A stretch of DNA of 64,000 nucleotides from an uncultured Alphaproteobacteria bacterium (GTDB lineage: Bacteria; Pseudomonadota; Alphaproteobacteria; HIMB59; GCA-002718135). Below the pieces are notes generated by a model, which saw only the letters and a program-made list of their open reading frames with translations, had not been told where the DNA came from and did not search any database. Location of the stretch: the NCBI GenBank assembly GCA_902574475.1, contig CACGNZ010000002.1, forward strand, positions 18,161 through 82,160, read 5' to 3'. This document shows positions 1-64,000 of this stretch, one piece after another. The position numbers were made by a program, and so were the translations under genes. Position 1 is the first letter of the stretch, and every line of letters starts with the position of its first letter.

Positions 1-561
1 GAGAGTAAACATCAGTTATCTAAATTAGGAATTAGAATTGGTGCTAAATATTTTTTTATACCAAATCTACTAAAGAAAAAACCTTTAGAGTTATGTGCTA
101 TTTTATGGAAAACATTTTATCAAAATGACATAGATCATATTTTGCCGATGCCATTAAATGGTAGAGTATCGTTCAAATCAGAAATTAAAATGCCTAACAA
201 TTATTGGCAATCTATTGGATATATTAATATTAATAATTTTTTATTTAGAATAGATGTTTTCGAAAAAATTTTTTTTCTTGCAAGACAAAAATTAAAGAAA
301 GGACCTTTTTTAGAATCATCTGATCTTATGAACCCAATTGGATGTAATAGTAATCAACTAAAAGATATAATGGTATTTTGTGGTTATGAATATCTTACAA
401 TTTCTGATGAAAAGAAATTATTTTACTTAAGCAATAAGAAAAAAGAAACTCAAAAAACTATTAAAAATAATTTAAATAAAAAAATAACTAAAAAATATAA
501 TAAAGATAAATCTAAAAGAGATCCTAATTCTCCCTTTGCAGTTTTAGAAAAACTTCTTTAA
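1..561 (+). CDS. C-terminal fragment of a helicase-like protein (5' end outside the window)
   Basis: Frame 1 is open from base 1 and runs into tracked ORF 142..561 (ESKHQLSKLGIRIGAKYFFIPNLLKKKPLELCAILW...). This block and the Lys-rich tail resemble the C-terminus of alphaproteobacterial Suv3/MgpS-type helicases, which often sit upstream of fdxA-carD. Recall-based, no alignment run. Confidence 0.4.
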   Translation, partial: ESKHQLSKLGIRIGAKYFFIPNLLKKKPLELCAILWKTFYQNDIDHILPMPLNGRVSFKSEIKMPNNYWQSIGYININNFLFRIDVFEKIFFLARQKLKKGPFLESSDLMNPIGCNSNQLKDIMVFCGYEYLTISDEKKLFYLSNKKKETQKTIKNNLNKKITKKYNKDKSKRDPNSPFAVLEKLL

Positions 562-582
562 AGGTATTTTATTAGGTATAAA

Positions 583-1026
583 TTGATAAACTTATTAAAA
601 AATATTTTAAATAGTCAAAATTCTACAGCGGAAAAAGAAGATAGTAAAAATCTTGAATTGCTGTGTGGATTAATGATTGAGGCAGCTTACACTGATGGTC
701 AAATTGATGAAAGCGAGCTAAAAAAAATAAGATTAACTTTGATAGATATTTTTAAAGAAAATCCATATGAGGTTGATTTGGTTATTAAAGAATCAGTTAA
801 AAATAAAAATAATTCTAAATCTCTTCATCATTATACATCCTTTATAAATAAAAATTTCAGTGATGATAAAAAACTTCTTCTTATTGAGGCTTTATGGGAA
901 ATAGTATTATCTGATGGAGAAATACATGATTATGAGTCAAATCTGATAAGAAGACTTGCTGGATTACTTTATATTTCTGATGTAAACTCTGGAAATGCAA
1001 GAAAAAGAGCGCTAGATAAATCTTAA
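583..1026 (+). CDS. TerB-family (tellurite-resistance TerB-like) small protein
   Basis: 147 aa with two acidic DG.I...E repeats (AAYTDGQIDESELKKI; LSDGEIHDYESNLIRRLAGLL) typical of the TerB fold. Apparent TTG start at 583; the first in-frame ATG is about 30 codons later. Confidence 0.55.
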   Translation: MINLLKNILNSQNSTAEKEDSKNLELLCGLMIEAAYTDGQIDESELKKIRLTLIDIFKENPYEVDLVIKESVKNKNNSKSLHHYTSFINKNFSDDKKLLLIEALWEIVLSDGEIHDYESNLIRRLAGLLYISDVNSGNARKRALDKS

Positions 1027-1032
1027 AATAAA

Positions 1033-1365
1033 ATGACATACGTAGTCGATGAAAAATGTATTAAGTGTAAGCACATGGATTGTGTTGAAGTTTGTCCTGT
1101 AGATTGCTTTTATGAGGGAGAAAATATGTTAGTTATACATCCAGATGAATGTATAGATTGTGGTGTTTGTGAACCAGAATGTCCTGTGGAGGCTATTTTA
1201 TCTGATACGCAAGAAGGTATCGAAAAGTGGGCAGAAATAAATAGAAAATTTTCTGAGATATGGCCAAACATAAGTGAGAAAAAAGATCCTCCTAATGATG
1301 CTGAAGAATGGAATAATGTTCCTGATAAATTTGAAAAATACTTTAGTGATAAACCAGGAAAATAA
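1033..1365 (+). CDS. fdxA: 7Fe-type ferredoxin
   Basis: 110 aa with cluster motifs [18 protein letters not shown] and [12 protein letters not shown]. Canonical FdxA N-terminus MTYVV.E.CI.CK. Confidence 0.9.
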
Positions 1366-1383
1366 ATCAAAAAGGGGAAGTTA

Positions 1384-1887
1384 ATGTCTAAAAAAAAATT
1401 ATCTGAATTCAAAATTGGCGAAATAGTTGTTTACCCCAAACATGGAGTAGGAGAAATTTCAAAAATCGAAACTATGGAAATTGCAAGTATTAAAACAAAA
1501 TTTTACGTTGTAAAAATGGAACAATCAAAACTTATAATTAGAGTCCCTTTAGATAAACAAGATGAAGTAGGTTTAAGAAAAATATCATCAAAAAAGACTA
1601 TTGAGGAAGTTTTTTCTACACTAAAATTAAAACCAAAAATAAGAAGAATAATGTGGAGTAGAAGAGCACAAGAATATGATACTAAAATTTTTTCGGGAGA
1701 TCCAATTAAAATTTCTGAAGTAGTTAGAGATTTGTTTAGAAAAAACAGTCAATCTGAGCAATCGTATAGCGAAAGACAAATGTTTCAAGTTGCTATTGAA
1801 CGTCTAGCACGAGAAGTAGCAGCTGTAGAAAAAACAGATTATTTTCAATCTACTGAAAAGATAGAACAAATCCTTAATAAAAAATAA
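1384..1887 (+). CDS. carD: CarD-family transcriptional regulator
   Basis: 167 aa. N-terminal FKIGEIVVYPKHGVGEI (CarD/TRCF RNAP-interacting domain) and an fdxA-carD pairing typical of alphaproteobacteria. Confidence 0.85.
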   Translation: MSKKKLSEFKIGEIVVYPKHGVGEISKIETMEIASIKTKFYVVKMEQSKLIIRVPLDKQDEVGLRKISSKKTIEEVFSTLKLKPKIRRIMWSRRAQEYDTKIFSGDPIKISEVVRDLFRKNSQSEQSYSERQMFQVAIERLAREVAAVEKTDYFQSTEKIEQILNKK

Positions 1888-1891
1888 TACT

Positions 1892-2704
1892 TTGGAAAAC
1901 ACAGGTAATTTTATTGAATTAAATAAATCTGAAAAGATATGGGCTATTGGATCCATTCATTCAAATTTAAAAGCTTTTAATTTAGTTAAAAAATTTATTC
2001 TAGATAAGTTTAGCATTAATGATAAATTAATATTTTTAGGTAATATTATAGGTCTTGGAGATAGCTCTAAAGAAACTCTGACTAGTGTTTTAGACTTAAG
2101 ATTTAGATTAATGTCAAAATTTAAACTTAAACCAGAATCAATTATTTTTTTAAGAGGTGCACAAGAGGAAATGTTTAGTAAATTATTACAACTTCAGCTT
2201 GCTCCTAATCCTACAGAGATTATAGATTGGATGTTTGAGCATGGTGTTAATAAAACACTAAATTCATATGGTTTTGCTAGTGATGAAGTTAAAAGTGTAT
2301 CTTCTGCTGGTACTATTAAAATATCAAGATGGACTTCAAATTTAAATAAGACTTTACATTCATATCCTGGACACACCCAATACTTTTTAAATTTAAAACA
2401 TGCTGCATATTCACATACAAAAAAAATATTATTTGTTAATCGTGGTGTCGATATAACTAGACCTCTTTCAGCACAAAACGATTGTTTTTGGTGGGGATTT
2501 CAAAATTTTTCTACAATACAAGAACCATACAAAACTTTTTTGAGAATTGTCAGGGGATATGAATCTCAACATTCAAACGAGATAGATATTTCAAATAACA
2601 ATGTTGTATGCACTCTGTTTAAGCAGCCTCTCTCCAACAAAAATGTCATCTTTGGAATTTTTGGAGAAAATGGTGAAATATACGATTTATTTGAAAATAA
2701 TTGA
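1892..2704 (+). CDS. Metallophosphoesterase-like protein with degenerate catalytic motifs
   Basis: 270 aa with a TTG start. Blocks at the canonical spacing for calcineurin-like phosphoesterases are substituted: IGSIHS for GDxHG, LGNIIGLG for GDxxDRG, RGAQEE for GNHE. Confidence 0.55.
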   Translation: MENTGNFIELNKSEKIWAIGSIHSNLKAFNLVKKFILDKFSINDKLIFLGNIIGLGDSSKETLTSVLDLRFRLMSKFKLKPESIIFLRGAQEEMFSKLLQLQLAPNPTEIIDWMFEHGVNKTLNSYGFASDEVKSVSSAGTIKISRWTSNLNKTLHSYPGHTQYFLNLKHAAYSHTKKILFVNRGVDITRPLSAQNDCFWWGFQNFSTIQEPYKTFLRIVRGYESQHSNEIDISNNNVVCTLFKQPLSNKNVIFGIFGENGEIYDLFENN

Positions 2705-2730
2705 TCTATTTCAAAAAACATTCGTATAAT
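2701..2730 (+). promoter_or_regulatory. Putative sigma70-like promoter of rpoH (TTGATC-N18-TATAAT), possibly giving a leaderless mRNA
   Basis: TTGATC at 2701-2706 and TATAAT at 2725-2730. The rpoH ATG at 2736 is only 5 nt after the -10 box, with no purine-rich SD between. AT-rich background makes chance matches common. Confidence 0.3.
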
Positions 2731-2735
2731 AATAT

Positions 2736-3602
2736 ATGGTCAGTAAAAACTATTTTTTCTCTAATAATCTTATAGAGTTATCAAAAAAAGCCGCTATTCT
2801 TGAAAAAAATGAGGAATTCTACTTAATAAATGACTGGAGAGACAATAAAAATCCAAGTTCGCTTCAAAAAATTTTAAACTCTTATCTTCGTTTGGCAGTG
2901 TCATATGCAAGGAAATATTCTAGTTATGGTTTACCAATTGATGATTTAATTCATGAAGGTGTTCTTGGTATTATGCACGCTCTTGAAAAATTTGATACTT
3001 CAAAAGATTTTAGATTGTCAACATATGCTTCATGGTGGATCAGAGCATCTATACAGGATTACATACTAAAAAATTGGTCAGTTGTTAGAACAGGGTCCAC
3101 TGCATCTCAAAAAGCTCTTTTTTTTAACCTTAAAAAAATTAAACAACAAATTAATGATGTTTCTAGAGAATTTATGGGTCAAGATGAGATAAATCAAGTT
3201 TCAAACATTTTAAATGTTAAATCTATAGAAGTACAAAATATGGAGTCTAGGTTGACAGGTGGAGACTTGCATTTAAACCAAAAAGTAGACAATGAAACAG
3301 AAAACGACCTTATGAGCTTACTAGCAGATGAACGTCAAAACCCTGAAGAGAGTTACGAAAACTTTAATGATAAAAATATAAAGAAGGATTTTATCAATAA
3401 GGCAATAAATACTCTTAACGAAAGAGAAAAAATTATAATACGTCTAAGAAAGCTTAGAGAAAAAAGCATAACTTTGGATGAATTAGGCCAAAAACTAAAA
3501 ATAAGTAAAGAGAGAGTTAGGCAAATTGAAACCAAAGCACTTGAAAAACTAAAAAAATCTTTATTAGAAATTTCTCATCAAAATAAAGAATTTTTTATTT
3601 GA
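2736..3602 (+). CDS. rpoH: RNA polymerase sigma-32 (heat-shock sigma factor)
   Basis: 288 aa. RpoH box QKALFFNLKK, region 2 YASWWIRASIQDYI, region 4.2 ITLDELGQKLKISKERVRQIE. Confidence 0.9.
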   Translation: MVSKNYFFSNNLIELSKKAAILEKNEEFYLINDWRDNKNPSSLQKILNSYLRLAVSYARKYSSYGLPIDDLIHEGVLGIMHALEKFDTSKDFRLSTYASWWIRASIQDYILKNWSVVRTGSTASQKALFFNLKKIKQQINDVSREFMGQDEINQVSNILNVKSIEVQNMESRLTGGDLHLNQKVDNETENDLMSLLADERQNPEESYENFNDKNIKKDFINKAINTLNEREKIIIRLRKLREKSITLDELGQKLKISKERVRQIETKALEKLKKSLLEISHQNKEFFI

Positions 3603-3633
3603 TAGCCGTATTAATTGATTATAAAATACTTCA

Positions 3634-4164
3634 ATGCTAAAATTGCTAGTATCGATCATATTTTTGTTATTTACAAACTCAGCAATATCTGAAGGAACAA
3701 ATGTATTTGGATTAGGAATATATGATATAAAATTTGATGGTTCTGAAAAAAATCAAACTGCAGATTTTAGATATGAATATAGAAGTGACAAATCATTAAT
3801 AAATATTGGACCTGAAGTAGATAATTTTTTTTTCTTAAAGCCTTTCTTTGGTGTTGAATACACAAATGACTCTGCATCTTATTTTTTAACTGGAATTTAC
3901 TTTGAGGATAACCTAGGCGAGTTATTTGAAGGTAATAAAAGTAAATTTTTTTTTACTCCAAGTTTTGGAGCAGGTATATACAATGACGGTTCTGGAAAAA
4001 AATTAGGAAATGATCTACAATTTAGAACTTCACTAGAAGTAAGTTACGAATTAAATAACAAAAATAGAATTGGTATTTCATTTAGTCATATTTCAAATGC
4101 AAATTTAGGTGATAAAAATCCTGGTGTTGAAATATTAAGCTTTTCTTATCATATCCCTTATTAA
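3634..4164 (+). CDS. Outer-membrane acyloxyacyl hydrolase / lipid A deacylase (PagL-like)
   Basis: 176 aa with a signal peptide (MLKLLVSIIFLLFTNSAIS). The C-terminal FSHISNANLGDKNPGVEILSFSY matches the H.SN...NPG catalytic block of PagL-like beta-barrels. Confidence 0.6.
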   Translation: MLKLLVSIIFLLFTNSAISEGTNVFGLGIYDIKFDGSEKNQTADFRYEYRSDKSLINIGPEVDNFFFLKPFFGVEYTNDSASYFLTGIYFEDNLGELFEGNKSKFFFTPSFGAGIYNDGSGKKLGNDLQFRTSLEVSYELNNKNRIGISFSHISNANLGDKNPGVEILSFSYHIPY

Positions 4165-4168
4165 AAAA

Positions 4169-5143
4169 TTAATTAAGGTTTTTTTCACTAACGAATTTTA
4201 CTAATAAATCTTCAATTAAATTAATTTTTTGATCTTTCATATAGTCATTTATTTTAGATTTATAAATTTTACTATGAGGAACAGAAAAAAAAATATTAAG
4301 AAGAGGGCTTAATAATCTAAATACTGATTCAAATGCTAGTTTTGGCTTTATATATTCAAAATAATTATTAATTATTGCTTCATCAATTAATTTATTTTTT
4401 TCTTTAAAAATTTTTTTATCAACCTCTTTTAATATAAAGGGGTTATTTTTAATTAATCTTCCAACCATTATTCCATCAAATTCCTTTAATAATTTTTCAG
4501 CTTTATCAAGGTTGTCTATTCCTCCATTAAGAATGAATGTTATTTTAGGAAATTTATATTTAATTTTTTTTACAAAATCATAACTGAGAGGAGGTATTGT
4601 TCTATTGGCTTGAGGACTAATACCACTTAGTATTGCATTTCTAGCATGTACATAAATAAATTTAATTCCAGTTTTTGATATCTCATCAATAAATTCTTCA
4701 AAGAATTCATAATTTAACTCCTTGCCCAATCCCAATCTACATTTTAACGTAGCTTCGATCTTATGATTTTGTAGAGCTTCCATACAGTTTCTCACAAGTA
4801 CTTTATCTTTCATAAGACATGCACCAAAACTACCTTTTTGCACAGCCTTACTAGGACAGCCAACATTTAAATTAATTTCATCATAATTGTAATCTACTGC
4901 AATTTTAGAAGCTTTAGATAAATCTTCAACTTCAGAACCGCCTACTTGAAGAGCTACAGGGTTATTAGAATCATTATCAATAATATTTTCTCTACTCTTT
5001 GAATAAATTAGTGATTTTGTTGCTATCATCTCACTAAATAAAAAACTATTGTCTGATAAAATTCTATAAAGTTTCCTTGCATATGGTGTCGTATACCCCA
5101 TCATTGGTGCTACACAGAATCTTCTACTAATTTCCTTTTTCAT
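4169..5143 (-). CDS. dusA: tRNA-dihydrouridine synthase A
   Basis: 324 aa. CVAPMMGYTT N-terminus and the NLNVGCPS active-site block of Dus enzymes. Confidence 0.85.
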   Translation of the reverse strand: MKKEISRRFCVAPMMGYTTPYARKLYRILSDNSFLFSEMIATKSLIYSKSRENIIDNDSNNPVALQVGGSEVEDLSKASKIAVDYNYDEINLNVGCPSKAVQKGSFGACLMKDKVLVRNCMEALQNHKIEATLKCRLGLGKELNYEFFEEFIDEISKTGIKFIYVHARNAILSGISPQANRTIPPLSYDFVKKIKYKFPKITFILNGGIDNLDKAEKLLKEFDGIMVGRLIKNNPFILKEVDKKIFKEKNKLIDEAIINNYFEYIKPKLAFESVFRLLSPLLNIFFSVPHSKIYKSKINDYMKDQKINLIEDLLVKFVSEKNLN

Positions 5144-5180
5144 ATAATTTTGTTATATAAATAATTTAAAAAATAATAAT

Positions 5181-5810
5181 ATGGAAATACCAAAATTTTT
5201 AATTGAAAGATATCAGTTCTGGAAAAAGAATACTTTTGAAGATTATAAAAATATCTATCATCAAGCATCTAAAACTGCACAAAAACCAATTGCTATGATT
5301 ATTACTTGCTGCGATTCTAGAATTCTTGAAAATACAATTTTTGGTGGAGGTGTTGGAGACTATTTTATACATAGAAACATTGCTAATATAGTTCCCTCTA
5401 AAAATGATAAAGAACAAAATGTACAAACATTGTCTGCTATTGAATATGCTTTAAAAGTTTTAAAAATTCCAAATTTAATTATTTTAGGCCACTCAAACTG
5501 TGGTGGAGTTGAGTATTCTTACAAAACATTAATAGATAAAAAAAATGTTAATAATTTTGAATATATAAATAAATGGGTAAGTTGTTTAAATAATTCTTAT
5601 AACAAAATACCATACAATCTTCCAGAAAGTGAAAAATTAACCTTTCTTGAACAGGAAAATATAAAACAATCAATTAGAAATTTACATGAATATGAATTTA
5701 TAAATAAATTAATAAATGAAAATAAACTCAATGTTATTGGTTTGTGGTATAAAATAAATTCTGGTTTAATCAAGTTTTTAGATAATAATAGCTTTATAGA
5801 TTTAGATTAA
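5181..5810 (+). CDS. Beta-class carbonic anhydrase
   Basis: 209 aa with zinc-ligand motifs CCDSR and GHSNCGG. Confidence 0.85.
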   Translation: MEIPKFLIERYQFWKKNTFEDYKNIYHQASKTAQKPIAMIITCCDSRILENTIFGGGVGDYFIHRNIANIVPSKNDKEQNVQTLSAIEYALKVLKIPNLIILGHSNCGGVEYSYKTLIDKKNVNNFEYINKWVSCLNNSYNKIPYNLPESEKLTFLEQENIKQSIRNLHEYEFINKLINENKLNVIGLWYKINSGLIKFLDNNSFIDLD

Positions 5811-6592
5811 TTGTAAGTAAATTTAGTACTAGGAAATTTTTTAAACTTAACTTCTCGATTGTATTTCTTGACTACGTTACCGGCAATTTTATTAAAATTA
5901 ATATAATTTTTTACAAATTTTGGTTTTTTATCATTTGTACTTAAATTTATTAAATCATCAAATACTAAAACTTGACCATCACAATATTTTGAGGCACCTA
6001 TACCTATTGTAGGTATCGAAATATTTTCTGTAATTAGTCTAGCTGTCTCAGTTGTTATACATTCTAACAATACAGCTTTAGCTCCAAGTATTTCAGATTC
6101 TTTTGCTAACTTTAATAAATTTTGTTTTTCTTTATTAGTTTTTCCTAAAACTTTAATTTTATTAAAATTCTTATAACTTTGTGGTGTTACTCCTATATGA
6201 GAAATAACATTTACTTTTTTATCTACTAAGTGTTTTAAAACTACTAATTTTTTTTCACTAATTTCTATCTTTAATAAATCAGGCCTACAGTGATTTAAAA
6301 GTATTTTAGCATTTTTATATGCATCAATTTTATTATCATATGTTTTATAGGGCATATCTAAAACTTTTAAACTTTTTTTAATTTCCTTATTTACAGCTGA
6401 CCCATGATTTTTCATCATATCCATAGTAACTCCTTGAGTATTATTCATTCCATAGAGTGTTGAACCAAGAGAGTCTCCAACTAGTATTAAATCAATTTTT
6501 CCATCTAATATTTTTGCTATTGATGGAGAATATGCAGTCAAACAGCTTATTGGTTTAGAAAAATTTTTATTTAAAATTTTAATTTTTTTCAT
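5807..6592 (-). CDS. panB: 3-methyl-2-oxobutanoate hydroxymethyltransferase
   Basis: 261 aa. LTAYSPSIAKILD...LILVGDSLG block typical of PanB. Confidence 0.85.
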   Translation of the reverse strand: MKKIKILNKNFSKPISCLTAYSPSIAKILDGKIDLILVGDSLGSTLYGMNNTQGVTMDMMKNHGSAVNKEIKKSLKVLDMPYKTYDNKIDAYKNAKILLNHCRPDLLKIEISEKKLVVLKHLVDKKVNVISHIGVTPQSYKNFNKIKVLGKTNKEKQNLLKLAKESEILGAKAVLLECITTETARLITENISIPTIGIGASKYCDGQVLVFDDLINLSTNDKKPKFVKNYINFNKIAGNVVKKYNREVKFKKFPSTKFTYN

Positions 6593-6623
6593 TTTTAAAT
6601 TTCAATTAAACTTTTAATAAGAA

Positions 6624-8541
6624 TTAAACTTTTAATTTAAAATTCTTTATATCAATAATTTTGTTGTCATAAAAATTATTAATTTCTCTGATTATTGATT
6701 CAGTATCCATTTTAATATCATGATATTGCTCATCCGGTGTCATATGTTCAACAAAACGATCTGGAAAAATTAAATTTTTTATCACAACATTATTCTTTTT
6801 TGATCTTATATTATGGACATAATGTAAAACATGAGATGAAAACCCACCTATAGAACCTTCTTCTATAGTTAAAATATACTTATGATTATTTAATAAGTTA
6901 TCTATTAATTGCATGTCTAATGGTTTTGCAAATCTTGCATCTGCAATAGTAGGATAAATATTATTTTGATTAAGAAACTTACTAGCTTCAATACATTTTT
7001 CAAGTCTCGTTCCTAAATTTAAGATTGCAACATCATTACCTTCAATTAGAATATATCCCTTACCTATATTGATATCTGTGGGCTGATTATTAAATAATTC
7101 ATCTGATCCTGCTCCTCTTGGAAATCTAAAAGCAGATGGTGTGTCATTAATCTCGCAAGATAACTCTATCATATTAGATAACTCTCTTTGGTTGCTAGGC
7201 GCCATAATTATAAAATTTGGTAATGTGGCTAAATAAGTAATATCAAATGAACCGGCATGAGTAGGGCCATCTGATCCTACTAACCCTGCTCTATCAATTG
7301 CAAATCTAACAGGTAATTTTTGAATAGCTACATCATGGACTATTTGATCATAAGCTCTTTGTAAAAATGTTGAATAAATTGCAACAAATGGTTTGAAACC
7401 CTCTGTAGCTAATCCAGCTGCCATTGTAACAGCATGTTGTTCAGCGATACCAACATCAAAAAATCTCTTTTGAAAATTTTGTTGGAATAATTTTAACCCT
7501 GTTCCAGACATCATAGCAGCTGTTATTGCCACAATTTTTTCGTCATTTTCAGCAAGTTTTGTTAGTTTTTCTGCAAAGACATTTGAGTAAGATTTTAAAT
7601 TTGTTTTTTTAACTGAGTTACCTGTATCAATATCAAACTTTTCTACACCATGAAATTTATCTTCTGATTTTTCTGCAGGACTATATCCTTTACCTTTTTT
7701 AGTTATACAATGGAGAAAAACTGGTTTATCAAATTTATTATCTCTAATGTTTTCTAGAACTGAAACCATATCGTCTATATTGTGACCATCTATTGGGCCA
7801 AGATAATAAAAACCCAATTCCTCAAATAAAGTACCTCCAGAGATAAGCCCTTTAGAATATTCTTCAGTTCTATAAAGAGTTTTTGAAAGATTTGATGGTA
7901 ATGTTTTAGAAATTTTTTTTATAATATTTCTTAAGCTTGAGTAAGATTTAGATGAAAGCAATCTAGTTAGATATGTACTCATAGCACCAACTGGTTTGTC
8001 TATTGACATTTTGTTATCATTTAAAATAACAATTAAACCTTTTTTTTTGTGCGCCTGCGTTGTTTAATCCTTCATACGCTAAACCTGCACTTAAAGCACC
8101 ATCTCCAACAACGCATATAACTTTTGAGTTGTCTTTATTTATATCTTTTGCAGTTTTAATTCCTAACCCCGCTGATACTGCTGTTGAACTATGGGCTGTA
8201 CCAAATGGATCATATTCACTTTCTGATCTTCTAACAAAACCATACACACCATCTTTTTTTCTCAGTGTCTCGATATTTTTTTTTCTACCTGTGATGATTT
8301 TATGAGGATAAGCTTGATGTCCCACATCCCAGATTAATTTATCATGTGGAGTGTTAAATACATAGTGGATTGCCACGGTTAACTCAACAACACCAAGTCC
8401 AGCACCTAGATGACCACCAGTTTTTGAAACAGTCTCAATTGTTTTAGCTCTCAATTCTTCTGAGATTTGCTTTAGATCTTTCTTTTTAAATTCTCTTAAG
8501 TCTGATGGAAAATTAATTTTATCTAAAAGATCATAATCCAT
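6624..8541 (-). pseudogene. dxs: 1-deoxy-D-xylulose-5-phosphate synthase, reading frame broken by one extra A in an A9 tract (8040-8048)
   Basis: N-terminal ORF 8017..8541 ([30 protein letters not shown]) ends ...[16 protein letters not shown]-terminal ORF 6624..8009 starts MSIDKPVGAMSTYL. Removing one A gives [23 protein letters not shown], the canonical Dxs (L/I)IVILNDN.MSI block, for a combined length of about 636 aa. Confidence 0.85.
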
Positions 8542-8680
8542 AATTTATTTTACTATTTTTGCTTAGATTTGATATTTTTATATCTGGAAAAAAACAAGTG
8601 TTTGTGGAAAGATTTTAGAGATAAATTTTAAAGTTAAAATCTCTAGACTTTTTAGAATTTAAAAACTAATTATAATATTA

Positions 8681-9919
8681 ATGTTTTATGATGTAGATAC
8701 AAAAAAAATTGATAAACTTGCACATCTATCTATTAAAAGAGGAGTTGCACTTCAAAAAGGTCAAAACCTTTTAATAACAGCACCCTTAGAATCTTTACCT
8801 TTAGTTAGAAAAATAGCTGAATATGCTTACAAAGAAGGAGCTGGACTTGTTACTCCACTTTTCAATGATTCTGATATTACATTATCTCGATTTAAGTTTG
8901 GCAATGATGAATCTTTCAATGTTGCAGCAAATTGGCTTTATAATGGGATGGGTGAAGCTTTTGATAATAATACGGCTAGAATGGCCATTGCTGGTGATGA
9001 CCCAATGCTATTATCTGAAATTGATCCTGATAAAGTTTCGCGCGCAAATAAAGCTAATGCAGTTGCATACAAACCAGCTAGAGAAAGAATTACTGAATTT
9101 AAGATTAACTGGAATATAATTTCTTGGCCAGGAAAAGCATGGGCAAAAAGAGTCTTCCCAGATCTTGATGAGAGTGAAGCAATTAAAAAATTAGGAGATG
9201 CAATATTTCATGCATCAAGAGTTAGTAATGATGATCCTGTAAGTGAATGGGACCAACATAATAAAAATTTAAGAGATAAAACAGATTGGTTAAATGCTAA
9301 AAATTTTCATTCGTTAAAATACTCTGGCCCTGGAACATCTTTAACTGTAGGTCTTGCTGATGACCATGAGTGGATGGGAGGCGCATCAGAGGCACAGAAT
9401 GGTATTGTTTGTAATCCAAATATCCCATCTGAAGAAGTGTTCACAACCCCTCATGCTGCTCGTGTAAGTGGTGAAGTCTGTTCAACCAAACCTCTATCTT
9501 ATCAAGGAACCCTAATTGAAGATATTAATGTTCGCTTTGAAGATGGTAAAATTGTTGATGCAAAATCCTCTAAAGGACAAGATGTTTTATTAAAAGTTCT
9601 TGATTCAGATGAAGGCTCAAGAAGACTTGGTGAAGTAGCCTTAGTTCCGAATAGCTCACCTATTTCGCAATTAGGAATAACTTTTTATAACACTCTTTTT
9701 GATGAAAATGCTGCCTCTCATATTGCTTTAGGACAGTGTTACTCAAAATGTTTCAAATCCAAAAAAGACTTATCAAAAGAAGAGATTACTCAAAGAGGTG
9801 GTAATTCAAGCATGATACATATTGATTGGATGATTGGCTCAGGTGAAATTGATGTCGAGGGTGTTGATAAGGATGGCGCTGCTACGCCAATATTTAAACA
9901 AGGAGAATGGTGTAACTAG
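8681..9919 (+). CDS. M29-family aminopeptidase (AmpS/PepS-like)
   Basis: 412 aa. The overall pattern (KLAHLSIKRGVALQKGQNLLI..., C-terminal HIALG...IHIDWMIG) matches thermophilic-metalloprotease M29 aminopeptidases. Confidence 0.8.
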   Translation: MFYDVDTKKIDKLAHLSIKRGVALQKGQNLLITAPLESLPLVRKIAEYAYKEGAGLVTPLFNDSDITLSRFKFGNDESFNVAANWLYNGMGEAFDNNTARMAIAGDDPMLLSEIDPDKVSRANKANAVAYKPARERITEFKINWNIISWPGKAWAKRVFPDLDESEAIKKLGDAIFHASRVSNDDPVSEWDQHNKNLRDKTDWLNAKNFHSLKYSGPGTSLTVGLADDHEWMGGASEAQNGIVCNPNIPSEEVFTTPHAARVSGEVCSTKPLSYQGTLIEDINVRFEDGKIVDAKSSKGQDVLLKVLDSDEGSRRLGEVALVPNSSPISQLGITFYNTLFDENAASHIALGQCYSKCFKSKKDLSKEEITQRGGNSSMIHIDWMIGSGEIDVEGVDKDGAATPIFKQGEWCN

Positions 9920-10038
9920 TTTTTTAAATAAGGTCCAAAGCTAAGATCTAAACCAACACCAACTCTAGCTAATGAATAAATAATAACTAAGAAAAAAATT
10001 ACTATAACTAAGTTTCGTATAATTTTTTTTTCATCCAT
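9916..10038 (-). CDS. Candidate 40-aa small membrane protein (not in ORF track)
   Basis: ATG at 10038, 5 nt after the stop of the upstream MFS gene. Hand translation MDEKKIIRNLVIVIFFLVIIYSLARVGVGLDLSFGPYLKN* shows one hydrophobic helix. Its stop overlaps the convergent aminopeptidase stop. No homology evidence. Confidence 0.25.
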   Translation of the reverse strand: MDEKKIIRNLVIVIFFLVIIYSLARVGVGLDLSFGPYLKN

Positions 10039-10042
10039 AAAA

Positions 10043-11296
10043 TTACGCTGTTTGTATATTTGTATTAGATAATGGTTTTTCTCTAATTGGTAAATGGATT
10101 ATTGCAGAAAAGGCGCCTACTCCTATACCAACCCACCATACAATATCATAACTTCCATAGATATCATAAAATAGACCACCTAACCAAACACCTACAAAAG
10201 ATCCTAGCTGATGAGAAAAAAATACAATTCCATATAATGTACCCATAAATTTTAATCCATAAATATGGCCTATAATTCCTGAAGTTAAAGGAACTGTTGC
10301 TAACCATAAAGCACCCATAACTATTGAAAATATTGCAATAGATATTGGTGTAATAGGCAGTAAGATAAATAAAATTGCCGCAATAGTCCTTCCAGTGTAA
10401 ATAAAAGATAAAAGATATTTCTTATAATGTCCCTTTCCTAAGGCTCCAGCAATCAAACAACCAATTATATTAAACAATCCTATAAGAGCCATAGATAATG
10501 CTCCTAAACCTTCTACAGAATTACAAACCAAACTTATTAAACTTCCTTCTATAATTGGACTACTAGATTCAACAATAAATGCTGGAAAATGTGCAGTAAT
10601 AAATGCTAACTGAAAACCGCAAGAAAAAAAACCAAAGAACAACATTGAGTATGTTGGATCTTTTAATGCAACAAATACAGCATCAGTAATTTTTTCATTT
10701 TCATTATTAATATTTGTATTTAATAATTCTGTTTTTAAAATTGGAACAACTATCAATGTTATTAATAATATAATTGAAAAGATTTCAAAAACTGAAGACC
10801 AAGGCAAAAAAGATAATAAAATAGAGGCAAGTGGTGGGCCAACCACTTGTCCAGCCGATCCTGCAGCAGTTGTAATACCTAGTGCTAAAGATCTTTTTTC
10901 TGGAGATGTGGCTCTTCCAACTACCGCTAAAATTGGACCAAATCCACTACCAGCTATACCAAAACCAATTAATAGGTTTAAAGTTTGATGCGCCTCTGGA
11001 GTCGTAGCAGTACTACTTATGAAAATTCCAATTGCATAAAGAATTAAGCCTAGCGCTATTGCTTTTCTATCACCATATTTTTCGGCAAAAGCACTAAATA
11101 GTGGAGTGCCTACCCCCCAAGCTAAATTTTGAATAGCAATGGCAAGAGAAAATTCTGAACGGTTCCATAAAAAATCAGACGCAATAGGAATTTGAAATAG
11201 GCCAAATGTTGAACGGATTGCAAAACTTATTAGAAGAATTAAGCTTCCACCAATCAGAATAGGAGTAAATACAGAATTAACTCTCTCATCTTTCAT
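10043..11296 (-). CDS. MFS transporter
   Basis: 417 aa with about 12 predicted hydrophobic segments and an MFS-like loop G.FAEKYGDRKAI between TM2 and TM3. Confidence 0.7.
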   Translation of the reverse strand: MKDERVNSVFTPILIGGSLILLISFAIRSTFGLFQIPIASDFLWNRSEFSLAIAIQNLAWGVGTPLFSAFAEKYGDRKAIALGLILYAIGIFISSTATTPEAHQTLNLLIGFGIAGSGFGPILAVVGRATSPEKRSLALGITTAAGSAGQVVGPPLASILLSFLPWSSVFEIFSIILLITLIVVPILKTELLNTNINNENEKITDAVFVALKDPTYSMLFFGFFSCGFQLAFITAHFPAFIVESSSPIIEGSLISLVCNSVEGLGALSMALIGLFNIIGCLIAGALGKGHYKKYLLSFIYTGRTIAAILFILLPITPISIAIFSIVMGALWLATVPLTSGIIGHIYGLKFMGTLYGIVFFSHQLGSFVGVWLGGLFYDIYGSYDIVWWVGIGVGAFSAIIHLPIREKPLSNTNIQTA

Positions 11297-11346
11297 ATTT
11301 TAATAGATAACAGGAAGAATTTTTATTTCTAGAATTTTTATTATTA

Positions 11347-11823
11347 TTAAATCGTATTATTTAATTCTGTCTTTTCGTTTTCTTCTTTTTCAGGAACAAC
11401 ATATGCAACAGCACAATGATCTAAACAATAAGGCTTATCTTCAAATCTATCTTTGCCACAAAAACCAAAGTCAGCTTCATCTGGATGACCTTCAGGCCAT
11501 TCACAACCTCTCTTTGGAGATGCAGTGAATATATTTTTAACCACCGGTTGGAAAACAGCAGGTTCTGTAGAGACAATCTCTGGTTCTTTGGTGCTTTCAA
11601 AATTTAATTTTGGCATTACCGGAGACCTAGCTTTCTTTCGATCAGGTTTAACAGCTGTTCTTCTTATAGGTGATGGTCTTCTCTCAAGTCCAATTCTATG
11701 AGCTTTTCCAACAACAGCATTTTTAGTGAAACCTAGTAATTTTCCAATTTGAGCTGTCGGTAGACCTTGGTCCCACAAATCTCTAAGTTTTGCTACATTA
11801 TTATCATCCCAAGGCATTATCAA
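11347..11823 (-). CDS. gcrA: Cell-cycle regulator GcrA
   Basis: 158 aa. N-terminus MPWDDNNVAKLRDLWDQGLPTAQIGKLLG... and a C-terminal Cys-containing block (CEWP...FCG...YC..H) are typical of GcrA. GGAG lies 7 nt upstream of the ATG at 11823. Confidence 0.85.
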   Translation of the reverse strand: MIMPWDDNNVAKLRDLWDQGLPTAQIGKLLGFTKNAVVGKAHRIGLERRPSPIRRTAVKPDRKKARSPVMPKLNFESTKEPEIVSTEPAVFQPVVKNIFTASPKRGCEWPEGHPDEADFGFCGKDRFEDKPYCLDHCAVAYVVPEKEENEKTELNNTI

Positions 11824-11955
11824 TCTCCATTACTACATTTAGTAGCTTAAAAAGGCTTTAATATACTAAATGTATGTATTAAAAAAGATAAAACTGCAAA
11901 TTTTTAAAAAAAATCAATGAATTCCAGCATTTTTTTTATATAAATGTGAATAGAA

Positions 11956-13152
11956 ATGAAAGAATTAAGAGATCTAGACTGTAAAAATAAAAAAATAATT
12001 CTTAGAGTTGATTTAAACGTACCAGTTTTGGAAGGCACAATTACAGATCATTCAAGAATTCATGCTATCTTACCAACACTAGAAAAACTAATTAAAAATA
12101 AAAATAAGATATTCTTAATTGCTCATTTTGGCCGACCTAAAGGTCAAGTTAATAAAACATATTCCATTGAGTTTTTATGTTCAGAATTAAAAAAATTTTT
12201 AAATTTAAACTCAATTCATTTTTTAGCTAACTGTGAAAAAAAAATAATTGAGAAAAAAATTGCTGAAATGGACTTGGGGGAAATTTGTCTATTAGAAAAT
12301 ATTCGTTTTAATTCGGAAGAAGAAAAAAATGGTCTTAATTTTTCAAAATTATTAGCTTCTAGTTTTGACATATATATTAATGACGCGTTTTCTGCATCTC
12401 ATCGTAATCATGCATCTATAGTAGGTATTACTAAATACTTACCTTCATACGCTGGATTAAGTTTCTCAAAAGAAATTGAAAATTTAGATAAATTTTTAGA
12501 AAATTCAGACAAACCAAATCTAGCTATTATAGGTGGCTCAAAGGTTTCAACAAAAATAAAAGTTTTAGAAAATATAGTTGAAATTTTTGACTCTTTAGTG
12601 ATTGGTGGTGCAATGGCTAATACCTTTTTGCTATCAAATAATTATAAGGTTGGTTCTTCTCTTGTAGAAAATGATTTTATTGAACTATCAAAAAAGATAC
12701 AAAAAAAAGCAGAATCAAAAAATTGCAAAATACTTTTACCAATTGATGCTGTTTGCTCAAAAACAATAGAAGATAGAGTAAATGTTAAGACTTATTCAAT
12801 CAATAAAATTCCAAAAGACCAAATGATATTAGATGTTGGTGAACAAACTACAAAATTAATTTCAAATGAAATATTAAAATCTAAATCAATTTTATGGAAT
12901 GGGCCTTTAGGTGCATTCGAGTATAGTCCATTTGATAAAAGTACAATTTCAGTTGCAAATATTATACAACATTATTCAAGTAAGTCTCAATTAGATGCTT
13001 TAGCAGGAGGAGGAGATACACTTGCAGCAATAAAAAAAGCTAAAGCCAATGATGCATTTAAATATTTATCTACAGCTGGGGGTGCATTTTTAGAGTGGCT
13101 TGAGGGAAATAAATCACCAGGATTTATAGCATTAAGAGAAAATAATTTTTAA
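11956..13152 (+). CDS. pgk: Phosphoglycerate kinase
   Basis: 398 aa with ILRVDLNVP and AGGGDT motifs. Confidence 0.95.
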   Translation: MKELRDLDCKNKKIILRVDLNVPVLEGTITDHSRIHAILPTLEKLIKNKNKIFLIAHFGRPKGQVNKTYSIEFLCSELKKFLNLNSIHFLANCEKKIIEKKIAEMDLGEICLLENIRFNSEEEKNGLNFSKLLASSFDIYINDAFSASHRNHASIVGITKYLPSYAGLSFSKEIENLDKFLENSDKPNLAIIGGSKVSTKIKVLENIVEIFDSLVIGGAMANTFLLSNNYKVGSSLVENDFIELSKKIQKKAESKNCKILLPIDAVCSKTIEDRVNVKTYSINKIPKDQMILDVGEQTTKLISNEILKSKSILWNGPLGAFEYSPFDKSTISVANIIQHYSSKSQLDALAGGGDTLAAIKKAKANDAFKYLSTAGGAFLEWLEGNKSPGFIALRENNF

Positions 13153-13153
13153 C

Positions 13154-13693
13154 TTAATCTTCAATTTGATATTTTTTAATTAAAGGGAATTGTGTCATCG
13201 TAAAAATAAACGTAATTGGCAAGATACCAAAAACTTTAAAATTTACCCAAACATCAGTACTTTGTGTTCTCCAAACAATTTCATTTAAAACAGCAAGTGC
13301 AACAAAAAAAGCAATCCACCTTTGAGTTAATATTCTCCATCCATCTTCTTCTAGTTTAAGCGCAGCACCTAAAAGATACTTTAAAAGAGGTTTTTTAACA
13401 ATCACTCCTCCATATAAAATTAATGCGAAGACCATATTTATTATTGTTGGTTTCATTTTAATAAAAATTTCATTGTCAAAATAAATTGTTAGACCTCCAA
13501 ATATTAATACTATTGCAGCCCCAAGAGTTGGCATAATTGGTATTTTTTTCTCAAGTATATATGAAATGATTACTGAAATTACAGTTGCAATCATAAGAGG
13601 AAGTATTGCTTCTTGAAGACCACTTCTTGTATAAAAAATAAAGAATACAGCAAGCGGTCCTATATCAATTAATAATTTATAAACTGACTTCAT
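13154..13693 (-). CDS. yciB: Intracellular septation protein A (YciB/IspZ family)
   Basis: 179 aa with five hydrophobic segments and the FIKMKPTIINMVFALIL block characteristic of YciB. Confidence 0.8.
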   Translation of the reverse strand: MKSVYKLLIDIGPLAVFFIFYTRSGLQEAILPLMIATVISVIISYILEKKIPIMPTLGAAIVLIFGGLTIYFDNEIFIKMKPTIINMVFALILYGGVIVKKPLLKYLLGAALKLEEDGWRILTQRWIAFFVALAVLNEIVWRTQSTDVWVNFKVFGILPITFIFTMTQFPLIKKYQIED

Positions 13694-14610
13694 TTTTGTT
13701 CTTCTAGATTTAAAATAGACCTAGCAAAGTTTTGCGAATTAAAGCTAACAAGGTCCTCAATACTTTCTCCAAGTCCAACATAACTTATAGGGATTTCAAA
13801 TTTATTTGCAATTGAAATTAATGCTCCACCTTTTGCTGTTCCATCCAATTTTGTTATTATAAGACTTGATACATTAAGTTCATTTCCAAAGATTTCCACT
13901 TGCTTAATCATGTTCGAACCATTCGTTCCATCTAAAACTAACACAGTTTCAATATTAAAAGAGGAATTAACTTTTGAGATAACATTCTTCAATTTAATTA
14001 GCTGATTAATGAGGTTAGTATTATTTGATAATCTTCCAGCAGTATCTATAAGTAAAAAATCATAATTTTCTTTTCCAAATTTTTCAGTTGCCTGATACGC
14101 TACGCTTGCTGGATCTTGATTACTTTTTCCAGCTATAAAACCATTATTATTTTTTTTTGCCCAATTTTCCAACTGCTCAACAGCTGCTGCCCTAAATGTA
14201 TCACAAGCCGCAATCAGAATTTTTTTATTTGATAAAATTTTATTTGCAATTTTACCAATAGTGGTTGTCTTTCCACTTCCGTTTACACCAACAAATATTA
14301 ATATTTTTTTTTCATCATTTTTTTCATTTATAAGAACATGTTCTCTTGGAAGTAATATACTTTCTATATTTTGAGCTAAGATTTCTAATACATTTTTTAT
14401 TCCATCATCATTTGAAATTTTTATTTTTTTTATAGAATCTATTAGATGATTTATAACATCCAAACTAATATCAGATGAAATAAGAACATTTTCTAATTCT
14501 TCTAAAGTTAAATCGTCTATTTTTTTGTTTTTTAAAATCTCTAAAATATTAAAAGAAAGTATATTTGAAGTTTTACTTAACTTATCTTTAAATATTGAGA
14601 ACAAACTCAT
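13690..14610 (-). CDS. ftsY: Signal recognition particle receptor FtsY
   Basis: 306 aa with SRP-GTPase motifs GVNGSGKTTTIGK, DTAGR and TKLDGTAKGG. Confidence 0.9.
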   Translation of the reverse strand: MSLFSIFKDKLSKTSNILSFNILEILKNKKIDDLTLEELENVLISSDISLDVINHLIDSIKKIKISNDDGIKNVLEILAQNIESILLPREHVLINEKNDEKKILIFVGVNGSGKTTTIGKIANKILSNKKILIAACDTFRAAAVEQLENWAKKNNNGFIAGKSNQDPASVAYQATEKFGKENYDFLLIDTAGRLSNNTNLINQLIKLKNVISKVNSSFNIETVLVLDGTNGSNMIKQVEIFGNELNVSSLIITKLDGTAKGGALISIANKFEIPISYVGLGESIEDLVSFNSQNFARSILNLEEQK

Positions 14611-15866
14611 GCTATTCTTGCTAATAACGTATCATTTTCTACGCCTGTGTATATACAGGAAATTATATTTCCTTCTTTAAACTCTTCTTCAAGTTTTACT
14701 TTTAAAAAATGCTGATCTTTTCCAAGTGAAAAATTTTCTTTTCTACTTTCAATTAAAATTTGTTCCCTCTTTCCAATATTTTTTTTTAAATGTTGTTTTA
14801 ATTTTTCAATACCTTTTTCTCTAAGTTTTCTTGCTCTATCTTTGATAATATTTTTTTGAACTTGAGGCATTCTAGATGCAGGAGTGTTTTCTCTTGGTGA
14901 ATAAGGAAAAATATGAAGATGAGTTAAATTACACTCATCAACTAGTTTAATTGAATCTTGAAACATTGTTTCTGTCTCTGTTGGAAAACCGGCAATTATA
15001 TCAGCACCAAATGTTGCATCTTGCCTAATAGATAAAACTTTTTTACAAAAATTAATTGCCATTTCCCTTGAATGTCTTCTTTTCATTCTTTTCAAAATTA
15101 AATTGTTTCCAGCTTGTAAACTTATATGAAAATGAGGCATCAATCTTTCGTCCTTTAAAACATCCCAAAAATCTTCGTCTATTTCAGCGCAGTCAATTGA
15201 AGACAAACGCAGCTGTCTTAATTCAGGTACTAATTTTAGAATTCTTTTAATTAAGTTAGAAAAAGTCGGTTTTGCTGGAAGATCTTTTCCATAATCAGTT
15301 ATATCTACTCCTGTTAAGACTACTTCATTATATCCATTGCTAACAATTTTTTTTATTTTATTTACTATCTCTCCAGCAGGTACGCTTCTATTATTGCCCC
15401 TGCCAAATGGAATAATACAAAAAGTACAGCGATGGTTACAACCTTGTTGAATTTCAATATAAGCTCTCGATTTTCCTTCAAATTTTTCAATTGAATTAGG
15501 TACTGTTTTACTTTCTTCTAATATATTTCCTACTTTAAGATTTTTAGACTGATCGATATTTTTCCATGTTAAATTTTCTAATTTTTCTGTGTTCCCAATT
15601 ACTGAGTCTACTTCTTTTAAATCTTTATATTTTAATGGATTGATTTGAGCCGCACATCCTGTAACTACTATTTTATTATTAGGAAAATTTTTTTTTGCCT
15701 TTCTAATTTCATAAGAAACTTTTTTCTCAGCTTCTTCAGTTACTGCACATGAGTTTATGACTGTAACATTATTTAAATTATTTGTTTTAAGATGGTTTTT
15801 AATGATTTCACCTTCATAAATATTCAATCTACAACCTAGATTGACTACGTAGTTTTTATTTTTCAT
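14607..15866 (-). CDS. mtaB: MiaB-like radical-SAM tRNA methylthiotransferase (MtaB type)
   Basis: 419 aa with the CNHRCTFC radical-SAM cluster. The dapF-mtaB-ftsY order is conserved in alphaproteobacteria. Confidence 0.8.
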   Translation of the reverse strand: MKNKNYVVNLGCRLNIYEGEIIKNHLKTNNLNNVTVINSCAVTEEAEKKVSYEIRKAKKNFPNNKIVVTGCAAQINPLKYKDLKEVDSVIGNTEKLENLTWKNIDQSKNLKVGNILEESKTVPNSIEKFEGKSRAYIEIQQGCNHRCTFCIIPFGRGNNRSVPAGEIVNKIKKIVSNGYNEVVLTGVDITDYGKDLPAKPTFSNLIKRILKLVPELRQLRLSSIDCAEIDEDFWDVLKDERLMPHFHISLQAGNNLILKRMKRRHSREMAINFCKKVLSIRQDATFGADIIAGFPTETETMFQDSIKLVDECNLTHLHIFPYSPRENTPASRMPQVQKNIIKDRARKLREKGIEKLKQHLKKNIGKREQILIESRKENFSLGKDQHFLKVKLEEEFKEGNIISCIYTGVENDTLLARIA

Positions 15867-15869
15867 AAA

Positions 15870-16688
15870 TTATATTTCTAAACTACCTCGATAACTTATT
15901 TCTGCAGGTCCTGTCATAATAGATTCATTATTAACTATATTTATGTGAAGTGATCCTTTTTCAAGTTTTACTTCAGCGTTATTTTCAATTAATTCTTTTT
16001 TCCACGCCGCATATACAGCAGCACAGGCACCACTACCACAAGCTAACGTGATTCCAACCCCACGTTCCCAAACTCTCATTTCAATTAAATTTGAATTAAT
16101 AACTTCAACTATTTCAACATTAGTTTTTTTTGGAAAGAGCTCATGATTTTCTATTTTAGGACCTATACTTTCAAGATCTGTATCTTTGATCGATTTCCCA
16201 AAAAAAACTACATGTGGATTACCTACATTAACAGCAACTCCATTACTATATCCATCAATTGAAATTGGTATATTCATTGTATCGACTTCTTTACTTAAAG
16301 GAATTTTATCCCAAGTATTTTTTATTGAACCCATGTTGACACTTATATTGTTATCTATTTTTTTTGATTCTAATATACCTGCATCAGATTGAATTTTTAA
16401 AATCTCTTTTTTTGAATCTTCATCAAATAGTATTTTTGCCACACAGCGTGTTCCATTACCACAAGCTTCGGCTCTATCACCACCAGGATTAAAAATTTCA
16501 ATTTCAGCATCAGCACTTTGATTACTTGTATTATTAATTGTGATTAATTGATCACACCCTGCCCCAGTTCTTCTGTCACTGAGTCTTTTAATAATATCTT
16601 CAGTAATTGTGATATTGTTAGACCTTTTATCTATGATAACAAAATCGTTCCCAAGTCCATGCATCTTTATGAAGTCTACTTTTTGCAT
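15870..16688 (-). CDS. dapF: Diaminopimelate epimerase
   Basis: 272 aa with the two catalytic Cys blocks ACGNGTRC and CGSGACA. Confidence 0.9.
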   Translation of the reverse strand: MQKVDFIKMHGLGNDFVIIDKRSNNITITEDIIKRLSDRRTGAGCDQLITINNTSNQSADAEIEIFNPGGDRAEACGNGTRCVAKILFDEDSKKEILKIQSDAGILESKKIDNNISVNMGSIKNTWDKIPLSKEVDTMNIPISIDGYSNGVAVNVGNPHVVFFGKSIKDTDLESIGPKIENHELFPKKTNVEIVEVINSNLIEMRVWERGVGITLACGSGACAAVYAAWKKELIENNAEVKLEKGSLHINIVNNESIMTGPAEISYRGSLEI

Positions 16689-16834
16689 ATTTGTTTTATA
16701 ACCTAATTTATCAATAAATCTCAGTAAATATGGGAAATTTAAGAATACTTGACTTTCAATTATTCAGCTAATAGAGGGTCACCAACAAATCCTATATTTG
16801 TAAACGAATTGAGCTTGTTACAATCGTGATAGGT

Positions 16835-16865
16835 ACTCTAGCCCACGAGTTTCGTGCCCTGGAGT
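16835..16865 (+). promoter_or_regulatory. GC-rich hairpin in the ffh 5' leader (candidate cis-regulatory RNA)
   Basis: ACUCUAG(16835-41)/CUGGAGU(16859-65) gives 7 bp including one G.U. A 2x2 C/C internal loop follows, then CACGA(16844-48)/UCGUG(16852-56) closing a GUU loop. A TACAAT -10-like box lies at 16819-24, and GGAG lies 6 nt before the ATG at 16886. Confidence 0.45.
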
Positions 16866-16885
16866 TAAAAGGCTATTGGAGATTT

Positions 16886-18250
16886 ATGTTTGATACACTG
16901 AACACAAAATTTGAAAAAATTGTTCAAAGCATTCGGGGTAAGGCTGTTATATCAGAAACAGATCTTGAAGTTACATTACGTGAAATTAGAATTGCTCTGT
17001 TAGAGGCAGACGTTTCCTTAGTTGTAGTAAAAGAATTTATAAATTCCATCAAGTTAAACGTTTTAGGAAAAGAAATTCTCAAATCTGTTAAGCCAGATCA
17101 AATGATCATAAAGCTTGTGCAAGATGAGCTTGTAAAAATTCTTGGATCAGAAAATAAATCTATAAATTTATCTTCTTCTCAATTAACTAAAATATTGTTT
17201 TGTGGATTACAGGGATCTGGGAAAACAACATCAATTGCCAAACTTTCCTATTTGTTAAAGAAGTCTTCAAAGAAAAAAATTTTATTAGCTTCAGCAGATA
17301 TTTATCGACCAGCAGCACAAGAACAATTAAAAGTATTAGCTGAAGAAACCGGCTCAGATTTCTTTAATCACAATCTATCATCAGCCAGTACGATTGTTGA
17401 TGATTCCATAGACTATGCTCAAAAAAATTTATTTGATATTCTTATTTTAGATACTGCTGGACGACAAGTTGTAGATAAAAAGTTAATGAGTGAATTAATA
17501 GAAATTGAAAATAAGTTTAAACCTGACGAAACATTATTAGTAGCAGATGCTCTAACAGGACAAGATGCTGCAAATGTAGCTAAAAGTTTTAGTGATGCAA
17601 TAAATATTACTGGATCAATTTTAACTCGAATAGATGGTGATAGCAGGGGTGGTGCAGCACTATCTATTAAATCGATAACAAACTCTCCTATAAAATTTAT
17701 AGGACTAGGTGAAAAAGTAGAAAATTTTGAACCTTTCCATCCTGAAAGAATTGCACAAAGAATTTTAGGTATGGGAGATATTGTATCTCTTGTCGAAAAG
17801 GCTGCTGAAAATATTGATAAAGAAGAAATGGAAGATATGGCAAAAAAGATCGCTAAAGGAAAATTTGATCTTGAAGATTTTGCCAATCAATTAAAGCAAA
17901 TGGGTAAAATGGGTGGAGTCTCCGGTTTACTTTCTATGATGCCAGGTGTTTCAAAGGCACAGAAGTTAATGGCAGAAAATAAAATTTCTAATTCAATGAT
18001 TGATAAACAAATAGCTATAATCAGTTCAATGACAAAAAAAGAAAGGGCTGATCCAGATATTATAAAGGCTTCACGTAAAATTAGAATTTCAAAAGGATCT
18101 GGAACAAAAGTTCAAGACGTTAACAGGTTATTAAAACAGTTTCTCCAATCACAAAAAATGATGAAGAGAATGAAATCAATGGGCAAAGGAGGAATTCCCA
18201 GTGATTTAATGCAAAAATTACAAGGAAATCTTCCTCCAAACATAAATTAG
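16886..18250 (+). CDS. ffh: Signal recognition particle protein Ffh
   Basis: Start chosen at ATG 16886 (MFDTLNTKFEKI, canonical Ffh N-terminus) rather than the tracked GTG at 16826. Motifs GLQGSGKTT, DTAGR, TRIDGDSRGGAALS and a Met-rich M domain. Confidence 0.9.
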   Translation: MFDTLNTKFEKIVQSIRGKAVISETDLEVTLREIRIALLEADVSLVVVKEFINSIKLNVLGKEILKSVKPDQMIIKLVQDELVKILGSENKSINLSSSQLTKILFCGLQGSGKTTSIAKLSYLLKKSSKKKILLASADIYRPAAQEQLKVLAEETGSDFFNHNLSSASTIVDDSIDYAQKNLFDILILDTAGRQVVDKKLMSELIEIENKFKPDETLLVADALTGQDAANVAKSFSDAINITGSILTRIDGDSRGGAALSIKSITNSPIKFIGLGEKVENFEPFHPERIAQRILGMGDIVSLVEKAAENIDKEEMEDMAKKIAKGKFDLEDFANQLKQMGKMGGVSGLLSMMPGVSKAQKLMAENKISNSMIDKQIAIISSMTKKERADPDIIKASRKIRISKGSGTKVQDVNRLLKQFLQSQKMMKRMKSMGKGGIPSDLMQKLQGNLPPNIN

Positions 18251-18262
18251 AAAGGAAATAAA

Positions 18263-18832
18263 ATGCCAGTAAGAATAAGATTATCAAGAGGTGGTGCAAA
18301 GAAAAGACCATTTTATAGAATAGTAGTTGCTGATTCTAGAAGAGCTAGAGATGGAAAATTTATAGATCAAATTGGAACTTACAACCCAATGCTTCCAAAG
18401 GATAGCGCTGATAGAGTTAAAATGGATTTAGACAAAGCTAAGGAATGGATTGCAAAAGGAGCAAAACCATCAGATAGAATTTCTATTTTTCTTAGCAATC
18501 TTGGTGTGATGGAAAAACCAGTTATTACTGAAAAAACAAAAAAACATCTACCTAAGAAAAAAGCACAGGAACGTTTGGCTGCTGCTAAAGAAAAAGAAGA
18601 AGCTGCGAAAGCTGCAGCAGAAGAACCAAAAGCAGAAGAAGCAGAAGCTAAGCCAGCTGAAGATGCACAACCTGCTGAAGAACCAAAAGCAGAAGAAGCA
18701 GAAGCTAAGCCAGCTGAAGATGCACAACCTGCTGAAGAACCAAAAGCAGAAGAAGCAGAAGCTAAGCCAGCTGAAGATGCACAACCTGCTGAAGAACCAA
18801 AAGCAGAAGAAGCAGAAGCTAAAAAAGAATAA
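18263..18832 (+). CDS. rpsP: 30S ribosomal protein S16 with a ~100-aa repetitive acidic C-terminal extension
   Basis: N-terminus [26 protein letters not shown]. 189 aa versus 82 aa in E. coli. The tail is built of [19 protein letters not shown] repeats. Confidence 0.9.
18620..18821. repeat. Perfect 57-bp tandem repeat, 3 full copies plus a 31-nt partial copy, inside rpsP
   Basis: The unit gaagaaccaaaagcagaagaagcagaagctaagccagctgaagatgcacaacctgct occurs at 18620-18676, 18677-18733 and 18734-18790. All three copies are identical by direct comparison. A partial copy spans 18791-18821. Confidence 0.95.
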
Positions 18833-18846
18833 AATCAATTTTTGCT

Positions 18847-19353
18847 TTGAGTAATAAAGATATTATTCTTGTTGGTCAGTTTGGATCTCCTGTAGGATTA
18901 AAAGGTGAAATAAAAGTTAATATGATGACTACCTCGTTTGAAGTTTTTAAAAATTTAAAAAACTATTATAATTTTGATGGTTCAGTTGCTTGGAATTTTA
19001 AAAATATTTTATTCAAAAATAATAAGTGTGTTGTTCAAGTTGAAAAATACTTTTCTAGAGAAGATGTTTTAGAGCTTAAAGGTCAAAAAATTTTTTCAAA
19101 TAAGAAATTTTTTCCAAAAACAAAAGATAATGAGTTTTACATAAACGATCTAATCAAATGCATTATTTTCTTGAAAGACAATACTAGTATTGGAAAAGTT
19201 TTAAGTGTTCAAAATTTTGGGGCAGGTGATTTATTAGAAGTCAAATATAATACCAAACTTATTCTTATACCTTTTGATAAAACAAATATTTTATCAGTTA
19301 ATATTAATAAAAAAGAAATTATAGCTGATCCAATACCTGGTATTCTTGATTAA
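18847..19353 (+). CDS. rimM: 16S rRNA processing protein RimM
   Basis: 168 aa with a TTG start. ILVGQFGSPVGLKGEIKV N-terminal block and position between rpsP and trmD. Confidence 0.8.
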   Translation: MSNKDIILVGQFGSPVGLKGEIKVNMMTTSFEVFKNLKNYYNFDGSVAWNFKNILFKNNKCVVQVEKYFSREDVLELKGQKIFSNKKFFPKTKDNEFYINDLIKCIIFLKDNTSIGKVLSVQNFGAGDLLEVKYNTKLILIPFDKTNILSVNINKKEIIADPIPGILD

Positions 19354-20052
19354 ATGAGAGTAGTAATTTTAACTTGTTATCCTGAGATGTTTCCTGGTTC
19401 ACTAGGATATTCTGTAATCGGAAATGCATTAAACAATAAAAAATTTTATCTCGAGATAGTCAATCTACATAATTTTGGAATTGACAAAAGAGGAAGTGTT
19501 GATGATGAACCTTTTGGGGGAGGCCCTGGAATGGTTATTCGTCCAGATGTGATTGAAAAAGCATTAAATTCAATCACTTTCAAAACCGATAATTACTGCA
19601 AAATTTTTCTAACACCATCAGGTCAGAAATTATCTCAAGCCAAACTTAATAATCTATCAAAACATGATGAAATGCTTATTTTATGCGGTAGATTTGAAGG
19701 GGTTGACCAAAGAGCTATAGAAATTCTTGATTTTCAGGAAATAAGTATCGGTGATTACGTCCTTTCTGGTGGTGAGATTGCTGCCCAGGTGTTAGTTGAA
19801 GGTTGTATTCGTCTCATTCCTGGAGTATTAGGGCAGCCACAAAGTTTATTAGAAGAATCTTTTTCTAATAATCTGCTTGAATATCCTCATTATACCAGAC
19901 CACAAACCTGGGAAGATATTCAGGGAAATAAACATGAAGTTCCAGATGTTTTAACATCAGGTCATCATGAAAAAATTGATAAATGGAGAAAAGAAAAATC
20001 GGTTGAAAAAACTAAAGAACTAAGACCAGATCTTTATAAAAAGGAAATATAA
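19354..20052 (+). CDS. trmD: tRNA (guanine37-N1)-methyltransferase
   Basis: 232 aa with [10 protein letters not shown] and LSGGEIAA motifs. Confidence 0.9.
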
Positions 20053-20053
20053 A

Positions 20054-20659
20054 ATGAGTAATTTATTAGAGACATTTGAAAAACAACAGATTGAAAAGTT
20101 AACTTCAAAAAAAAGAGTTCCTGCTTTTCGTCCAGGTGATACTTTAAAAGTTACTGTAAGAATTACAGAGGGAAGTAAGTCGAGACTTCAAGCATTTGAA
20201 GGTATTTGTATTGCAAGAAAAAATAATTCAGTAAACTCTAACTTTACTGTGAGAAAAATATCTCATGGAGAGGGTGTTGAAAGAGTATTCCCTTTATTCA
20301 GTCCATTAGTAGAAAAAATTGATGTTGTTAGAAAAGGCGATGTAAGAAGAGCTAAGCTATATTATCTAAGAGAATTATCTGGAAAGAAAGCAAGGATCGC
20401 AGATAAAGATAGGGGCGATGAAGCTGATCAATATGAATATATAGAGGAAGCTCCTCCGGTAGAAGAAAAAAAAACTGCAGATACAGATACAAATGCTGCA
20501 GAGGAACCAAAAGCTGAAGAGGTAGAAGCAAAACAAGCAGATACAAAAGCAGAAGAAGCAGAAGCCAAACCAGCAGAAGAATCTAAAGCAGAAGCTGCAG
20601 AGGAATCTAGTAAAGAAGAGGAAAAAGCAGCCGAAAATAAATCGGATGACAATAAATAA
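20054..20659 (+). CDS. rplS: 50S ribosomal protein L19 with a ~85-aa acidic C-terminal extension
   Basis: [13 protein letters not shown] core. 201 aa versus 115 aa in E. coli. The tail is rich in A/E/K/P and contains [12 protein letters not shown]. Confidence 0.9.
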
Positions 20660-22049
20660 TCCTAAAACTCTTTTTGATAAAATTTGGGAACATCATCTTG
20701 TTGATAGACAAGAAGATGGAACTTGTCTTATATATATTGATAGACACCTTGTTCATGAAGTTACGAGCCCTCAAGCATTTGAAGGTTTAAGAAATAATAA
20801 TCGTAAAGTTAGAAGACCCGAAAGTACTTTTGCTGTAGCTGATCACAATGTTCCAACCTCAGATAGATCTAAAGGTATAGAAAATAAAGAAAGTAGAATT
20901 CAGGTTGAAACACTAGAAAAAAATTGCAAAGATTTTGATGTTACACTTTTTCCATTATTAGACAGCAGACAAGGTATAGTTCATATAGTTGGACCAGAAC
21001 AAGGCATTACTCAGCCAGGTATGACAATAGTTTGTGGTGATAGTCATACAGCAACACACGGAGCATTTGGTGCATTAGCTTTTGGTATCGGCACAAGCGA
21101 AGTTGAGCATGTATTAGCTACTCAGACCTTAATTCAAAAACCTGCAAAGAATATGCGAATTTCTGTTGAAGGTAAGTTAAACTTAGGTGTTACAGCAAAA
21201 GATATTATTCTTCATATAATAGGAAAAATAGGAACGGCTGGTGGAACTGGTTATGTTATTGAATATGCTGGTAATGCAATTTCCTCTCTTTCTATGGAAG
21301 GAAGAATGACAATCTGCAATATGAGTATTGAAGCAGGAGCTAGAGCTGGTTTAATCGCTCCTGATGAAAAAACTTTTGAATATATTAAAGGTAGACCGTA
21401 CGCTCCATCAGGAGATAATTGGAATAAAGCGGTAGAATTTTGGAAATCTCTTCCATCTGATGAGGGCGCAAAATATGATGAAGAAATTTTAATTAATGCT
21501 GAAGATATTTCACCACAAATTACTTGGGGCACAAGCCCACAAGACGTTGTTGCTATAGATGGTATAGTACCAAACCCACAAGAAGAGAGTAATCCGAATA
21601 GAAAGAGGGCTATGGAACGTTCTCTTGAATATATGGGTTTAGAACCCAAACAAGAAATACAAAAAATTAAAATTGATAAAGTATTTATTGGCTCTTGCAC
21701 TAATGGAAGAATTGAGGATTTAAGAGAAGTTGCCAAAGTTGTAGAGGGCAAAAAAGTTTCTGTTAACTCAATGATCGTTCCTGGTTCAGGTCTAGTTAAA
21801 AAACAAGCTGAAGAAGAAGGTTTAGATAAAATTTTTATTGAAGCAGGATTTGATTGGAGAGAGCCTGGTTGCTCTATGTGTTTAGCTATGAATCCAGATC
21901 AATTAAAACCGCAAGAAAGATGTGCATCAACATCAAATAGAAATTTTGAAGGTAGACAGGGTAGAGAAGGTAGAACACATCTTGTTAGTCCTGCAATAGC
22001 TGCTGCCTCTGCAATCAAAGGTTCTTTTGCAACAGCAGAGGATTTATAA
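20646..22049 (+). CDS. leuC: 3-isopropylmalate dehydratase large subunit
   Basis: 467 aa with VCGDSHT and CSMCLAMN cluster ligands. The start overlaps the rplS 3' end by 14 nt. Confidence 0.95.
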
Positions 22050-22652
22050 ATGGAATCATTTAAAACAATAATTGGTATCCCTGCACCACTACCAATGATT
22101 AATGTCGATACCGATATGATCATTCCAAAACAATTTTTGAAAACAATAAAGAGATCTGGTTTAGGAAAAAACTTATTTCATGAATTAAGATACGATATTC
22201 AAGGTAACATAAAGAATGATTTTGTTCTTAACTGGGACCCTTATAAAACTTCAAAAATTTTAATTGCTGGGGCAAATTTTGGTTGTGGATCAAGTAGAGA
22301 GCATGCACCATGGTCACTGTTAGATTTTGGTTTTAAGTCAATAATTGCACCAAGCTTCGCAGATATTTTCTATAATAATTGTTTTAAAAATGGAATACTG
22401 CCAATTAAGTTAGATCAACAAAAGGTAGATATATTAATGAACGAAGCAGAAAATAAAAATGATGTTTCAGTTGATTTAGAAAATCAAAAAATCACTTATC
22501 AAAATGATAAAACAATAGAATTTGAAATTGATGCATTTCGAAAAAAATGTTTGCTAGAGGGTTTGGATGATATTGGTTTGACGCTCCAAAAAAATAAAAA
22601 AATTGATGTTCACGAAGAAAAAATACACAGTATCCAACCTTGGATAGTGTAG
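22050..22652 (+). CDS. leuD: 3-isopropylmalate dehydratase small subunit
   Basis: 200 aa with [13 protein letters not shown]. Confidence 0.9.
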
Positions 22653-22658
22653 TCAAAA

Positions 22659-23771
22659 ATGAGTAATAAAAAAATTTTAATTTTACCTGGTGATGGAATT
22701 GGCAATGAAGTTATGGCTGAGGTATTAAAAATCATTGATTGGATGGAAAAAACTAAATCTTTATCTTTTGATATATCTGAAAGATTAGTTGGTGGTACGG
22801 CATATGATAAAGAAGGTAATTCTATAAGTGATGAAACAATGCAAGTAGCTATGGATTGTGATGCAGTATTATTTGGTGCGGTAGGAGGCGCTAAATGGGA
22901 TAACGTAGAAAGAGATAAAAGACCTGAAGCAGCCTTATTAAGATTAAGAAAAGACCTTGATCTCTTTGCTAATCTAAGACCAGCTGTTGTTTTAGATGCT
23001 CTTTCAGATTCATCATCTTTAAAATCTGATCTTGTTAAAGGATTAGATATTTTGATAATAAGAGAGTTAACAAGTGGTGTATATTTTGGACAACCAAGAG
23101 GTATATCAAAAATTAGTGAGACTGAAAGTAAGGCAGTTGATACTCAACTGTATACCACATCAGAAGTTAATAGAGTTTCACGAGTGGCATTTGATTTAGC
23201 AAAGTTGCGTAATAATAAAGTTACATCAGTAGAAAAATCAAATGTAATGGAAACAGGTTTATTTTGGAAACAAACCGTAACAGATTTACATAAAAAGGAA
23301 TATTCTGATGTTAATCTAGAACACATGCTTGCAGATAATTGTGCAATGCAGTTAGTTCGTTATCCAAAACAATTTGATGTTATACTCACAGATAATTTAT
23401 TTGGCGATCTTTTAAGTGATACTGCAGCTATGCTAACAGGATCTTTAGGAATGCTTCCTTCAGCAGCTCTTGGACCAGTTAAAGAAAATGGAACTAGAGC
23501 AGCAATGTATGAGCCCGTTCATGGTAGCGCACCAGATATAGCTGGTCAATCTAAAGCAAACCCTTTAGCAATGATCATGAGCTTTGCTATGATGTTGAAA
23601 TATAGTTTTGATATGCAAGAAGATAGTCAAATGATTGAGAAAGCTGTACAGAATGTATTACTAAAAGGTTTAAGAACAGCTGATATAAAAGATGGAGCAG
23701 AAAAAATTATCTCAACTCAAGAAATGGGCAATGCTGTTATTGAAGAATTAAAAATTCTATCTGGAAATTAA
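22659..23771 (+). CDS. leuB: 3-isopropylmalate dehydrogenase
   Basis: 370 aa with the NLFGDLLSD signature. Confidence 0.95.
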
Positions 23772-24815
23772 ATGACTCAAAAATATAATATAGCAGTAGC
23801 AGGAGCAACAGGTGCGGTAGGAACAGAAATAGTTCAAATATTAGAGCAAAGAGATTTTCCAATAGACAATTTATATTTACTTGCATCATCAAAATCAAAA
23901 GGCAAAAAAGTAGAGTTTAAAGATAAAGAAATTGTTGTAGAAGACTTATCAGAATTTGATTTTTCAAAAGCTCACATTGGTTTATTTTCACCTGGGGGTA
24001 AAATTTCTGCAGAATATGCACCAAAAGCAGCTAAAAAAGGATGTATTGTTATAGACAATACCTCTCATTTTCGAATGCAACAAAATATTCCTTTAATCGT
24101 TCCTGAAGTAAACGCTAATGCACTTGATGAATTTTTTGATGATGAAAACAGAACTAATATTATTTCAAATCCTAACTGTTCAACTATACAAATGGTTGTT
24201 GCATTAAAACCACTTCATGAAAAAGCAATTATAAACAGAGTTGTTGTATCAACATATCAAGCTGTTTCTGGAGCAGGTAAAACAGGTATGGATGAATTAT
24301 TTAATCAGACCCAAAATGTTTATGCAAATCAAGAATTAAAAAAAGAAAAGTTTACAAAACAAATTGCTTTTAATGCCATTCCACACATTGGAGCTTTTTT
24401 AGAAAATGGTAATACTGAAGAAGAGCAAAAAATGATTGATGAAACAAAAAAAATTCTAGACGAGGGAATTAATGTTTCAGCAACTTGTGTTAGAACAGCT
24501 GTATTTATTGGCCATTCAGAGGCTGTAAATATAGAGTTTGACTCACCATTAGATGAAAAAGAAGCTAACGAAATATTATCTAACTCTGAAGGTATTTCAG
24601 TAATTGATCATCGAAAAGATGAGGGTTATGTGACTCCTGTTGAAATTGCAGGAGAGGATAAAGTTTATATTAGTAGAATTAGAAATGATCAATCAATAGA
24701 TAATGGTTTGAATCTATGGGTAGTTTCAGATAATCTGCGCAAAGGAGCAGCACTAAATGCTGTTCAAATTGCTGAGTTAGTAATTGAAAAGTACTCAGAA
24801 AAAATAACTATTTAA
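23772..24815 (+). CDS. asd: Aspartate-semialdehyde dehydrogenase
   Basis: 347 aa. GATGAVG NAD-binding motif and the NPNCSTIQ catalytic Cys block. Confidence 0.9.
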   Translation: MTQKYNIAVAGATGAVGTEIVQILEQRDFPIDNLYLLASSKSKGKKVEFKDKEIVVEDLSEFDFSKAHIGLFSPGGKISAEYAPKAAKKGCIVIDNTSHFRMQQNIPLIVPEVNANALDEFFDDENRTNIISNPNCSTIQMVVALKPLHEKAIINRVVVSTYQAVSGAGKTGMDELFNQTQNVYANQELKKEKFTKQIAFNAIPHIGAFLENGNTEEEQKMIDETKKILDEGINVSATCVRTAVFIGHSEAVNIEFDSPLDEKEANEILSNSEGISVIDHRKDEGYVTPVEIAGEDKVYISRIRNDQSIDNGLNLWVVSDNLRKGAALNAVQIAELVIEKYSEKITI

Positions 24816-24816
24816 T

Positions 24817-24891
24817 TGGCGGTCTCGTAGGGACTCGAACCCCAAATCCATGTTCCGAAGACACGTGTGATATCCATTTCACCACGAGACC
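24817..24891 (-). tRNA. tRNA-Arg, anticodon UCG
   Basis: Hand-folded cloverleaf from GGTCTCGTGGTGAAATGGATATCACACGTGTCTTCGGAACATGGATTTGGGGTTCGAGTCCCTACGAGACCGCCA. The 7-bp acceptor is GGTCTCG/CGAGACC, the D stem GTGA/TCAC, and the anticodon stem CGTGT/ACATG with loop CTTCGGA. The T arm is TGGGG-TTCGAGT-CCCTA, with encoded CCA and an A at D-loop position 20 consistent with Arg identity. Confidence 0.8.
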
Positions 24892-24921
24892 TTTTATTTA
24901 TGAAACATTATATAGTATAAA

Positions 24922-25722
24922 TTGATCCTAAAAAATAATATGTCATTTTATCTATCTAAAATTATTTGGTTAATTTTAAATCCTTTTAATCTTTTTATTT
25001 TCATTACTTTGTTTTCAATTTCTTTATATTTTTTTAATTTGAGAAGATTAAGTTTAATTATTTTTTTGATTAACTTTATACTTATTGCATTCATTTCTTT
25101 CATCCCTATTGGAAGTTTTCTTATTTACAAACTTGAAAAAGAATATCATTCAAATATAAAAATTCCCGAAATAGTGGATGGTATACTGATACTTGGTGGT
25201 GCAACAGATCCATTACTTTTTAAAGAATATGATCAAATAAGTCTAAATGGTTCTGCTGAAAGATTAGTTGAATCTGTACCTATTATTAAAAAATTTGATA
25301 AAGCTAAAGTTATTTTTAGTGGTGGATCAGGTATTATAAATAGACCTGATCTCGGTCATTCACAAGTTGCTAAATCTTTTTACAAAAAAATAGGCATAGA
25401 AATCGACCAAATAATTTTTGAAGATCAGTCAAGAAATACTTATGAGAATATAATTTATTCAAAAAAAATCGCTAATCCAAAAATAAATGAAAATTGGTTA
25501 TTAATAACTTCTGCCTCACATATGAAAAGAGCATTACTTATTGCAGATAAACACAATTGGAAATTAATTCCCTATGCAGTAGATTTTAAAAATATTAAAA
25601 ACTTTAAATTTATACCTAACCTTAAATTATTAAAAAATCTAAATACATTCCAACAAGGATCACATGAATGGCTGGGTTTAATTTCGTATTATTTAATGGG
25701 AAGAACTACCAAAGTTTTCTAA
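24922..25722 (+). CDS. DUF218 / YdcF (ElyC-like) family membrane protein
   Basis: 266 aa with N-terminal TM helices and ILILGG...FSGGSG...SRNTYENI...TSASHMKRA blocks. The tracked start is TTG 24922; the alternative ATG is at 24940. Confidence 0.65.
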   Translation: MILKNNMSFYLSKIIWLILNPFNLFIFITLFSISLYFFNLRRLSLIIFLINFILIAFISFIPIGSFLIYKLEKEYHSNIKIPEIVDGILILGGATDPLLFKEYDQISLNGSAERLVESVPIIKKFDKAKVIFSGGSGIINRPDLGHSQVAKSFYKKIGIEIDQIIFEDQSRNTYENIIYSKKIANPKINENWLLITSASHMKRALLIADKHNWKLIPYAVDFKNIKNFKFIPNLKLLKNLNTFQQGSHEWLGLISYYLMGRTTKVF

Positions 25723-26625
25723 TTTTTTAATAAAATCTTTTAAAATTGGATCTCTTTTGATTTCATAGACTATTTTAATTGGGTGCCTTTTTTTATCTGA
25801 AGCCCATTTCATATCATCTAAAAGAATTGGAGATGGAATTGTGTTAGTTGGTGCCCAGTCTTCGTTTAAGATATAACCAACTGCTGCCATATCCCAAATT
25901 TCTTTTGACCAGCCTTTATGGATACTATTGTACTCTTTAAATCGCATTGCTAGAAATTTACCGATTTCACCATGAGGTTCGATGTATTTTTCTATTTCTG
26001 GAACTGTTGAAATAAGATGTGAAGTTACTCCTTTACAAGGAACCATAACGAGAGAAACACCGCTATCAAATAAAACTTGAGCACCTCCAATATCTTGCTT
26101 CAAATTAAATTCCAAATTTTGTGGCCAATAAAGCGCATTACCTCCTAACCAAACTACAACAAGTTTTTTTATAATTTCTGGTTCTTTTAATAATGCCGAG
26201 GCAACATTTGAAATAGCGCCGATAGCTAATACGTATAGAGGATCTTCTTCAGAACATTTTAAAGCACTTTCTATGATATTATCTGCTGCAGGCGAATTAA
26301 TTGGTTTTTTTTCAAAACCTACATATTTTGTTGAGCCTTTAAAAACAAAATTATTTTTTTTAAAATTTATTTTTTCTAACAACCGAAAGATTTCATCATA
26401 ACTAACCTCCATTCCCTTTTTTGGATTATCCGAACGATTATTCATTGAAAAAGGAGCTGCATTTATACTTTGCACTTCAATTTTTTCTTTTGAAAACAAC
26501 ATTTGCACTAAAGCAAATTGATCATCAATTTCATTGTAGGTATCTGTATCAAGAATTGCTTTAATTTTCCCTTTTTTAAACTTAAGTTGTTTTAAAATAT
26601 CTGAAAAATCTCTTTCTAAAAGCAT
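25693..26625 (-). CDS. Nucleoside hydrolase (IUNH family)
   Basis: 310 aa. The N-terminal DTDTYNEIDDQFAL equals the DxDxxxDD metal-binding signature. Confidence 0.75.
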   Translation of the reverse strand: MLLERDFSDILKQLKFKKGKIKAILDTDTYNEIDDQFALVQMLFSKEKIEVQSINAAPFSMNNRSDNPKKGMEVSYDEIFRLLEKINFKKNNFVFKGSTKYVGFEKKPINSPAADNIIESALKCSEEDPLYVLAIGAISNVASALLKEPEIIKKLVVVWLGGNALYWPQNLEFNLKQDIGGAQVLFDSGVSLVMVPCKGVTSHLISTVPEIEKYIEPHGEIGKFLAMRFKEYNSIHKGWSKEIWDMAAVGYILNEDWAPTNTIPSPILLDDMKWASDKKRHPIKIVYEIKRDPILKDFIKKLENFGSSSH

Positions 26626-26633
26626 ATCTTAAT

Positions 26634-27227
26634 TTACCAAGAACTATTCGGTTGTGTTAAAAATACCTCTTCTTCATTTGTTGATTTTCTATTTAGTATT
26701 TTATTTCTATGCGGATACCTTCCAAATTTTTTAATTGCAACGCTATGATCATTCCAAGCTTTTTTAATATTAGTATATTCTGAATGATTGTTTAAATATT
26801 GATCGACTAATTTATGACCAAGTTCATGATCCATGATATCCTCACTATGAATTAATGGCAGTAATAAAAAATGTATTTTATCAATTTCTAGGCTATCTAA
26901 ATATCTTTTATTTATTGCTTCTTTAACAATTAAAACACACTTAGTATCCTGGTCATAAGCATTTGAATTATTTCTGAAAAAATTTCTTGATAGTTGATCA
27001 AGTAATATAATCAAAGCTACACATTCTTCAGCATCATTTCTCCAATTATCATACTCATGATTAATAGCCTTAATGTAATCATCCATAAAACTACTTTTCA
27101 ATATATTATCAAATTCATCATCTTTTTTAAACCACTGCTCAAGTGGAGTTTTAATGAAACAAAATTCTAGAATAGCTTTAGCTCTTTCATTAATCACAGA
27201 GCTGTAATATAAATATATATCTTCCAA
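26634..27227 (-). CDS. DUF924 family protein
   Basis: 197 aa with WF..D.EFD, LLDQLSRNFFR and GRYPHRN blocks typical of DUF924. Confidence 0.7.
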   Translation of the reverse strand: MEDIYLYYSSVINERAKAILEFCFIKTPLEQWFKKDDEFDNILKSSFMDDYIKAINHEYDNWRNDAEECVALIILLDQLSRNFFRNNSNAYDQDTKCVLIVKEAINKRYLDSLEIDKIHFLLLPLIHSEDIMDHELGHKLVDQYLNNHSEYTNIKKAWNDHSVAIKKFGRYPHRNKILNRKSTNEEEVFLTQPNSSW

Positions 27228-27899
27228 ATGACATTAAGTAATTTAAACAAATCCATTATTCATTGCAGAAAATGTGAACGCTTAGTTAACTTCCGCGAAA
27301 AAATTGCTAAAGAAAAAAGAAAACAATATATTGATCAAAGTTATTGGGGTAAGCCAATTACTGGTTATGGAGATGAAAAAGCTAAATTATTAATGGTAGG
27401 TCTTGCGCCAGCAGCACATGGAGGAAATAGAACTGGCCGAGTTTTTACAGGTGATAAATCTGCAGATTTTTTATTTTCCTGTTTATATAAAACTGGATTT
27501 GCAAACCAACCAGATTCAGTAGATAGAGGTGACGGTTTAGAACTTCAAAATATGTACTTAACTACTGCTCTTAAATGTGTACCCCCAGAAGATAAACCCA
27601 CTTCACAAGAATTGAAAACATGTTTTAATTTTTTTAATCAAGAAATTGCTTTCTTAAAAAAAATAAAAGTCATTGTTGCCCTTGGTAAAATTGGTCATGA
27701 CGCCTGTGTAAATTATTATAAGCAACAATATGAAATACGAAATAAAGATTTTATTTTCTCTCACGGATCTATGAATATTTTACCCGATAAGAAAATTTTA
27801 GTTGGTAGTTATCATCCAAGCCCACGAAATGTTAACACAGGAAGAATAGATAAAAGTAAAATGGTAAAGCTTTTAAATAGTATTAAAAAATTGCTTTAA
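27228..27899 (+). CDS. Uracil-DNA glycosylase, family 4/5 type
   Basis: 223 aa with GLAPAAHGGNRTGRVFTGD (motif A) and HPSPRN (motif B). Confidence 0.8.
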   Translation: MTLSNLNKSIIHCRKCERLVNFREKIAKEKRKQYIDQSYWGKPITGYGDEKAKLLMVGLAPAAHGGNRTGRVFTGDKSADFLFSCLYKTGFANQPDSVDRGDGLELQNMYLTTALKCVPPEDKPTSQELKTCFNFFNQEIAFLKKIKVIVALGKIGHDACVNYYKQQYEIRNKDFIFSHGSMNILPDKKILVGSYHPSPRNVNTGRIDKSKMVKLLNSIKKLL

Positions 27900-27905
27900 A
27901 CTATA

Positions 27906-29096
27906 ATGAAAAAATTTTTTTTAAATGATCCTAATCTCTTAGTATACGGATTTGTCATGGTCTTCTTTGCAAGTTTTGGACAGACTTTTTACATTGCATT
28001 ATTTAACGATGATATTCGAAATCTATATAAAATTACAGATGGTGAGTTTGGATTAGTTTATGCCATAGCAACGCTTGTAAGTTCATTTTTATTTATAAAC
28101 TTTGCTAAATTAATAGATAAAATTGATTTAAGATTATACTCCATAGGTATTATCCTTGGTTTAGCTTTTGCTTGCATTGGTTTTTATTTTATTTTCGATA
28201 ATATTTTTCATCTTTTTCTTATTTTATTTTTATTACGTTTTTTTGGACAGGGAGCTATGACACATGCCGGCTCAACTTCAATGGCAAGATATTTTTTAAT
28301 TGATAGAGGTAAGGCAATATCTGTTGCAACACTTGGAGGAATGTTAGGTATAATGTTTTTACCAAAGATTATCGTTAATTTGGACTCATACTTTAATTTT
28401 AAAACTCTTTGGTTTTTAACAACTTTGACTCTTTTGATCTTAATTCCAATAATATACTTTATTCTTCATAATCAAAAAAGCAGGGATGCTGCACTTAAAA
28501 AAAATATTGATAATGAGAAAACACATAAAAGTTGGACCATTACAGAAATTTTAAAAGACCGAGTTTTTTTTATCTATTTTCCATTAGCCGCATCCTTTCC
28601 ATTTATTGGTACAGGGTTAATGTTTCATCAGATTTATATTTTTGATGCAAAAGGATGGACAATGGAAATGCTAGGGAATGGTTATATATATTTCGGATTA
28701 TTCTCTATTTTAGGATTATTAATAGGAGGACCCTTAATAGATAAGATAAATACAAAGAAAGCAATACCTTTTGTGCTATTACCTTTGTTAGTATGTATCA
28801 CCATTCTTTTTTTCTTTAATAATTATTGGTCATTCGTGCTTTACATGTCTTTATTTGGATTTAACTTAGGTTTATCAGCACCGTTTATGGGATCACTGTG
28901 GGCGGAAATATATGGAGTGAAAAGTATTGGAACTGCTAAAGCTTTACTGCACGCAGTTGGAGTTTTTGCGAGCGCCTTATCGCCTGTTGTTTTTGGTTAT
29001 ATTATTGATTGGGGTTATGGAATATCAGTTATATTTTTTATCAGCTCCATAATGATTGTTGTATCATCAATTTTACCTATAATTTATAAAACATGA
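27906..29096 (+). CDS. MFS transporter
   Basis: 396 aa with about 12 hydrophobic segments. Confidence 0.7.
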   Translation: MKKFFLNDPNLLVYGFVMVFFASFGQTFYIALFNDDIRNLYKITDGEFGLVYAIATLVSSFLFINFAKLIDKIDLRLYSIGIILGLAFACIGFYFIFDNIFHLFLILFLLRFFGQGAMTHAGSTSMARYFLIDRGKAISVATLGGMLGIMFLPKIIVNLDSYFNFKTLWFLTTLTLLILIPIIYFILHNQKSRDAALKKNIDNEKTHKSWTITEILKDRVFFIYFPLAASFPFIGTGLMFHQIYIFDAKGWTMEMLGNGYIYFGLFSILGLLIGGPLIDKINTKKAIPFVLLPLLVCITILFFFNNYWSFVLYMSLFGFNLGLSAPFMGSLWAEIYGVKSIGTAKALLHAVGVFASALSPVVFGYIIDWGYGISVIFFISSIMIVVSSILPIIYKT

Positions 29097-29233
29097 ATAA
29101 ACAAATAATGGAGAGTCTTAATTTTCTAATCAAGGAATACAGAAGATTAATAAAGAAAAAAGAAGATAAAAGCATCAGCAGTGGTGAATTAGAAACTTTA
29201 AAACAACTTGAACAGTACTTAGGTAAAAAATAA
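29093..29233 (+). CDS. Candidate 46-aa helical small protein, translationally coupled on both sides (not in ORF track)
   Basis: Its ATG (29093) overlaps the MFS stop as ATGA, and its TAA (29231-33) overlaps the zapE ATG as TAATG. Hand translation: MNKQIMESLNFLIKEYRRLIKKKEDKSISSGELETLKQLEQYLGKK*. It fills an otherwise 136-nt gap in a genome with almost no spacers. Confidence 0.45.
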   Translation: MNKQIMESLNFLIKEYRRLIKKKEDKSISSGELETLKQLEQYLGKK

Positions 29234-30267
29234 TGTTTAATGTAATTGATCAATACAATAGTTTTGTAGAAAATAATTTTATTAAAAAAAATAAAGATCA
29301 AATTGAATTCTTAAAACAAGCAGATAATGTATGGTCATCTTTTAGTAAAACAAAGTTATTTTTTAAGGATAAAATTTTTGAAGGTATTTATCTTTATGGT
29401 CAAGTTGGAACAGGAAAAACATTTTTATTAAATTTATTTTATCAAAATACTAAGATTGGAAAAAAAATTCATTTTAATAACTTAATGAATGAAATACATG
29501 AACAAGTTAAAAAATCAGAAAATAAAGAACTTGCTATTGAAAACTATGTAAAGAATTTAAGTAGAGATTACAAAATAATATTTATTGATGAATTACATAT
29601 TTTTAATATTGTTGACGCATTAATAATAAAAAAAATATTTAATTATTTTTCTAAATATAAAATATTTATATTATTGTCGTCAAATTTTCATCCAGATAAT
29701 TTATATAAAGATGGTTTACAGAGAAATGATTTTCTACCATTTATTGATTTAATTAAAAAAAATTTTTTCCTATATGATATTAGCATTAAAACTGATTTTC
29801 GTCGACAAACGTTAAATCAATCAAAGACATACTTCACACCTATAACAACTGACACAGCAAATGAATTTGAAAAACTATTTAATCGTTTTGTTGATCCCTC
29901 ACATTTAACAACTGTTAAAATTAAATCTAAAAGTCGTGAACTAGAGTTTGATAAATGCACATCAAATCTAATGATGATAGATTTTGAAAATCTTTGTGAA
30001 GTAAATTTTGGTAATGAAGATTATAAAAATATCGCAGATAAATTTAGGTTGGTATTTTTAAAAAATGTTCCTGAATTTGATAATCAGAAAAAAGATTCGT
30101 GCAGAAGATTTATTGGATTAATCGATATGTTATATGAAAATAATTGTTCAATTGTTATTTTAGCGTCAAAACCTATAAATTCATTAAATAATATAGATAC
30201 TCTAGCAGAAGAATTTAAAAGAACTGCTAGCAGATTATATGAAATGACTATAGTAAAACCAGATTGA
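29233..30267 (+). CDS. zapE: AFG1-like ATPase / cell division protein ZapE
   Basis: 344 aa with Walker A GQVGTGKT and Walker B IFIDELH. Confidence 0.8.
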   Translation: MFNVIDQYNSFVENNFIKKNKDQIEFLKQADNVWSSFSKTKLFFKDKIFEGIYLYGQVGTGKTFLLNLFYQNTKIGKKIHFNNLMNEIHEQVKKSENKELAIENYVKNLSRDYKIIFIDELHIFNIVDALIIKKIFNYFSKYKIFILLSSNFHPDNLYKDGLQRNDFLPFIDLIKKNFFLYDISIKTDFRRQTLNQSKTYFTPITTDTANEFEKLFNRFVDPSHLTTVKIKSKSRELEFDKCTSNLMMIDFENLCEVNFGNEDYKNIADKFRLVFLKNVPEFDNQKKDSCRRFIGLIDMLYENNCSIVILASKPINSLNNIDTLAEEFKRTASRLYEMTIVKPD

Positions 30268-31253
30268 TGAAATACATAATCAGATTTTTAGTAAGCACAG
30301 TAGTTTTATTAATAGTAGTTTATTTTACTGCAGGTTTTTATGTTGCTTATCAAATTTTAAAAATAGATCCAACTTGTGGTTTACACGAAGGATCTCTTCC
30401 TAATTCATGGAGTACAACAGTTGATTCACATGAATACTCAATTCTTGCACGACAAAAAGTAAGAGAAAATTTCAACTTTAAGGATTATTATTTAGATGAA
30501 TGGCAAGATGTTTATTTTCAATCTCGTGACCCTGACATTAAGATTAATGGATGGCTGTTTAATTATTTTCCAAATAGACCAATTATAATTATAACACACG
30601 GTATAAGCCCAAATGGTAAATGTAAGTCTGAACCAAATCTTATTGCAAGTTTTTTAGTTAATAAAAAATTTAATGTTCTTACGATAGATTTAAGAAACTA
30701 CGGCCAAAGTGATACTGTAAGTAGTTATGATGATTTAGGTTTAAAGTCATATAATGATATTCTTGGTGCATTTGATTTTTTAAAAAAAATTGGTTTCAAG
30801 TCTAATAGCATTGGATTACATGGAATATCTCTTGGTGCAAGTACATCTATTTTTGCAGCATATGCAGAACCGGAAATACGTGCAGTGTGGGCAGACAGTT
30901 CACTTGCTGAATTTAATATGATTTTAAAAGATGAAATAGCAAGATATGGTCTTGCTATAGAATTTGGGCCAGTAGTTAGTTTAGCTGGAAGAATCTTAAC
31001 TGGAACAGATCCAGGAGAATTGTCTCCAGCCAAAAAATTATCAAAGAAACAATACTATTTTTTTACTCATGGCGACTCTGATACAAGAATCTTAACAAGA
31101 CACTTTAATTATTTTAAAGAATATTCAAATCAAAATAAAATTAATGCTGAGTTTTGGCTAGTTGAAAACTCTTATCATGTAGATGCTATGTTTAAATATC
31201 CCGAAGTATATTCTAAAAAAATGGAAGAATTTTTTAATAAAAATTTAAAGTAG
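30264..31253 (+). CDS. Membrane-anchored alpha/beta-hydrolase
   Basis: 329 aa with an N-terminal TM helix, the nucleophile elbow HGISLGAS (GxSxG) and a late HGDSD block. Confidence 0.65.
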   Translation: MMKYIIRFLVSTVVLLIVVYFTAGFYVAYQILKIDPTCGLHEGSLPNSWSTTVDSHEYSILARQKVRENFNFKDYYLDEWQDVYFQSRDPDIKINGWLFNYFPNRPIIIITHGISPNGKCKSEPNLIASFLVNKKFNVLTIDLRNYGQSDTVSSYDDLGLKSYNDILGAFDFLKKIGFKSNSIGLHGISLGASTSIFAAYAEPEIRAVWADSSLAEFNMILKDEIARYGLAIEFGPVVSLAGRILTGTDPGELSPAKKLSKKQYYFFTHGDSDTRILTRHFNYFKEYSNQNKINAEFWLVENSYHVDAMFKYPEVYSKKMEEFFNKNLK

Positions 31254-31391
31254 GCCGGACTCTAAAACTAGTTTGTACCTTGGCAGACACCTCTCTAGAA
31301 TAAGAAACTCAACTAATTATCAAACGGCGGGTAAGATAATTAAAAATTCTTGGCGTTCCTCCGAAGCTAAGAAACGAGTATTATCCGGCTT
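31252..31391 (+). ncRNA. Candidate structured RNA (unknown class) in the long sdhC-upstream intergenic region
   Basis: The island is about 40% GC by hand count, against a far more AT-rich flank. Nested helices: AGGCCGGA(31252-59)/UCCGGCUU(31384-91); UAAUUAUC(31314-21)/GAUAAUUA(31335-42) with a G-rich 13-nt loop; UUCUUGGC(31347-54)/GCUAAGAA(31366-73) plus UUC/GAA closing a CUCC loop. Two G.U pairs would be A.C on the other strand, so the + strand is favoured. Confidence 0.35.
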
Positions 31392-31583
31392 ATTGAGAGT
31401 AATATCTATCTACTTAAAATTCAAGATTTTTAGTTAAATTTGGCATTAAATTTGCTTGATTTTAATAAAAATTATCACTTTTTATCAACATTTTACAAAC
31501 TTCCATGATAGTAAGAAAAAATAACTAAACCATTAATATTTTGAAATTTAAAGAAAAATACTTACTTATGGAACATAAAGAAT

Positions 31584-31964
31584 ATGAAAAAAATGACTGA
31601 TAATAGACCATTATCACCTCACCTATCTATTCACAAAAGAGTACTGACAGCAGTATTTTCAATTTTTCATAGGATATCTGGAATAGGATTAAGTGTGGGT
31701 GCACTATTAATTTCAATTTGGTTTTTTTTGATTAGTTTTGGTCCTGAATTTTATATTTATTTTGAAACTCTTTCTAAAAGTATTATGTTTAAACTAGTTC
31801 TAATAATCTGGACTGTCGGTATTTTTTATCATTTATTTAATGGATGTAGAAAATTATATTGGTCATTCGGTATTGGAATGGAATTATCTCAAGTATATAA
31901 ATCTGGTTATGCTGTAATATGTTTAACTTTAATTTCTAGTTTAGTTGTCTGGTATTTTGCATGA
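31584..31964 (+). CDS. sdhC: Succinate dehydrogenase cytochrome b556 subunit
   Basis: 126 aa with RPLSPHLSIHK and three TM helices. Confidence 0.85.
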   Translation: MKKMTDNRPLSPHLSIHKRVLTAVFSIFHRISGIGLSVGALLISIWFFLISFGPEFYIYFETLSKSIMFKLVLIIWTVGIFYHLFNGCRKLYWSFGIGMELSQVYKSGYAVICLTLISSLVVWYFA

Positions 31965-32290
31965 AAAATTATGCTCTTAAATGGTTAACCCAAAGAATCA
32001 CTGCTTCAATTTTAATACCGTTGACGTTTTGGTTTATATACTCTGCAATATCGTTATCAAAGATGACTTATTCTGAAGTAGAAATTTTTTTTCAATCTTA
32101 TTTTAACGCATTTTTATTTTTCATTATGATGCAATCTATGCTTCTGCATTCAAAATTGGGTCTGCAAACAATTATTGAAGATTATGTCACATCGAAAAAA
32201 ACAGCCAAATTTATTAAAGTATCAATTAATTATCTTGTTTATTTTATCATGATTTTAATTACTGTAAATTTAGTGAGAATGGTGTTTTAA
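31961..32290 (+). CDS. sdhD: Succinate dehydrogenase hydrophobic membrane anchor
   Basis: 109 aa with three TM helices, positioned between sdhC and sdhA. Confidence 0.75.
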   Translation: MKNYALKWLTQRITASILIPLTFWFIYSAISLSKMTYSEVEIFFQSYFNAFLFFIMMQSMLLHSKLGLQTIIEDYVTSKKTAKFIKVSINYLVYFIMILITVNLVRMVF

Positions 32291-34084
32291 ATGACTAATT
32301 CATACAAAATTATTGATCACCATTATGACGTTGTAGTTGTTGGAGCTGGAGGGTCAGGACTGAGAGCTACGCTTGGATGTGCAGAAGCCGGATTAAAAAC
32401 AGCTTGTATATCAAAAGTGTTTCCAACAAGAAGTCATACTGTTGCAGCACAAGGTGGAATTGGAGCAGCTCTAGGTAATATGGGCGAAGATAATTGGAAG
32501 TGGCACATGTATGATACAGTTAAGGGTTCAGACTGGCTCGGAGATCAAGATGCAATTGAATACTTATGTTCTAAAGCCCCAGAAGCAGTAATTGAACTTG
32601 AAGAATATGGAATGCCTTTTAGTAGAACAGATGATGGAAAGATCTATCAAAGACCTTTTGGCGGCCACTTAACTAATAATGGTGAGGGAGCACCTGCTAT
32701 GAGAGCTTGTGCAGCAGCTGATAGAACGGGACATGCTTTACTGCATACACTTTATCAGCAATCACTAAAAAATAATGTAGAATTTTATATTGAATATTTT
32801 GTTTTAGATTTAATTTCTGATGATCAAGGTAATTGTATTGGTGTGGTAACATGGTGCTTAGAAGATGGATCAATCCATCGATTTTTATCTCATCAAACAA
32901 TTCTAGCTACTGGTGGATATGGAAGAGCTTACTTCTCATCTACGAGTGCTCATATATGTACTGGTGACGGTAGTGCAATGGCTTTAAGACAAAACCTTCC
33001 TCTTTCTGATATGGAATTTATTCAGTTCCATCCAACTGGAGTTTACGGTGCAGGAGTGTTAATCACTGAGGGAGCAAGAGGAGAAGGTGGATATTTAACT
33101 AATAGTGATGGTGAAAGATTTATGGAAAGATATGCTCCAAATGCAAAAGATCTAGCATCAAGGGATGTAGTAAGCCGAGCAATGACAATTGAAATTAGTG
33201 AAAATAGAGGTTGTGGAGACAATGCCGATCATGTGCTCCTTCATCTTGAGCACATTGATGCTGATACATTACATAAAAGATTGCCTGGTATTTCAGAAAC
33301 TGCAAAAATATTTGCCGGAGTTGATCTGACTAAAGATCCAATACCAGTTCTTCCAACGGTTCATTATAATATGGGTGGTATTCCGACAAATTATAGAACA
33401 GAAGTACTAAGACCAACAAATGAAAATCCAGATAATGTATGTGAAGGTTTAATGGCTGTTGGTGAAGCTGCATGTGTTTCTGTACACGGTGCAAATAGAT
33501 TAGGAACAAATTCATTAATTGATCTTGTTGTTTTTGGCAAAGCAGCTAGTCTAACATGTAAAGAAAAAGTAAAACCAAATTCTAAAAAAATTGAAATTAG
33601 TAAATCAAAAACAGATAATATTATTGAGAGATTTGATAAGATTAGAAACAGCAAAGGAAACTCTACAACTGGAGAACTTCGCACTTCCATGCAAAATATA
33701 ATGCAGCAAAAATGCGCTGTATTTAGAACTCATGATCTCATATCAAAAGGTATTGAAGAATATTCAAAGGTTGAAAGCTCAATGGATAACATAGATATTA
33801 AAGACAAATCCTTGATCTTTAATACCGACTTGGTCGAGGCTTTAGAGTTACACAATTTAATGGCACAATCAAAAGTTACTCTTCATTCTGCATTAAATCG
33901 AACTGAAAGTAGAGGTGCACATGCAAGAGAAGATTATAAAGAAAGAGATGATAATAATTGGTTAGTTCACTCTTTAGCCTGGTTAAACGATAAGGGAGAT
34001 GTGAGTATGGGTTCTAGAGGTGTTCACATGAATACTCTAACTAATCATGTTCAACCAATACCACCTAAAAGAAGAGTTTATTAA
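32291..34084 (+). CDS. sdhA: Succinate dehydrogenase flavoprotein subunit
   Basis: 597 aa with [12 protein letters not shown] and [10 protein letters not shown] (covalent FAD His). Confidence 0.95.
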
Positions 34085-34872
34085 TGGCTCAGTTTACACT
34101 TCCTGCAAATTCAAAAATAACTAAAGGGAAAACTCACCAAATAAAAGAACCTGCAAATGATCCAAAGAAACTTGCAATCTACAGATGGGATCCCGAAGAT
34201 GATAAAAACCCTAGGATAGATAATTATGAGATAGATCAAGAAAAGTGTGGCCCAATGGTATTAGACGCACTTATGAAAATAAAAAATGAAATTGATCCGA
34301 CTTTAACATTTAGAAGATCTTGCAGAGAAGGAGTTTGTGGTTCCTGTGCTATGAATATTGATGGTGTTAACACATTAGCATGTTTGAAAAGTATGTCTGA
34401 TGTTAAGAATGAAATAAAAATTTACCCTCTTCCACATATGCGTGTAGTAAAAGATTTAGTTCCAGATCTTAGCAAGGCTTATGAGCAACTGGCTTCCATT
34501 AAACCTTGGTTGCAGCGTGAAAAAACAAATGAAGAAAAAAACTCAGGAGACGAAAAAAAACAATCACCAAAAGATAGAGAAAAACTAGATGGTAAATGGG
34601 AGTGTGTATTATGTTTTTGCTGCACTACTTCTTGTCCAAGTTATTGGTGGAATGGAGATGAATATCTAGGACCTGCAGTCCTTTTACAAGCAGCAAGATG
34701 GGTAAGTGACTCTAGAGACTCAGAAAGAAAAGAGAGATTAAAAGCAATAAATGATTCATTAAAACTTTATAGATGTCATTCAATAATGAACTGCACTAGG
34801 TCTTGTCCTAAAGGTCTAAATCCAGCCAAAGAAATTGCTGGACTTAAAAAGGCTATTGTTACAGAATTGTAA
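34084..34872 (+). CDS. sdhB: Succinate dehydrogenase iron-sulfur subunit
   Basis: 262 aa with three Cys clusters: [27 protein letters not shown] and [12 protein letters not shown]. Confidence 0.95.
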
Positions 34873-35853
<981 letters not shown>

Positions 35854-35894
35854 TTGTATTTTTCATCTAATCTAACTATTACCTTTTTATCAAA

Positions 35895-37079
35895 ATGAAT
35901 TTGCATGAATACCAAGCTAAAGATCTACTAAGAAAGTACAATCTACCTATACTTGAAGGCAAAAGTTACATTGAAAATGTTGATGATTTAGAAAAAGATT
36001 TACAAAATATAAAAGGACCACCTTGGGTTATCAAATCACAGATACATGCTGGAGGAAGAGGAGCGGGAAAATTTTTAAAACCATTTAATACAAAAGGTGG
36101 AGTACAAATAACAGAATCAATTGATGATGCACAAAAAATTGCAAAAGGAATGATGGGTAACATATTGATTACAAAACAAACAGGTAATGACGGAAAGTTA
36201 GTAAATAGAATTTATTTAGAAGCTGGATGTGAAATTGATAGGGAATATTATTTAAGTATTCTTCTTGATAGGAATCAATCAAAATTAATGATGATGGTAT
36301 CTGATGCTGGTGGTGTAGACATAGAAGATGTAGCTGAGAAAACACCAGAAAGAATTCAATATGTTTATTTTGATAACTTAGAAGATTTTACAATTAGTGA
36401 TAGTCTTCAAAATAAATTAAATTTTTCTATTAATGAGTTTAACCAATTTAAAGAAATTGTTTCAAATTTATGTAAGGCCTATGTCGAAATAGATGCTTCT
36501 TTAATTGAAATTAATCCTCTTGTTGTGACAAAAGATGAAAAACTAATTCTTTTAGATGCTAAAATTAATATTGATGATAATGCTCTGTATAGACAGGCTG
36601 ACATTGAAAAATTAAAAGATACTTCAGAAGAAAATGATTTAGAACTTGAAGCTTCTGAAAACGATATGGTTTACATTAAGCTCGATGGAAAAATAGGCTG
36701 CATGGTTAATGGAGCTGGGCTAGCTATGGCAACTATGGATATTATTAAACAATTTGGAATGGAACCAGCCAATTTTTTAGATTTAGGTGGTACAGCAAAC
36801 AAAGAAAGAGCCATTAAAGCTTTCAAGATCATTCAATCAGATAAAAACGTGAAATCAGTTTTTATAAATATTTTTGGAGGAATTATCCATTGTGATATGA
36901 TTGCTAATGGCATCATTGATGCAATTAAAGAATTAGAATTTAAACTTCCTGTTGTTGTACGTTTTCAAGGAACAAATTCTAAAGAAGGAAGAGACATTAT
37001 AAATAATTCATCATTAGGATTAATTTCAATTGATGATTTTTCAAATGCAGCTCAGAAAGCTGTGGAGTTATCAGAATAA
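35895..37079 (+). CDS. sucC: Succinyl-CoA synthetase beta subunit
   Basis: 394 aa with the canonical [10 protein letters not shown]-terminus. Confidence 0.95.
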
Positions 37080-37963
37080 TGTCAATTTTAGTTAATAAAA
37101 ATACAAGACTTATATGTCAAGGCTTTACCGGTTCACAAGGAACATATCATTCTGAACAAGCTATAGCATATGGTACAAACCTTGTTGGTGGTGTCACGCC
37201 TGGTAAAGGAGGGCAGACCCATTTAAATTTACCGGTGTTTAATACTGTTGCCGATGCAGTGAAACAAACTGAAGCAAACGCAACAGTTATTTATGTTCCT
37301 GCTAAGTTTGCTGCTAAAGCAATTCACGAAGCTTTAGATGCAAACATTGAATTAATTGTATGCATTACAGAAGGTATTCCAGTCTTAGATATGATTGATA
37401 TAAAAAAAAGAATTATTAACAATAAAACATATTTGATTGGGCCAAACTGCCCAGGTTTAATAACACCTTCCGAATGCAAGATTGGTATCATGCCTGGTTT
37501 CATCCATAAAAAAGGTAAAATAGGTATAGTGAGTAGATCAGGAACATTAACTTATGAAGCTGTTGCACAAACAACAGAGGTAGGATTAGGTCAATCAACA
37601 TGCGTTGGTATTGGTGGAGACCCAATACATGGTATGGATTTTGTAGATTGTATAAAGTTATTTTTAGAAGATGATGAGACCGAGGGAATATTAATGATAG
37701 GTGAAATTGGTGGCGAGGAGGAAGAAAATGCGGCAGAATTTATTTCAAATTCAAAAAGAAAAAAACCAGTTTCAGCATTTATAGCTGGACAATCTGCACC
37801 TAAAGGAAAACGTATGGGTCATGCAGGTGCTATCGTTTCAGGCTCAAAAGGTACAGCACATTCCAAAATTAAATCTTTAGAAAATGCTGGAGTTTTGGTG
37901 TCAAAATCCCCAGCATCATTGGGAAAAACTATGAAATTAGCAATGCAAAATGGGAATAATTAG
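37079..37963 (+). CDS. sucD: Succinyl-CoA synthetase alpha subunit
   Basis: 294 aa with SRSGTLTYE and MGHAGAI (phospho-His). Confidence 0.95.
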
Positions 37964-38014
37964 TTTCCATTAGTATGATTGTTATGCGAAATGGTTTTAG
38001 TTTAAAAGAAATCT

Positions 38015-40918
38015 ATGAATGATACTTTCTTAAATAGTGCTAATGCTCCATATGTAGCCGAACTATATTCTAAATTTAGAAATGACCCTGAAAGTGTGGA
38101 TACAACTTGGAAAGATTTTTTTAATAATTTAAATGAAGATGACTACTCTGTTCTTAAAGATTTTGGAGGACCAGAATGGAAAGAACGTCCATCAAGTATA
38201 ATAGATAAAAATTACATAACCAAGGTCATAAAATCAAATGCGAATTATAATTCTGAGGAATTTAGAATTTCAACTTTAGATTCAATTAGAGCATTAAGAT
38301 TAATTAGAGCTTTTAGAATTAATGGACATTTAATTGCAGATCTTGATCCTTTAGGAATATCTGAAAGAGAGTATCCTCAAGAATTAGATTATAAAAGCTA
38401 TGGTTTCATTGAATCAGATTTAGAAAAAGAAATATTCATTGATGGAAGTTTGGGTTTAGAAAAAGGTAAATTAAAAAATATTATTAAAATATTAAAAGAA
38501 ACTTATTCTGCTTCAATTGGTGTTGAATTTTTACACATACAACAAGCTGATCAAAAACAATGGGTCCAAGAAAGAATTGAAGAAGTAAGAAATAAAACAA
38601 ATTTTACAAATGAGGGAAAAAAAGCAATCTATAAAAGATTAGTTGAATCAGAACTATTTGAGCAGTTTTTAGATAAAAAGTTTTTAGGCACAAAGAGATA
38701 TGGTATCGAAGGTGGTGAAGCGATGATACCTGGGATAGAGCAAATTGTTAAACAGGCATGTTTGTCTGGAATTGAAGATATTATTATTGGAACAGCTCAT
38801 CGAGGTAGACTAACACTTCTATCTAGTGTTTTGGAAATGCCTTACAAAAAAATATTATCAAAATTCCAAGGATCTTTAAACGATCCAAATGAGGTACTAG
38901 GTTCGGGTGATGTAAAATATCATTTAGGAGTTTCTGCTGATCGTGAATTTGAAAAAAAGAAAATTCATTTATCGCTCACTTCTAACCCTTCTCATTTAGA
39001 AGCAGTTAACCCAGTTGTGGCAGGAAAAGTAAGAGCTAAACAAACTTTAGCTAAAGATAAAACAACAGATAAAGTTATAGGTTTATTAATTCATGGAGAT
39101 GCAGCAATAGCTGGACAAGGAGTTGTGGCCGAAACATTTGCTATGTCACAATTAAGAGGGTTTAAAACAGGTGGCACCATTCACTTTGTAATTAACAATC
39201 AGATAGGTTTTACAACTATGCCACAATATGGGCGATCAGCACCTTATTGTACTGAAATTGCAAAAATGGTTCAGGCACCAATATTTCATGTTAATGGCGA
39301 TGACCCAGAAGCAGTAGTTCATGTTTGTAGACTTGCAACGGAATTTAGAAATAAATTTAAAGTCGATGTTGTTGTAGATATGTTTTGCTACAGAAGATCA
39401 GGACATAACGAAGCTGATGAGCCTTCTTTTACTCAGCCGCTAATGTATAAGGCTATCAAAAAACAAATTACTACAAGAAAAAAATATGAAAAAAAATTAA
39501 TTGAGAACAATACTCTTTCAGAAGAAGAATCTAGAGACATTGTAGATTCTTTTAAAAATTTTTTAGATAAAGAATTTGAATCAACTAAAAATTATAAACC
39601 AAATAAAGTAGATTGGTTAGAGGGAACTTGGACAGGTTTATCTACAGCAACATTTGATGCAAGAAGAGGAAAAACATCTGTAAAAGAAAAAACATTAATT
39701 AACGTTGCTAAAAAAATTCATGAAATACCTGCAGATTTTAATGCTCATAGAAGAATAAAAAAAATTTATGGGGATCGATTAACAAGTGTCCTCAACGGAA
39801 AAGGTATTGATTGGGCAACCTCTGAAAGTTTAGCTTTAGCAACACTTCTTGATGAGGGATACGGTGTTCGAATATCTGGACAAGATGTTGGAAGAGGAAC
39901 ATTTAGTCATAGACATGGTGTTCTATACGATCAAGAAAACGAAAATCGTTTTGTTCCATTAAGACACTTTCAAAACAAGCAAGGTTACTTTGAAATTATA
40001 GATAGTTTTTTATCTGAGTTTGGTGTTCTTGGTTTTGAATATGGATATTCACAAGTTGATCCTAAGACACTTGTTATATGGGAAGCGCAGTTTGGTGATT
40101 TTGCAAATGGTGCACAAATTATGATTGATCAATTCATTAGTTCTGGAGAAAGAAAATGGTTGAGAATGTCTGGTTTAACGATGCTTCTTCCCCACGGACA
40201 TGAGGGCCAAGGTCCTGAGCATACAAGTGGAAGATTAGAAAGATTTTTACAGATGTGTGCGGAAGACAATATGCAAATTGTTAATTGCACAAGTCCTGCT
40301 AATTATTTTCATGTTTTAAGAAGGCAACTACATAGAAACTTTAGGAAACCTCTAATTATATTTACACCAAAATCTACACTTAGACATAAATCTAATGTTT
40401 CTAATATTGAGGATTATATTAATGGATCAACTTTCCATAGAATTCTTACTGATAAATTATCTGTTAAAGAAAAAAGAAAAAATAAAAGATTAATCATTTG
40501 CTCTGGTAAAATATATTTTGAACTTGCAGATCACATAGCAAAAAATAAAATTAAAAATCTCTCCATAATAAGATTGGAGCAGATTTATCCATTTCCTTAT
40601 GAAAACTTTAGAGATGAATTAAAACATTATACTGATGCTGAAATTATCTGGGCACAAGAAGAGCCAAAAAATATGGGTGCCTGGGGTTTTGTGAAAGGTA
40701 GATTGGAAAGTGTTATGCAGGAAGCCAACGTTAAACAAGAAAAAATATTCTATGTTGGTAGAAGTCCAGCTGCGTCTCCTGCCGCTGGTTCTTTAGAAAG
40801 ACACTTAAGTAATCAAGAAACTATTATAAAAATGGCAACTGAAGATTCGATTAGCAAAATTATCAAATCTTGGGCAGGTATTTCAACAAAATTAAAGACT
40901 AATCTGCCAATTGAATAA
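38015..40918 (+). CDS. sucA: 2-oxoglutarate dehydrogenase E1 component
   Basis: 967 aa with the HGDAAIAGQGVV TPP-region block, positioned before sucB. Confidence 0.95.
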   Translation: MNDTFLNSANAPYVAELYSKFRNDPESVDTTWKDFFNNLNEDDYSVLKDFGGPEWKERPSSIIDKNYITKVIKSNANYNSEEFRISTLDSIRALRLIRAFRINGHLIADLDPLGISEREYPQELDYKSYGFIESDLEKEIFIDGSLGLEKGKLKNIIKILKETYSASIGVEFLHIQQADQKQWVQERIEEVRNKTNFTNEGKKAIYKRLVESELFEQFLDKKFLGTKRYGIEGGEAMIPGIEQIVKQACLSGIEDIIIGTAHRGRLTLLSSVLEMPYKKILSKFQGSLNDPNEVLGSGDVKYHLGVSADREFEKKKIHLSLTSNPSHLEAVNPVVAGKVRAKQTLAKDKTTDKVIGLLIHGDAAIAGQGVVAETFAMSQLRGFKTGGTIHFVINNQIGFTTMPQYGRSAPYCTEIAKMVQAPIFHVNGDDPEAVVHVCRLATEFRNKFKVDVVVDMFCYRRSGHNEADEPSFTQPLMYKAIKKQITTRKKYEKKLIENNTLSEEESRDIVDSFKNFLDKEFESTKNYKPNKVDWLEGTWTGLSTATFDARRGKTSVKEKTLINVAKKIHEIPADFNAHRRIKKIYGDRLTSVLNGKGIDWATSESLALATLLDEGYGVRISGQDVGRGTFSHRHGVLYDQENENRFVPLRHFQNKQGYFEIIDSFLSEFGVLGFEYGYSQVDPKTLVIWEAQFGDFANGAQIMIDQFISSGERKWLRMSGLTMLLPHGHEGQGPEHTSGRLERFLQMCAEDNMQIVNCTSPANYFHVLRRQLHRNFRKPLIIFTPKSTLRHKSNVSNIEDYINGSTFHRILTDKLSVKEKRKNKRLIICSGKIYFELADHIAKNKIKNLSIIRLEQIYPFPYENFRDELKHYTDAEIIWAQEEPKNMGAWGFVKGRLESVMQEANVKQEKIFYVGRSPAASPAAGSLERHLSNQETIIKMATEDSISKIIKSWAGISTKLKTNLPIE

Positions 40919-40949
40919 ATTGACGTAAATGTTATTAAGCATTTAATTA

Positions 40950-42131
40950 ATGAGCACTGAATTAATAGTTCCAACACTTGGAGAGTCAATTACGGAAGCA
41001 ACTGTTTCAAAATGGCTTAAGAATATAGGCGATAATTTTGAAGCAGATGAACCTTTAGTTGAAATTGAGACAGACAAAATTACAGTTGAAGTACCAGCAC
41101 CTCATGCAGGCTCTCTAAAAGAAATAAAAGTTTCTGAAGGCACTGATGTTGAAATTGGTGGTATTTTAGGAATCTTAGATGAATCAAAAGGCAAAACACC
41201 AAGTCCTAAAAAAACTGAAACTAAAGAAGAAAAAATAAAAGATGAAGTAAAAGCAGTTAAGGTTGAAACAAAATCTTCGCCTGCCAAATCTTCACCATCT
41301 GCAAGGAAAATAGCTGAAGAAAATAATATTAAACTTGAAGATGTCACCTCACCCCGTTCTGATGGAAGAATTAATAAAGAAGATGTAGTTTCTCATCTTT
41401 CTTCTTCAAATAAAACAACCACTAACAAAGGTGAAAGAGAAGAAGTTGTTAAAATGTCTAAAATCAGACAGACAATATCTAAACGTTTAAAAGAGGCTCA
41501 AAATACAGCAGCCATACTTACCACTTTCAATGAAATTGACATGTCCAAAGTTATGGAAATTAGAAAATCAAAAAATCAAGAATTTCAAAGTCGGTATGAG
41601 GTCAAATTAGGTTTCATGTCATTTTTTGTAAAAGCGGTAGTAAAAAGTTTGCAAGAGTATTCAGCTGTGAACGCTGAAATTAAAGATGAAAATATAATTT
41701 ATAAAAATCATTTTGATATAGGTATAGCTGTTGGAACTGAAAAAGGATTAGTCGTACCAATACTTAAAGACGCCGATCAATTGAGTTTTGGAGAAATAGA
41801 AACTAAAATTATTGATCTTAGTACAAAAGCCAAAGATGGAACGCTGACCATGGACGATTTGACTGGTGGAACTTTTACAATTTCAAATGGTGGCGTTTAC
41901 GGATCAATGCTCAGCACCCCAATAATCAATAGACCTCAATCTGGAATTTTAGGGATGCATAATATTCAAAAAAGAGCAGTAGTTGTAAATGATGAAATAG
42001 TAATTAGGCCAATGATGTATGTTGCATTAAGTTATGATCATAGAATTATTGATGGAAAAGAAAGTGTTGGATTTTTAGTGAAAGTGAAAGAACTTCTAGA
42101 AGAACCATCCGAATTAGTATTAGGAATATAA
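40950..42131 (+). CDS. sucB: Dihydrolipoamide succinyltransferase (E2)
   Basis: 393 aa with lipoyl-Lys [11 protein letters not shown] and catalytic SYDHRIIDG. Confidence 0.9.
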
Positions 42132-42132
42132 A

Positions 42133-43530
42133 ATGGAAGATTTTGATTTAATAGTAATTGGTGCGGGACCTGGCGGATATGTAGCTGCAATCAGAGCAGC
42201 TCAACTTGGAATGAAGGTTGCTTGTATAGAAAAAGAGCCATCACTTGGTGGAACTTGTTTGAACATTGGATGCATACCTTCTAAAGCATTATTAAATTCA
42301 TCTGAAAAATTTGTTGAAATTTCAAATCATGCTGCAGAGCATGGCATAAAAACATCAAAGATAGATTTAGACCTAAATGTTTTGATGGATCGCAAAACTA
42401 AGATTGTAAAAAAACTTACAACAGGGATTGGTTTTTTATTTAAGAAAAATAAAATCACGCATATTCCTGGCATGGCTTCATTTGTAGATAAAAATACTAT
42501 TTCTATTACAAATGGAAAAAATGAAATTACTGCTAGTGCTAAAAATTTTATTATCGCAACAGGATCATCTTCGATTGAGATACCAAATATTCCTGTTGAT
42601 GAAAAACAAATAGTATCTTCAACAGGTGCTCTTTCTCTATCTAAAATACCAAAATCACTCCTAGTTATTGGTGGTGGATATATTGGACTAGAGATGGGAT
42701 CAGTATGGAGTAGATTAGGTTCAAAGGTAACAGTTGTTGAAGCTCTTGACAGAATTGTTCCAACTATGGATGGTGAAATTGCTAAAGAGTTTATGAAAAT
42801 GTTAACTAAACAAGGGTTAGAATTTAAATTATCGCATAAAGTGAGTTCTGCAAAATCTGGTAAGTCTGGTGTAGATGTTGAAATGGAAACATCAGATAAA
42901 AAGAAAATAAAAGAAAACTACGAAATAGTTTTAATGTCAGTAGGAAGAAAACCAAACACAGAGGGACTGGGTATCGAAAAAATTGGTATTAAATTAACCG
43001 AAAAAAAATCCATTGAAATTAAAGATAACTTTCAAACTTCTGTTGAAGGAATCTACGCCATTGGTGATGTAGCACCGGGACCAATGCTAGCACACAAAGC
43101 TGAAGAAGAAGGAGTTGCTTGTGTTGAATTTATAAATGGTCAAAAACCTCATATAAACTATGACGCTATACCAGCGATTGTTTATACCAATCCAGAGATT
43201 GCATCTGTAGGTAAAACAGAAGAACAACTCAAGCAAGAAAAGAGAGACTTCAAGGTTGGAAAATTTCCTTTTATGGCAAATGGTCGTGCCCTAACCACTT
43301 CTGCATCAGAGGGATTTGTCAAAATTTTGGTTGATAAAAAAACAGATGAAATTTTAGGTGCTCATATAATCGGTCATGATGCTGGACAACTGATTGCAGA
43401 AATTGTTACCACAATCGAATTTGGTGGAAGTGCAGAAGATATTGCTAGAGTATGTCATGCTCATCCAACAACAAGTGAAGCGGTAAAAGAAGCAGCTTTA
43501 AGTGTTGATGGCAGAGCCATACATATTTAA
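42133..43530 (+). CDS. lpdA: Dihydrolipoyl dehydrogenase (E3)
   Basis: 465 aa with the redox disulfide GGTCLNIGCIPSK. Confidence 0.9.
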   Translation: MEDFDLIVIGAGPGGYVAAIRAAQLGMKVACIEKEPSLGGTCLNIGCIPSKALLNSSEKFVEISNHAAEHGIKTSKIDLDLNVLMDRKTKIVKKLTTGIGFLFKKNKITHIPGMASFVDKNTISITNGKNEITASAKNFIIATGSSSIEIPNIPVDEKQIVSSTGALSLSKIPKSLLVIGGGYIGLEMGSVWSRLGSKVTVVEALDRIVPTMDGEIAKEFMKMLTKQGLEFKLSHKVSSAKSGKSGVDVEMETSDKKKIKENYEIVLMSVGRKPNTEGLGIEKIGIKLTEKKSIEIKDNFQTSVEGIYAIGDVAPGPMLAHKAEEEGVACVEFINGQKPHINYDAIPAIVYTNPEIASVGKTEEQLKQEKRDFKVGKFPFMANGRALTTSASEGFVKILVDKKTDEILGAHIIGHDAGQLIAEIVTTIEFGGSAEDIARVCHAHPTTSEAVKEAALSVDGRAIHI

Positions 43531-43730
43531 ATTTTAGCTAGATCCATTCCTTTTTTATATTTTTTTGATGACTGTTTTACAACTGCTTGACCACACCTCA
43601 TAACTTTTCTTTTATGATCAAATGTCATTTTTGGCTCTCCATGTAATTTCCAACCATTAGATAATGCTTCTGTTACTCTTTGACAAAAATCAACAGTATC
43701 ATCATCAGTAATAAATCTATAACCTTTCAT
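43527..43730 (-). CDS. DUF1737-like small protein
   Basis: 67 aa. MKGYRFITDDDTVDFCQRVTEALSNGWKLHGEPKMTFD...CGQAVVK matches my recollection of the DUF1737 pattern. Confidence 0.55.
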   Translation of the reverse strand: MKGYRFITDDDTVDFCQRVTEALSNGWKLHGEPKMTFDHKRKVMRCGQAVVKQSSKKYKKGMDLAKI

Positions 43731-43747
43731 GTATGCTCCTTTTTGTA

Positions 43748-45070
43748 TTAATTTATTTGATCTAGAATTTTTAATTGTTCATTTGATTTTAAACCAATAA
43801 ATGTTTCAAAATCTATGAGAAAATCATCATAACTCATATTAAAATTTTTCCTAAAAGATTCTCTCCATCCTTGGTGGATTTCTCCTTCTTCCCTTTTTTC
43901 TAATTCAAGTTCAGCAATATCTTCATAAAAATCAAAGAATACTTTTTGATTAGATCCACTTAAAGAAGCAAGGTACGCTGTTGCCCACATACCACCATCA
44001 TACTCGAAGCCTTGATCACATTTACTGCGAAGTTTAAATGCATCTTCTGCTCTTTCTACATCTTTTAGTTTAATTCCTTTTTTTGCACATTTGCGAAAGG
44101 ATTTTAGTGTTTGTTTCATAATTTTTTTGTAATCAGCTAAATTATTTTTTCCAATAATATAATAACCAAAATATTCTGCTCCACCTTCTTCAATCCACAT
44201 TGGCATATCATCATTAAATTTATACTGGGCAACACCAAAACGTTTTTCATCTTCAAAAAAAATTTTTTTCATATTTTGATAAACATGAAAATATTCATGT
44301 GCTACTATTTTTGCAACACTCCACGCTTCATTCTTATAACCCCTCCACCAACATTTATTACCCTCAATACTTCCTTTTAATGTTTCAGGTGAAAAATAGG
44401 CAGACGCTACACATTCTTTGAACCATTTTTTGTTATCACCACCACCTACTTTTAAACATTCTTCGTTGAAATTTTCCCCACGATTTACTTCACACCAATT
44501 TTGAGCAACTTTTTTTAGATTAGATTTCTTTTCATTCCAGATAATAACATGAGTTTCCGCAATGGGTTTTTTACCAAGCTCAAGGTAGGAATATTCAAGG
44601 GTTTCCATAAATAAACTATGAAGATCATCAGGGACTCCTTTATATTTAGGAAATATAATTTTTTCCTGTCCATACCAGTCAGGTATTCTATATTCATATT
44701 CAACCAAGTTGGCTGAATTGTCATACTCTCTTTCTCCTTCATCATTTGTAACAAAAGCAACATTTTCCCAAATAATTTTGTCGTTAACAGCAAAAGGTTC
44801 ACACTTTCCTGAAATATTATTTTCTTTTCTCCATTTTTCACAATCTTTAAAAGCTGCTTTTTTTGCTTTCTCTTCTGACTTTTCACCAATAGTCATTCCG
44901 TATTCACATTCACCATCGCTGACTACAACATAAAACGCAGCATGTTGATCTTTAGCCTCTTCTTGATATTCTTTAAATGGTTCGTCCATTATCCAACTAC
45001 ATATTTGAGGATTGGCAAATATATTTTGGGAATTAACTAATAAAAAAAAAATTATTAGCAAAATTTTCAT
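43748..45070 (-). CDS. Secreted protein: N-terminal Cys-containing (DUF4189-like) domain plus C-terminal HExxH gluzincin-like domain
   Basis: 440 aa with a signal peptide (MKILLIIFFLLVNSQNIFA). VAHEYFHVYQ is followed 33 aa later by WIEEGGAEYF, an HExxH...W..EG.AEY arrangement as in peptidase-MA / basic-secretory-protein-like families. No close family recognised. Confidence 0.5.
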   Translation of the reverse strand: MKILLIIFFLLVNSQNIFANPQICSWIMDEPFKEYQEEAKDQHAAFYVVVSDGECEYGMTIGEKSEEKAKKAAFKDCEKWRKENNISGKCEPFAVNDKIIWENVAFVTNDEGEREYDNSANLVEYEYRIPDWYGQEKIIFPKYKGVPDDLHSLFMETLEYSYLELGKKPIAETHVIIWNEKKSNLKKVAQNWCEVNRGENFNEECLKVGGGDNKKWFKECVASAYFSPETLKGSIEGNKCWWRGYKNEAWSVAKIVAHEYFHVYQNMKKIFFEDEKRFGVAQYKFNDDMPMWIEEGGAEYFGYYIIGKNNLADYKKIMKQTLKSFRKCAKKGIKLKDVERAEDAFKLRSKCDQGFEYDGGMWATAYLASLSGSNQKVFFDFYEDIAELELEKREEGEIHQGWRESFRKNFNMSYDDFLIDFETFIGLKSNEQLKILDQIN

Positions 45071-45729
45071 TTTATGATTAATAAATTAATCTCTATAATT
45101 TTAATTAAGTACTCAACAAGATCAGTTTGCATATCAACTGTGAATTTATTTTTATCTTTTGATCCCATAGCCAATATTAGACTATCTTCACGCAATTTAA
45201 CTTTTAATAAAATATATGATTTTATTGCTGCTGATTTATTAGGAAAAAATAAAAGTAAACCTTTAGGATTTTGATTTAAATTTGTAACCATTTTGTTTTT
45301 AAAATAACTATTTGTAATTTTAATATCCAGTTGTGATAAGTTTTCTGCTCTAATATTTTCATTTGTAACAAAACAATTCATTTCATCACAACCTAAAATT
45401 ATTTTAAGATCATTTTTAATTAAGCTTATTAATTTTTGTAAACTTTTTACATTTAGAATTCTAATTGTAGATTTTAGAATTCTTTTTTGAGCATTTAAAT
45501 GACTTTTTCCTGCAAGTAGTACTTTTGTCATTTGATTTTGTAAGTCTATATTTTGTTGTGATATTTTTTTATATCTATAAGCCTCTAGATCAATAACCTT
45601 ATCTGAACTATTATCGAGGGTTGGAAAATTTAGTTCATTAACTAAATCTGAATTTTTAATAAAAAAATTTTTATTTTTTTTTAAAAAATTGATTATTTGT
45701 TTTTCACTAATTTCATCTTCATGCGCCAT
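45067..45729 (-). CDS. DUF484 family protein
   Basis: Start moved to ATG 45729 (MAHEDEISEKQIINFLKKNKNFFIKNSDLVNELNFP, a typical DUF484 N-terminus), leaving 5 nt after the tal stop. The tracked start at 45771 would overlap tal by 37 nt. Confidence 0.6.
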   Translation of the reverse strand: MAHEDEISEKQIINFLKKNKNFFIKNSDLVNELNFPTLDNSSDKVIDLEAYRYKKISQQNIDLQNQMTKVLLAGKSHLNAQKRILKSTIRILNVKSLQKLISLIKNDLKIILGCDEMNCFVTNENIRAENLSQLDIKITNSYFKNKMVTNLNQNPKGLLLFFPNKSAAIKSYILLKVKLREDSLILAMGSKDKNKFTVDMQTDLVEYLIKIIEINLLIIK

Positions 45730-45734
45730 GACGA

Positions 45735-46394
45735 TTATTTTGGCAAGATTTGCTGTCCTGTTTTTGCCCAATCATCGAGAAATGCTTTCAGCCCTTTATC
45801 TGTGAGAGGATGTTTATATAATTCGTGAATAACTTTAGGCGGTAGAGTTGAAACATGAGCACCAATCACAGCTGCATCAATAAGATGTTGAGTGTTTCTT
45901 ACCGAAGCAACTAATACTTCCGTATCAAATCCATAATTTTCATACATTATTACTATATCTGAAATTAGATCCATACCTTTTTCACCAATATCATCGAGCC
46001 TTCCCACAAATGGAGAAATAAATGTTGCACCAACCTTAGCGGCTAGTAATGCTTGAGCAGCACTAAAACACAACGTTACATTTACCATGATATCTTTTTC
46101 TCTAAGAGCTTTGCATGTTTGAAGACCAGCAGGTGTAAGAGGAACTTTTACAGCAACATTATTAGCTAATGATGCTAAGTATTCACCTTCTTCCAGCATT
46201 TTGTCAAATTCAGTTGCTGTCACTTCTGCACTTACTGGACCAGATACCATGGAACAAATTGCTTTAATTGTTTCTCCCATATCTTTACCGCTTTTTGCAA
46301 TTAGAGATGGGTTTGTCGTTACACCGTCTATTAATCCACTAGGCATTAACTCTTCAATCTGAGATATATCGGCAGTGTCTATAAAAAATTTCAT
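45735..46394 (-). CDS. tal: Transaldolase (short, Fsa-like type)
   Basis: 219 aa with [16 protein letters not shown] and the VAVKVP Schiff-base Lys region. Confidence 0.9.
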
Positions 46395-46457
46395 TGTTTG
46401 TTGTATACCATATACAAGTTATTTAGAAAGTTAACATATAAAAAACACATAAATATA

Positions 46458-48413
46458 ATGTTGTACGATGTAGTAGTAACAAGACCTTTCGATAAAGTTT
46501 TCACTTATTCTTCAACAAATGAGCAACTTGAAATTGGTCAGGTAGTCTTAGTTCCATTTGGAAAAAAAATAGAATCTGGAATTATTTGGAAGAAGAATGT
46601 TAAAAATCCTGGATACGAAATTAAAGAGGTTACAAAAATTTGTAATGATATTATCCTTCAGAATTCTTCAATCGATTTTATAAATTGGATCGCAAGTTAT
46701 ACTTTAGCTCCACTAGGAGCAGTTTTAAAATTATTTCTTATTAACAATGATATTGTGGAATTTGATAAAGAAAAATTAGATAGTTTCAATAACACCAAAC
46801 CTTCTTTAGTGACATTGAGTGAAGAGCAAGCAAATTCATTTAAAGAAATCACCCAATCATTTAATAAATCAAACAAACCTGTTTTATTAGAAGGTGTAAC
46901 AGGCTCTGGTAAAACTGAAGTATATTTTGAAATAATAGATAAATTTTTAAAAGAAAAAAAACAAATATTAATAATGGTTCCAGAAATTAGCTTAACACCA
47001 CAATTAGAGACAAGAGTAAAGAAACGTTTTGGAATGGAAGTGTGTTTGTGGCATTCTAAAATTACAAAAAAAAATAGGCAAAAAATTTGGCATAAATGTT
47101 TTGCAAGAGATACAGTCATTGTTATTGGTGCTCGTTCAAGTTTGTTTCTTCCTTTTACAAACTTAGGATTAATTGTTGTCGATGAAGAACATGATACTAG
47201 TTATAAACAAGAGGACAATATACGTTACCAAGCAAGAGATCTTGCAATTGTAAGAGCTAAAATTGAAAAAAATTTTATATTATTAGCTTCGGCAACACCG
47301 TCTTTAGAAACAATAAATAATGTTAAAATTAAAAAATATGATCAAGTCTATTTATCAAAACAATTTTCTGGAACTCCATTACCTGAAATTTCTATAATTG
47401 ATTTAAATAAAAATAAACTTGATAAAGATAAATGGATATCACAATCAATTATTAATTCTATTTCTCAGTGCTTAGAAAATAAGGAACAAACTCTTATTTT
47501 TTTAAATCGTAGAGGATATTCACCATTAACCTTATGTAATAGTTGTGGATTCAGATATGAATGTGATCAATGTTCATCATGGATGGTTATGCATCAACAC
47601 AAAAAAGTTTTCTTATGCCATCAATGTGGAACTATAAAAAAATTAAATTTAGATTGTCCTCAATGTAATGAAAAAGATAGTATAAAATTTGTTGGTCCTG
47701 GAGTTGAGAGAGTTGCAGAGGAGCTAAAAGAATTTTTTCCTGGGAAAAATATTTCCATCATGTCAAGCGACAACGTTAACACACCAAACAAAATTAAAAA
47801 TTTTATTACTGATATAAACAACAAAGATATAGATATAATTGTAGCCACACAAATTATGGCAAAAGGATATGATTTTCCAAATTTATCATTAGTAGGAATC
47901 GTTGATGCGGACGCAGGTTTATTTGGCGGTGATCCTAGAGCTATAGAAAAAACTTTTAACCTACTTCAGCAAGTTGGAGGAAGAGCTGGTAGAGGAAAAA
48001 AAATTGGTAAAGTTTTTCTTCAAACATATTTTCCAGATCAAGAAATAATTAAGTCGATACAACTTCGAGAAAGAGAAGCTTTCGTTGAAAGAGCTTTAGA
48101 AGAAAGAAAGAATTTTAATATTCCTCCTTTTGGTTTTATGACTTCAATAATTCTTTCTAGTCATACAAAAGCTTTAGTTCTTAAACATGCTTCAAGAATG
48201 GCTCGACAAGATCAAAATAGTGAAAATATTAAAATTCTTGGTCCAGTTGAAGCTCCAATTTCTTTGCTTAGAGGACAATATCGATACAGAATATTATTGA
48301 AGAGCAATAGTAGAAAAAATCTTAATAAATTCACAAAAAAAATTGTCGAAAAGACTAAATTACCTTCTTCTGTAAAGTTAATTATTGATGTCGATCCCTA
48401 TTCATTTATGTAA
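46458..48413 (+). CDS. priA: Primosomal protein N' (replication restart helicase)
   Basis: Start chosen at ATG 46458 (MLYDVVVTRPFDKVFTYS). Walker A GVTGSGKTE, VDEEHD, and four Cys pairs (CNSCG, CDQCS, CHQCG, CPQC). Confidence 0.85.
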   Translation: MLYDVVVTRPFDKVFTYSSTNEQLEIGQVVLVPFGKKIESGIIWKKNVKNPGYEIKEVTKICNDIILQNSSIDFINWIASYTLAPLGAVLKLFLINNDIVEFDKEKLDSFNNTKPSLVTLSEEQANSFKEITQSFNKSNKPVLLEGVTGSGKTEVYFEIIDKFLKEKKQILIMVPEISLTPQLETRVKKRFGMEVCLWHSKITKKNRQKIWHKCFARDTVIVIGARSSLFLPFTNLGLIVVDEEHDTSYKQEDNIRYQARDLAIVRAKIEKNFILLASATPSLETINNVKIKKYDQVYLSKQFSGTPLPEISIIDLNKNKLDKDKWISQSIINSISQCLENKEQTLIFLNRRGYSPLTLCNSCGFRYECDQCSSWMVMHQHKKVFLCHQCGTIKKLNLDCPQCNEKDSIKFVGPGVERVAEELKEFFPGKNISIMSSDNVNTPNKIKNFITDINNKDIDIIVATQIMAKGYDFPNLSLVGIVDADAGLFGGDPRAIEKTFNLLQQVGGRAGRGKKIGKVFLQTYFPDQEIIKSIQLREREAFVERALEERKNFNIPPFGFMTSIILSSHTKALVLKHASRMARQDQNSENIKILGPVEAPISLLRGQYRYRILLKSNSRKNLNKFTKKIVEKTKLPSSVKLIIDVDPYSFM

Positions 48414-48531
48414 TTTACCCACAATTTTAAAAATATCTTCGATTTAACTCATTTGACGCACAAACTGACAGTTTACCTACTTTTTCTGATGTGTTAATAG
48501 CCTATTTCTAAACTTCTTATGAATCTAATTT

Positions 48532-49089
48532 ATGGCATCTAATACATTATCTGGAGATCTTATATCGGAAAGATATGGAGCAGCTCTCTATGATCTTGCT
48601 TCTGAAAAAAAATGTATTGATGATATTCTAAATGACTTTGAATTAGTGCAAAAAGCTTTGAAAGAAAGTTTAGAGTTGACACAAGTTATTAAAAGTCCAT
48701 TAGTAAATTCAGATGAGAAGCTTAATATTTTGCTAAAATTATTTTCTAAAGCAAATTTACATAATCTTACGACAACTTTTTTAAAAGTTCTTGATAACAA
48801 TAAGAGAATTTCAAATATCGCTTCTATTATTTTACAATTTAAAAAAATAAACTCTGAAAAAAGAGGTGATATTACTGCTGACATAACATCAGCAAATATT
48901 TTATCTGATGATGAAAAAAATAATATTACAAATCAACTTAAAAAATCTTTAGGTGAAAAATTATCTTTAAATTTTGATGTCGATGAAGACATTATTGGTG
49001 GTTTAATTGTTAAGGTTGGTTCCAAAATGATTGATACATCTATAGCGAATAAAATTAATAAACTAAAAATTGCAATGAAGGGGGCATAA
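48532..49089 (+). CDS. atpH: ATP synthase F1 delta subunit
   Basis: 185 aa, positioned at the head of atpHAGDC, with an OSCP-like C-terminus ([18 protein letters not shown]). Confidence 0.85.
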
Positions 49090-50624
49090 TGGAAATCAAA
49101 GCTGCAGAAATATCGTCTGTAATTAAAGACCAAATAGCTAATTTTGAAACTAAAGCGGATGTTGCTGAGGTTGGAACAGTACTAAGTGTTGGAGATGGAA
49201 TTGCACGTGTGTATGGTCTTGATCAAGTACAAGCTGGAGAGATGGTAGAATTCCCAGGCGGCATTAAAGGTATGGCCCTCAACCTTGAAATGGATAACGT
49301 TGGTGTTTCAATTTTCGGTGATGATACTGGAATTAAAGAAGGTGACACAGTTAAACGTACAGGAGAAATTGTTGACGTTCCTGTTGGAAAAGAATTGTTA
49401 GGACGTGTTGTTGATGGTTTAGGAAATTCTATTGATGGTAAAGGTCCTATTCAATCTTCTGAAAAGAGAAGGATTGAATTAAAAGCCCCAGGTATTATTC
49501 CTCGTCAAAGTGTATCTGAACCTATGCAGACAGGTATTAAAGCACTTGATGCTCTTGTTCCAGTTGGAAGAGGTCAGCGTGAATTAATAATTGGTGACAG
49601 ACAAACAGGTAAAACTGCTGTTGCTATTGATACAATCTTAAATCAAAAATCTGTAAATCAATCAGACAATGAAAAAGAAAAGTTATATTGTATTTATGTT
49701 GCAATTGGTCAGAAAAGATCAACAGTAGCTCAAATTGTAAAAACGCTAGAAGATAATGGTGCAATGGAATATACAATTGTTGTATCGGCAACTGCATCAG
49801 AGCCTGCACCGTTGCAATTTTTGTCTGCTTATACTGGCTGTACAATGGGTGAGTACTTTAGAGATAATGGTATGCATGCATTAATTGTTTATGATGATTT
49901 ATCAAAGCAAGCTGTTGCTTACAGACAGATGTCTCTTTTATTAAGAAGACCTCCTGGACGTGAAGCATATCCCGGAGATGTATTTTACATTCATAGTCGT
50001 CTTTTAGAAAGAGCTGCCAAAATGAGTGATGAACATGGTGGTGGAAGTTTGACTGCCCTTCCAATTATTGAAACTCAAGCAGGGGATTTATCTGCTTATA
50101 TTCCAACGAATGTTATATCCATTACGGATGGACAAATATTCTTGGAAACCAACCTATTCTTTGCTGGTATTCGACCTGCGATTAACGTTGGTCTTTCTGT
50201 AAGTCGTGTTGGTTCTGCAGCGCAAACAAAGGCAATGAAAAAAATTGCTGGTCCTGTAAAACTAGAATTAGCTCAATATCGTGAAATGGCTGCTTTTGCA
50301 CAGTTTGCATCAGACTTAGACGCTTCAACGAAACAATTACTTGATCGTGGTGCAAGACTAGTTGAAATTTTAAAACAAGGTCAATATTCACCACTAACGG
50401 TTTCAGAGCAAGTTGTATCTATTTATGCAGGTGTACGTGGATATCTTGATAAAGTTGCAGTAGGCGATGTAGTCAAGTTTGAAACAGAAGTTTTAAATGA
50501 GATTAGAACTAAGCATAGTGATTTATTAGATGCAATTGCCAATGAAAAAGAATTATCTAAAGAAAATGATGATAAATTAAAATCAATCTTAGATGACTTG
50601 GTTGGAAAGTTTGCAAGTAACTAA
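49089..50624 (+). CDS. atpA: ATP synthase F1 alpha subunit
   Basis: 511 aa with the GDRQTGKT P-loop. Confidence 0.97.
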
Positions 50625-50627
50625 TCT

Positions 50628-52952
<2,325 letters not shown>

Positions 52953-52953
<1 letters not shown>

Positions 52954-53351
52954 TGGCAACAATTTCTTTTGATTTAGTTTCTCCAGAAAACCTCATCTTT
53001 AATGATGATGTTGGAACTATTATTGTTCCAGGCAAAGATGGTGATCTGGGTGTCTTACCTGGACATAGTCAAGTAATGTCCTCATTAAGACCTGGTAGAG
53101 TGATGGTTTATAGTGAGGATAAAAATTTAGTTAAATCATTTTTTGTATCAGGTGGTTTTGCTGAAATTAATCCAGAGAAATGTATCGTCCTTGCAGAAAG
53201 TGTAGTTGAACTAAATTCTTTAGACAAGTCTTCAATTGAAAAAGAAATTGAAGAATTAGGTAGTAAGGAAAGTAAAGAATCAGAAGAGCAACTGTTGATA
53301 GCAAAAGCTAAATTAGAAGCTATAACAGTAAGTTTTTATGATAAGATTTAA
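52953..53351 (+). CDS. atpC: ATP synthase F1 epsilon subunit
   Basis: 132 aa, positioned after atpD, with the GDLGVLPGH block. Confidence 0.85.
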
Positions 53352-54382
53352 TTTCTAGAATTAACAGAGGCTATTAAATTTTTTGCATTATTACAAAATA
53401 GATTCTGTTTTTCACTTTCCGTTATTTTGCTATTTCGAATTCCTCTTTTCATTGCTCTTAATTGTTCGTATCTAATAAATGTCATTCGATCATCACAATG
53501 ACTTAGAGCTAAATTATGATTATCAGAACTTATTGCAGACCAAGCTTTCCCAAAAGTAATATATTTCCCTCTCATTCTCCCTATCATATCATCAGATCCA
53601 TACATTATTTTTTCAAGACCAACTCCTTGATACAGAGCGTCAATTGAATCAGATTCACATACTGTAGAACAATCATACCAAATATTTTTTAAATCTCTAA
53701 TTTTCTTAATTCCTTTTTCTAACGCCCAAGCAGAATAACTTCTAGCACAGTGAGCAAGTATCCATTTGACGTTAGGATATTTATCACTCAAATAAATTAG
53801 GTCATTAATATTATCATCATCAGCAATTGCATCCTTTTTTGCTAAATGCATCATAATGATAAGTCCAAATTTATCCGCAATTTCTATTTGCTCTTCAGTT
53901 ATAAAATCTAAAATTTTGCAATTAATTGTATCGTTTGTTTTTGAATAAAATCTATATGGTTTAAAACCTTTAATGTTATTTTTTAATAAAAGCTCTTCAA
54001 TATAATTTTTATCCATATTTGGGTTAATTAAAATTAAGCACTTATTTTCAGTAAGTGTTTTAGTTTGTTCTAAAATATATTCATTTGAACCTTCAAAGTT
54101 ACATGGATATTTGAATGGAAAAGGAAAACTTAACCTATTTACAACTCTATTAGGCATAAGTAATTGATCTACTTGATCTGCAAATCTCATAGATACTTCA
54201 CTAAAATATTTTCCTTGAAAATTTCTTTCACCAATATCTTTTTTAGGATCTTGATTAAAACTCCATTTATAAATATGGGTATGAACATCAAAAATATTTT
54301 TAGGAACAAAGTTTTCTAACTCTTCATCCCATATTTGTTTATCTAAGCTTGTGATTATTAATTCAGGATTTTCATTAAACAT
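53348..54382 (-). CDS. Amidohydrolase-2-like metal-dependent hydrolase (TIM barrel)
   Basis: 344 aa. N-terminal FDVHTHIY metal-binding His pair, a later MHLA...AHCA, and a late D. Substrate unknown. Confidence 0.55.
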   Translation of the reverse strand: MFNENPELIITSLDKQIWDEELENFVPKNIFDVHTHIYKWSFNQDPKKDIGERNFQGKYFSEVSMRFADQVDQLLMPNRVVNRLSFPFPFKYPCNFEGSNEYILEQTKTLTENKCLILINPNMDKNYIEELLLKNNIKGFKPYRFYSKTNDTINCKILDFITEEQIEIADKFGLIIMMHLAKKDAIADDDNINDLIYLSDKYPNVKWILAHCARSYSAWALEKGIKKIRDLKNIWYDCSTVCESDSIDALYQGVGLEKIMYGSDDMIGRMRGKYITFGKAWSAISSDNHNLALSHCDDRMTFIRYEQLRAMKRGIRNSKITESEKQNLFCNNAKNLIASVNSRN

Positions 54383-54845
54383 CTTTTAGAACATTTTTAA
54401 ATTCACTTTGAATTTTCTGATAAACATTTTTTTTAAATGGTACTGCATTATGAGTAATTTCGTCGTAATTCATCCATTTCCAATCACTAAATTCAGGATT
54501 TTCTGTTCCTACATTTATATCACTATCATCACCATTAAAGTTAAATAAAAACCATTTTTGAATTTGACCCATATACTCATTTCCCCAAGGTAAGGTGTTT
54601 AAAATTTCACTTGGTATGTCATAGGAGATCCATTCTTTAGATGAAGCAATTAGAGACGCTTTATTAGTACCAATTTCTTCCATCATTTCTCTCCAAACTG
54701 CTTCTTCAGGATTTTCATTGTCATCAATACCACCTTGTGGCATTTGCCAATACCCGCTAGGATTATCTAATCTTTTGCCAACTAAAACCTGATTTTTAGT
54801 ATTGAGAATCATCATTCCCACACATTTTCTATATTTTTTTTGCAT
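54375..54845 (-). CDS. rppH: RNA pyrophosphohydrolase (Nudix)
   Basis: 156 aa with the Nudix box GGIDDNENPEEAVWREMMEEIG. Confidence 0.8.
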   Translation of the reverse strand: MQKKYRKCVGMMILNTKNQVLVGKRLDNPSGYWQMPQGGIDDNENPEEAVWREMMEEIGTNKASLIASSKEWISYDIPSEILNTLPWGNEYMGQIQKWFLFNFNGDDSDINVGTENPEFSDWKWMNYDEITHNAVPFKKNVYQKIQSEFKNVLKDV

Positions 54846-54847
54846 TA

Positions 54848-56143
54848 TTATTCTTGAATTTCATTAAAGAGACTAACACCTTGTACAAGATCAAAGGCTC
54901 TACGAAGTTGATAATCAAGCTTTAACCTTTTTTCAAATTCACTTAATGCATTATCTTCATTACCTTCTAATTCTTCTTCGTTACTTTTATCAAGGGAATC
55001 TTTTAAATCCGACTCAGAAAATCTTTTATAATCAAAAGATTCAAATTCTCCTTGCTCAATAATTATATCTGGAACAATACCCTTACCCTGGATTGATTCA
55101 CCTGAGGGAGTATAATATCTAGCTGTCGTTAATCTTATGCCAGTGAGATTATCACTATTTGAAACTTGAAATGGAATTATTGTTTGTACTGATCCTTTAC
55201 CAAAAGATTGTGTGCCAATAATGATAGCTCTTTTATGATCTTGTAGCGCGCCTGCAACAATTTCAGATGCAGATGCAGAACCTCCATCAATGATTACAAC
55301 AAGTGGTTTACCATTAGTTCTATCAGACTTCTTTGCACGATATCTTTTAATATCTTTTTTATCCCTTCCTCTTGTTGAAACAATTTCTCCTCTTTCCAAG
55401 AATATATCCGTTACCTTAACTGCTTGAGTAAGAAGACCCCCTGGGTTAGAGCGTACATCTAAAACATAACCTTTTATTTGATTTTCTTTTTCAATTTTTT
55501 TTATTGCGTCAAGAAGGCCACTTTCTGTTTGTTCGTTAAAAGATGTTATTCTCAAATATCCAATATTGTTAAGAACTTCACTTTTTACTGATCTAATTTT
55601 TATATAATCTCTAATAATTTCAATCTCAAAGGGTTCAGTATTTGCTCTCGAAATAGTAATTACTATTGGCTCACCTTTATTACCTCTCATTAATTCAACA
55701 GCTTCATTTAGAGTTAGACCAAAAACAGGTGTTTCGTCTATTTGAATAATGTAATCACCTGCAAGAACTCCAGCTTCATATGCTGGCGTATCTTCTATCG
55801 GAGCAATGACTTTCACGAAACCTTCTTCCATGGTTATTTCAATACCTAATCCTCCAAATTTACCCTCTGTATCCATTTGCATTTCTTTAAATACTTCTTC
55901 ATTCATAAAACCAGAATGAGGATCTAAACCCGACAACATTCCATCAATTGCTTTTTCAATTAATTCTTGATCCGTAACCTCTTCTACATAGGATGATCTT
56001 ACCCTGTCAAATACCTGCCCAAATAGATCTAAATATTTATATTTTTCTTCATCTGAAGAAGATCCATATGTTTTAGGTGCAAGAAGTGTAATGAGCGTGA
56101 GCAGTAGTATTACTTTTAAAAATACATTTTTTGAAATTATCAT
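54848..56143 (-). CDS. ctpA: Carboxy-terminal processing protease (S41)
   Basis: 431 aa with a signal peptide, a PDZ region, and the GGSASASEI catalytic Ser block. Confidence 0.85.
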   Translation of the reverse strand: MIISKNVFLKVILLLTLITLLAPKTYGSSSDEEKYKYLDLFGQVFDRVRSSYVEEVTDQELIEKAIDGMLSGLDPHSGFMNEEVFKEMQMDTEGKFGGLGIEITMEEGFVKVIAPIEDTPAYEAGVLAGDYIIQIDETPVFGLTLNEAVELMRGNKGEPIVITISRANTEPFEIEIIRDYIKIRSVKSEVLNNIGYLRITSFNEQTESGLLDAIKKIEKENQIKGYVLDVRSNPGGLLTQAVKVTDIFLERGEIVSTRGRDKKDIKRYRAKKSDRTNGKPLVVIIDGGSASASEIVAGALQDHKRAIIIGTQSFGKGSVQTIIPFQVSNSDNLTGIRLTTARYYTPSGESIQGKGIVPDIIIEQGEFESFDYKRFSESDLKDSLDKSNEEELEGNEDNALSEFEKRLKLDYQLRRAFDLVQGVSLFNEIQE

Positions 56144-56148
56144 ATCTT

Positions 56149-56484
56149 TTAAGCTAGTTTAGTTTGTGAAGAATCAAAGCTTACTTCCCATAATTTTTCT
56201 AATGCGTATAATTCTCTAATTTCTTGTCGAAACAAATGAACAATGATCTCACCTGCATCAACAATTATCCAGTCACATTGAGGTCTTCCTTCAGGATTCG
56301 GACATTTTATCCCTGCTCTTTTTAATTTTTTTACCATTTCGTCTGCTGTAGCATCTGAATGTCTAGTTGATCTACAGGTAGCAATCACAAAGGCATCAGC
56401 AACGGATGATTTGTTTGATAAATCAATAACTTTTATATCTTCAGCTTTTGCGTCACTTAGTATTGATACAATATTTTCTGTCAA
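56149..56484 (-). CDS. rsfS: Ribosomal silencing factor RsfS (iojap-like)
   Basis: 111 aa with DAKAEDIKVIDL...ADAFVIATCRSTRH...ALEKLW. Confidence 0.8.
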   Translation of the reverse strand: MTENIVSILSDAKAEDIKVIDLSNKSSVADAFVIATCRSTRHSDATADEMVKKLKRAGIKCPNPEGRPQCDWIIVDAGEIIVHLFRQEIRELYALEKLWEVSFDSSQTKLA

Positions 56485-56497
56485 TGAAGTAATTTTA

Positions 56498-57076
56498 TTA
56501 ATATTTGCCTCTTAATTTATTTCTTTGATTTCTAATTTCAGATGATGAAATTTTAATTTCTTTATTTTGTATCAAAGTCCATGCAGGAATTTTTTTTGAA
56601 ACATGTTCTATGTCTTGAGCTATATATTTATGATGAATAAATTTTTTTGCTGCAACACTTTTCAAAGCATTTGTATTATATCCATGTCTTCTAAAAATAA
56701 CAATAGAGATAATATGAAAAATTGATTGCCATTTTTCCCATTCATGAAAATTAACTAAATTGTCTGCACCCATTAACCAAAAAAATTTAATATTTTTATA
56801 ATATTGAATAAGAAATTTAATTGTCTGATACGAATATTGAGATTTAATTTTTTTTTCTACTTCTAATATTTTTATAGGAAAATTTTTTGTAATTTGTTTA
56901 CAATTTTGTAATCTTTCTTCGTATGTTGCAGGTTTTGAAATCTTCAAAGGGTTCTGAGGTGTAACTAGCCACCAAATTTCATCCAGCTGTAATACTTTTT
57001 TAGCCTCATTTGAAATAAATAGATGCCCTCGATGTGGCGGATCAAAAGACCCTCCCAGAAGTCCAATCTTTTTCAA
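56498..57076 (-). CDS. nadD: Nicotinate-nucleotide adenylyltransferase
   Basis: 192 aa with GGSFDPPHRGH. Confidence 0.85.
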   Translation of the reverse strand: MKKIGLLGGSFDPPHRGHLFISNEAKKVLQLDEIWWLVTPQNPLKISKPATYEERLQNCKQITKNFPIKILEVEKKIKSQYSYQTIKFLIQYYKNIKFFWLMGADNLVNFHEWEKWQSIFHIISIVIFRRHGYNTNALKSVAAKKFIHHKYIAQDIEHVSKKIPAWTLIQNKEIKISSSEIRNQRNKLRGKY

Positions 57077-58326
57077 TTAAGGTCTTTCTTGACCATTACC
57101 ATTAACTACATATTTAAATGTTGTTAAATGTTTTGTTCCCACTGGTCCTCTTACATGTATTTTGTCTGTTGAGATTCCTATCTCAGCACCAAAACCAAAT
57201 TCACCACCATCTGCAAATTGCGTAGATGCATTTTTAAGTATTATTGCGCTGTCAATTTTATTATAAAATTTTTCAAAGGTTTTTTCACTTTCTGTAATTA
57301 TACTTTCTGTATGACCAGACGAATAATCATTTATATGCTTAACCGCTTCATCAACTCCTGAAACAATTTTTACTGATAAAATTTTATCTAAATATTCTAA
57401 TGACCAATCTTCTTCACTTGCAGTTTTAAAATCTCTATCTAAAGACTGAATATATTCATCACCTCGAATTTCACAATTTACTTCTTTTAGAGGTTTTAAT
57501 ATTTTCATTGCTTCGTCTTTAATTTTTTCATCAATTAAAAGTGTTTCTGCAGCACCACAAATTTCAGGACGCCTCATTTTACTATTAAAAACTACTTTTT
57601 CTGCAATATTTAAATCAGCATCTTGATCTACATATACATGACATATACCATCTAAATGTTTGATAACGGGTATCTTGCTTGCCGAATTAATTTTTTCAAT
57701 CAAACCTTTGCCACCTCTAGGAATAATTACGTCAACATAATCTCTCATACTAAGTAAATGATCAACCGCTTCTCTCTCAGGTGTATTAATCATTTGGACA
57801 CAATGTTCAGGGAGGCCAGCTTCCGAGAAAGCATATGTAATATTATTTACTAATTCCTTAGAGGAATGAAAGCTATCACTACCACCTCTTAAAATTATAC
57901 AATTGCCAGATTTTATGGAAAGACAAGACGCATCAACAGTGACGTTCGGTCTGGATTCATAAATCACGCCTAATACACCAAGTGGTGTTGAAATTTTACG
58001 AAACTGCAAACCATTAGGTCTTTCCCATTCTTCTAATGTAATGCCAATTGGATCTGGTATTTCAATTATATCTTCAATTGATGTAATCAATCCATCAATA
58101 GATTTTTCATTTAATGTAAGTCTATTTATTAAAGGCTTAGCTAAAGATTTTTTTTCACCATTTTCTAAATCTATTTTATTAGCTTCAAGAATTTTATTTC
58201 TATTTTTATCTAAATTTTTAGTGAGTTTTGTTAAAGCAAGATTTTTTTGATCGCTACTACAGACTTTCATACTTAGAGAGGCAGATTTTGCTCTTTTGCC
58301 TAATTCAATAATATTATTTTCAATAC

Positions 58327-58330
<4 letters not shown>
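57077..58330 (-). CDS. proA: Gamma-glutamyl phosphate reductase
   Basis: 417 aa with ILRGGS and a C-terminal TTFKYVV.G.GQ.RP pattern; follows proB. Confidence 0.9.
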
Positions 58331-60424
<2,094 letters not shown>

Positions 60425-60438
60425 TTAATTAATTAGGA

Positions 60439-60696
60439 TTATTGTTCTGTGGGAACAACTGATACAAAAGTTCTTACTCTTGTTTTTTTAAAAGCTACTT
60501 TTCCATTTATTGTAGCAAATATTGTGTGATCTTTACCTATGCCAACATTAACACCTGGATGAAACTTTGTACCTCGTTGCCTAATAATAATGTTTCCAGC
60601 TATTACGTTTTCACCGCCAAATTTCTTAACTCCAAGTCGTCGACCCGCCGAGTCTCTTCCATTCCTAGAACTACCACCTGCTTTTTTCGTTGCCAT
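60439..60696 (-). CDS. rpmA: 50S ribosomal protein L27
   Basis: 85 aa with [24 protein letters not shown]. Confidence 0.95.
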
Positions 60697-61217
60697 TATT
60701 TATCTTCTTTTTTAGTTTTAACAGTTTTTTTAACAGTTTTCTTTACTGATTTTTTCTTAGTAGGTGAAGCTTTATTTACTGCTTTTTTTGCAACTGTCTT
60801 CTTTTTTGCAACTTTTACATCTTTAGACTCACTTTTTTCTTTAGTAACTTTAGTTTCAGTTTTTTTAACTTTTTTTGTTTCAGGTTTAGCAGTGGACTTT
60901 TTTCCACCATAAGAAATTGATTCTATTCTTAATACAGTTATATACTGTCTATGACCTTGTGTTAGTCTGTAATTTTGTCTTTTTCTTTTTTTAAAAACTA
61001 TTATTTTTTTATCTCTGATTTGATCAAGAATTTTTGCTTCAATTGAAGCATCTTTTAGTAATGGCTCGCCTAAGCTATTTGTGCTTTGATCACTGATCGC
61101 TAATACGTCAGTAATAGACACTTTATCACCTTTGGATCCCTCAAGCTTTTCTACTTTAAGTATCTGACCAGCTCTTGCTGAGTATTGCTTTCCACCAGTT
61201 TTGAAAATTGCTAACAT
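60696..61217 (-). CDS. rplU: 50S ribosomal protein L21 with a ~70-aa Lys-rich C-terminal extension
   Basis: [12 protein letters not shown] core. 173 aa versus 103 aa in E. coli. Tail: [68 protein letters not shown]. Confidence 0.9.
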
Positions 61218-61296
61218 ATCTTTTGATGGCGGGGTTTATAGTGAACTATGCTAATAGTCAAATTAAAAATATGGCTTAAATACTGGAAATAAAAAC

Positions 61297-62049
61297 TTAA
61301 AAGCTATCCTTTGCTTTTCGCAAATAAGCAAACAATTCAAAGTCTGTAAAACCTAGCTCTTTCTTAATTATAGTACCTAATTTTGAATTTTGATTCAGGA
61401 ATAAGTTATATTGTTTTTCACTTTCTAATAAAAAAGGTACGGATTTTCCTTTATCATTTAAATCATCATTAATTTTGTTTCTAACTGTCAAATAAGCACT
61501 TTCTTTTTTGAGTGTTTTCTCAAGAAAATTTAAATTGCTTATTGTATATTCATGACCACAATAAATAATTGTATTTTTATCTAATTCATTAATTTTTTTT
61601 AAACTGTTATACATTTCATCTAATGTTCCTTCAAAAACACGACCACAACCAAGTCTGAACAGTGTATCACCACAAAATAAAACACCATTGTTTTCATCAT
61701 AGTAAATTATATGATCTAATGTATGCCCAGGTGTTTTTATTATTCTAAATGTATTTAAGCAGGAGTTGACTTCATCTCCATCACGTAAAACAAATCTTGT
61801 ATTTTCAATCTGAGCACTTGGAGAGTGTATATTAACTTCTGGAAAAGCATTAAGTATTCCTTTTACACCTGATGTGTGATCTTTATGATGATGTGTAATA
61901 AATATATCTTTTATAGTTAAATTGTTTTCAAGAGCAAAATTTAATATAGGATTACTATCTGCAGGATCTACAACACAGCTCTTAAGCGTGTCATTATATA
62001 AAACAAAAGAGTAGTTATCTTTTAATTGATTTATAATTTCAACTTTCAT
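61297..62049 (-). CDS. gloB: Hydroxyacylglutathione hydrolase (glyoxalase II)
   Basis: 250 aa with the THHHKDHTSG metallo-beta-lactamase motif. Confidence 0.8.
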   Translation of the reverse strand: MKVEIINQLKDNYSFVLYNDTLKSCVVDPADSNPILNFALENNLTIKDIFITHHHKDHTSGVKGILNAFPEVNIHSPSAQIENTRFVLRDGDEVNSCLNTFRIIKTPGHTLDHIIYYDENNGVLFCGDTLFRLGCGRVFEGTLDEMYNSLKKINELDKNTIIYCGHEYTISNLNFLEKTLKKESAYLTVRNKINDDLNDKGKSVPFLLESEKQYNLFLNQNSKLGTIIKKELGFTDFELFAYLRKAKDSF

Positions 62050-62056
62050 CTAATAA

Positions 62057-62740
62057 CTAATTTGCAATAACAGAATTTTTTGCAAAAACTTTTTTTAATG
62101 ATTTAATTTTTATTGGTTCAAAATTTTTATAACTTAATAAAAAGATAGCTTCGTGAGTGAAAAAATTAACTCCAGTAACTGATTCACTTATATCAAATTG
62201 CCTACCTTTTGATGTTAATCCAATACTTTTTTCAATCACAATATTCATTTCATTACACAAATTCAAAAAATCCTTAATTGTAAAAAAATGAATGTTAGGT
62301 GTGTCATACCATGTATAAGGTAAACTTTCTGTTACTGGCATTTTTCCAGATATTAAAAGCTGTAATCTTATTTTCCAATGTCCAAAGTTAGGAAAAGAAA
62401 CTATTGCTTTTGATCCTATTCTTAATAATTCAGACAGAATATCTTTGGGCTTCATCATTGCTTGTAAAGTTTGACTTAAAATTACATAATCAAAACTATT
62501 ATTTGAATATTGCGACAAATCCAATTCGGCATTTCCATGTACAACATTGAAACCTCTTGCGATAGCATTTGCAGCTAGATCTCTATTTAATTCAATGCCA
62601 TGAGTTATTGCATTACGATTATTTTCTAATTGTTCCATAAGACCGCCATCACCACATCCAATATCTAGGATTTTTCTATCTTCTGCGATAAGTGTTTCAA
62701 TAAGAGACCAATCTTTTCTTATGCTATTAATTTTATTCAT
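62057..62740 (-). CDS. metW: Methionine biosynthesis protein MetW
   Basis: 227 aa with a LDIGCGDGGL SAM-MTase-like fold; overlaps metX by 8 nt. Confidence 0.85.
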   Translation of the reverse strand: MNKINSIRKDWSLIETLIAEDRKILDIGCGDGGLMEQLENNRNAITHGIELNRDLAANAIARGFNVVHGNAELDLSQYSNNSFDYVILSQTLQAMMKPKDILSELLRIGSKAIVSFPNFGHWKIRLQLLISGKMPVTESLPYTWYDTPNIHFFTIKDFLNLCNEMNIVIEKSIGLTSKGRQFDISESVTGVNFFTHEAIFLLSYKNFEPIKIKSLKKVFAKNSVIAN

Positions 62741-63881
62741 CTATCTTTGCAAAGTTGTTTGTTAGGAAACCTTTTATTACATGATCTAACTGTGGTTCCT
62801 CTAATAAAAAACTATCATGTCCTTTATCAGTATCAATTTCTAGAAAGCTTACTTCTCTTGATAGAGAATTTAATTGATTTACAATCATTTTACTTTCTAT
62901 TGTAGGGAATAACCAATCCGAGGTAAATGAGACAATTAAATATTTTAAATGGTTATTTGGATTATGACTAAACTCAATATTTTTTCTAAATGTTTCATCA
63001 TGATCAAAATAATCCATAGCCCTTGTTAAATAAAGATATGAATTTGCATCAAATCTTTCAACAAATGATTTACCTTGATATCTCAGATAACTCTCAACTT
63101 GAAAATCCGCATCAAATCCAAAAGAAATAATATCTCTTGATTGAAGTTTTCTTCCAAATTTTCTATGCATCGCATTTTCGGATAAATATGTGATATGCGC
63201 AATCATTCTTGCTACTGATAGACCTCTTTCTGGCACTTCACTATTTTCAAAATACTTTCCATTTTTCCAAATAGGATCACTCATTATTGCCTGTCGCCCA
63301 ACTTCATGAAATGCAATATTTTGAGCCGAATGTTTTAAAGCGCCCGCAATATGTATTATATTTAAAATTCTATCTGGAAAATCGATTGCCCATTGAAGTG
63401 CTTGCATTGCTCCCATCGAACCACCAATGACAGAAAATAACTTCTCTATATTCAAACTTTCAATCAATAAAGATTGAGCCTTCACCATATCTTTTATTGT
63501 TACGGAAGGAAAATTACCACCATATGCAACATCAATTCCATTTTGTAACTCTTTAGGACCAGTTGAGCCAGCACAACCGCCGAGTACATTTGAGCAAATT
63601 ACAAAAAATTTATTTGTATCAATTGGTTTATTAGGCCCAACCATTCTAGACCACCAACCTTCTCTCCCAGTAATGGGATTATTCCCAGCAACATATTGAT
63701 CTCCAGTTAAAGCATGGCAAACAAGAATAGCATTAGTTTTATCAGTATTTAATTTTCCATATGTTTTGAATGCTAGTTTAAAACTCTCTATTATATCTCC
63801 TGATTCTAGTTTTAAATTAATATTCTCGAAATAGGCTATTTCGCTTTCAAGTCTTGTGTCATTAGTAAATTTTGTTTTCAT
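62733..63881 (-). CDS. metX: Homoserine O-acetyltransferase
   Basis: 382 aa with the GGSMGAMQALQW nucleophile elbow; followed by metW. Confidence 0.9.
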   Translation of the reverse strand: MKTKFTNDTRLESEIAYFENINLKLESGDIIESFKLAFKTYGKLNTDKTNAILVCHALTGDQYVAGNNPITGREGWWSRMVGPNKPIDTNKFFVICSNVLGGCAGSTGPKELQNGIDVAYGGNFPSVTIKDMVKAQSLLIESLNIEKLFSVIGGSMGAMQALQWAIDFPDRILNIIHIAGALKHSAQNIAFHEVGRQAIMSDPIWKNGKYFENSEVPERGLSVARMIAHITYLSENAMHRKFGRKLQSRDIISFGFDADFQVESYLRYQGKSFVERFDANSYLYLTRAMDYFDHDETFRKNIEFSHNPNNHLKYLIVSFTSDWLFPTIESKMIVNQLNSLSREVSFLEIDTDKGHDSFLLEEPQLDHVIKGFLTNNFAKIDE

Positions 63882-63924
63882 ATCTTTTTAGTCTAACACT
63901 ATTTGAAAGAATGAAGGAGGAGTG

Positions 63925-63980
63925 TAAACGCTTTAGCTGATTATTGCTCCACCCGCAAGCTGTCTCAAATCGGTGATAAT
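63925..63980 (-). promoter_or_regulatory. SAM-II / SAM-V-type riboswitch candidate in the metX leader
   Basis: Minus-strand RNA: AUCACCGAUUUGAGACAGCUUGCGGGUGGAGCAAUAAUCAGCUAAAGCGUUU. The stem CACC/GGUG encloses a loop carrying GAUUU and GCUUG. The 3' tail AAAGC can pair with GCUU in the loop, giving an H-type pseudoknot. The ~50-nt size, these blocks and the metX context match my recollection of the SAM-II clan. Confidence 0.55.
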
Positions 63981-64000
63981 CGGTCTTATATTTATATATC

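What the first reader, a model, noticed from the sequence alone, without database searches (positions are those of the whole stretch)
8007..8050. dxs is split by a single extra A in an A9 homopolymer
The two adjacent minus-strand ORFs (8017..8541 and 6624..8009) are the N- and C-terminal parts of one Dxs. On the coding strand the junction reads gca caa aaa aaa agg ttt aat tgt tat ttt aaa tga. With eight As instead of nine it reads [23 protein letters not shown], which is in frame with the downstream ORF and restores the conserved IVILNDN.MSI block. Dxs is the first enzyme of the MEP isoprenoid pathway and also feeds thiamine and pyridoxal synthesis, so a true null would be surprising in a streamlined free-living genome. 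Three readings are possible. It could be a homopolymer sequencing or assembly error. It could be a genuine recent pseudogene. Or it could be a gene rescued by transcriptional or translational slippage on the poly(A) tract, as described for AT-rich endosymbiont genomes. A longer T10 tract at 45042-45051 (coding strand) is in frame, so homopolymer miscalls are at least not pervasive here.
Basis: partly seen in the sequence, partly recalled or inferred. Interest (0 to 1): 0.6.

Follow-up and report, generated by a model that had tools for sequence, protein, structure and literature searches.

The report
One-base homopolymer frameshift splitting SAR11 dxs
An essential vitamin- and isoprenoid-pathway gene (dxs) in this marine SAR11-type genome is split by one extra A in a run of A's that has eight A's in most close relatives and nine in none, which most likely reflects a sequencing or amplification error or a very recent private mutation, not a new biological mechanism.

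Summary
On the minus strand, dxs is cut into a 174-aa ORF (8017-8541) and a 461-aa ORF (6624-8009) by an A9 run at 8040-8048. Removing one A gives a 638-aa protein that matches the Dxs equivalog model end to end (806 bits, cut-off 466).

The organism is a SAR11 (Pelagibacteraceae) bacterium. Among the Pelagibacteraceae genomes examined, 52 have A8 at this tract and the rest have shorter or interrupted runs. The 4 metagenome contigs matching the A8 pattern have A8, including the closest relative (96.6% identity over 14 kb). A9 was found nowhere else.

Apart from the extra A the gene looks healthy. dN/dS is 0.06-0.10, within the range of its relatives. No catalytic motif is damaged, and the upstream region is conserved. 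No other split gene was seen in the 64 kb, and 13 other coding-strand A9 runs are in frame.

The two ORFs cannot form a two-piece enzyme, because residues 168-177 ([10 protein letters not shown], the NDN half of the GDG...NDN cofactor motif) are encoded by neither.

Most likely reading: a homopolymer length artefact, with A8 as the true sequence. Second: a very recent real mutation at an indel hot spot in a lineage that lacks mismatch repair. Maintained slippage rescue is unsupported but not excluded. Only reads or resequencing can decide. Interest is low.

The parts
8040..8048 (-). A9 homopolymer on the coding strand (T9 on the plus strand). It has one base more than the A8 (CAA AAA AAA GG) found in most relatives, and this causes the +1 frameshift.
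   Evidence: 52 related genomes have A8 and none has A9. The closest relative L080 has A8.
8017..8541 (-). N-terminal dxs ORF of 174 aa. It holds Dxs residues 1-167, including the GDG half of the thiamine-diphosphate motif (G146-D147-G148), followed by 7 out-of-frame residues (RFNCYFK) and a TGA stop at 8017-8019.
6624..8039 (-). The rest of the Dxs reading frame (residues 168-638), in the frame reached by dropping one A. The mechanically listed ORF starts only at ATG 8009 (Met178). Residues 168-177 ([10 protein letters not shown], with the NDN motif) therefore lie in neither listed ORF.
8542..8680 (-). Intergenic region upstream of dxs, facing the divergent M29 aminopeptidase gene. A conserved block (CTTTCCACAAAC...TTGTTTTTTT..AGATATAAAAAT) is intact and nearly identical to relatives L006 and L059.
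   Evidence: A promoter role is inferred, not tested.

Best explanation
The extra A is most likely not a stable property of this lineage. The living lineage most likely carries the A8 version and an ordinary intact 638-aa Dxs. A9 would then have arisen as a one-base length error at a homopolymer during DNA amplification, sequencing or consensus calling.

Shown:
- The sequence has A9.
- A8 restores a complete Dxs.
- 52 of the related genomes examined and the 4 metagenome contigs that match the A8 pattern have A8; the other relatives have shorter or interrupted runs, and none has A9.
- The gene shows no other sign of decay.

Inferred: that the ninth A is an artefact rather than a real base in the source DNA.
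For: - One A fewer gives a full-length Dxs: TIGR00204 806 bits, profile positions 3-613 of 616; full-length match to solved DXS structures.
- 52 related Pelagibacteraceae genomes have A8 at the tract; the others have shorter or interrupted runs; none has A9. Every close relative differs from the window's coding sequence by exactly one gap, placed in this tract.
- In JGI metagenome contigs the A9 pattern has 0 matches and the same pattern with A8 has 4. The closest relative found (L080, 96.6% identity over 14 kb) has A8, and this is the only frame-breaking indel inside a gene across those 14 kb.
- There is no decay. dN/dS against relatives is 0.06-0.10, versus 0.026-0.095 among relatives at the same divergence. 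The three window-specific substitutions (G323A, E357Q, T543M) lie outside the GDG...NDN motif, and at two of them the plant DXS aligned also departs from the SAR11 consensus (it has Ala at 323). The upstream conserved block is intact.
- The as-written gene should be null. Residues 168-177 ([10 protein letters not shown]) are encoded by neither ORF. In thiamine-diphosphate enzymes the Asp of GDG and the Asn of the NDN motif hold the Mg2+ that anchors the cofactor (established knowledge, recalled from the E. coli DXS structure 2O1S).
- Dxs supplies isoprenoids and the DXP used for thiamine and pyridoxal synthesis, so a fixed null is unlikely in a free-living cell (pathway knowledge).
- All tested neighbouring genes are full-length housekeeping genes.
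- Similar one-base poly-A breaks of dxs occur sporadically in other public SAR11 assemblies: L084, a single-cell genome, at another tract, and L085, a TARA scaffold, at this same tract. This is the pattern expected of scattered errors or private variants.
Against: - No reads are available, so the artefact is not demonstrated.
- The assembly is otherwise clean. No other split gene was seen in 64 kb, and 13 other coding-strand A9 runs and one T10 are in frame. Homopolymer miscalling is therefore not pervasive.
- Related single-cell genomes show no unpaired frameshift in 395 kb of aligned sequence, so such errors are rare in comparable data.
- SAR11 lacks mutS and mutL (PMC12374537). Real indels at A8 runs should therefore be frequent, and a real private mutation is a serious alternative.
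- No same-strain sequence was found. Five exact-protein look-ups returned nothing.
Confidence: 0.6

Rival explanations
1. A genuine, very recent A8-to-A9 replication-slippage mutation in the sequenced cell, culture or population. It would inactivate dxs and would not yet be purged, or it would be sampled from a dead-end cell. Any expression of full-length Dxs would be incidental leakiness.
For: - Homopolymers are indel hot spots, and SAR11 lacks mutS and mutL (PMC12374537).
- The window holds 58 coding-strand A runs of 8 or 9 bases in 64 kb.
- There is a single lesion, dN/dS is normal and the upstream region is intact, so any mutation must be very young.
- The assembly is otherwise free of frameshifts.
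- Comparable poly-A breaks of dxs occur in another single-cell genome (L084) and in a TARA scaffold (L085).
Against: - A null in an essential gene should exist only at about the mutation rate. The prior for catching it at one given site is therefore very low, and probably lower than the error rate at that site (inference).
- A9 was not seen in any other genome or contig.
- The two ORFs cannot complement each other, because the NDN segment is lost.
Confidence: 0.28
2. A genuine A9 allele that the lineage tolerates because expression-level slippage restores the frame. Two routes are possible:
- RNA polymerase makes A8 transcripts (wild-type protein) or A11 transcripts (one extra Lys).
- Ribosomes shift +1 at AAA-AAA-AGG.
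This would resemble the frameshifted poly-A genes of Buchnera and Blochmannia.
For: - Bacterial RNA polymerase slips efficiently on runs of 9 A or T (review PMC5009743).
- Frameshifted poly-A genes without decay are reported in Blochmannia, with about 30% full-length transcripts (PMC3017870).
- An A11 run rescues Citrobacter tssM at about 20-25% (PMC4256274).
- In the shifted frame the codon after the run is AGG, which is rare here (2.8 per 1000, versus 25.3 for AGA). Lys-tRNA could re-pair perfectly one base ahead, which resembles Ty1 CUU-AGG-C (recalled knowledge).
- The gene is otherwise under purifying selection.
Against: - The frameshift is not conserved. It appears in none of the related genomes examined, nor in the four A8-pattern metagenome contigs. 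The endosymbiont cases, by contrast, are shared between populations or species.
- Restoring the frame needs a one-base deletion or a two-base insertion. Slippage in homopolymers is mostly one-base insertion. E. coli RNA polymerase gave no detectable deletion rescue on poly(A) up to A8 (PMC6260861). Transcriptome-wide data found no frame-restoring events in Buchnera (PMC5574713).
- No significant stimulatory RNA structure was found: z = -0.28 upstream, -1.16 downstream and -2.17 for 111 nt.
- SAR11 has a huge effective population size, so a costly allele of this kind should be purged (inference).
Confidence: 0.07
3. An ordinary decaying copy, with Dxs activity supplied by a second dxs or another DXP source elsewhere in the genome.
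For: Only 64 kb of the genome can be seen, so a second copy cannot be excluded directly.
Against: - The gene lies at the conserved panB-dxs-M29 peptidase locus, where relatives carry their intact dxs.
- It is 93-97% identical in protein to those orthologues.
- It shows no relaxed selection and only the one lesion.
- No second dxs-like gene was seen among the window proteins scanned.
Confidence: 0.03
4. A functional two-chain Dxs, made by translating the two ORFs separately in the manner of natural split transketolases.
For: - The C-terminal ORF's ATG lies 7 nt after the upstream stop, so re-initiation is conceivable.
- Split-chain transketolases exist (6yaj and 6yak).
Against: - The break lies inside the GDG...NDN cofactor motif, not at a domain boundary.
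- Residues 168-177, including NDN, are encoded by neither piece.
- The natural split transketolase chains of 309 and 341 aa divide between domains.
- No relative has this arrangement.
Confidence: 0.01

Closest known systems
Homopolymer-length errors in genome assemblies (single-base indels at long A/T runs)
   Same: A single +1 base in a run of 8 or more bases. It is private to one assembly. The gene is otherwise perfect, and its relatives are intact.
   Different: The error is not demonstrated here, because no reads are available. The rest of the 64 kb shows no other such event.
Frameshifted poly(A)-tract genes of Buchnera and Blochmannia, rescued by transcriptional slippage (Tamas et al. 2008, recalled; Williams & Wernegreen 2010, PMC3017870)
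   Same: An AT-rich genome with an essential gene interrupted by a single indel inside a poly(A) run of 9 or more, and no other decay. The density of coding poly(A) runs of 9 or more is similar: 14 in 64 kb here, against 114-153 per Blochmannia genome.
   Different: Those frameshifts are shared among populations or species and occur in tiny-population endosymbionts. Here the frameshift is a singleton (none of the related genomes examined, nor the four A8-pattern metagenome contigs, carries it) in a free-living lineage. The needed correction is -1 or +2, not the favoured +1.
Programmed transcriptional realignment sites (Thermus dnaX A9, Shigella mxiE, Citrobacter tssM A11; PMC5009743, PMC4256274)
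   Same: The slippery element is the same kind and has about the same length (A9).
   Different: Programmed sites are conserved and give two useful products. This site is A8 and in frame in most relatives, and never A9, and its short product would be a useless fragment.
+1 ribosomal frameshift sites with a hungry codon (prfB CUU-UGA-C; yeast Ty1 CUU-AGG-C; recalled knowledge)
   Same: A P-site codon that can re-pair perfectly one base ahead (AAA to AAA) is followed by the rare codon AGG.
   Different: This context arises automatically from A8-GG plus one A. There is no conserved stimulator and no conservation of the shift.
Split-chain transketolase (PDB 6yaj/6yak)
   Same: A thiamine-diphosphate enzyme of the same superfamily encoded as two polypeptides.
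   Different: The natural split lies between domains and keeps every motif. Here the break removes the NDN metal-binding segment.

Membership tests
1-deoxy-D-xylulose-5-phosphate synthase (Dxs, TIGR00204) | Full-length match above the curated cut-off | tested here: met
   The repaired 638-aa protein scores 806.1 bits against a cut-off of 465.95, covering profile positions 3-613 of 616. It also matches DXS structures 7bzx and 2o1s over its full length.
1-deoxy-D-xylulose-5-phosphate synthase (Dxs, TIGR00204) | Uninterrupted GDG-X(25)-NDN thiamine-diphosphate/Mg2+ motif in one polypeptide, as encoded in the DNA | tested here: not met
   GDG (residues 146-148) is in ORF 8017-8541. NDN (residues 174-176) is in neither listed ORF, because the frameshift falls after residue 167.
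Programmed or maintained slippage-dependent gene (endosymbiont poly-A type, dnaX/tssM type) | A homopolymeric A/T run long enough to be slippery (about 9 or more) | tested here: met
   A9 at 8040-8048; the length threshold comes from PMC5009743.
Programmed or maintained slippage-dependent gene (endosymbiont poly-A type, dnaX/tssM type) | The frameshift is conserved in related strains or species | tested here: not met
   None of the related genomes examined, nor the four A8-pattern metagenome contigs, has A9. 52 genomes and those four contigs have in-frame A8, and the remaining relatives have shorter or interrupted runs.
Programmed or maintained slippage-dependent gene (endosymbiont poly-A type, dnaX/tssM type) | A mixed mRNA pool, or a full-length protein made from the frameshifted template | not testable with these tools
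   This needs cDNA amplicon sequencing or proteomics from the source organism.
Programmed or maintained slippage-dependent gene (endosymbiont poly-A type, dnaX/tssM type) | A stimulatory context (nascent-RNA hairpin, Shine-Dalgarno-like element or downstream structure) | tested here: inconclusive
   Local folds give z = -0.28, -1.16 and -2.17. A weak hairpin ends next to the run, but it lies in constrained coding sequence that A8 relatives share.
Decaying pseudogene | Multiple lesions, relaxed selection, or loss of expression signals | tested here: not met
   There is one indel only. dN/dS is 0.06-0.10, within the range of relatives. The upstream conserved block is intact.
Assembly or sequencing artefact | The underlying reads or a resequenced template show the in-frame length (A8) | not testable with these tools
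   No reads are available. No same-strain record was found in the protein collection.

The most novel reading that the evidence does not exclude
The A9 allele is real and viable. A free-living, mismatch-repair-deficient SAR11 cell would then keep an essential gene working through RNA-polymerase or ribosome slippage on the poly(A) run (A8 or A11 transcripts, or a +1 shift at AAA-AGG). That would extend endosymbiont-style 'slippage rescue' to the most abundant free-living bacteria, whose genomes are as rich in coding poly(A) runs as Blochmannia.
Probability: 0.07. Interest if true: 0.6.

Novelty: already known. Interest (0 to 1): 0.15.

Why it matters
Mostly for annotation quality. Read literally, this genome would be scored as lacking Dxs, and therefore as lacking the MEP isoprenoid pathway and the DXP supply for thiamine and pyridoxal. 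That would be a false auxotrophy call. The gene should be annotated as dxs with a probable homopolymer frameshift and checked against the reads.

There is a broader point, which I did not follow up beyond the literature. SAR11 genomes carry about one coding poly(A) run of 8 or more bases per kb and lack mutS and mutL (PMC12374537). Real and artefactual one-base frameshifts should therefore both recur, and dxs is broken at poly-A runs in at least two other public SAR11 assemblies. A systematic, read-backed survey could show whether any such frameshifts are real and tolerated.

Tried and rejected
- Fuzzy-regex extraction of the junction from the loci timed out. I replaced it with blastn and anchored regular expressions.
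- Five window proteins were looked up by exact sequence to find the source or a same-strain contig: both dxs fragments, the M29 peptidase, panB and a 967-aa protein. None is on record, so the source and sequencing platform remain unknown.
- The metagenome search for the A9 allele found nothing. The matching A8 pattern found only 4 contigs, so this negative has little power.
- A protein search with the 174-aa fragment looked for the same truncated product (tail RFNCYFK) elsewhere. None was found among the inspected truncated hits from the 120 listed. Other truncated forms turned up instead.
- I considered other split genes in the window and rejected them. All same-strand neighbouring ORF pairs with a homopolymer near their junction are separate complete genes.
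- I considered relaxed selection. dN/dS is at the upper end of the relatives' range but inside it. The window has 3 unique nonsynonymous codons and 0 unique synonymous codons. That is too few to mean anything, and none lies in the GDG...NDN motif.
- I considered stimulatory RNA structure around the run. It was not significant.
- Rfam and tRNA scans found nothing near dxs.
- A literature search for Pelagibacter dxs frameshifts or pseudogenes found nothing relevant.
- The two-piece enzyme idea was rejected because the NDN segment is missing.

Full report
**1. Observation**

The minus strand between 8541 and 6624 contains two abutting ORFs:
- 8017..8541 encodes 174 aa and ends ...[15 protein letters not shown].
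- 6624..8009 encodes 461 aa and starts MSIDKPVGA.

Between them the coding strand reads GCGCAC-A9-GGTTTAATTGTTATTTTAAATGATAA. The run occupies 8040-8048 (T9 on the plus strand). The span is 1918 nt, which is 3n+1.

Deleting one A gives a 638-aa ORF reading ...[41 protein letters not shown].... That protein:
- scores 806.1 bits on the NCBIfam equivalog model TIGR00204 (dxs; cut-off 465.95), covering profile positions 3-613 of 616;
- aligns end to end with solved DXS structures (7bzx, E = 4.5e-212; 2o1s, E = 2.6e-181).

**2. What the break does to the protein**

GDG lies at residues 146-148 and NDN at residues 174-176 of the repaired protein. The frameshift falls after residue 167. The first start codon (ATG, GTG or TTG) in the downstream frame is Met178.

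Residues 168-177 ([10 protein letters not shown]) are therefore encoded by neither ORF. In thiamine-diphosphate enzymes the Asp of GDG and the Asn of the NDN motif bind the Mg2+ that anchors the cofactor. This is established knowledge, recalled from the E. coli DXS structure. The spacing here is identical to that of the plant DXS aligned.

A two-chain enzyme is therefore not credible. The natural split transketolase that appears among the hits (6yaj/6yak; chains of 341 and 309 aa) is divided between domains, not inside this motif. Read literally, the gene is null.

**3. Organism and relatives**

A scan of one genome per species returned 79 loci. The top ~50 are SAR11/Pelagibacteraceae single-cell or metagenome-assembled genomes with 93-97% protein identity (86-95% nucleotide identity) over residues 1-638 in one frame.
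- Every close relative differs from the window's coding sequence by exactly one gap, placed in this run.
- At the tract, 52 genomes have A8 (CAA AAA AAA GG). Three have A7, a few have shorter or interrupted runs, and none has A9.
- In JGI metagenome contigs, a degenerate pattern requiring A9 has 0 matches. The same pattern with A8 has 4 matches, so this negative carries little weight.
- One of those four, L080, is the closest relative found: 96.6% identity over 14 kb (window 7875-21997). It has A8. Across those 14 kb the dxs run is the only frame-breaking indel inside a gene.

The 90%-identity protein cluster around the intact form has 372 members. The members inspected are either 638 aa long or fragments on short contigs.

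**4. State of the gene apart from the extra A**

- Pairwise dN/dS between the repaired window gene and its 16 nearest relatives (dS 0.18-0.27) is 0.062-0.096, with a median of 0.074.
- Pairs of relatives in the same dS band give 0.026-0.095, with a median of 0.056. The window is at the upper end of that range but inside it.
- Three residues are unique to the window: G323A, E357Q and T543M. None lies in the GDG...NDN motif, and at positions 323 and 543 the plant DXS aligned also differs from the SAR11 consensus (it has Ala at 323).
- The upstream intergenic block is conserved and nearly identical to L006 and L059.

So there is one lesion and no sign of decay. Whatever happened is either very recent or not real.

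**5. State of the assembly**

- The window is 30.6% G+C and 96.7% coding, and holds 68 long ORFs.
- It contains 74 homopolymers of 8 or more bases, and 71 of them lie inside long ORFs.
- On coding strands there are 44 A8, 14 A9 (13 besides this one), 9 T8, 3 T9 and 1 T10.
- All same-strand neighbouring ORF pairs with a homopolymer near their junction proved to be separate complete genes: rppH and an S41 peptidase, L21 and L27, gloB and metW, and others.
- The 20 further neighbours scanned gave full-length matches wherever a family was found. These include rpoH, dusA, gcrA, pgk, ispZ, ftsY, mtaB, dapF, ffh, rpsP, rimM and trmD, plus weaker carbonic-anhydrase and MFS-transporter matches. Five of the 20 had no family match. 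panB and the M29 peptidase gene were scanned.

Homopolymer miscalls are therefore not pervasive. This neither proves nor excludes a single residual error.

For a base rate, I examined 395 kb of alignment between this 8-kb neighbourhood and 53 relatives. I found no unpaired frameshift singleton.

Against that, the large protein collection does hold other broken SAR11 dxs genes:
- L084, a single-cell genome (GCA_902539045.1), has a one-base deletion in the poly-A run homologous to window 7913-7920. Its product ends ...NIIKKFLKHYHQ....
- L085, a TARA scaffold, has A7 where its near relative L049 has A8, at the very tract studied here. Its product ends ...ALKKSS*.

Sporadic, lineage-private, one-base poly-A breaks of dxs thus recur in public data.

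**6. Could slippage rescue it?**

For rescue:
- The literature supports slippage by bacterial RNA polymerase on runs of 9 A or T (PMC5009743).
- Blochmannia has frameshifted poly-A genes without decay, with about 30% full-length transcripts (PMC3017870).
- An A11 run rescues Citrobacter tssM at about 20-25% (PMC4256274).
- The density of coding poly(A) runs of 9 or more in this window (14 in 64 kb) resembles that of Blochmannia (114-153 per genome).
- In the shifted frame the codon after the run is AGG, which is rare here (2.8 per 1000, versus 25.3 for AGA). Lys-tRNA could re-pair perfectly one base ahead. The site is therefore formally a plausible +1 ribosomal shift site, analogous to Ty1 CUU-AGG-C (recalled knowledge).

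Against rescue:
- This template needs a one-base deletion (giving A8) or a two-base insertion (giving A11 and one extra Lys).
- Homopolymer slippage is dominated by single-base insertions, and no frame-restoring events were seen transcriptome-wide in Buchnera (PMC5574713).
- E. coli RNA polymerase gave no detectable deletion rescue on poly(A) up to A8 (PMC6260861).
- Local RNA folds are unremarkable (z = -0.28, -1.16 and -2.17).
- The decisive point against a maintained mechanism is conservation. The frameshift appears in none of the related genomes examined, nor in the four A8-pattern metagenome contigs.

Incidental low-level rescue would be expected if A9 is real, but nothing suggests that it is selected.

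**7. Weighing the explanations**

- *A fixed null is unlikely.* Dxs is the entry enzyme of the MEP pathway and supplies DXP for thiamine and pyridoxal synthesis (pathway knowledge).
- *Artefact.* This needs one residual homopolymer error in 64 kb.
- *Real private mutation.* This needs a lethal or near-lethal change to have been sampled at one particular site. SAR11 lacks mutS and mutL (PMC12374537), which raises the real indel rate at such runs. This rival therefore deserves substantial weight.
- *Decaying paralogue.* Disfavoured by conserved synteny (panB-dxs-M29 peptidase) and by orthologue-level identity.

My estimates are: artefact 0.60; recent real mutation 0.28; maintained slippage rescue 0.07; second copy elsewhere 0.03; two-chain enzyme 0.01.

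**8. Comparison with known kinds, novelty and verdict**

Under every reading this is a known kind of event: a one-base indel in a homopolymer. It is a Dxs by sequence once repaired. As encoded, it fails the single-polypeptide cofactor-motif requirement. It fails the conservation criterion for programmed or maintained slippage genes, and it fails the criteria for a decaying pseudogene.

The practical consequence concerns annotation. This genome should not be scored as Dxs-deficient without checking the reads.

Interest is low (0.15). The only reading with real interest is slippage-dependent survival of a free-living SAR11 cell. Its probability is about 7%, and it is directly testable with reads, cDNA amplicons and a peptide search.

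Noticed in passing
L084:3001-4754 (GCA_902539045.1, CACBHM010000009.1); homologous to window 7913-7920: Another SAR11 single-cell genome has dxs broken by a one-base deletion in a different poly-A run (ATT-A6-TTT, against ATA-A7-TTT in the window). This gives a 249-aa product (P0136) followed by a second ORF. dxs poly-A runs therefore break repeatedly in public SAR11 assemblies.
   Followed up: partly
L085:2384-2893 (TARA scaffold, ERZ28653895); homologous to window 8040-8048: A more distant SAR11 lineage carries A7 where its near relative L049 has A8, at the same tract. This truncates Dxs to 169 aa (P0144, ...ALKKSS*). The site lies 11 nt from the contig end. I could not tell whether it is an error or a real variant.
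   Followed up: partly
Proteins P0164, P0174, P0212 and P0122: Further truncated or frameshifted Dxs fragments occur in ENA and JGI assemblies. The breaks lie a few codons downstream of the tract or near the C-terminus, and some are in short runs (for example TTAAAT to TTAAAAT). The contigs were not inspected.
   Followed up: no
window, whole; dxs nt 258 = window 8276-8284: Coding-strand poly(A) runs are very dense: 44 A8 and 14 A9 in 64 kb, similar to Blochmannia per kb. One in-frame A9 inside dxs itself (GRKKN) is A9 in 33 of 50 relatives and A8 in 15. The lineage therefore tolerates in-frame A9 runs stably.
   Followed up: partly
window 18600-18830 (rpsP, 18263-18832, +): Ribosomal protein S16 has a C-terminal low-complexity extension rich in Ala, Glu, Lys and Pro. 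In the window it is 114 nt (two blocks of 57 nt) longer than in the closest relative L080.
   Followed up: no
window ~8615 (dxs-M29 peptidase intergenic region, 8542-8680): There is a presence/absence polymorphism of 44-49 nt. The window, L006, L059 and L009 lack an AT-rich insert that L010, L008, L025 and L037 carry. The flanking block CTTTCCACAAAC...TTGTTTTTTT is conserved in all of them.
   Followed up: partly
window 55154-55456 (+): An Rfam match to Rickettsia sRNA47 (RF02800; 63.2 bits against a gathering score of 60) lies antisense to the S41 C-terminal processing peptidase gene (54848-56143, -). It may only reflect conserved coding sequence captured by the model.
   Followed up: no
window 43748-45070 (-), with the T10 run at 45042-45051: This 440-aa ORF has no NCBIfam match. 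The longest homopolymer in the window sits 19 nt from its putative start, within the region that overlaps the upstream gene's end. The true start codon is uncertain.
   Followed up: no
window 31254-31583: This 330-nt stretch is the largest gap in the window without an ORF of 70 aa or more. It has no Rfam or tRNA hit.
   Followed up: no

Follow-up and report, generated by a model that had tools for sequence, protein, structure and literature searches.

In an uncultured alphaproteobacterium, a spacer of 330 nt (31254-31583) separates a hydrolase-like ORF from sdhC of the sdh-mdh-suc-lpd cluster. The question raised by this locus is what the spacer encodes and on which strand. Coordinates refer to the window, the whole stretch of 64,000 nt that was analysed. 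The first-pass annotation had described a GC-richer island of about 140 nt with nested helices drawn on the plus strand, followed by an AT-rich remainder, and had offered three options, namely a discrete transcript, a 3′ UTR of the hydrolase gene or a part of the sdhC leader. Sequence comparison points with good confidence to a stand-alone minus-strand gene beside sdhC whose product is a structured small RNA about 140 nt long, and the discrete transcript appears to fit best among the three options. The features are collected in Table 1.

Table 1. Features of the hydrolase-sdhC spacer and its flanks. RNA numbering follows the minus strand, with RNA position i lying at 31392-i in the window.
Feature	Window coordinates	RNA positions	Strand	Remarks
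Alpha/beta-hydrolase-like gene	30264-31253			Convergent neighbour of the RNA; Pfam Abhydrolase_1/Peptidase_S9
U-rich tail after P1	31228-31251		-	Window sequence ACUUUAAAUUUUUAUU...; terminator-like, possibly protein-binding
Putative gene of the structured small RNA (about 140 nt)	31252-31391		-	Model R1, covariation, wobble asymmetry
P1 closing stem	31254-31260, 31383-31389	3-9/132-138	-	Arms GCCGGAU (31383-31389) and GUCCGGC (31254-31260)
P4 hairpin	31268-31298	94-97/121-124 and 102-107/112-117	-	GCCA loop
P2	31307-31379	13-16 (ACUC)/82-85 (GAGU)	-	Encloses P2a and P3
P3 hairpin	31314-31342	50-57/71-78	-	13-nt loop with invariant CCCGCCG
P2a hairpin	31347-31373	19-29/34-45	-	GGAG loop, bulged C, internal mismatch
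RNA-gene promoter-like region	31399-31424		-	TTGAAT 31424-31419, TATTAC 31404-31399; tentative
sdhC promoter-like block	31541-31564		+	TTGAAA ... TACTTA, between the RNA gene and sdhC (which starts at 31584)
sdhC	31584-31964		+	Pfam Sdh_cyt

Composition, coding status and distribution

The composition of the spacer was as first described, with a GC content of 0.37-0.41 in the island (31252-31391) versus 0.17-0.21 elsewhere in the spacer. The sole ORF found there (31273-31437, plus strand, 54 aa) is not conserved because single-base indels break its frame between near-identical relatives; the coding hypothesis was excluded on this ground, and the claim that 31254-31583 holds no credible ORF was upheld. 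The folding-energy comparison with shuffled controls that the first-pass annotation had proposed came out in favour of structure, as the island beat dinucleotide shuffles on both strands. The plus strand folded at -35.8 kcal/mol (z = -2.95, none of 200 shuffles as good) and the minus strand at -37.0 kcal/mol (z = -2.03).

An origin of replication, an idea prompted by DnaA-box-like repeats, was rejected, since the GC skew had no switch at 31.4 kb. Repeats of the form TATCCACA-N4-TATCCACA are present at the locus, and DnaA or another factor is a conceivable binder.

Homologous spacers were collected in two ways. A synteny-based search with SdhC yielded 78 loci from uncultured marine alphaproteobacterial genomes, labelled HIMB59, MarineAlpha5 or Pelagibacterales/Pelagibacteraceae, with the majority labelled uncultured Alphaproteobacteria; a homologous-protein search with SdhC returned close relatives only. 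The element was at the same place in all 75 genome loci with sequence upstream of sdhC, and these loci had been gathered independently of the RNA sequence. A two-block pattern scan further identified the element in at least 120 marine metagenome contigs (Tara, GOS and JGI), a set selected by a pattern that fixes two conserved blocks. In viral contigs, the specific two-block pattern gave no match and a 14-mer scan gave chance matches only. A covariance model (R1), built from the MAFFT alignment of the genome loci, detected exactly one copy per locus, scoring 163 bits on the minus strand in the window, and found no second copy in these 64 kb.

The RNA is conserved well beyond its surroundings. 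It was 98-100% identical where the SdhC protein was 71-75% identical, and 72-86% identical where SdhC was 53-65% identical. Its identity exceeded that of sdhC DNA, of the hydrolase 3′ end and of the remaining spacer in every divergence bin; at the greatest distance the values were 78% for the RNA versus 62%, 70% and 55%, respectively. Among the metagenome matches listed, it was still present at an SdhC identity of 36-39% and an SdhA identity of about 70% to the window. Three blocks are essentially invariant, which in the RNA sense read UUUCUUnGCUUCGGAGGAACGCC, CCCGCCG and CUAGAGARGUGUCUGCCAAGGUAC. In a subgroup of five loci (L053, L212, L255, L267 and L313), P1 and P2 are separated by an additional insertion of about 30 nt, which in L053 can fold as a small extra hairpin.

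Secondary structure and strand

The alignment of homologues, likewise proposed in the first-pass annotation, revealed strong covariation in P1, P2 and P3. The 48 distinct genome sequences, aligned with MAFFT and not fitted to a model, had 94.9% of their cells paired, compared with 29-46% in slid controls, and none of 500 shuffles reached the observed covariation score. This genome set with its unfitted alignment is free of the biases of pattern selection and model fitting. A larger alignment of 98 distinct sequences, made of 97 listed metagenome loci and three others and fitted to the model, gave 94.1% paired cells against 33-44% in slid controls; among the matches listed, 20 of 39 pairs changed on both sides, 198 cells were compensatory, and none of 500 shuffles reached any of these measures. 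The model-fitted alignments had 94-96% of their cells paired. The island is a conserved folded RNA, with covariation in P1, P2 and P3.

In the resulting fold, P1 opens into a three-way junction with P4 and P2, and P2 leads to a second junction with P2a and P3. The closing stem drawn in the first-pass annotation proved real in its core (31254-31260/31383-31389), which is backed by compensatory changes. Among the matches listed (98 distinct sequences), five of the seven P1 pairs had double-sided changes and 98.7% of the cells were paired; a C-G pair, for example, was replaced by U-A in 25 sequences. In the same alignment, again among the matches listed, double-sided changes occurred in all four P2 pairs, with 84.7% of the cells paired, and in all eight P3 pairs. 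The 8-bp hairpin proposed earlier (31314-31321/31335-31342) is therefore backed by compensatory changes as well.

The two remaining hairpins, P2a and P4, had no compensatory changes and were invariant or varied by wobble only. The P2a block UUUCUUnGCUUCGGAGGAACGCC was nearly invariant overall and invariant in 75 of 75 genome loci, and the outer pairs varied only from U-A to U.G. The hairpin drawn earlier at 31347-31373 does exist, with its inner five pairs and loop invariant and its outer part conserved but interrupted by a mismatch or internal loop. P4 consists of an outer CUAG/CUAG helix, an AGAR/NNN internal loop and an inner GUGUCU/AGGUAC helix with tandem G.U pairs. Its 24-nt block is invariant, and the CUGG/CUAG variants form G.U pairs on the minus strand only.

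RNAalifold paired the P3 loop with the P2a loop (CGGCGGG/CCUCCG, plus strand), and by this prediction a kissing contact between the GGAG and CCCGCCG loops (CGGAGG with CCGCCG) is possible. A plus-strand hairpin given by RNAfold (GUUUGU/GCAGAC) was discarded, as one side varies freely and the partner side is invariant. Model positions 139-140 (31253-31252), just past P1, overlap the TAG stop codon of the hydrolase gene (31251-31253).

The strand was assigned from wobble pairs, which pair on one strand and mismatch on the other. The pairs of the genome alignment were 94.9% paired when read on the minus strand versus 84.9% on the plus strand, and the larger set gave 94.1% versus 82.5% among the matches listed. 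There were 454 minus-only G.U cells at 28 different pairs among the matches listed; leaving out the invariant P4 tandem, 258 minus-only cells stood against 16 plus-only cells. A series in the P1 extension (U-A, U.G, C-G) is sensible on the minus strand only. Folding energies agreed in sign, with a mean MFE of -39.7 on the minus strand versus -35.6 on the plus strand, the minus strand being better in 41 of 49 homologues, and consensus (alifold) energies of -62.5 versus -54.3 kcal/mol. One measure had the contrary sign, namely the z-score of the window sequence alone, which is better on the plus strand (values above). Judged by the wobble-pair asymmetry, the RNA is encoded on the minus strand. 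The earlier statement that G.U pairs favour the plus strand was therefore reversed, and the single plus-strand G.U pair on which it had drawn (31352/31368) is G.A in most relatives.

Gene neighbourhood and transcription signals

The neighbours of the element differ in constancy. Among the metagenome matches listed, all 80 loci with enough flank had sdhC upstream of the RNA in divergent orientation, at a distance of 171-282 nt (median 219). The hydrolase gene was the convergent downstream neighbour in 75 of 81 loci; its place was taken by an AFG1 ATPase gene in L228 and L293 and by other genes in L318 and L235, and in all four of these loci the RNA was kept beside sdhC. The element is thus non-coding, as seen from the indels, and is followed by no constant gene in cis, as seen from the variable convergent neighbour. 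A conserved block, TTTTTTTGAA(T/A)TTCTGCAAAAAAAATATACTTA, occurs across clades 40-60 nt upstream of the sdhC ATG, and it looks like a promoter of sdhC. This promoter-like block, the fixed divergent position of sdhC and the varying downstream gene together argue that the element is neither an sdhC leader nor a hydrolase 3′ UTR.

If the element acted in cis from the plus strand on the sdhCDAB-mdh-suc-lpd operon, as a leader, riboswitch or attenuator, this would explain its constant position upstream of sdhC, always on the same side, among the metagenome matches listed. Such a role would also accord with the good plus-strand fold of the window sequence, and the duplicated CUUGGC motif permits alternative pairing on paper. 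Against this reading, pairing falls to 82-85% when the plus strand is read, and the wobble cells favour the minus strand. Between the element and sdhC there are about 190 nt of AT-rich spacer that is unstructured and poorly conserved, and the putative sdhC promoter lies in this stretch. Neither a terminator (31000-31800) nor a platform sequestering a Shine-Dalgarno sequence was found, the plus strand has no U tract after the element, and no riboswitch model in Rfam matched. We consider such a leader very unlikely, and the corresponding option of the first-pass annotation was given up on account of the opposite strand indicated by the wobble pairs and the intervening promoter-like block. The switch-like pairing of AAGAA with UUCUU, suggested earlier, was no better than in shuffles. 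The alternative pairing CUUGGC/GCUAAG involves invariant bases only.

Assignment to the hydrolase gene, as an element of its 3′ UTR or as its terminator, would suit the window, where the element begins at the hydrolase stop codon, and the frequent adjacency of the two. The RNA nevertheless persists beside sdhC in the loci that have no hydrolase gene, the strand evidence favours the minus strand, and on the plus strand the element is not followed by a U tract. This assignment is highly improbable, and the first-pass option built on it did not survive the comparison of loci.

For the preferred reading, a separate minus-strand gene, transcription would run leftward, away from sdhC and toward the 3′ end of the hydrolase gene, which is convergent with it. 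Across 161 unique sequences, TTGAA was located on the minus strand at -34/-33 from the model start in 139, and a TATAAT-like profile was observed at -13 to -8. The transcript would start about 7 nt past the TATAAT-like box, with the conserved TTGAAT preceding that box. The two boxes lie 14-15 nt apart, compared with the canonical 16-18 nt, and such boxes are common in very AT-rich DNA. The promoter assignment is tentative because this spacing is shorter than canonical.

At the other end, at least seven of the ten bases after P1 were T in 97 of the 161 unique sequences, compared with mostly two to five on the other strand. The U tract is broken in the clade to which the window belongs, with T at only four of the ten bases. 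A search of 31000-31800 on both strands found no terminator-like sites, and the roughly 125 nt enclosed by P1 would be unusual in an intrinsic terminator. Transcription is expected to end at P1 and the U-rich tail. These signals place the probable transcript start near 31390-31389 and its probable end within the U-rich tail, below 31252.

The same tail suggests another role for a minus-strand element, in which P1 and the U tract would act as a ligand- or factor-responsive, conditional terminator of antisense read-through into the convergent gene, in the manner of a riboswitch-controlled antisense RNA. The anatomy is aptamer-like, in that the junctions are nested, the stems covary and neither the loops nor the junction bases vary; the U tract directly follows P1, and a convergent gene is always downstream. 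That gene, however, is variously the hydrolase, the AFG1 ATPase or another, so that a conditional terminator would have no consistent regulated target. Furthermore, no ligand candidate and no supported antiterminator pairing emerged. A conditional terminator is accordingly unlikely, although it ranks above the sdhC leader.

Relation to known RNAs and possible function

No family in Rfam 15 matched the element when the whole window was searched at gathering thresholds. With permissive filters, the isolated element, taken from two divergent members, gave only chance-level hits, with E-values of at least 0.15 and scores of 11-18 bits, compared with cut-offs of 30-75 bits. These searches included the 6S, SRP and tmRNA models; the first-pass annotation had been unable to assign the element to a class, and this was borne out. 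ARAGORN found no tmRNA and only tRNA-Arg (24817-24891) in the window, and it made no tRNA or tmRNA call at the element in 50 loci.

A divergent housekeeping RNA, such as 6S, SRP 4.5S or a tmRNA piece, would be in keeping with the extreme sequence conservation and the paired 5′ and 3′ ends, and also with GGAGGAACGCCAAG, which we take to resemble part of 4.5S RNA. Such an identity is nonetheless scarcely credible, given that no Rfam 15 model reached E = 0.1 with the two divergent members, that ARAGORN reported no tmRNA, and that neither a 6S rod nor an SRP hairpin can be reconciled with the branched fold that covariation supports. The element is like 6S RNA (RF00013) in being small, apparently stand-alone and highly conserved with paired ends. 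Unlike 6S RNA, which is a rod of about 150-200 nt with a large central bubble, it is branched, about 140 nt long and without a covariance-model match. The 6S-like rod drawn in the first-pass annotation conflicts with the internal hairpins and had to be abandoned.

Structured RNAs have been reported in long, relatively GC-rich intergenic regions of Pelagibacter by Meyer et al. (PMC2704228), and this principle, which had been invoked for the present spacer, applies here. The candidate motifs of that study lie in the contexts rhtB, pntA, rnhB1 and SAR11_0636, the last being a three-stem junction and an orphan stand-alone ncRNA candidate (PMC2704228). The present RNA is like the SAR11_0636 motif in lying in a long, GC-richer spacer of a streamlined, AT-rich marine alphaproteobacterium, in having several stems that meet at a junction, one of them highly conserved, in being judged separately transcribed and not cis-regulatory, and in being known from uncultured or metagenomic sequence only. 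It is unlike that motif in its sdhC context, its sequence and fold and the lack of an Rfam match, and here the covariation is much stronger and the neighbour fixed. The RNA is not mentioned in two Breaker-lab surveys or in a Red Sea dRNA-seq paper. The lack of a match in Rfam 15, the branched fold and the other contexts of the motifs of Meyer et al. together led us to treat it as a stand-alone structured small RNA that makes up a new family, which is its best reading at present.

RNAs associated with TCA-cycle genes are also known. The sucA, sucA-II and sucC motifs are 5′ UTR elements on the strand of the gene concerned, and RsaE/RoxS are TCA-regulating sRNAs with C-rich loops. The present RNA shares a TCA-gene neighbour with these, and its C-rich apical CCCGCCG could pair with G-rich sites. 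It differs from the suc motifs in lying on the opposite strand, upstream of the putative sdhC promoter, and in having no Rfam match.

Two predictions of base-pairing targets were negative within their scope. The loop complement CGGCGGG occurs at a single other site in the 64-kb window, inside rpmA, and this was a chance match; duplex prediction between the small RNA and the sdhC 5′ region gave z of about 0, no better than shuffles. Two whole hairpins including their stems, and one further loop, are invariant, which suggests recognition of specific sequence and favours a protein-binding or tertiary-folded RNA over a seed-pairing sRNA with a simple single-stranded seed. We therefore put forward, tentatively and at rather less than even confidence, that the likeliest mechanism is an RNA acting in trans as a protein-binding or tertiary-folded molecule. 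Its contact surfaces would be the GGAG, CCCGCCG and GCCA loops.

By their arrangement, the RNA and the sdh-mdh-suc-lpd cluster have one divergent control region in common, which suggests that the two are co-regulated. Given this common region, the RNA may plausibly, though this is unproven, have a part in the expression of TCA-cycle or respiratory genes. A wider proposal is possible, if doubtful. The element would then represent a class of functional RNA that had gone unrecognised, conserved at the level of housekeeping RNAs, confined to the abundant marine HIMB59/SAR11-like alphaproteobacteria and a candidate RNP scaffold, ligand sensor or ribozyme. Its invariant GGAG (Shine-Dalgarno-like), CCCGCCG and GCCA hairpins would engage a core machine, and its expression would be coupled to the TCA/respiratory operon.

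Protein regulators are very few in streamlined marine alphaproteobacteria and spare DNA is almost absent, and a near-invariant RNA gene of 140 nt retained in such genomes is therefore likely to matter to the host. The RNA is widespread in ocean metagenomes, absent from Rfam and always locked beside the sdh/TCA-cycle operon. The minus-strand assignment would correct a likely mis-annotation as an sdhC leader, and the strand, fold and boundaries as defined here make the RNA directly testable. As a minor observation, the inner hairpin of P4 resembles the anticodon arm of tRNA-Gly(GCC), but with a loop one base short.

Repeated and complementary motifs within the RNA

The hexamer GCCAAG occurs twice in the putative ~140-nt structured small RNA, at RNA positions 108-113 and 38-43. 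The first copy, which spans loop and stem of the P4 hairpin, is invariant, and the second forms the P2a 3′ strand and varies at two bases. The P2a 5′ strand carries an invariant CUUnGC complementary to both copies, and on the basis of this complementarity alternative or tertiary pairing is possible. The inner part of the P4 hairpin (GUGUC-UGCCAA-GGUAC) is invariant and looks like the anticodon arm of E. coli tRNA-Gly(GCC), except that its loop is one base shorter, and the P3 loop UUCCCGCC is similar to the 3′ acceptor strand of E. coli tRNA-Gly. Both likenesses may be coincidental.

In a subgroup of five related loci (L053, L212, L255, L267 and L313), an insertion of ~30 nt separates the closing stem P1 from P2, and in L053 it is able to form a small additional hairpin (UCAU/AUGA). 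The P1 5′ arm was wrongly placed by the covariance model in these insertion-bearing sequences.

Coordinates of the features described (window positions unless a locus is named).
Feature	Position	Strand	Remarks
GCCAAG, P4 copy	31279-31284 (plus-strand numbering)	-	
GCCAAG, P2a copy	31349-31354 (plus-strand numbering)	-	
P4 inner hairpin	31275-31290	-	
P3 loop	31322-31334	-	
Insertion	L053, 2730-2758		Equivalent region in L212, L255, L267, L313
Tandem direct repeats	31472-31490	+	Two, form TNTNCACA; also L202, L246, L318 and others
sdhC promoter-like block	31541-31564	+	Conserved; TTGAA(A/T), A-run, then TATACT-like
tRNA-Arg(TCG)	24817-24891	-	Also L201, L235, L318 and others
Rp_sR47 match	55154-55456	+	
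431-aa ORF	54848-56143	-	

Repeats and promoter-like sequences in the spacer

The tandem repeats, usually in the layout TATCCACA-N4-T(A/T)T(C/G/A)CACA, are found on the strand that is sense for sdhC, with one of the two divergent promoters to either side. Exactly two were present in 61 of the 90 unique spacers, and they were nearly absent from the opposite strand; in the window's own clade they are degenerate, reading TTATCACT...TTATCAACA. The repeats are similar to DnaA boxes, and GC skew gave no indication of a replication origin at this region. A TTGAA box at the same short spacing from a TAnnnT box is common to the sdhC block and the sRNA promoter-like region, and it may be the customary promoter layout of the lineage.

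Rp_sR47 match and tRNA-Arg landmark

Elsewhere in the window, a match to the Rickettsia sRNA47 family of Rfam (Rp_sR47) scored 63.2 bits, just above the cut-off (60). It is antisense to the 431-aa ORF and may represent a conserved coding region, not an sRNA.

A conserved landmark, the tRNA-Arg(TCG) gene, lies at a distance of 1-7 kb from the RNA gene. The intervening genes (MFS transporter, AFG1 ATPase and hydrolase) have been lost to varying extent among the loci, and because of this loss the distance is only ~0.7-1.5 kb in L235 and L318.
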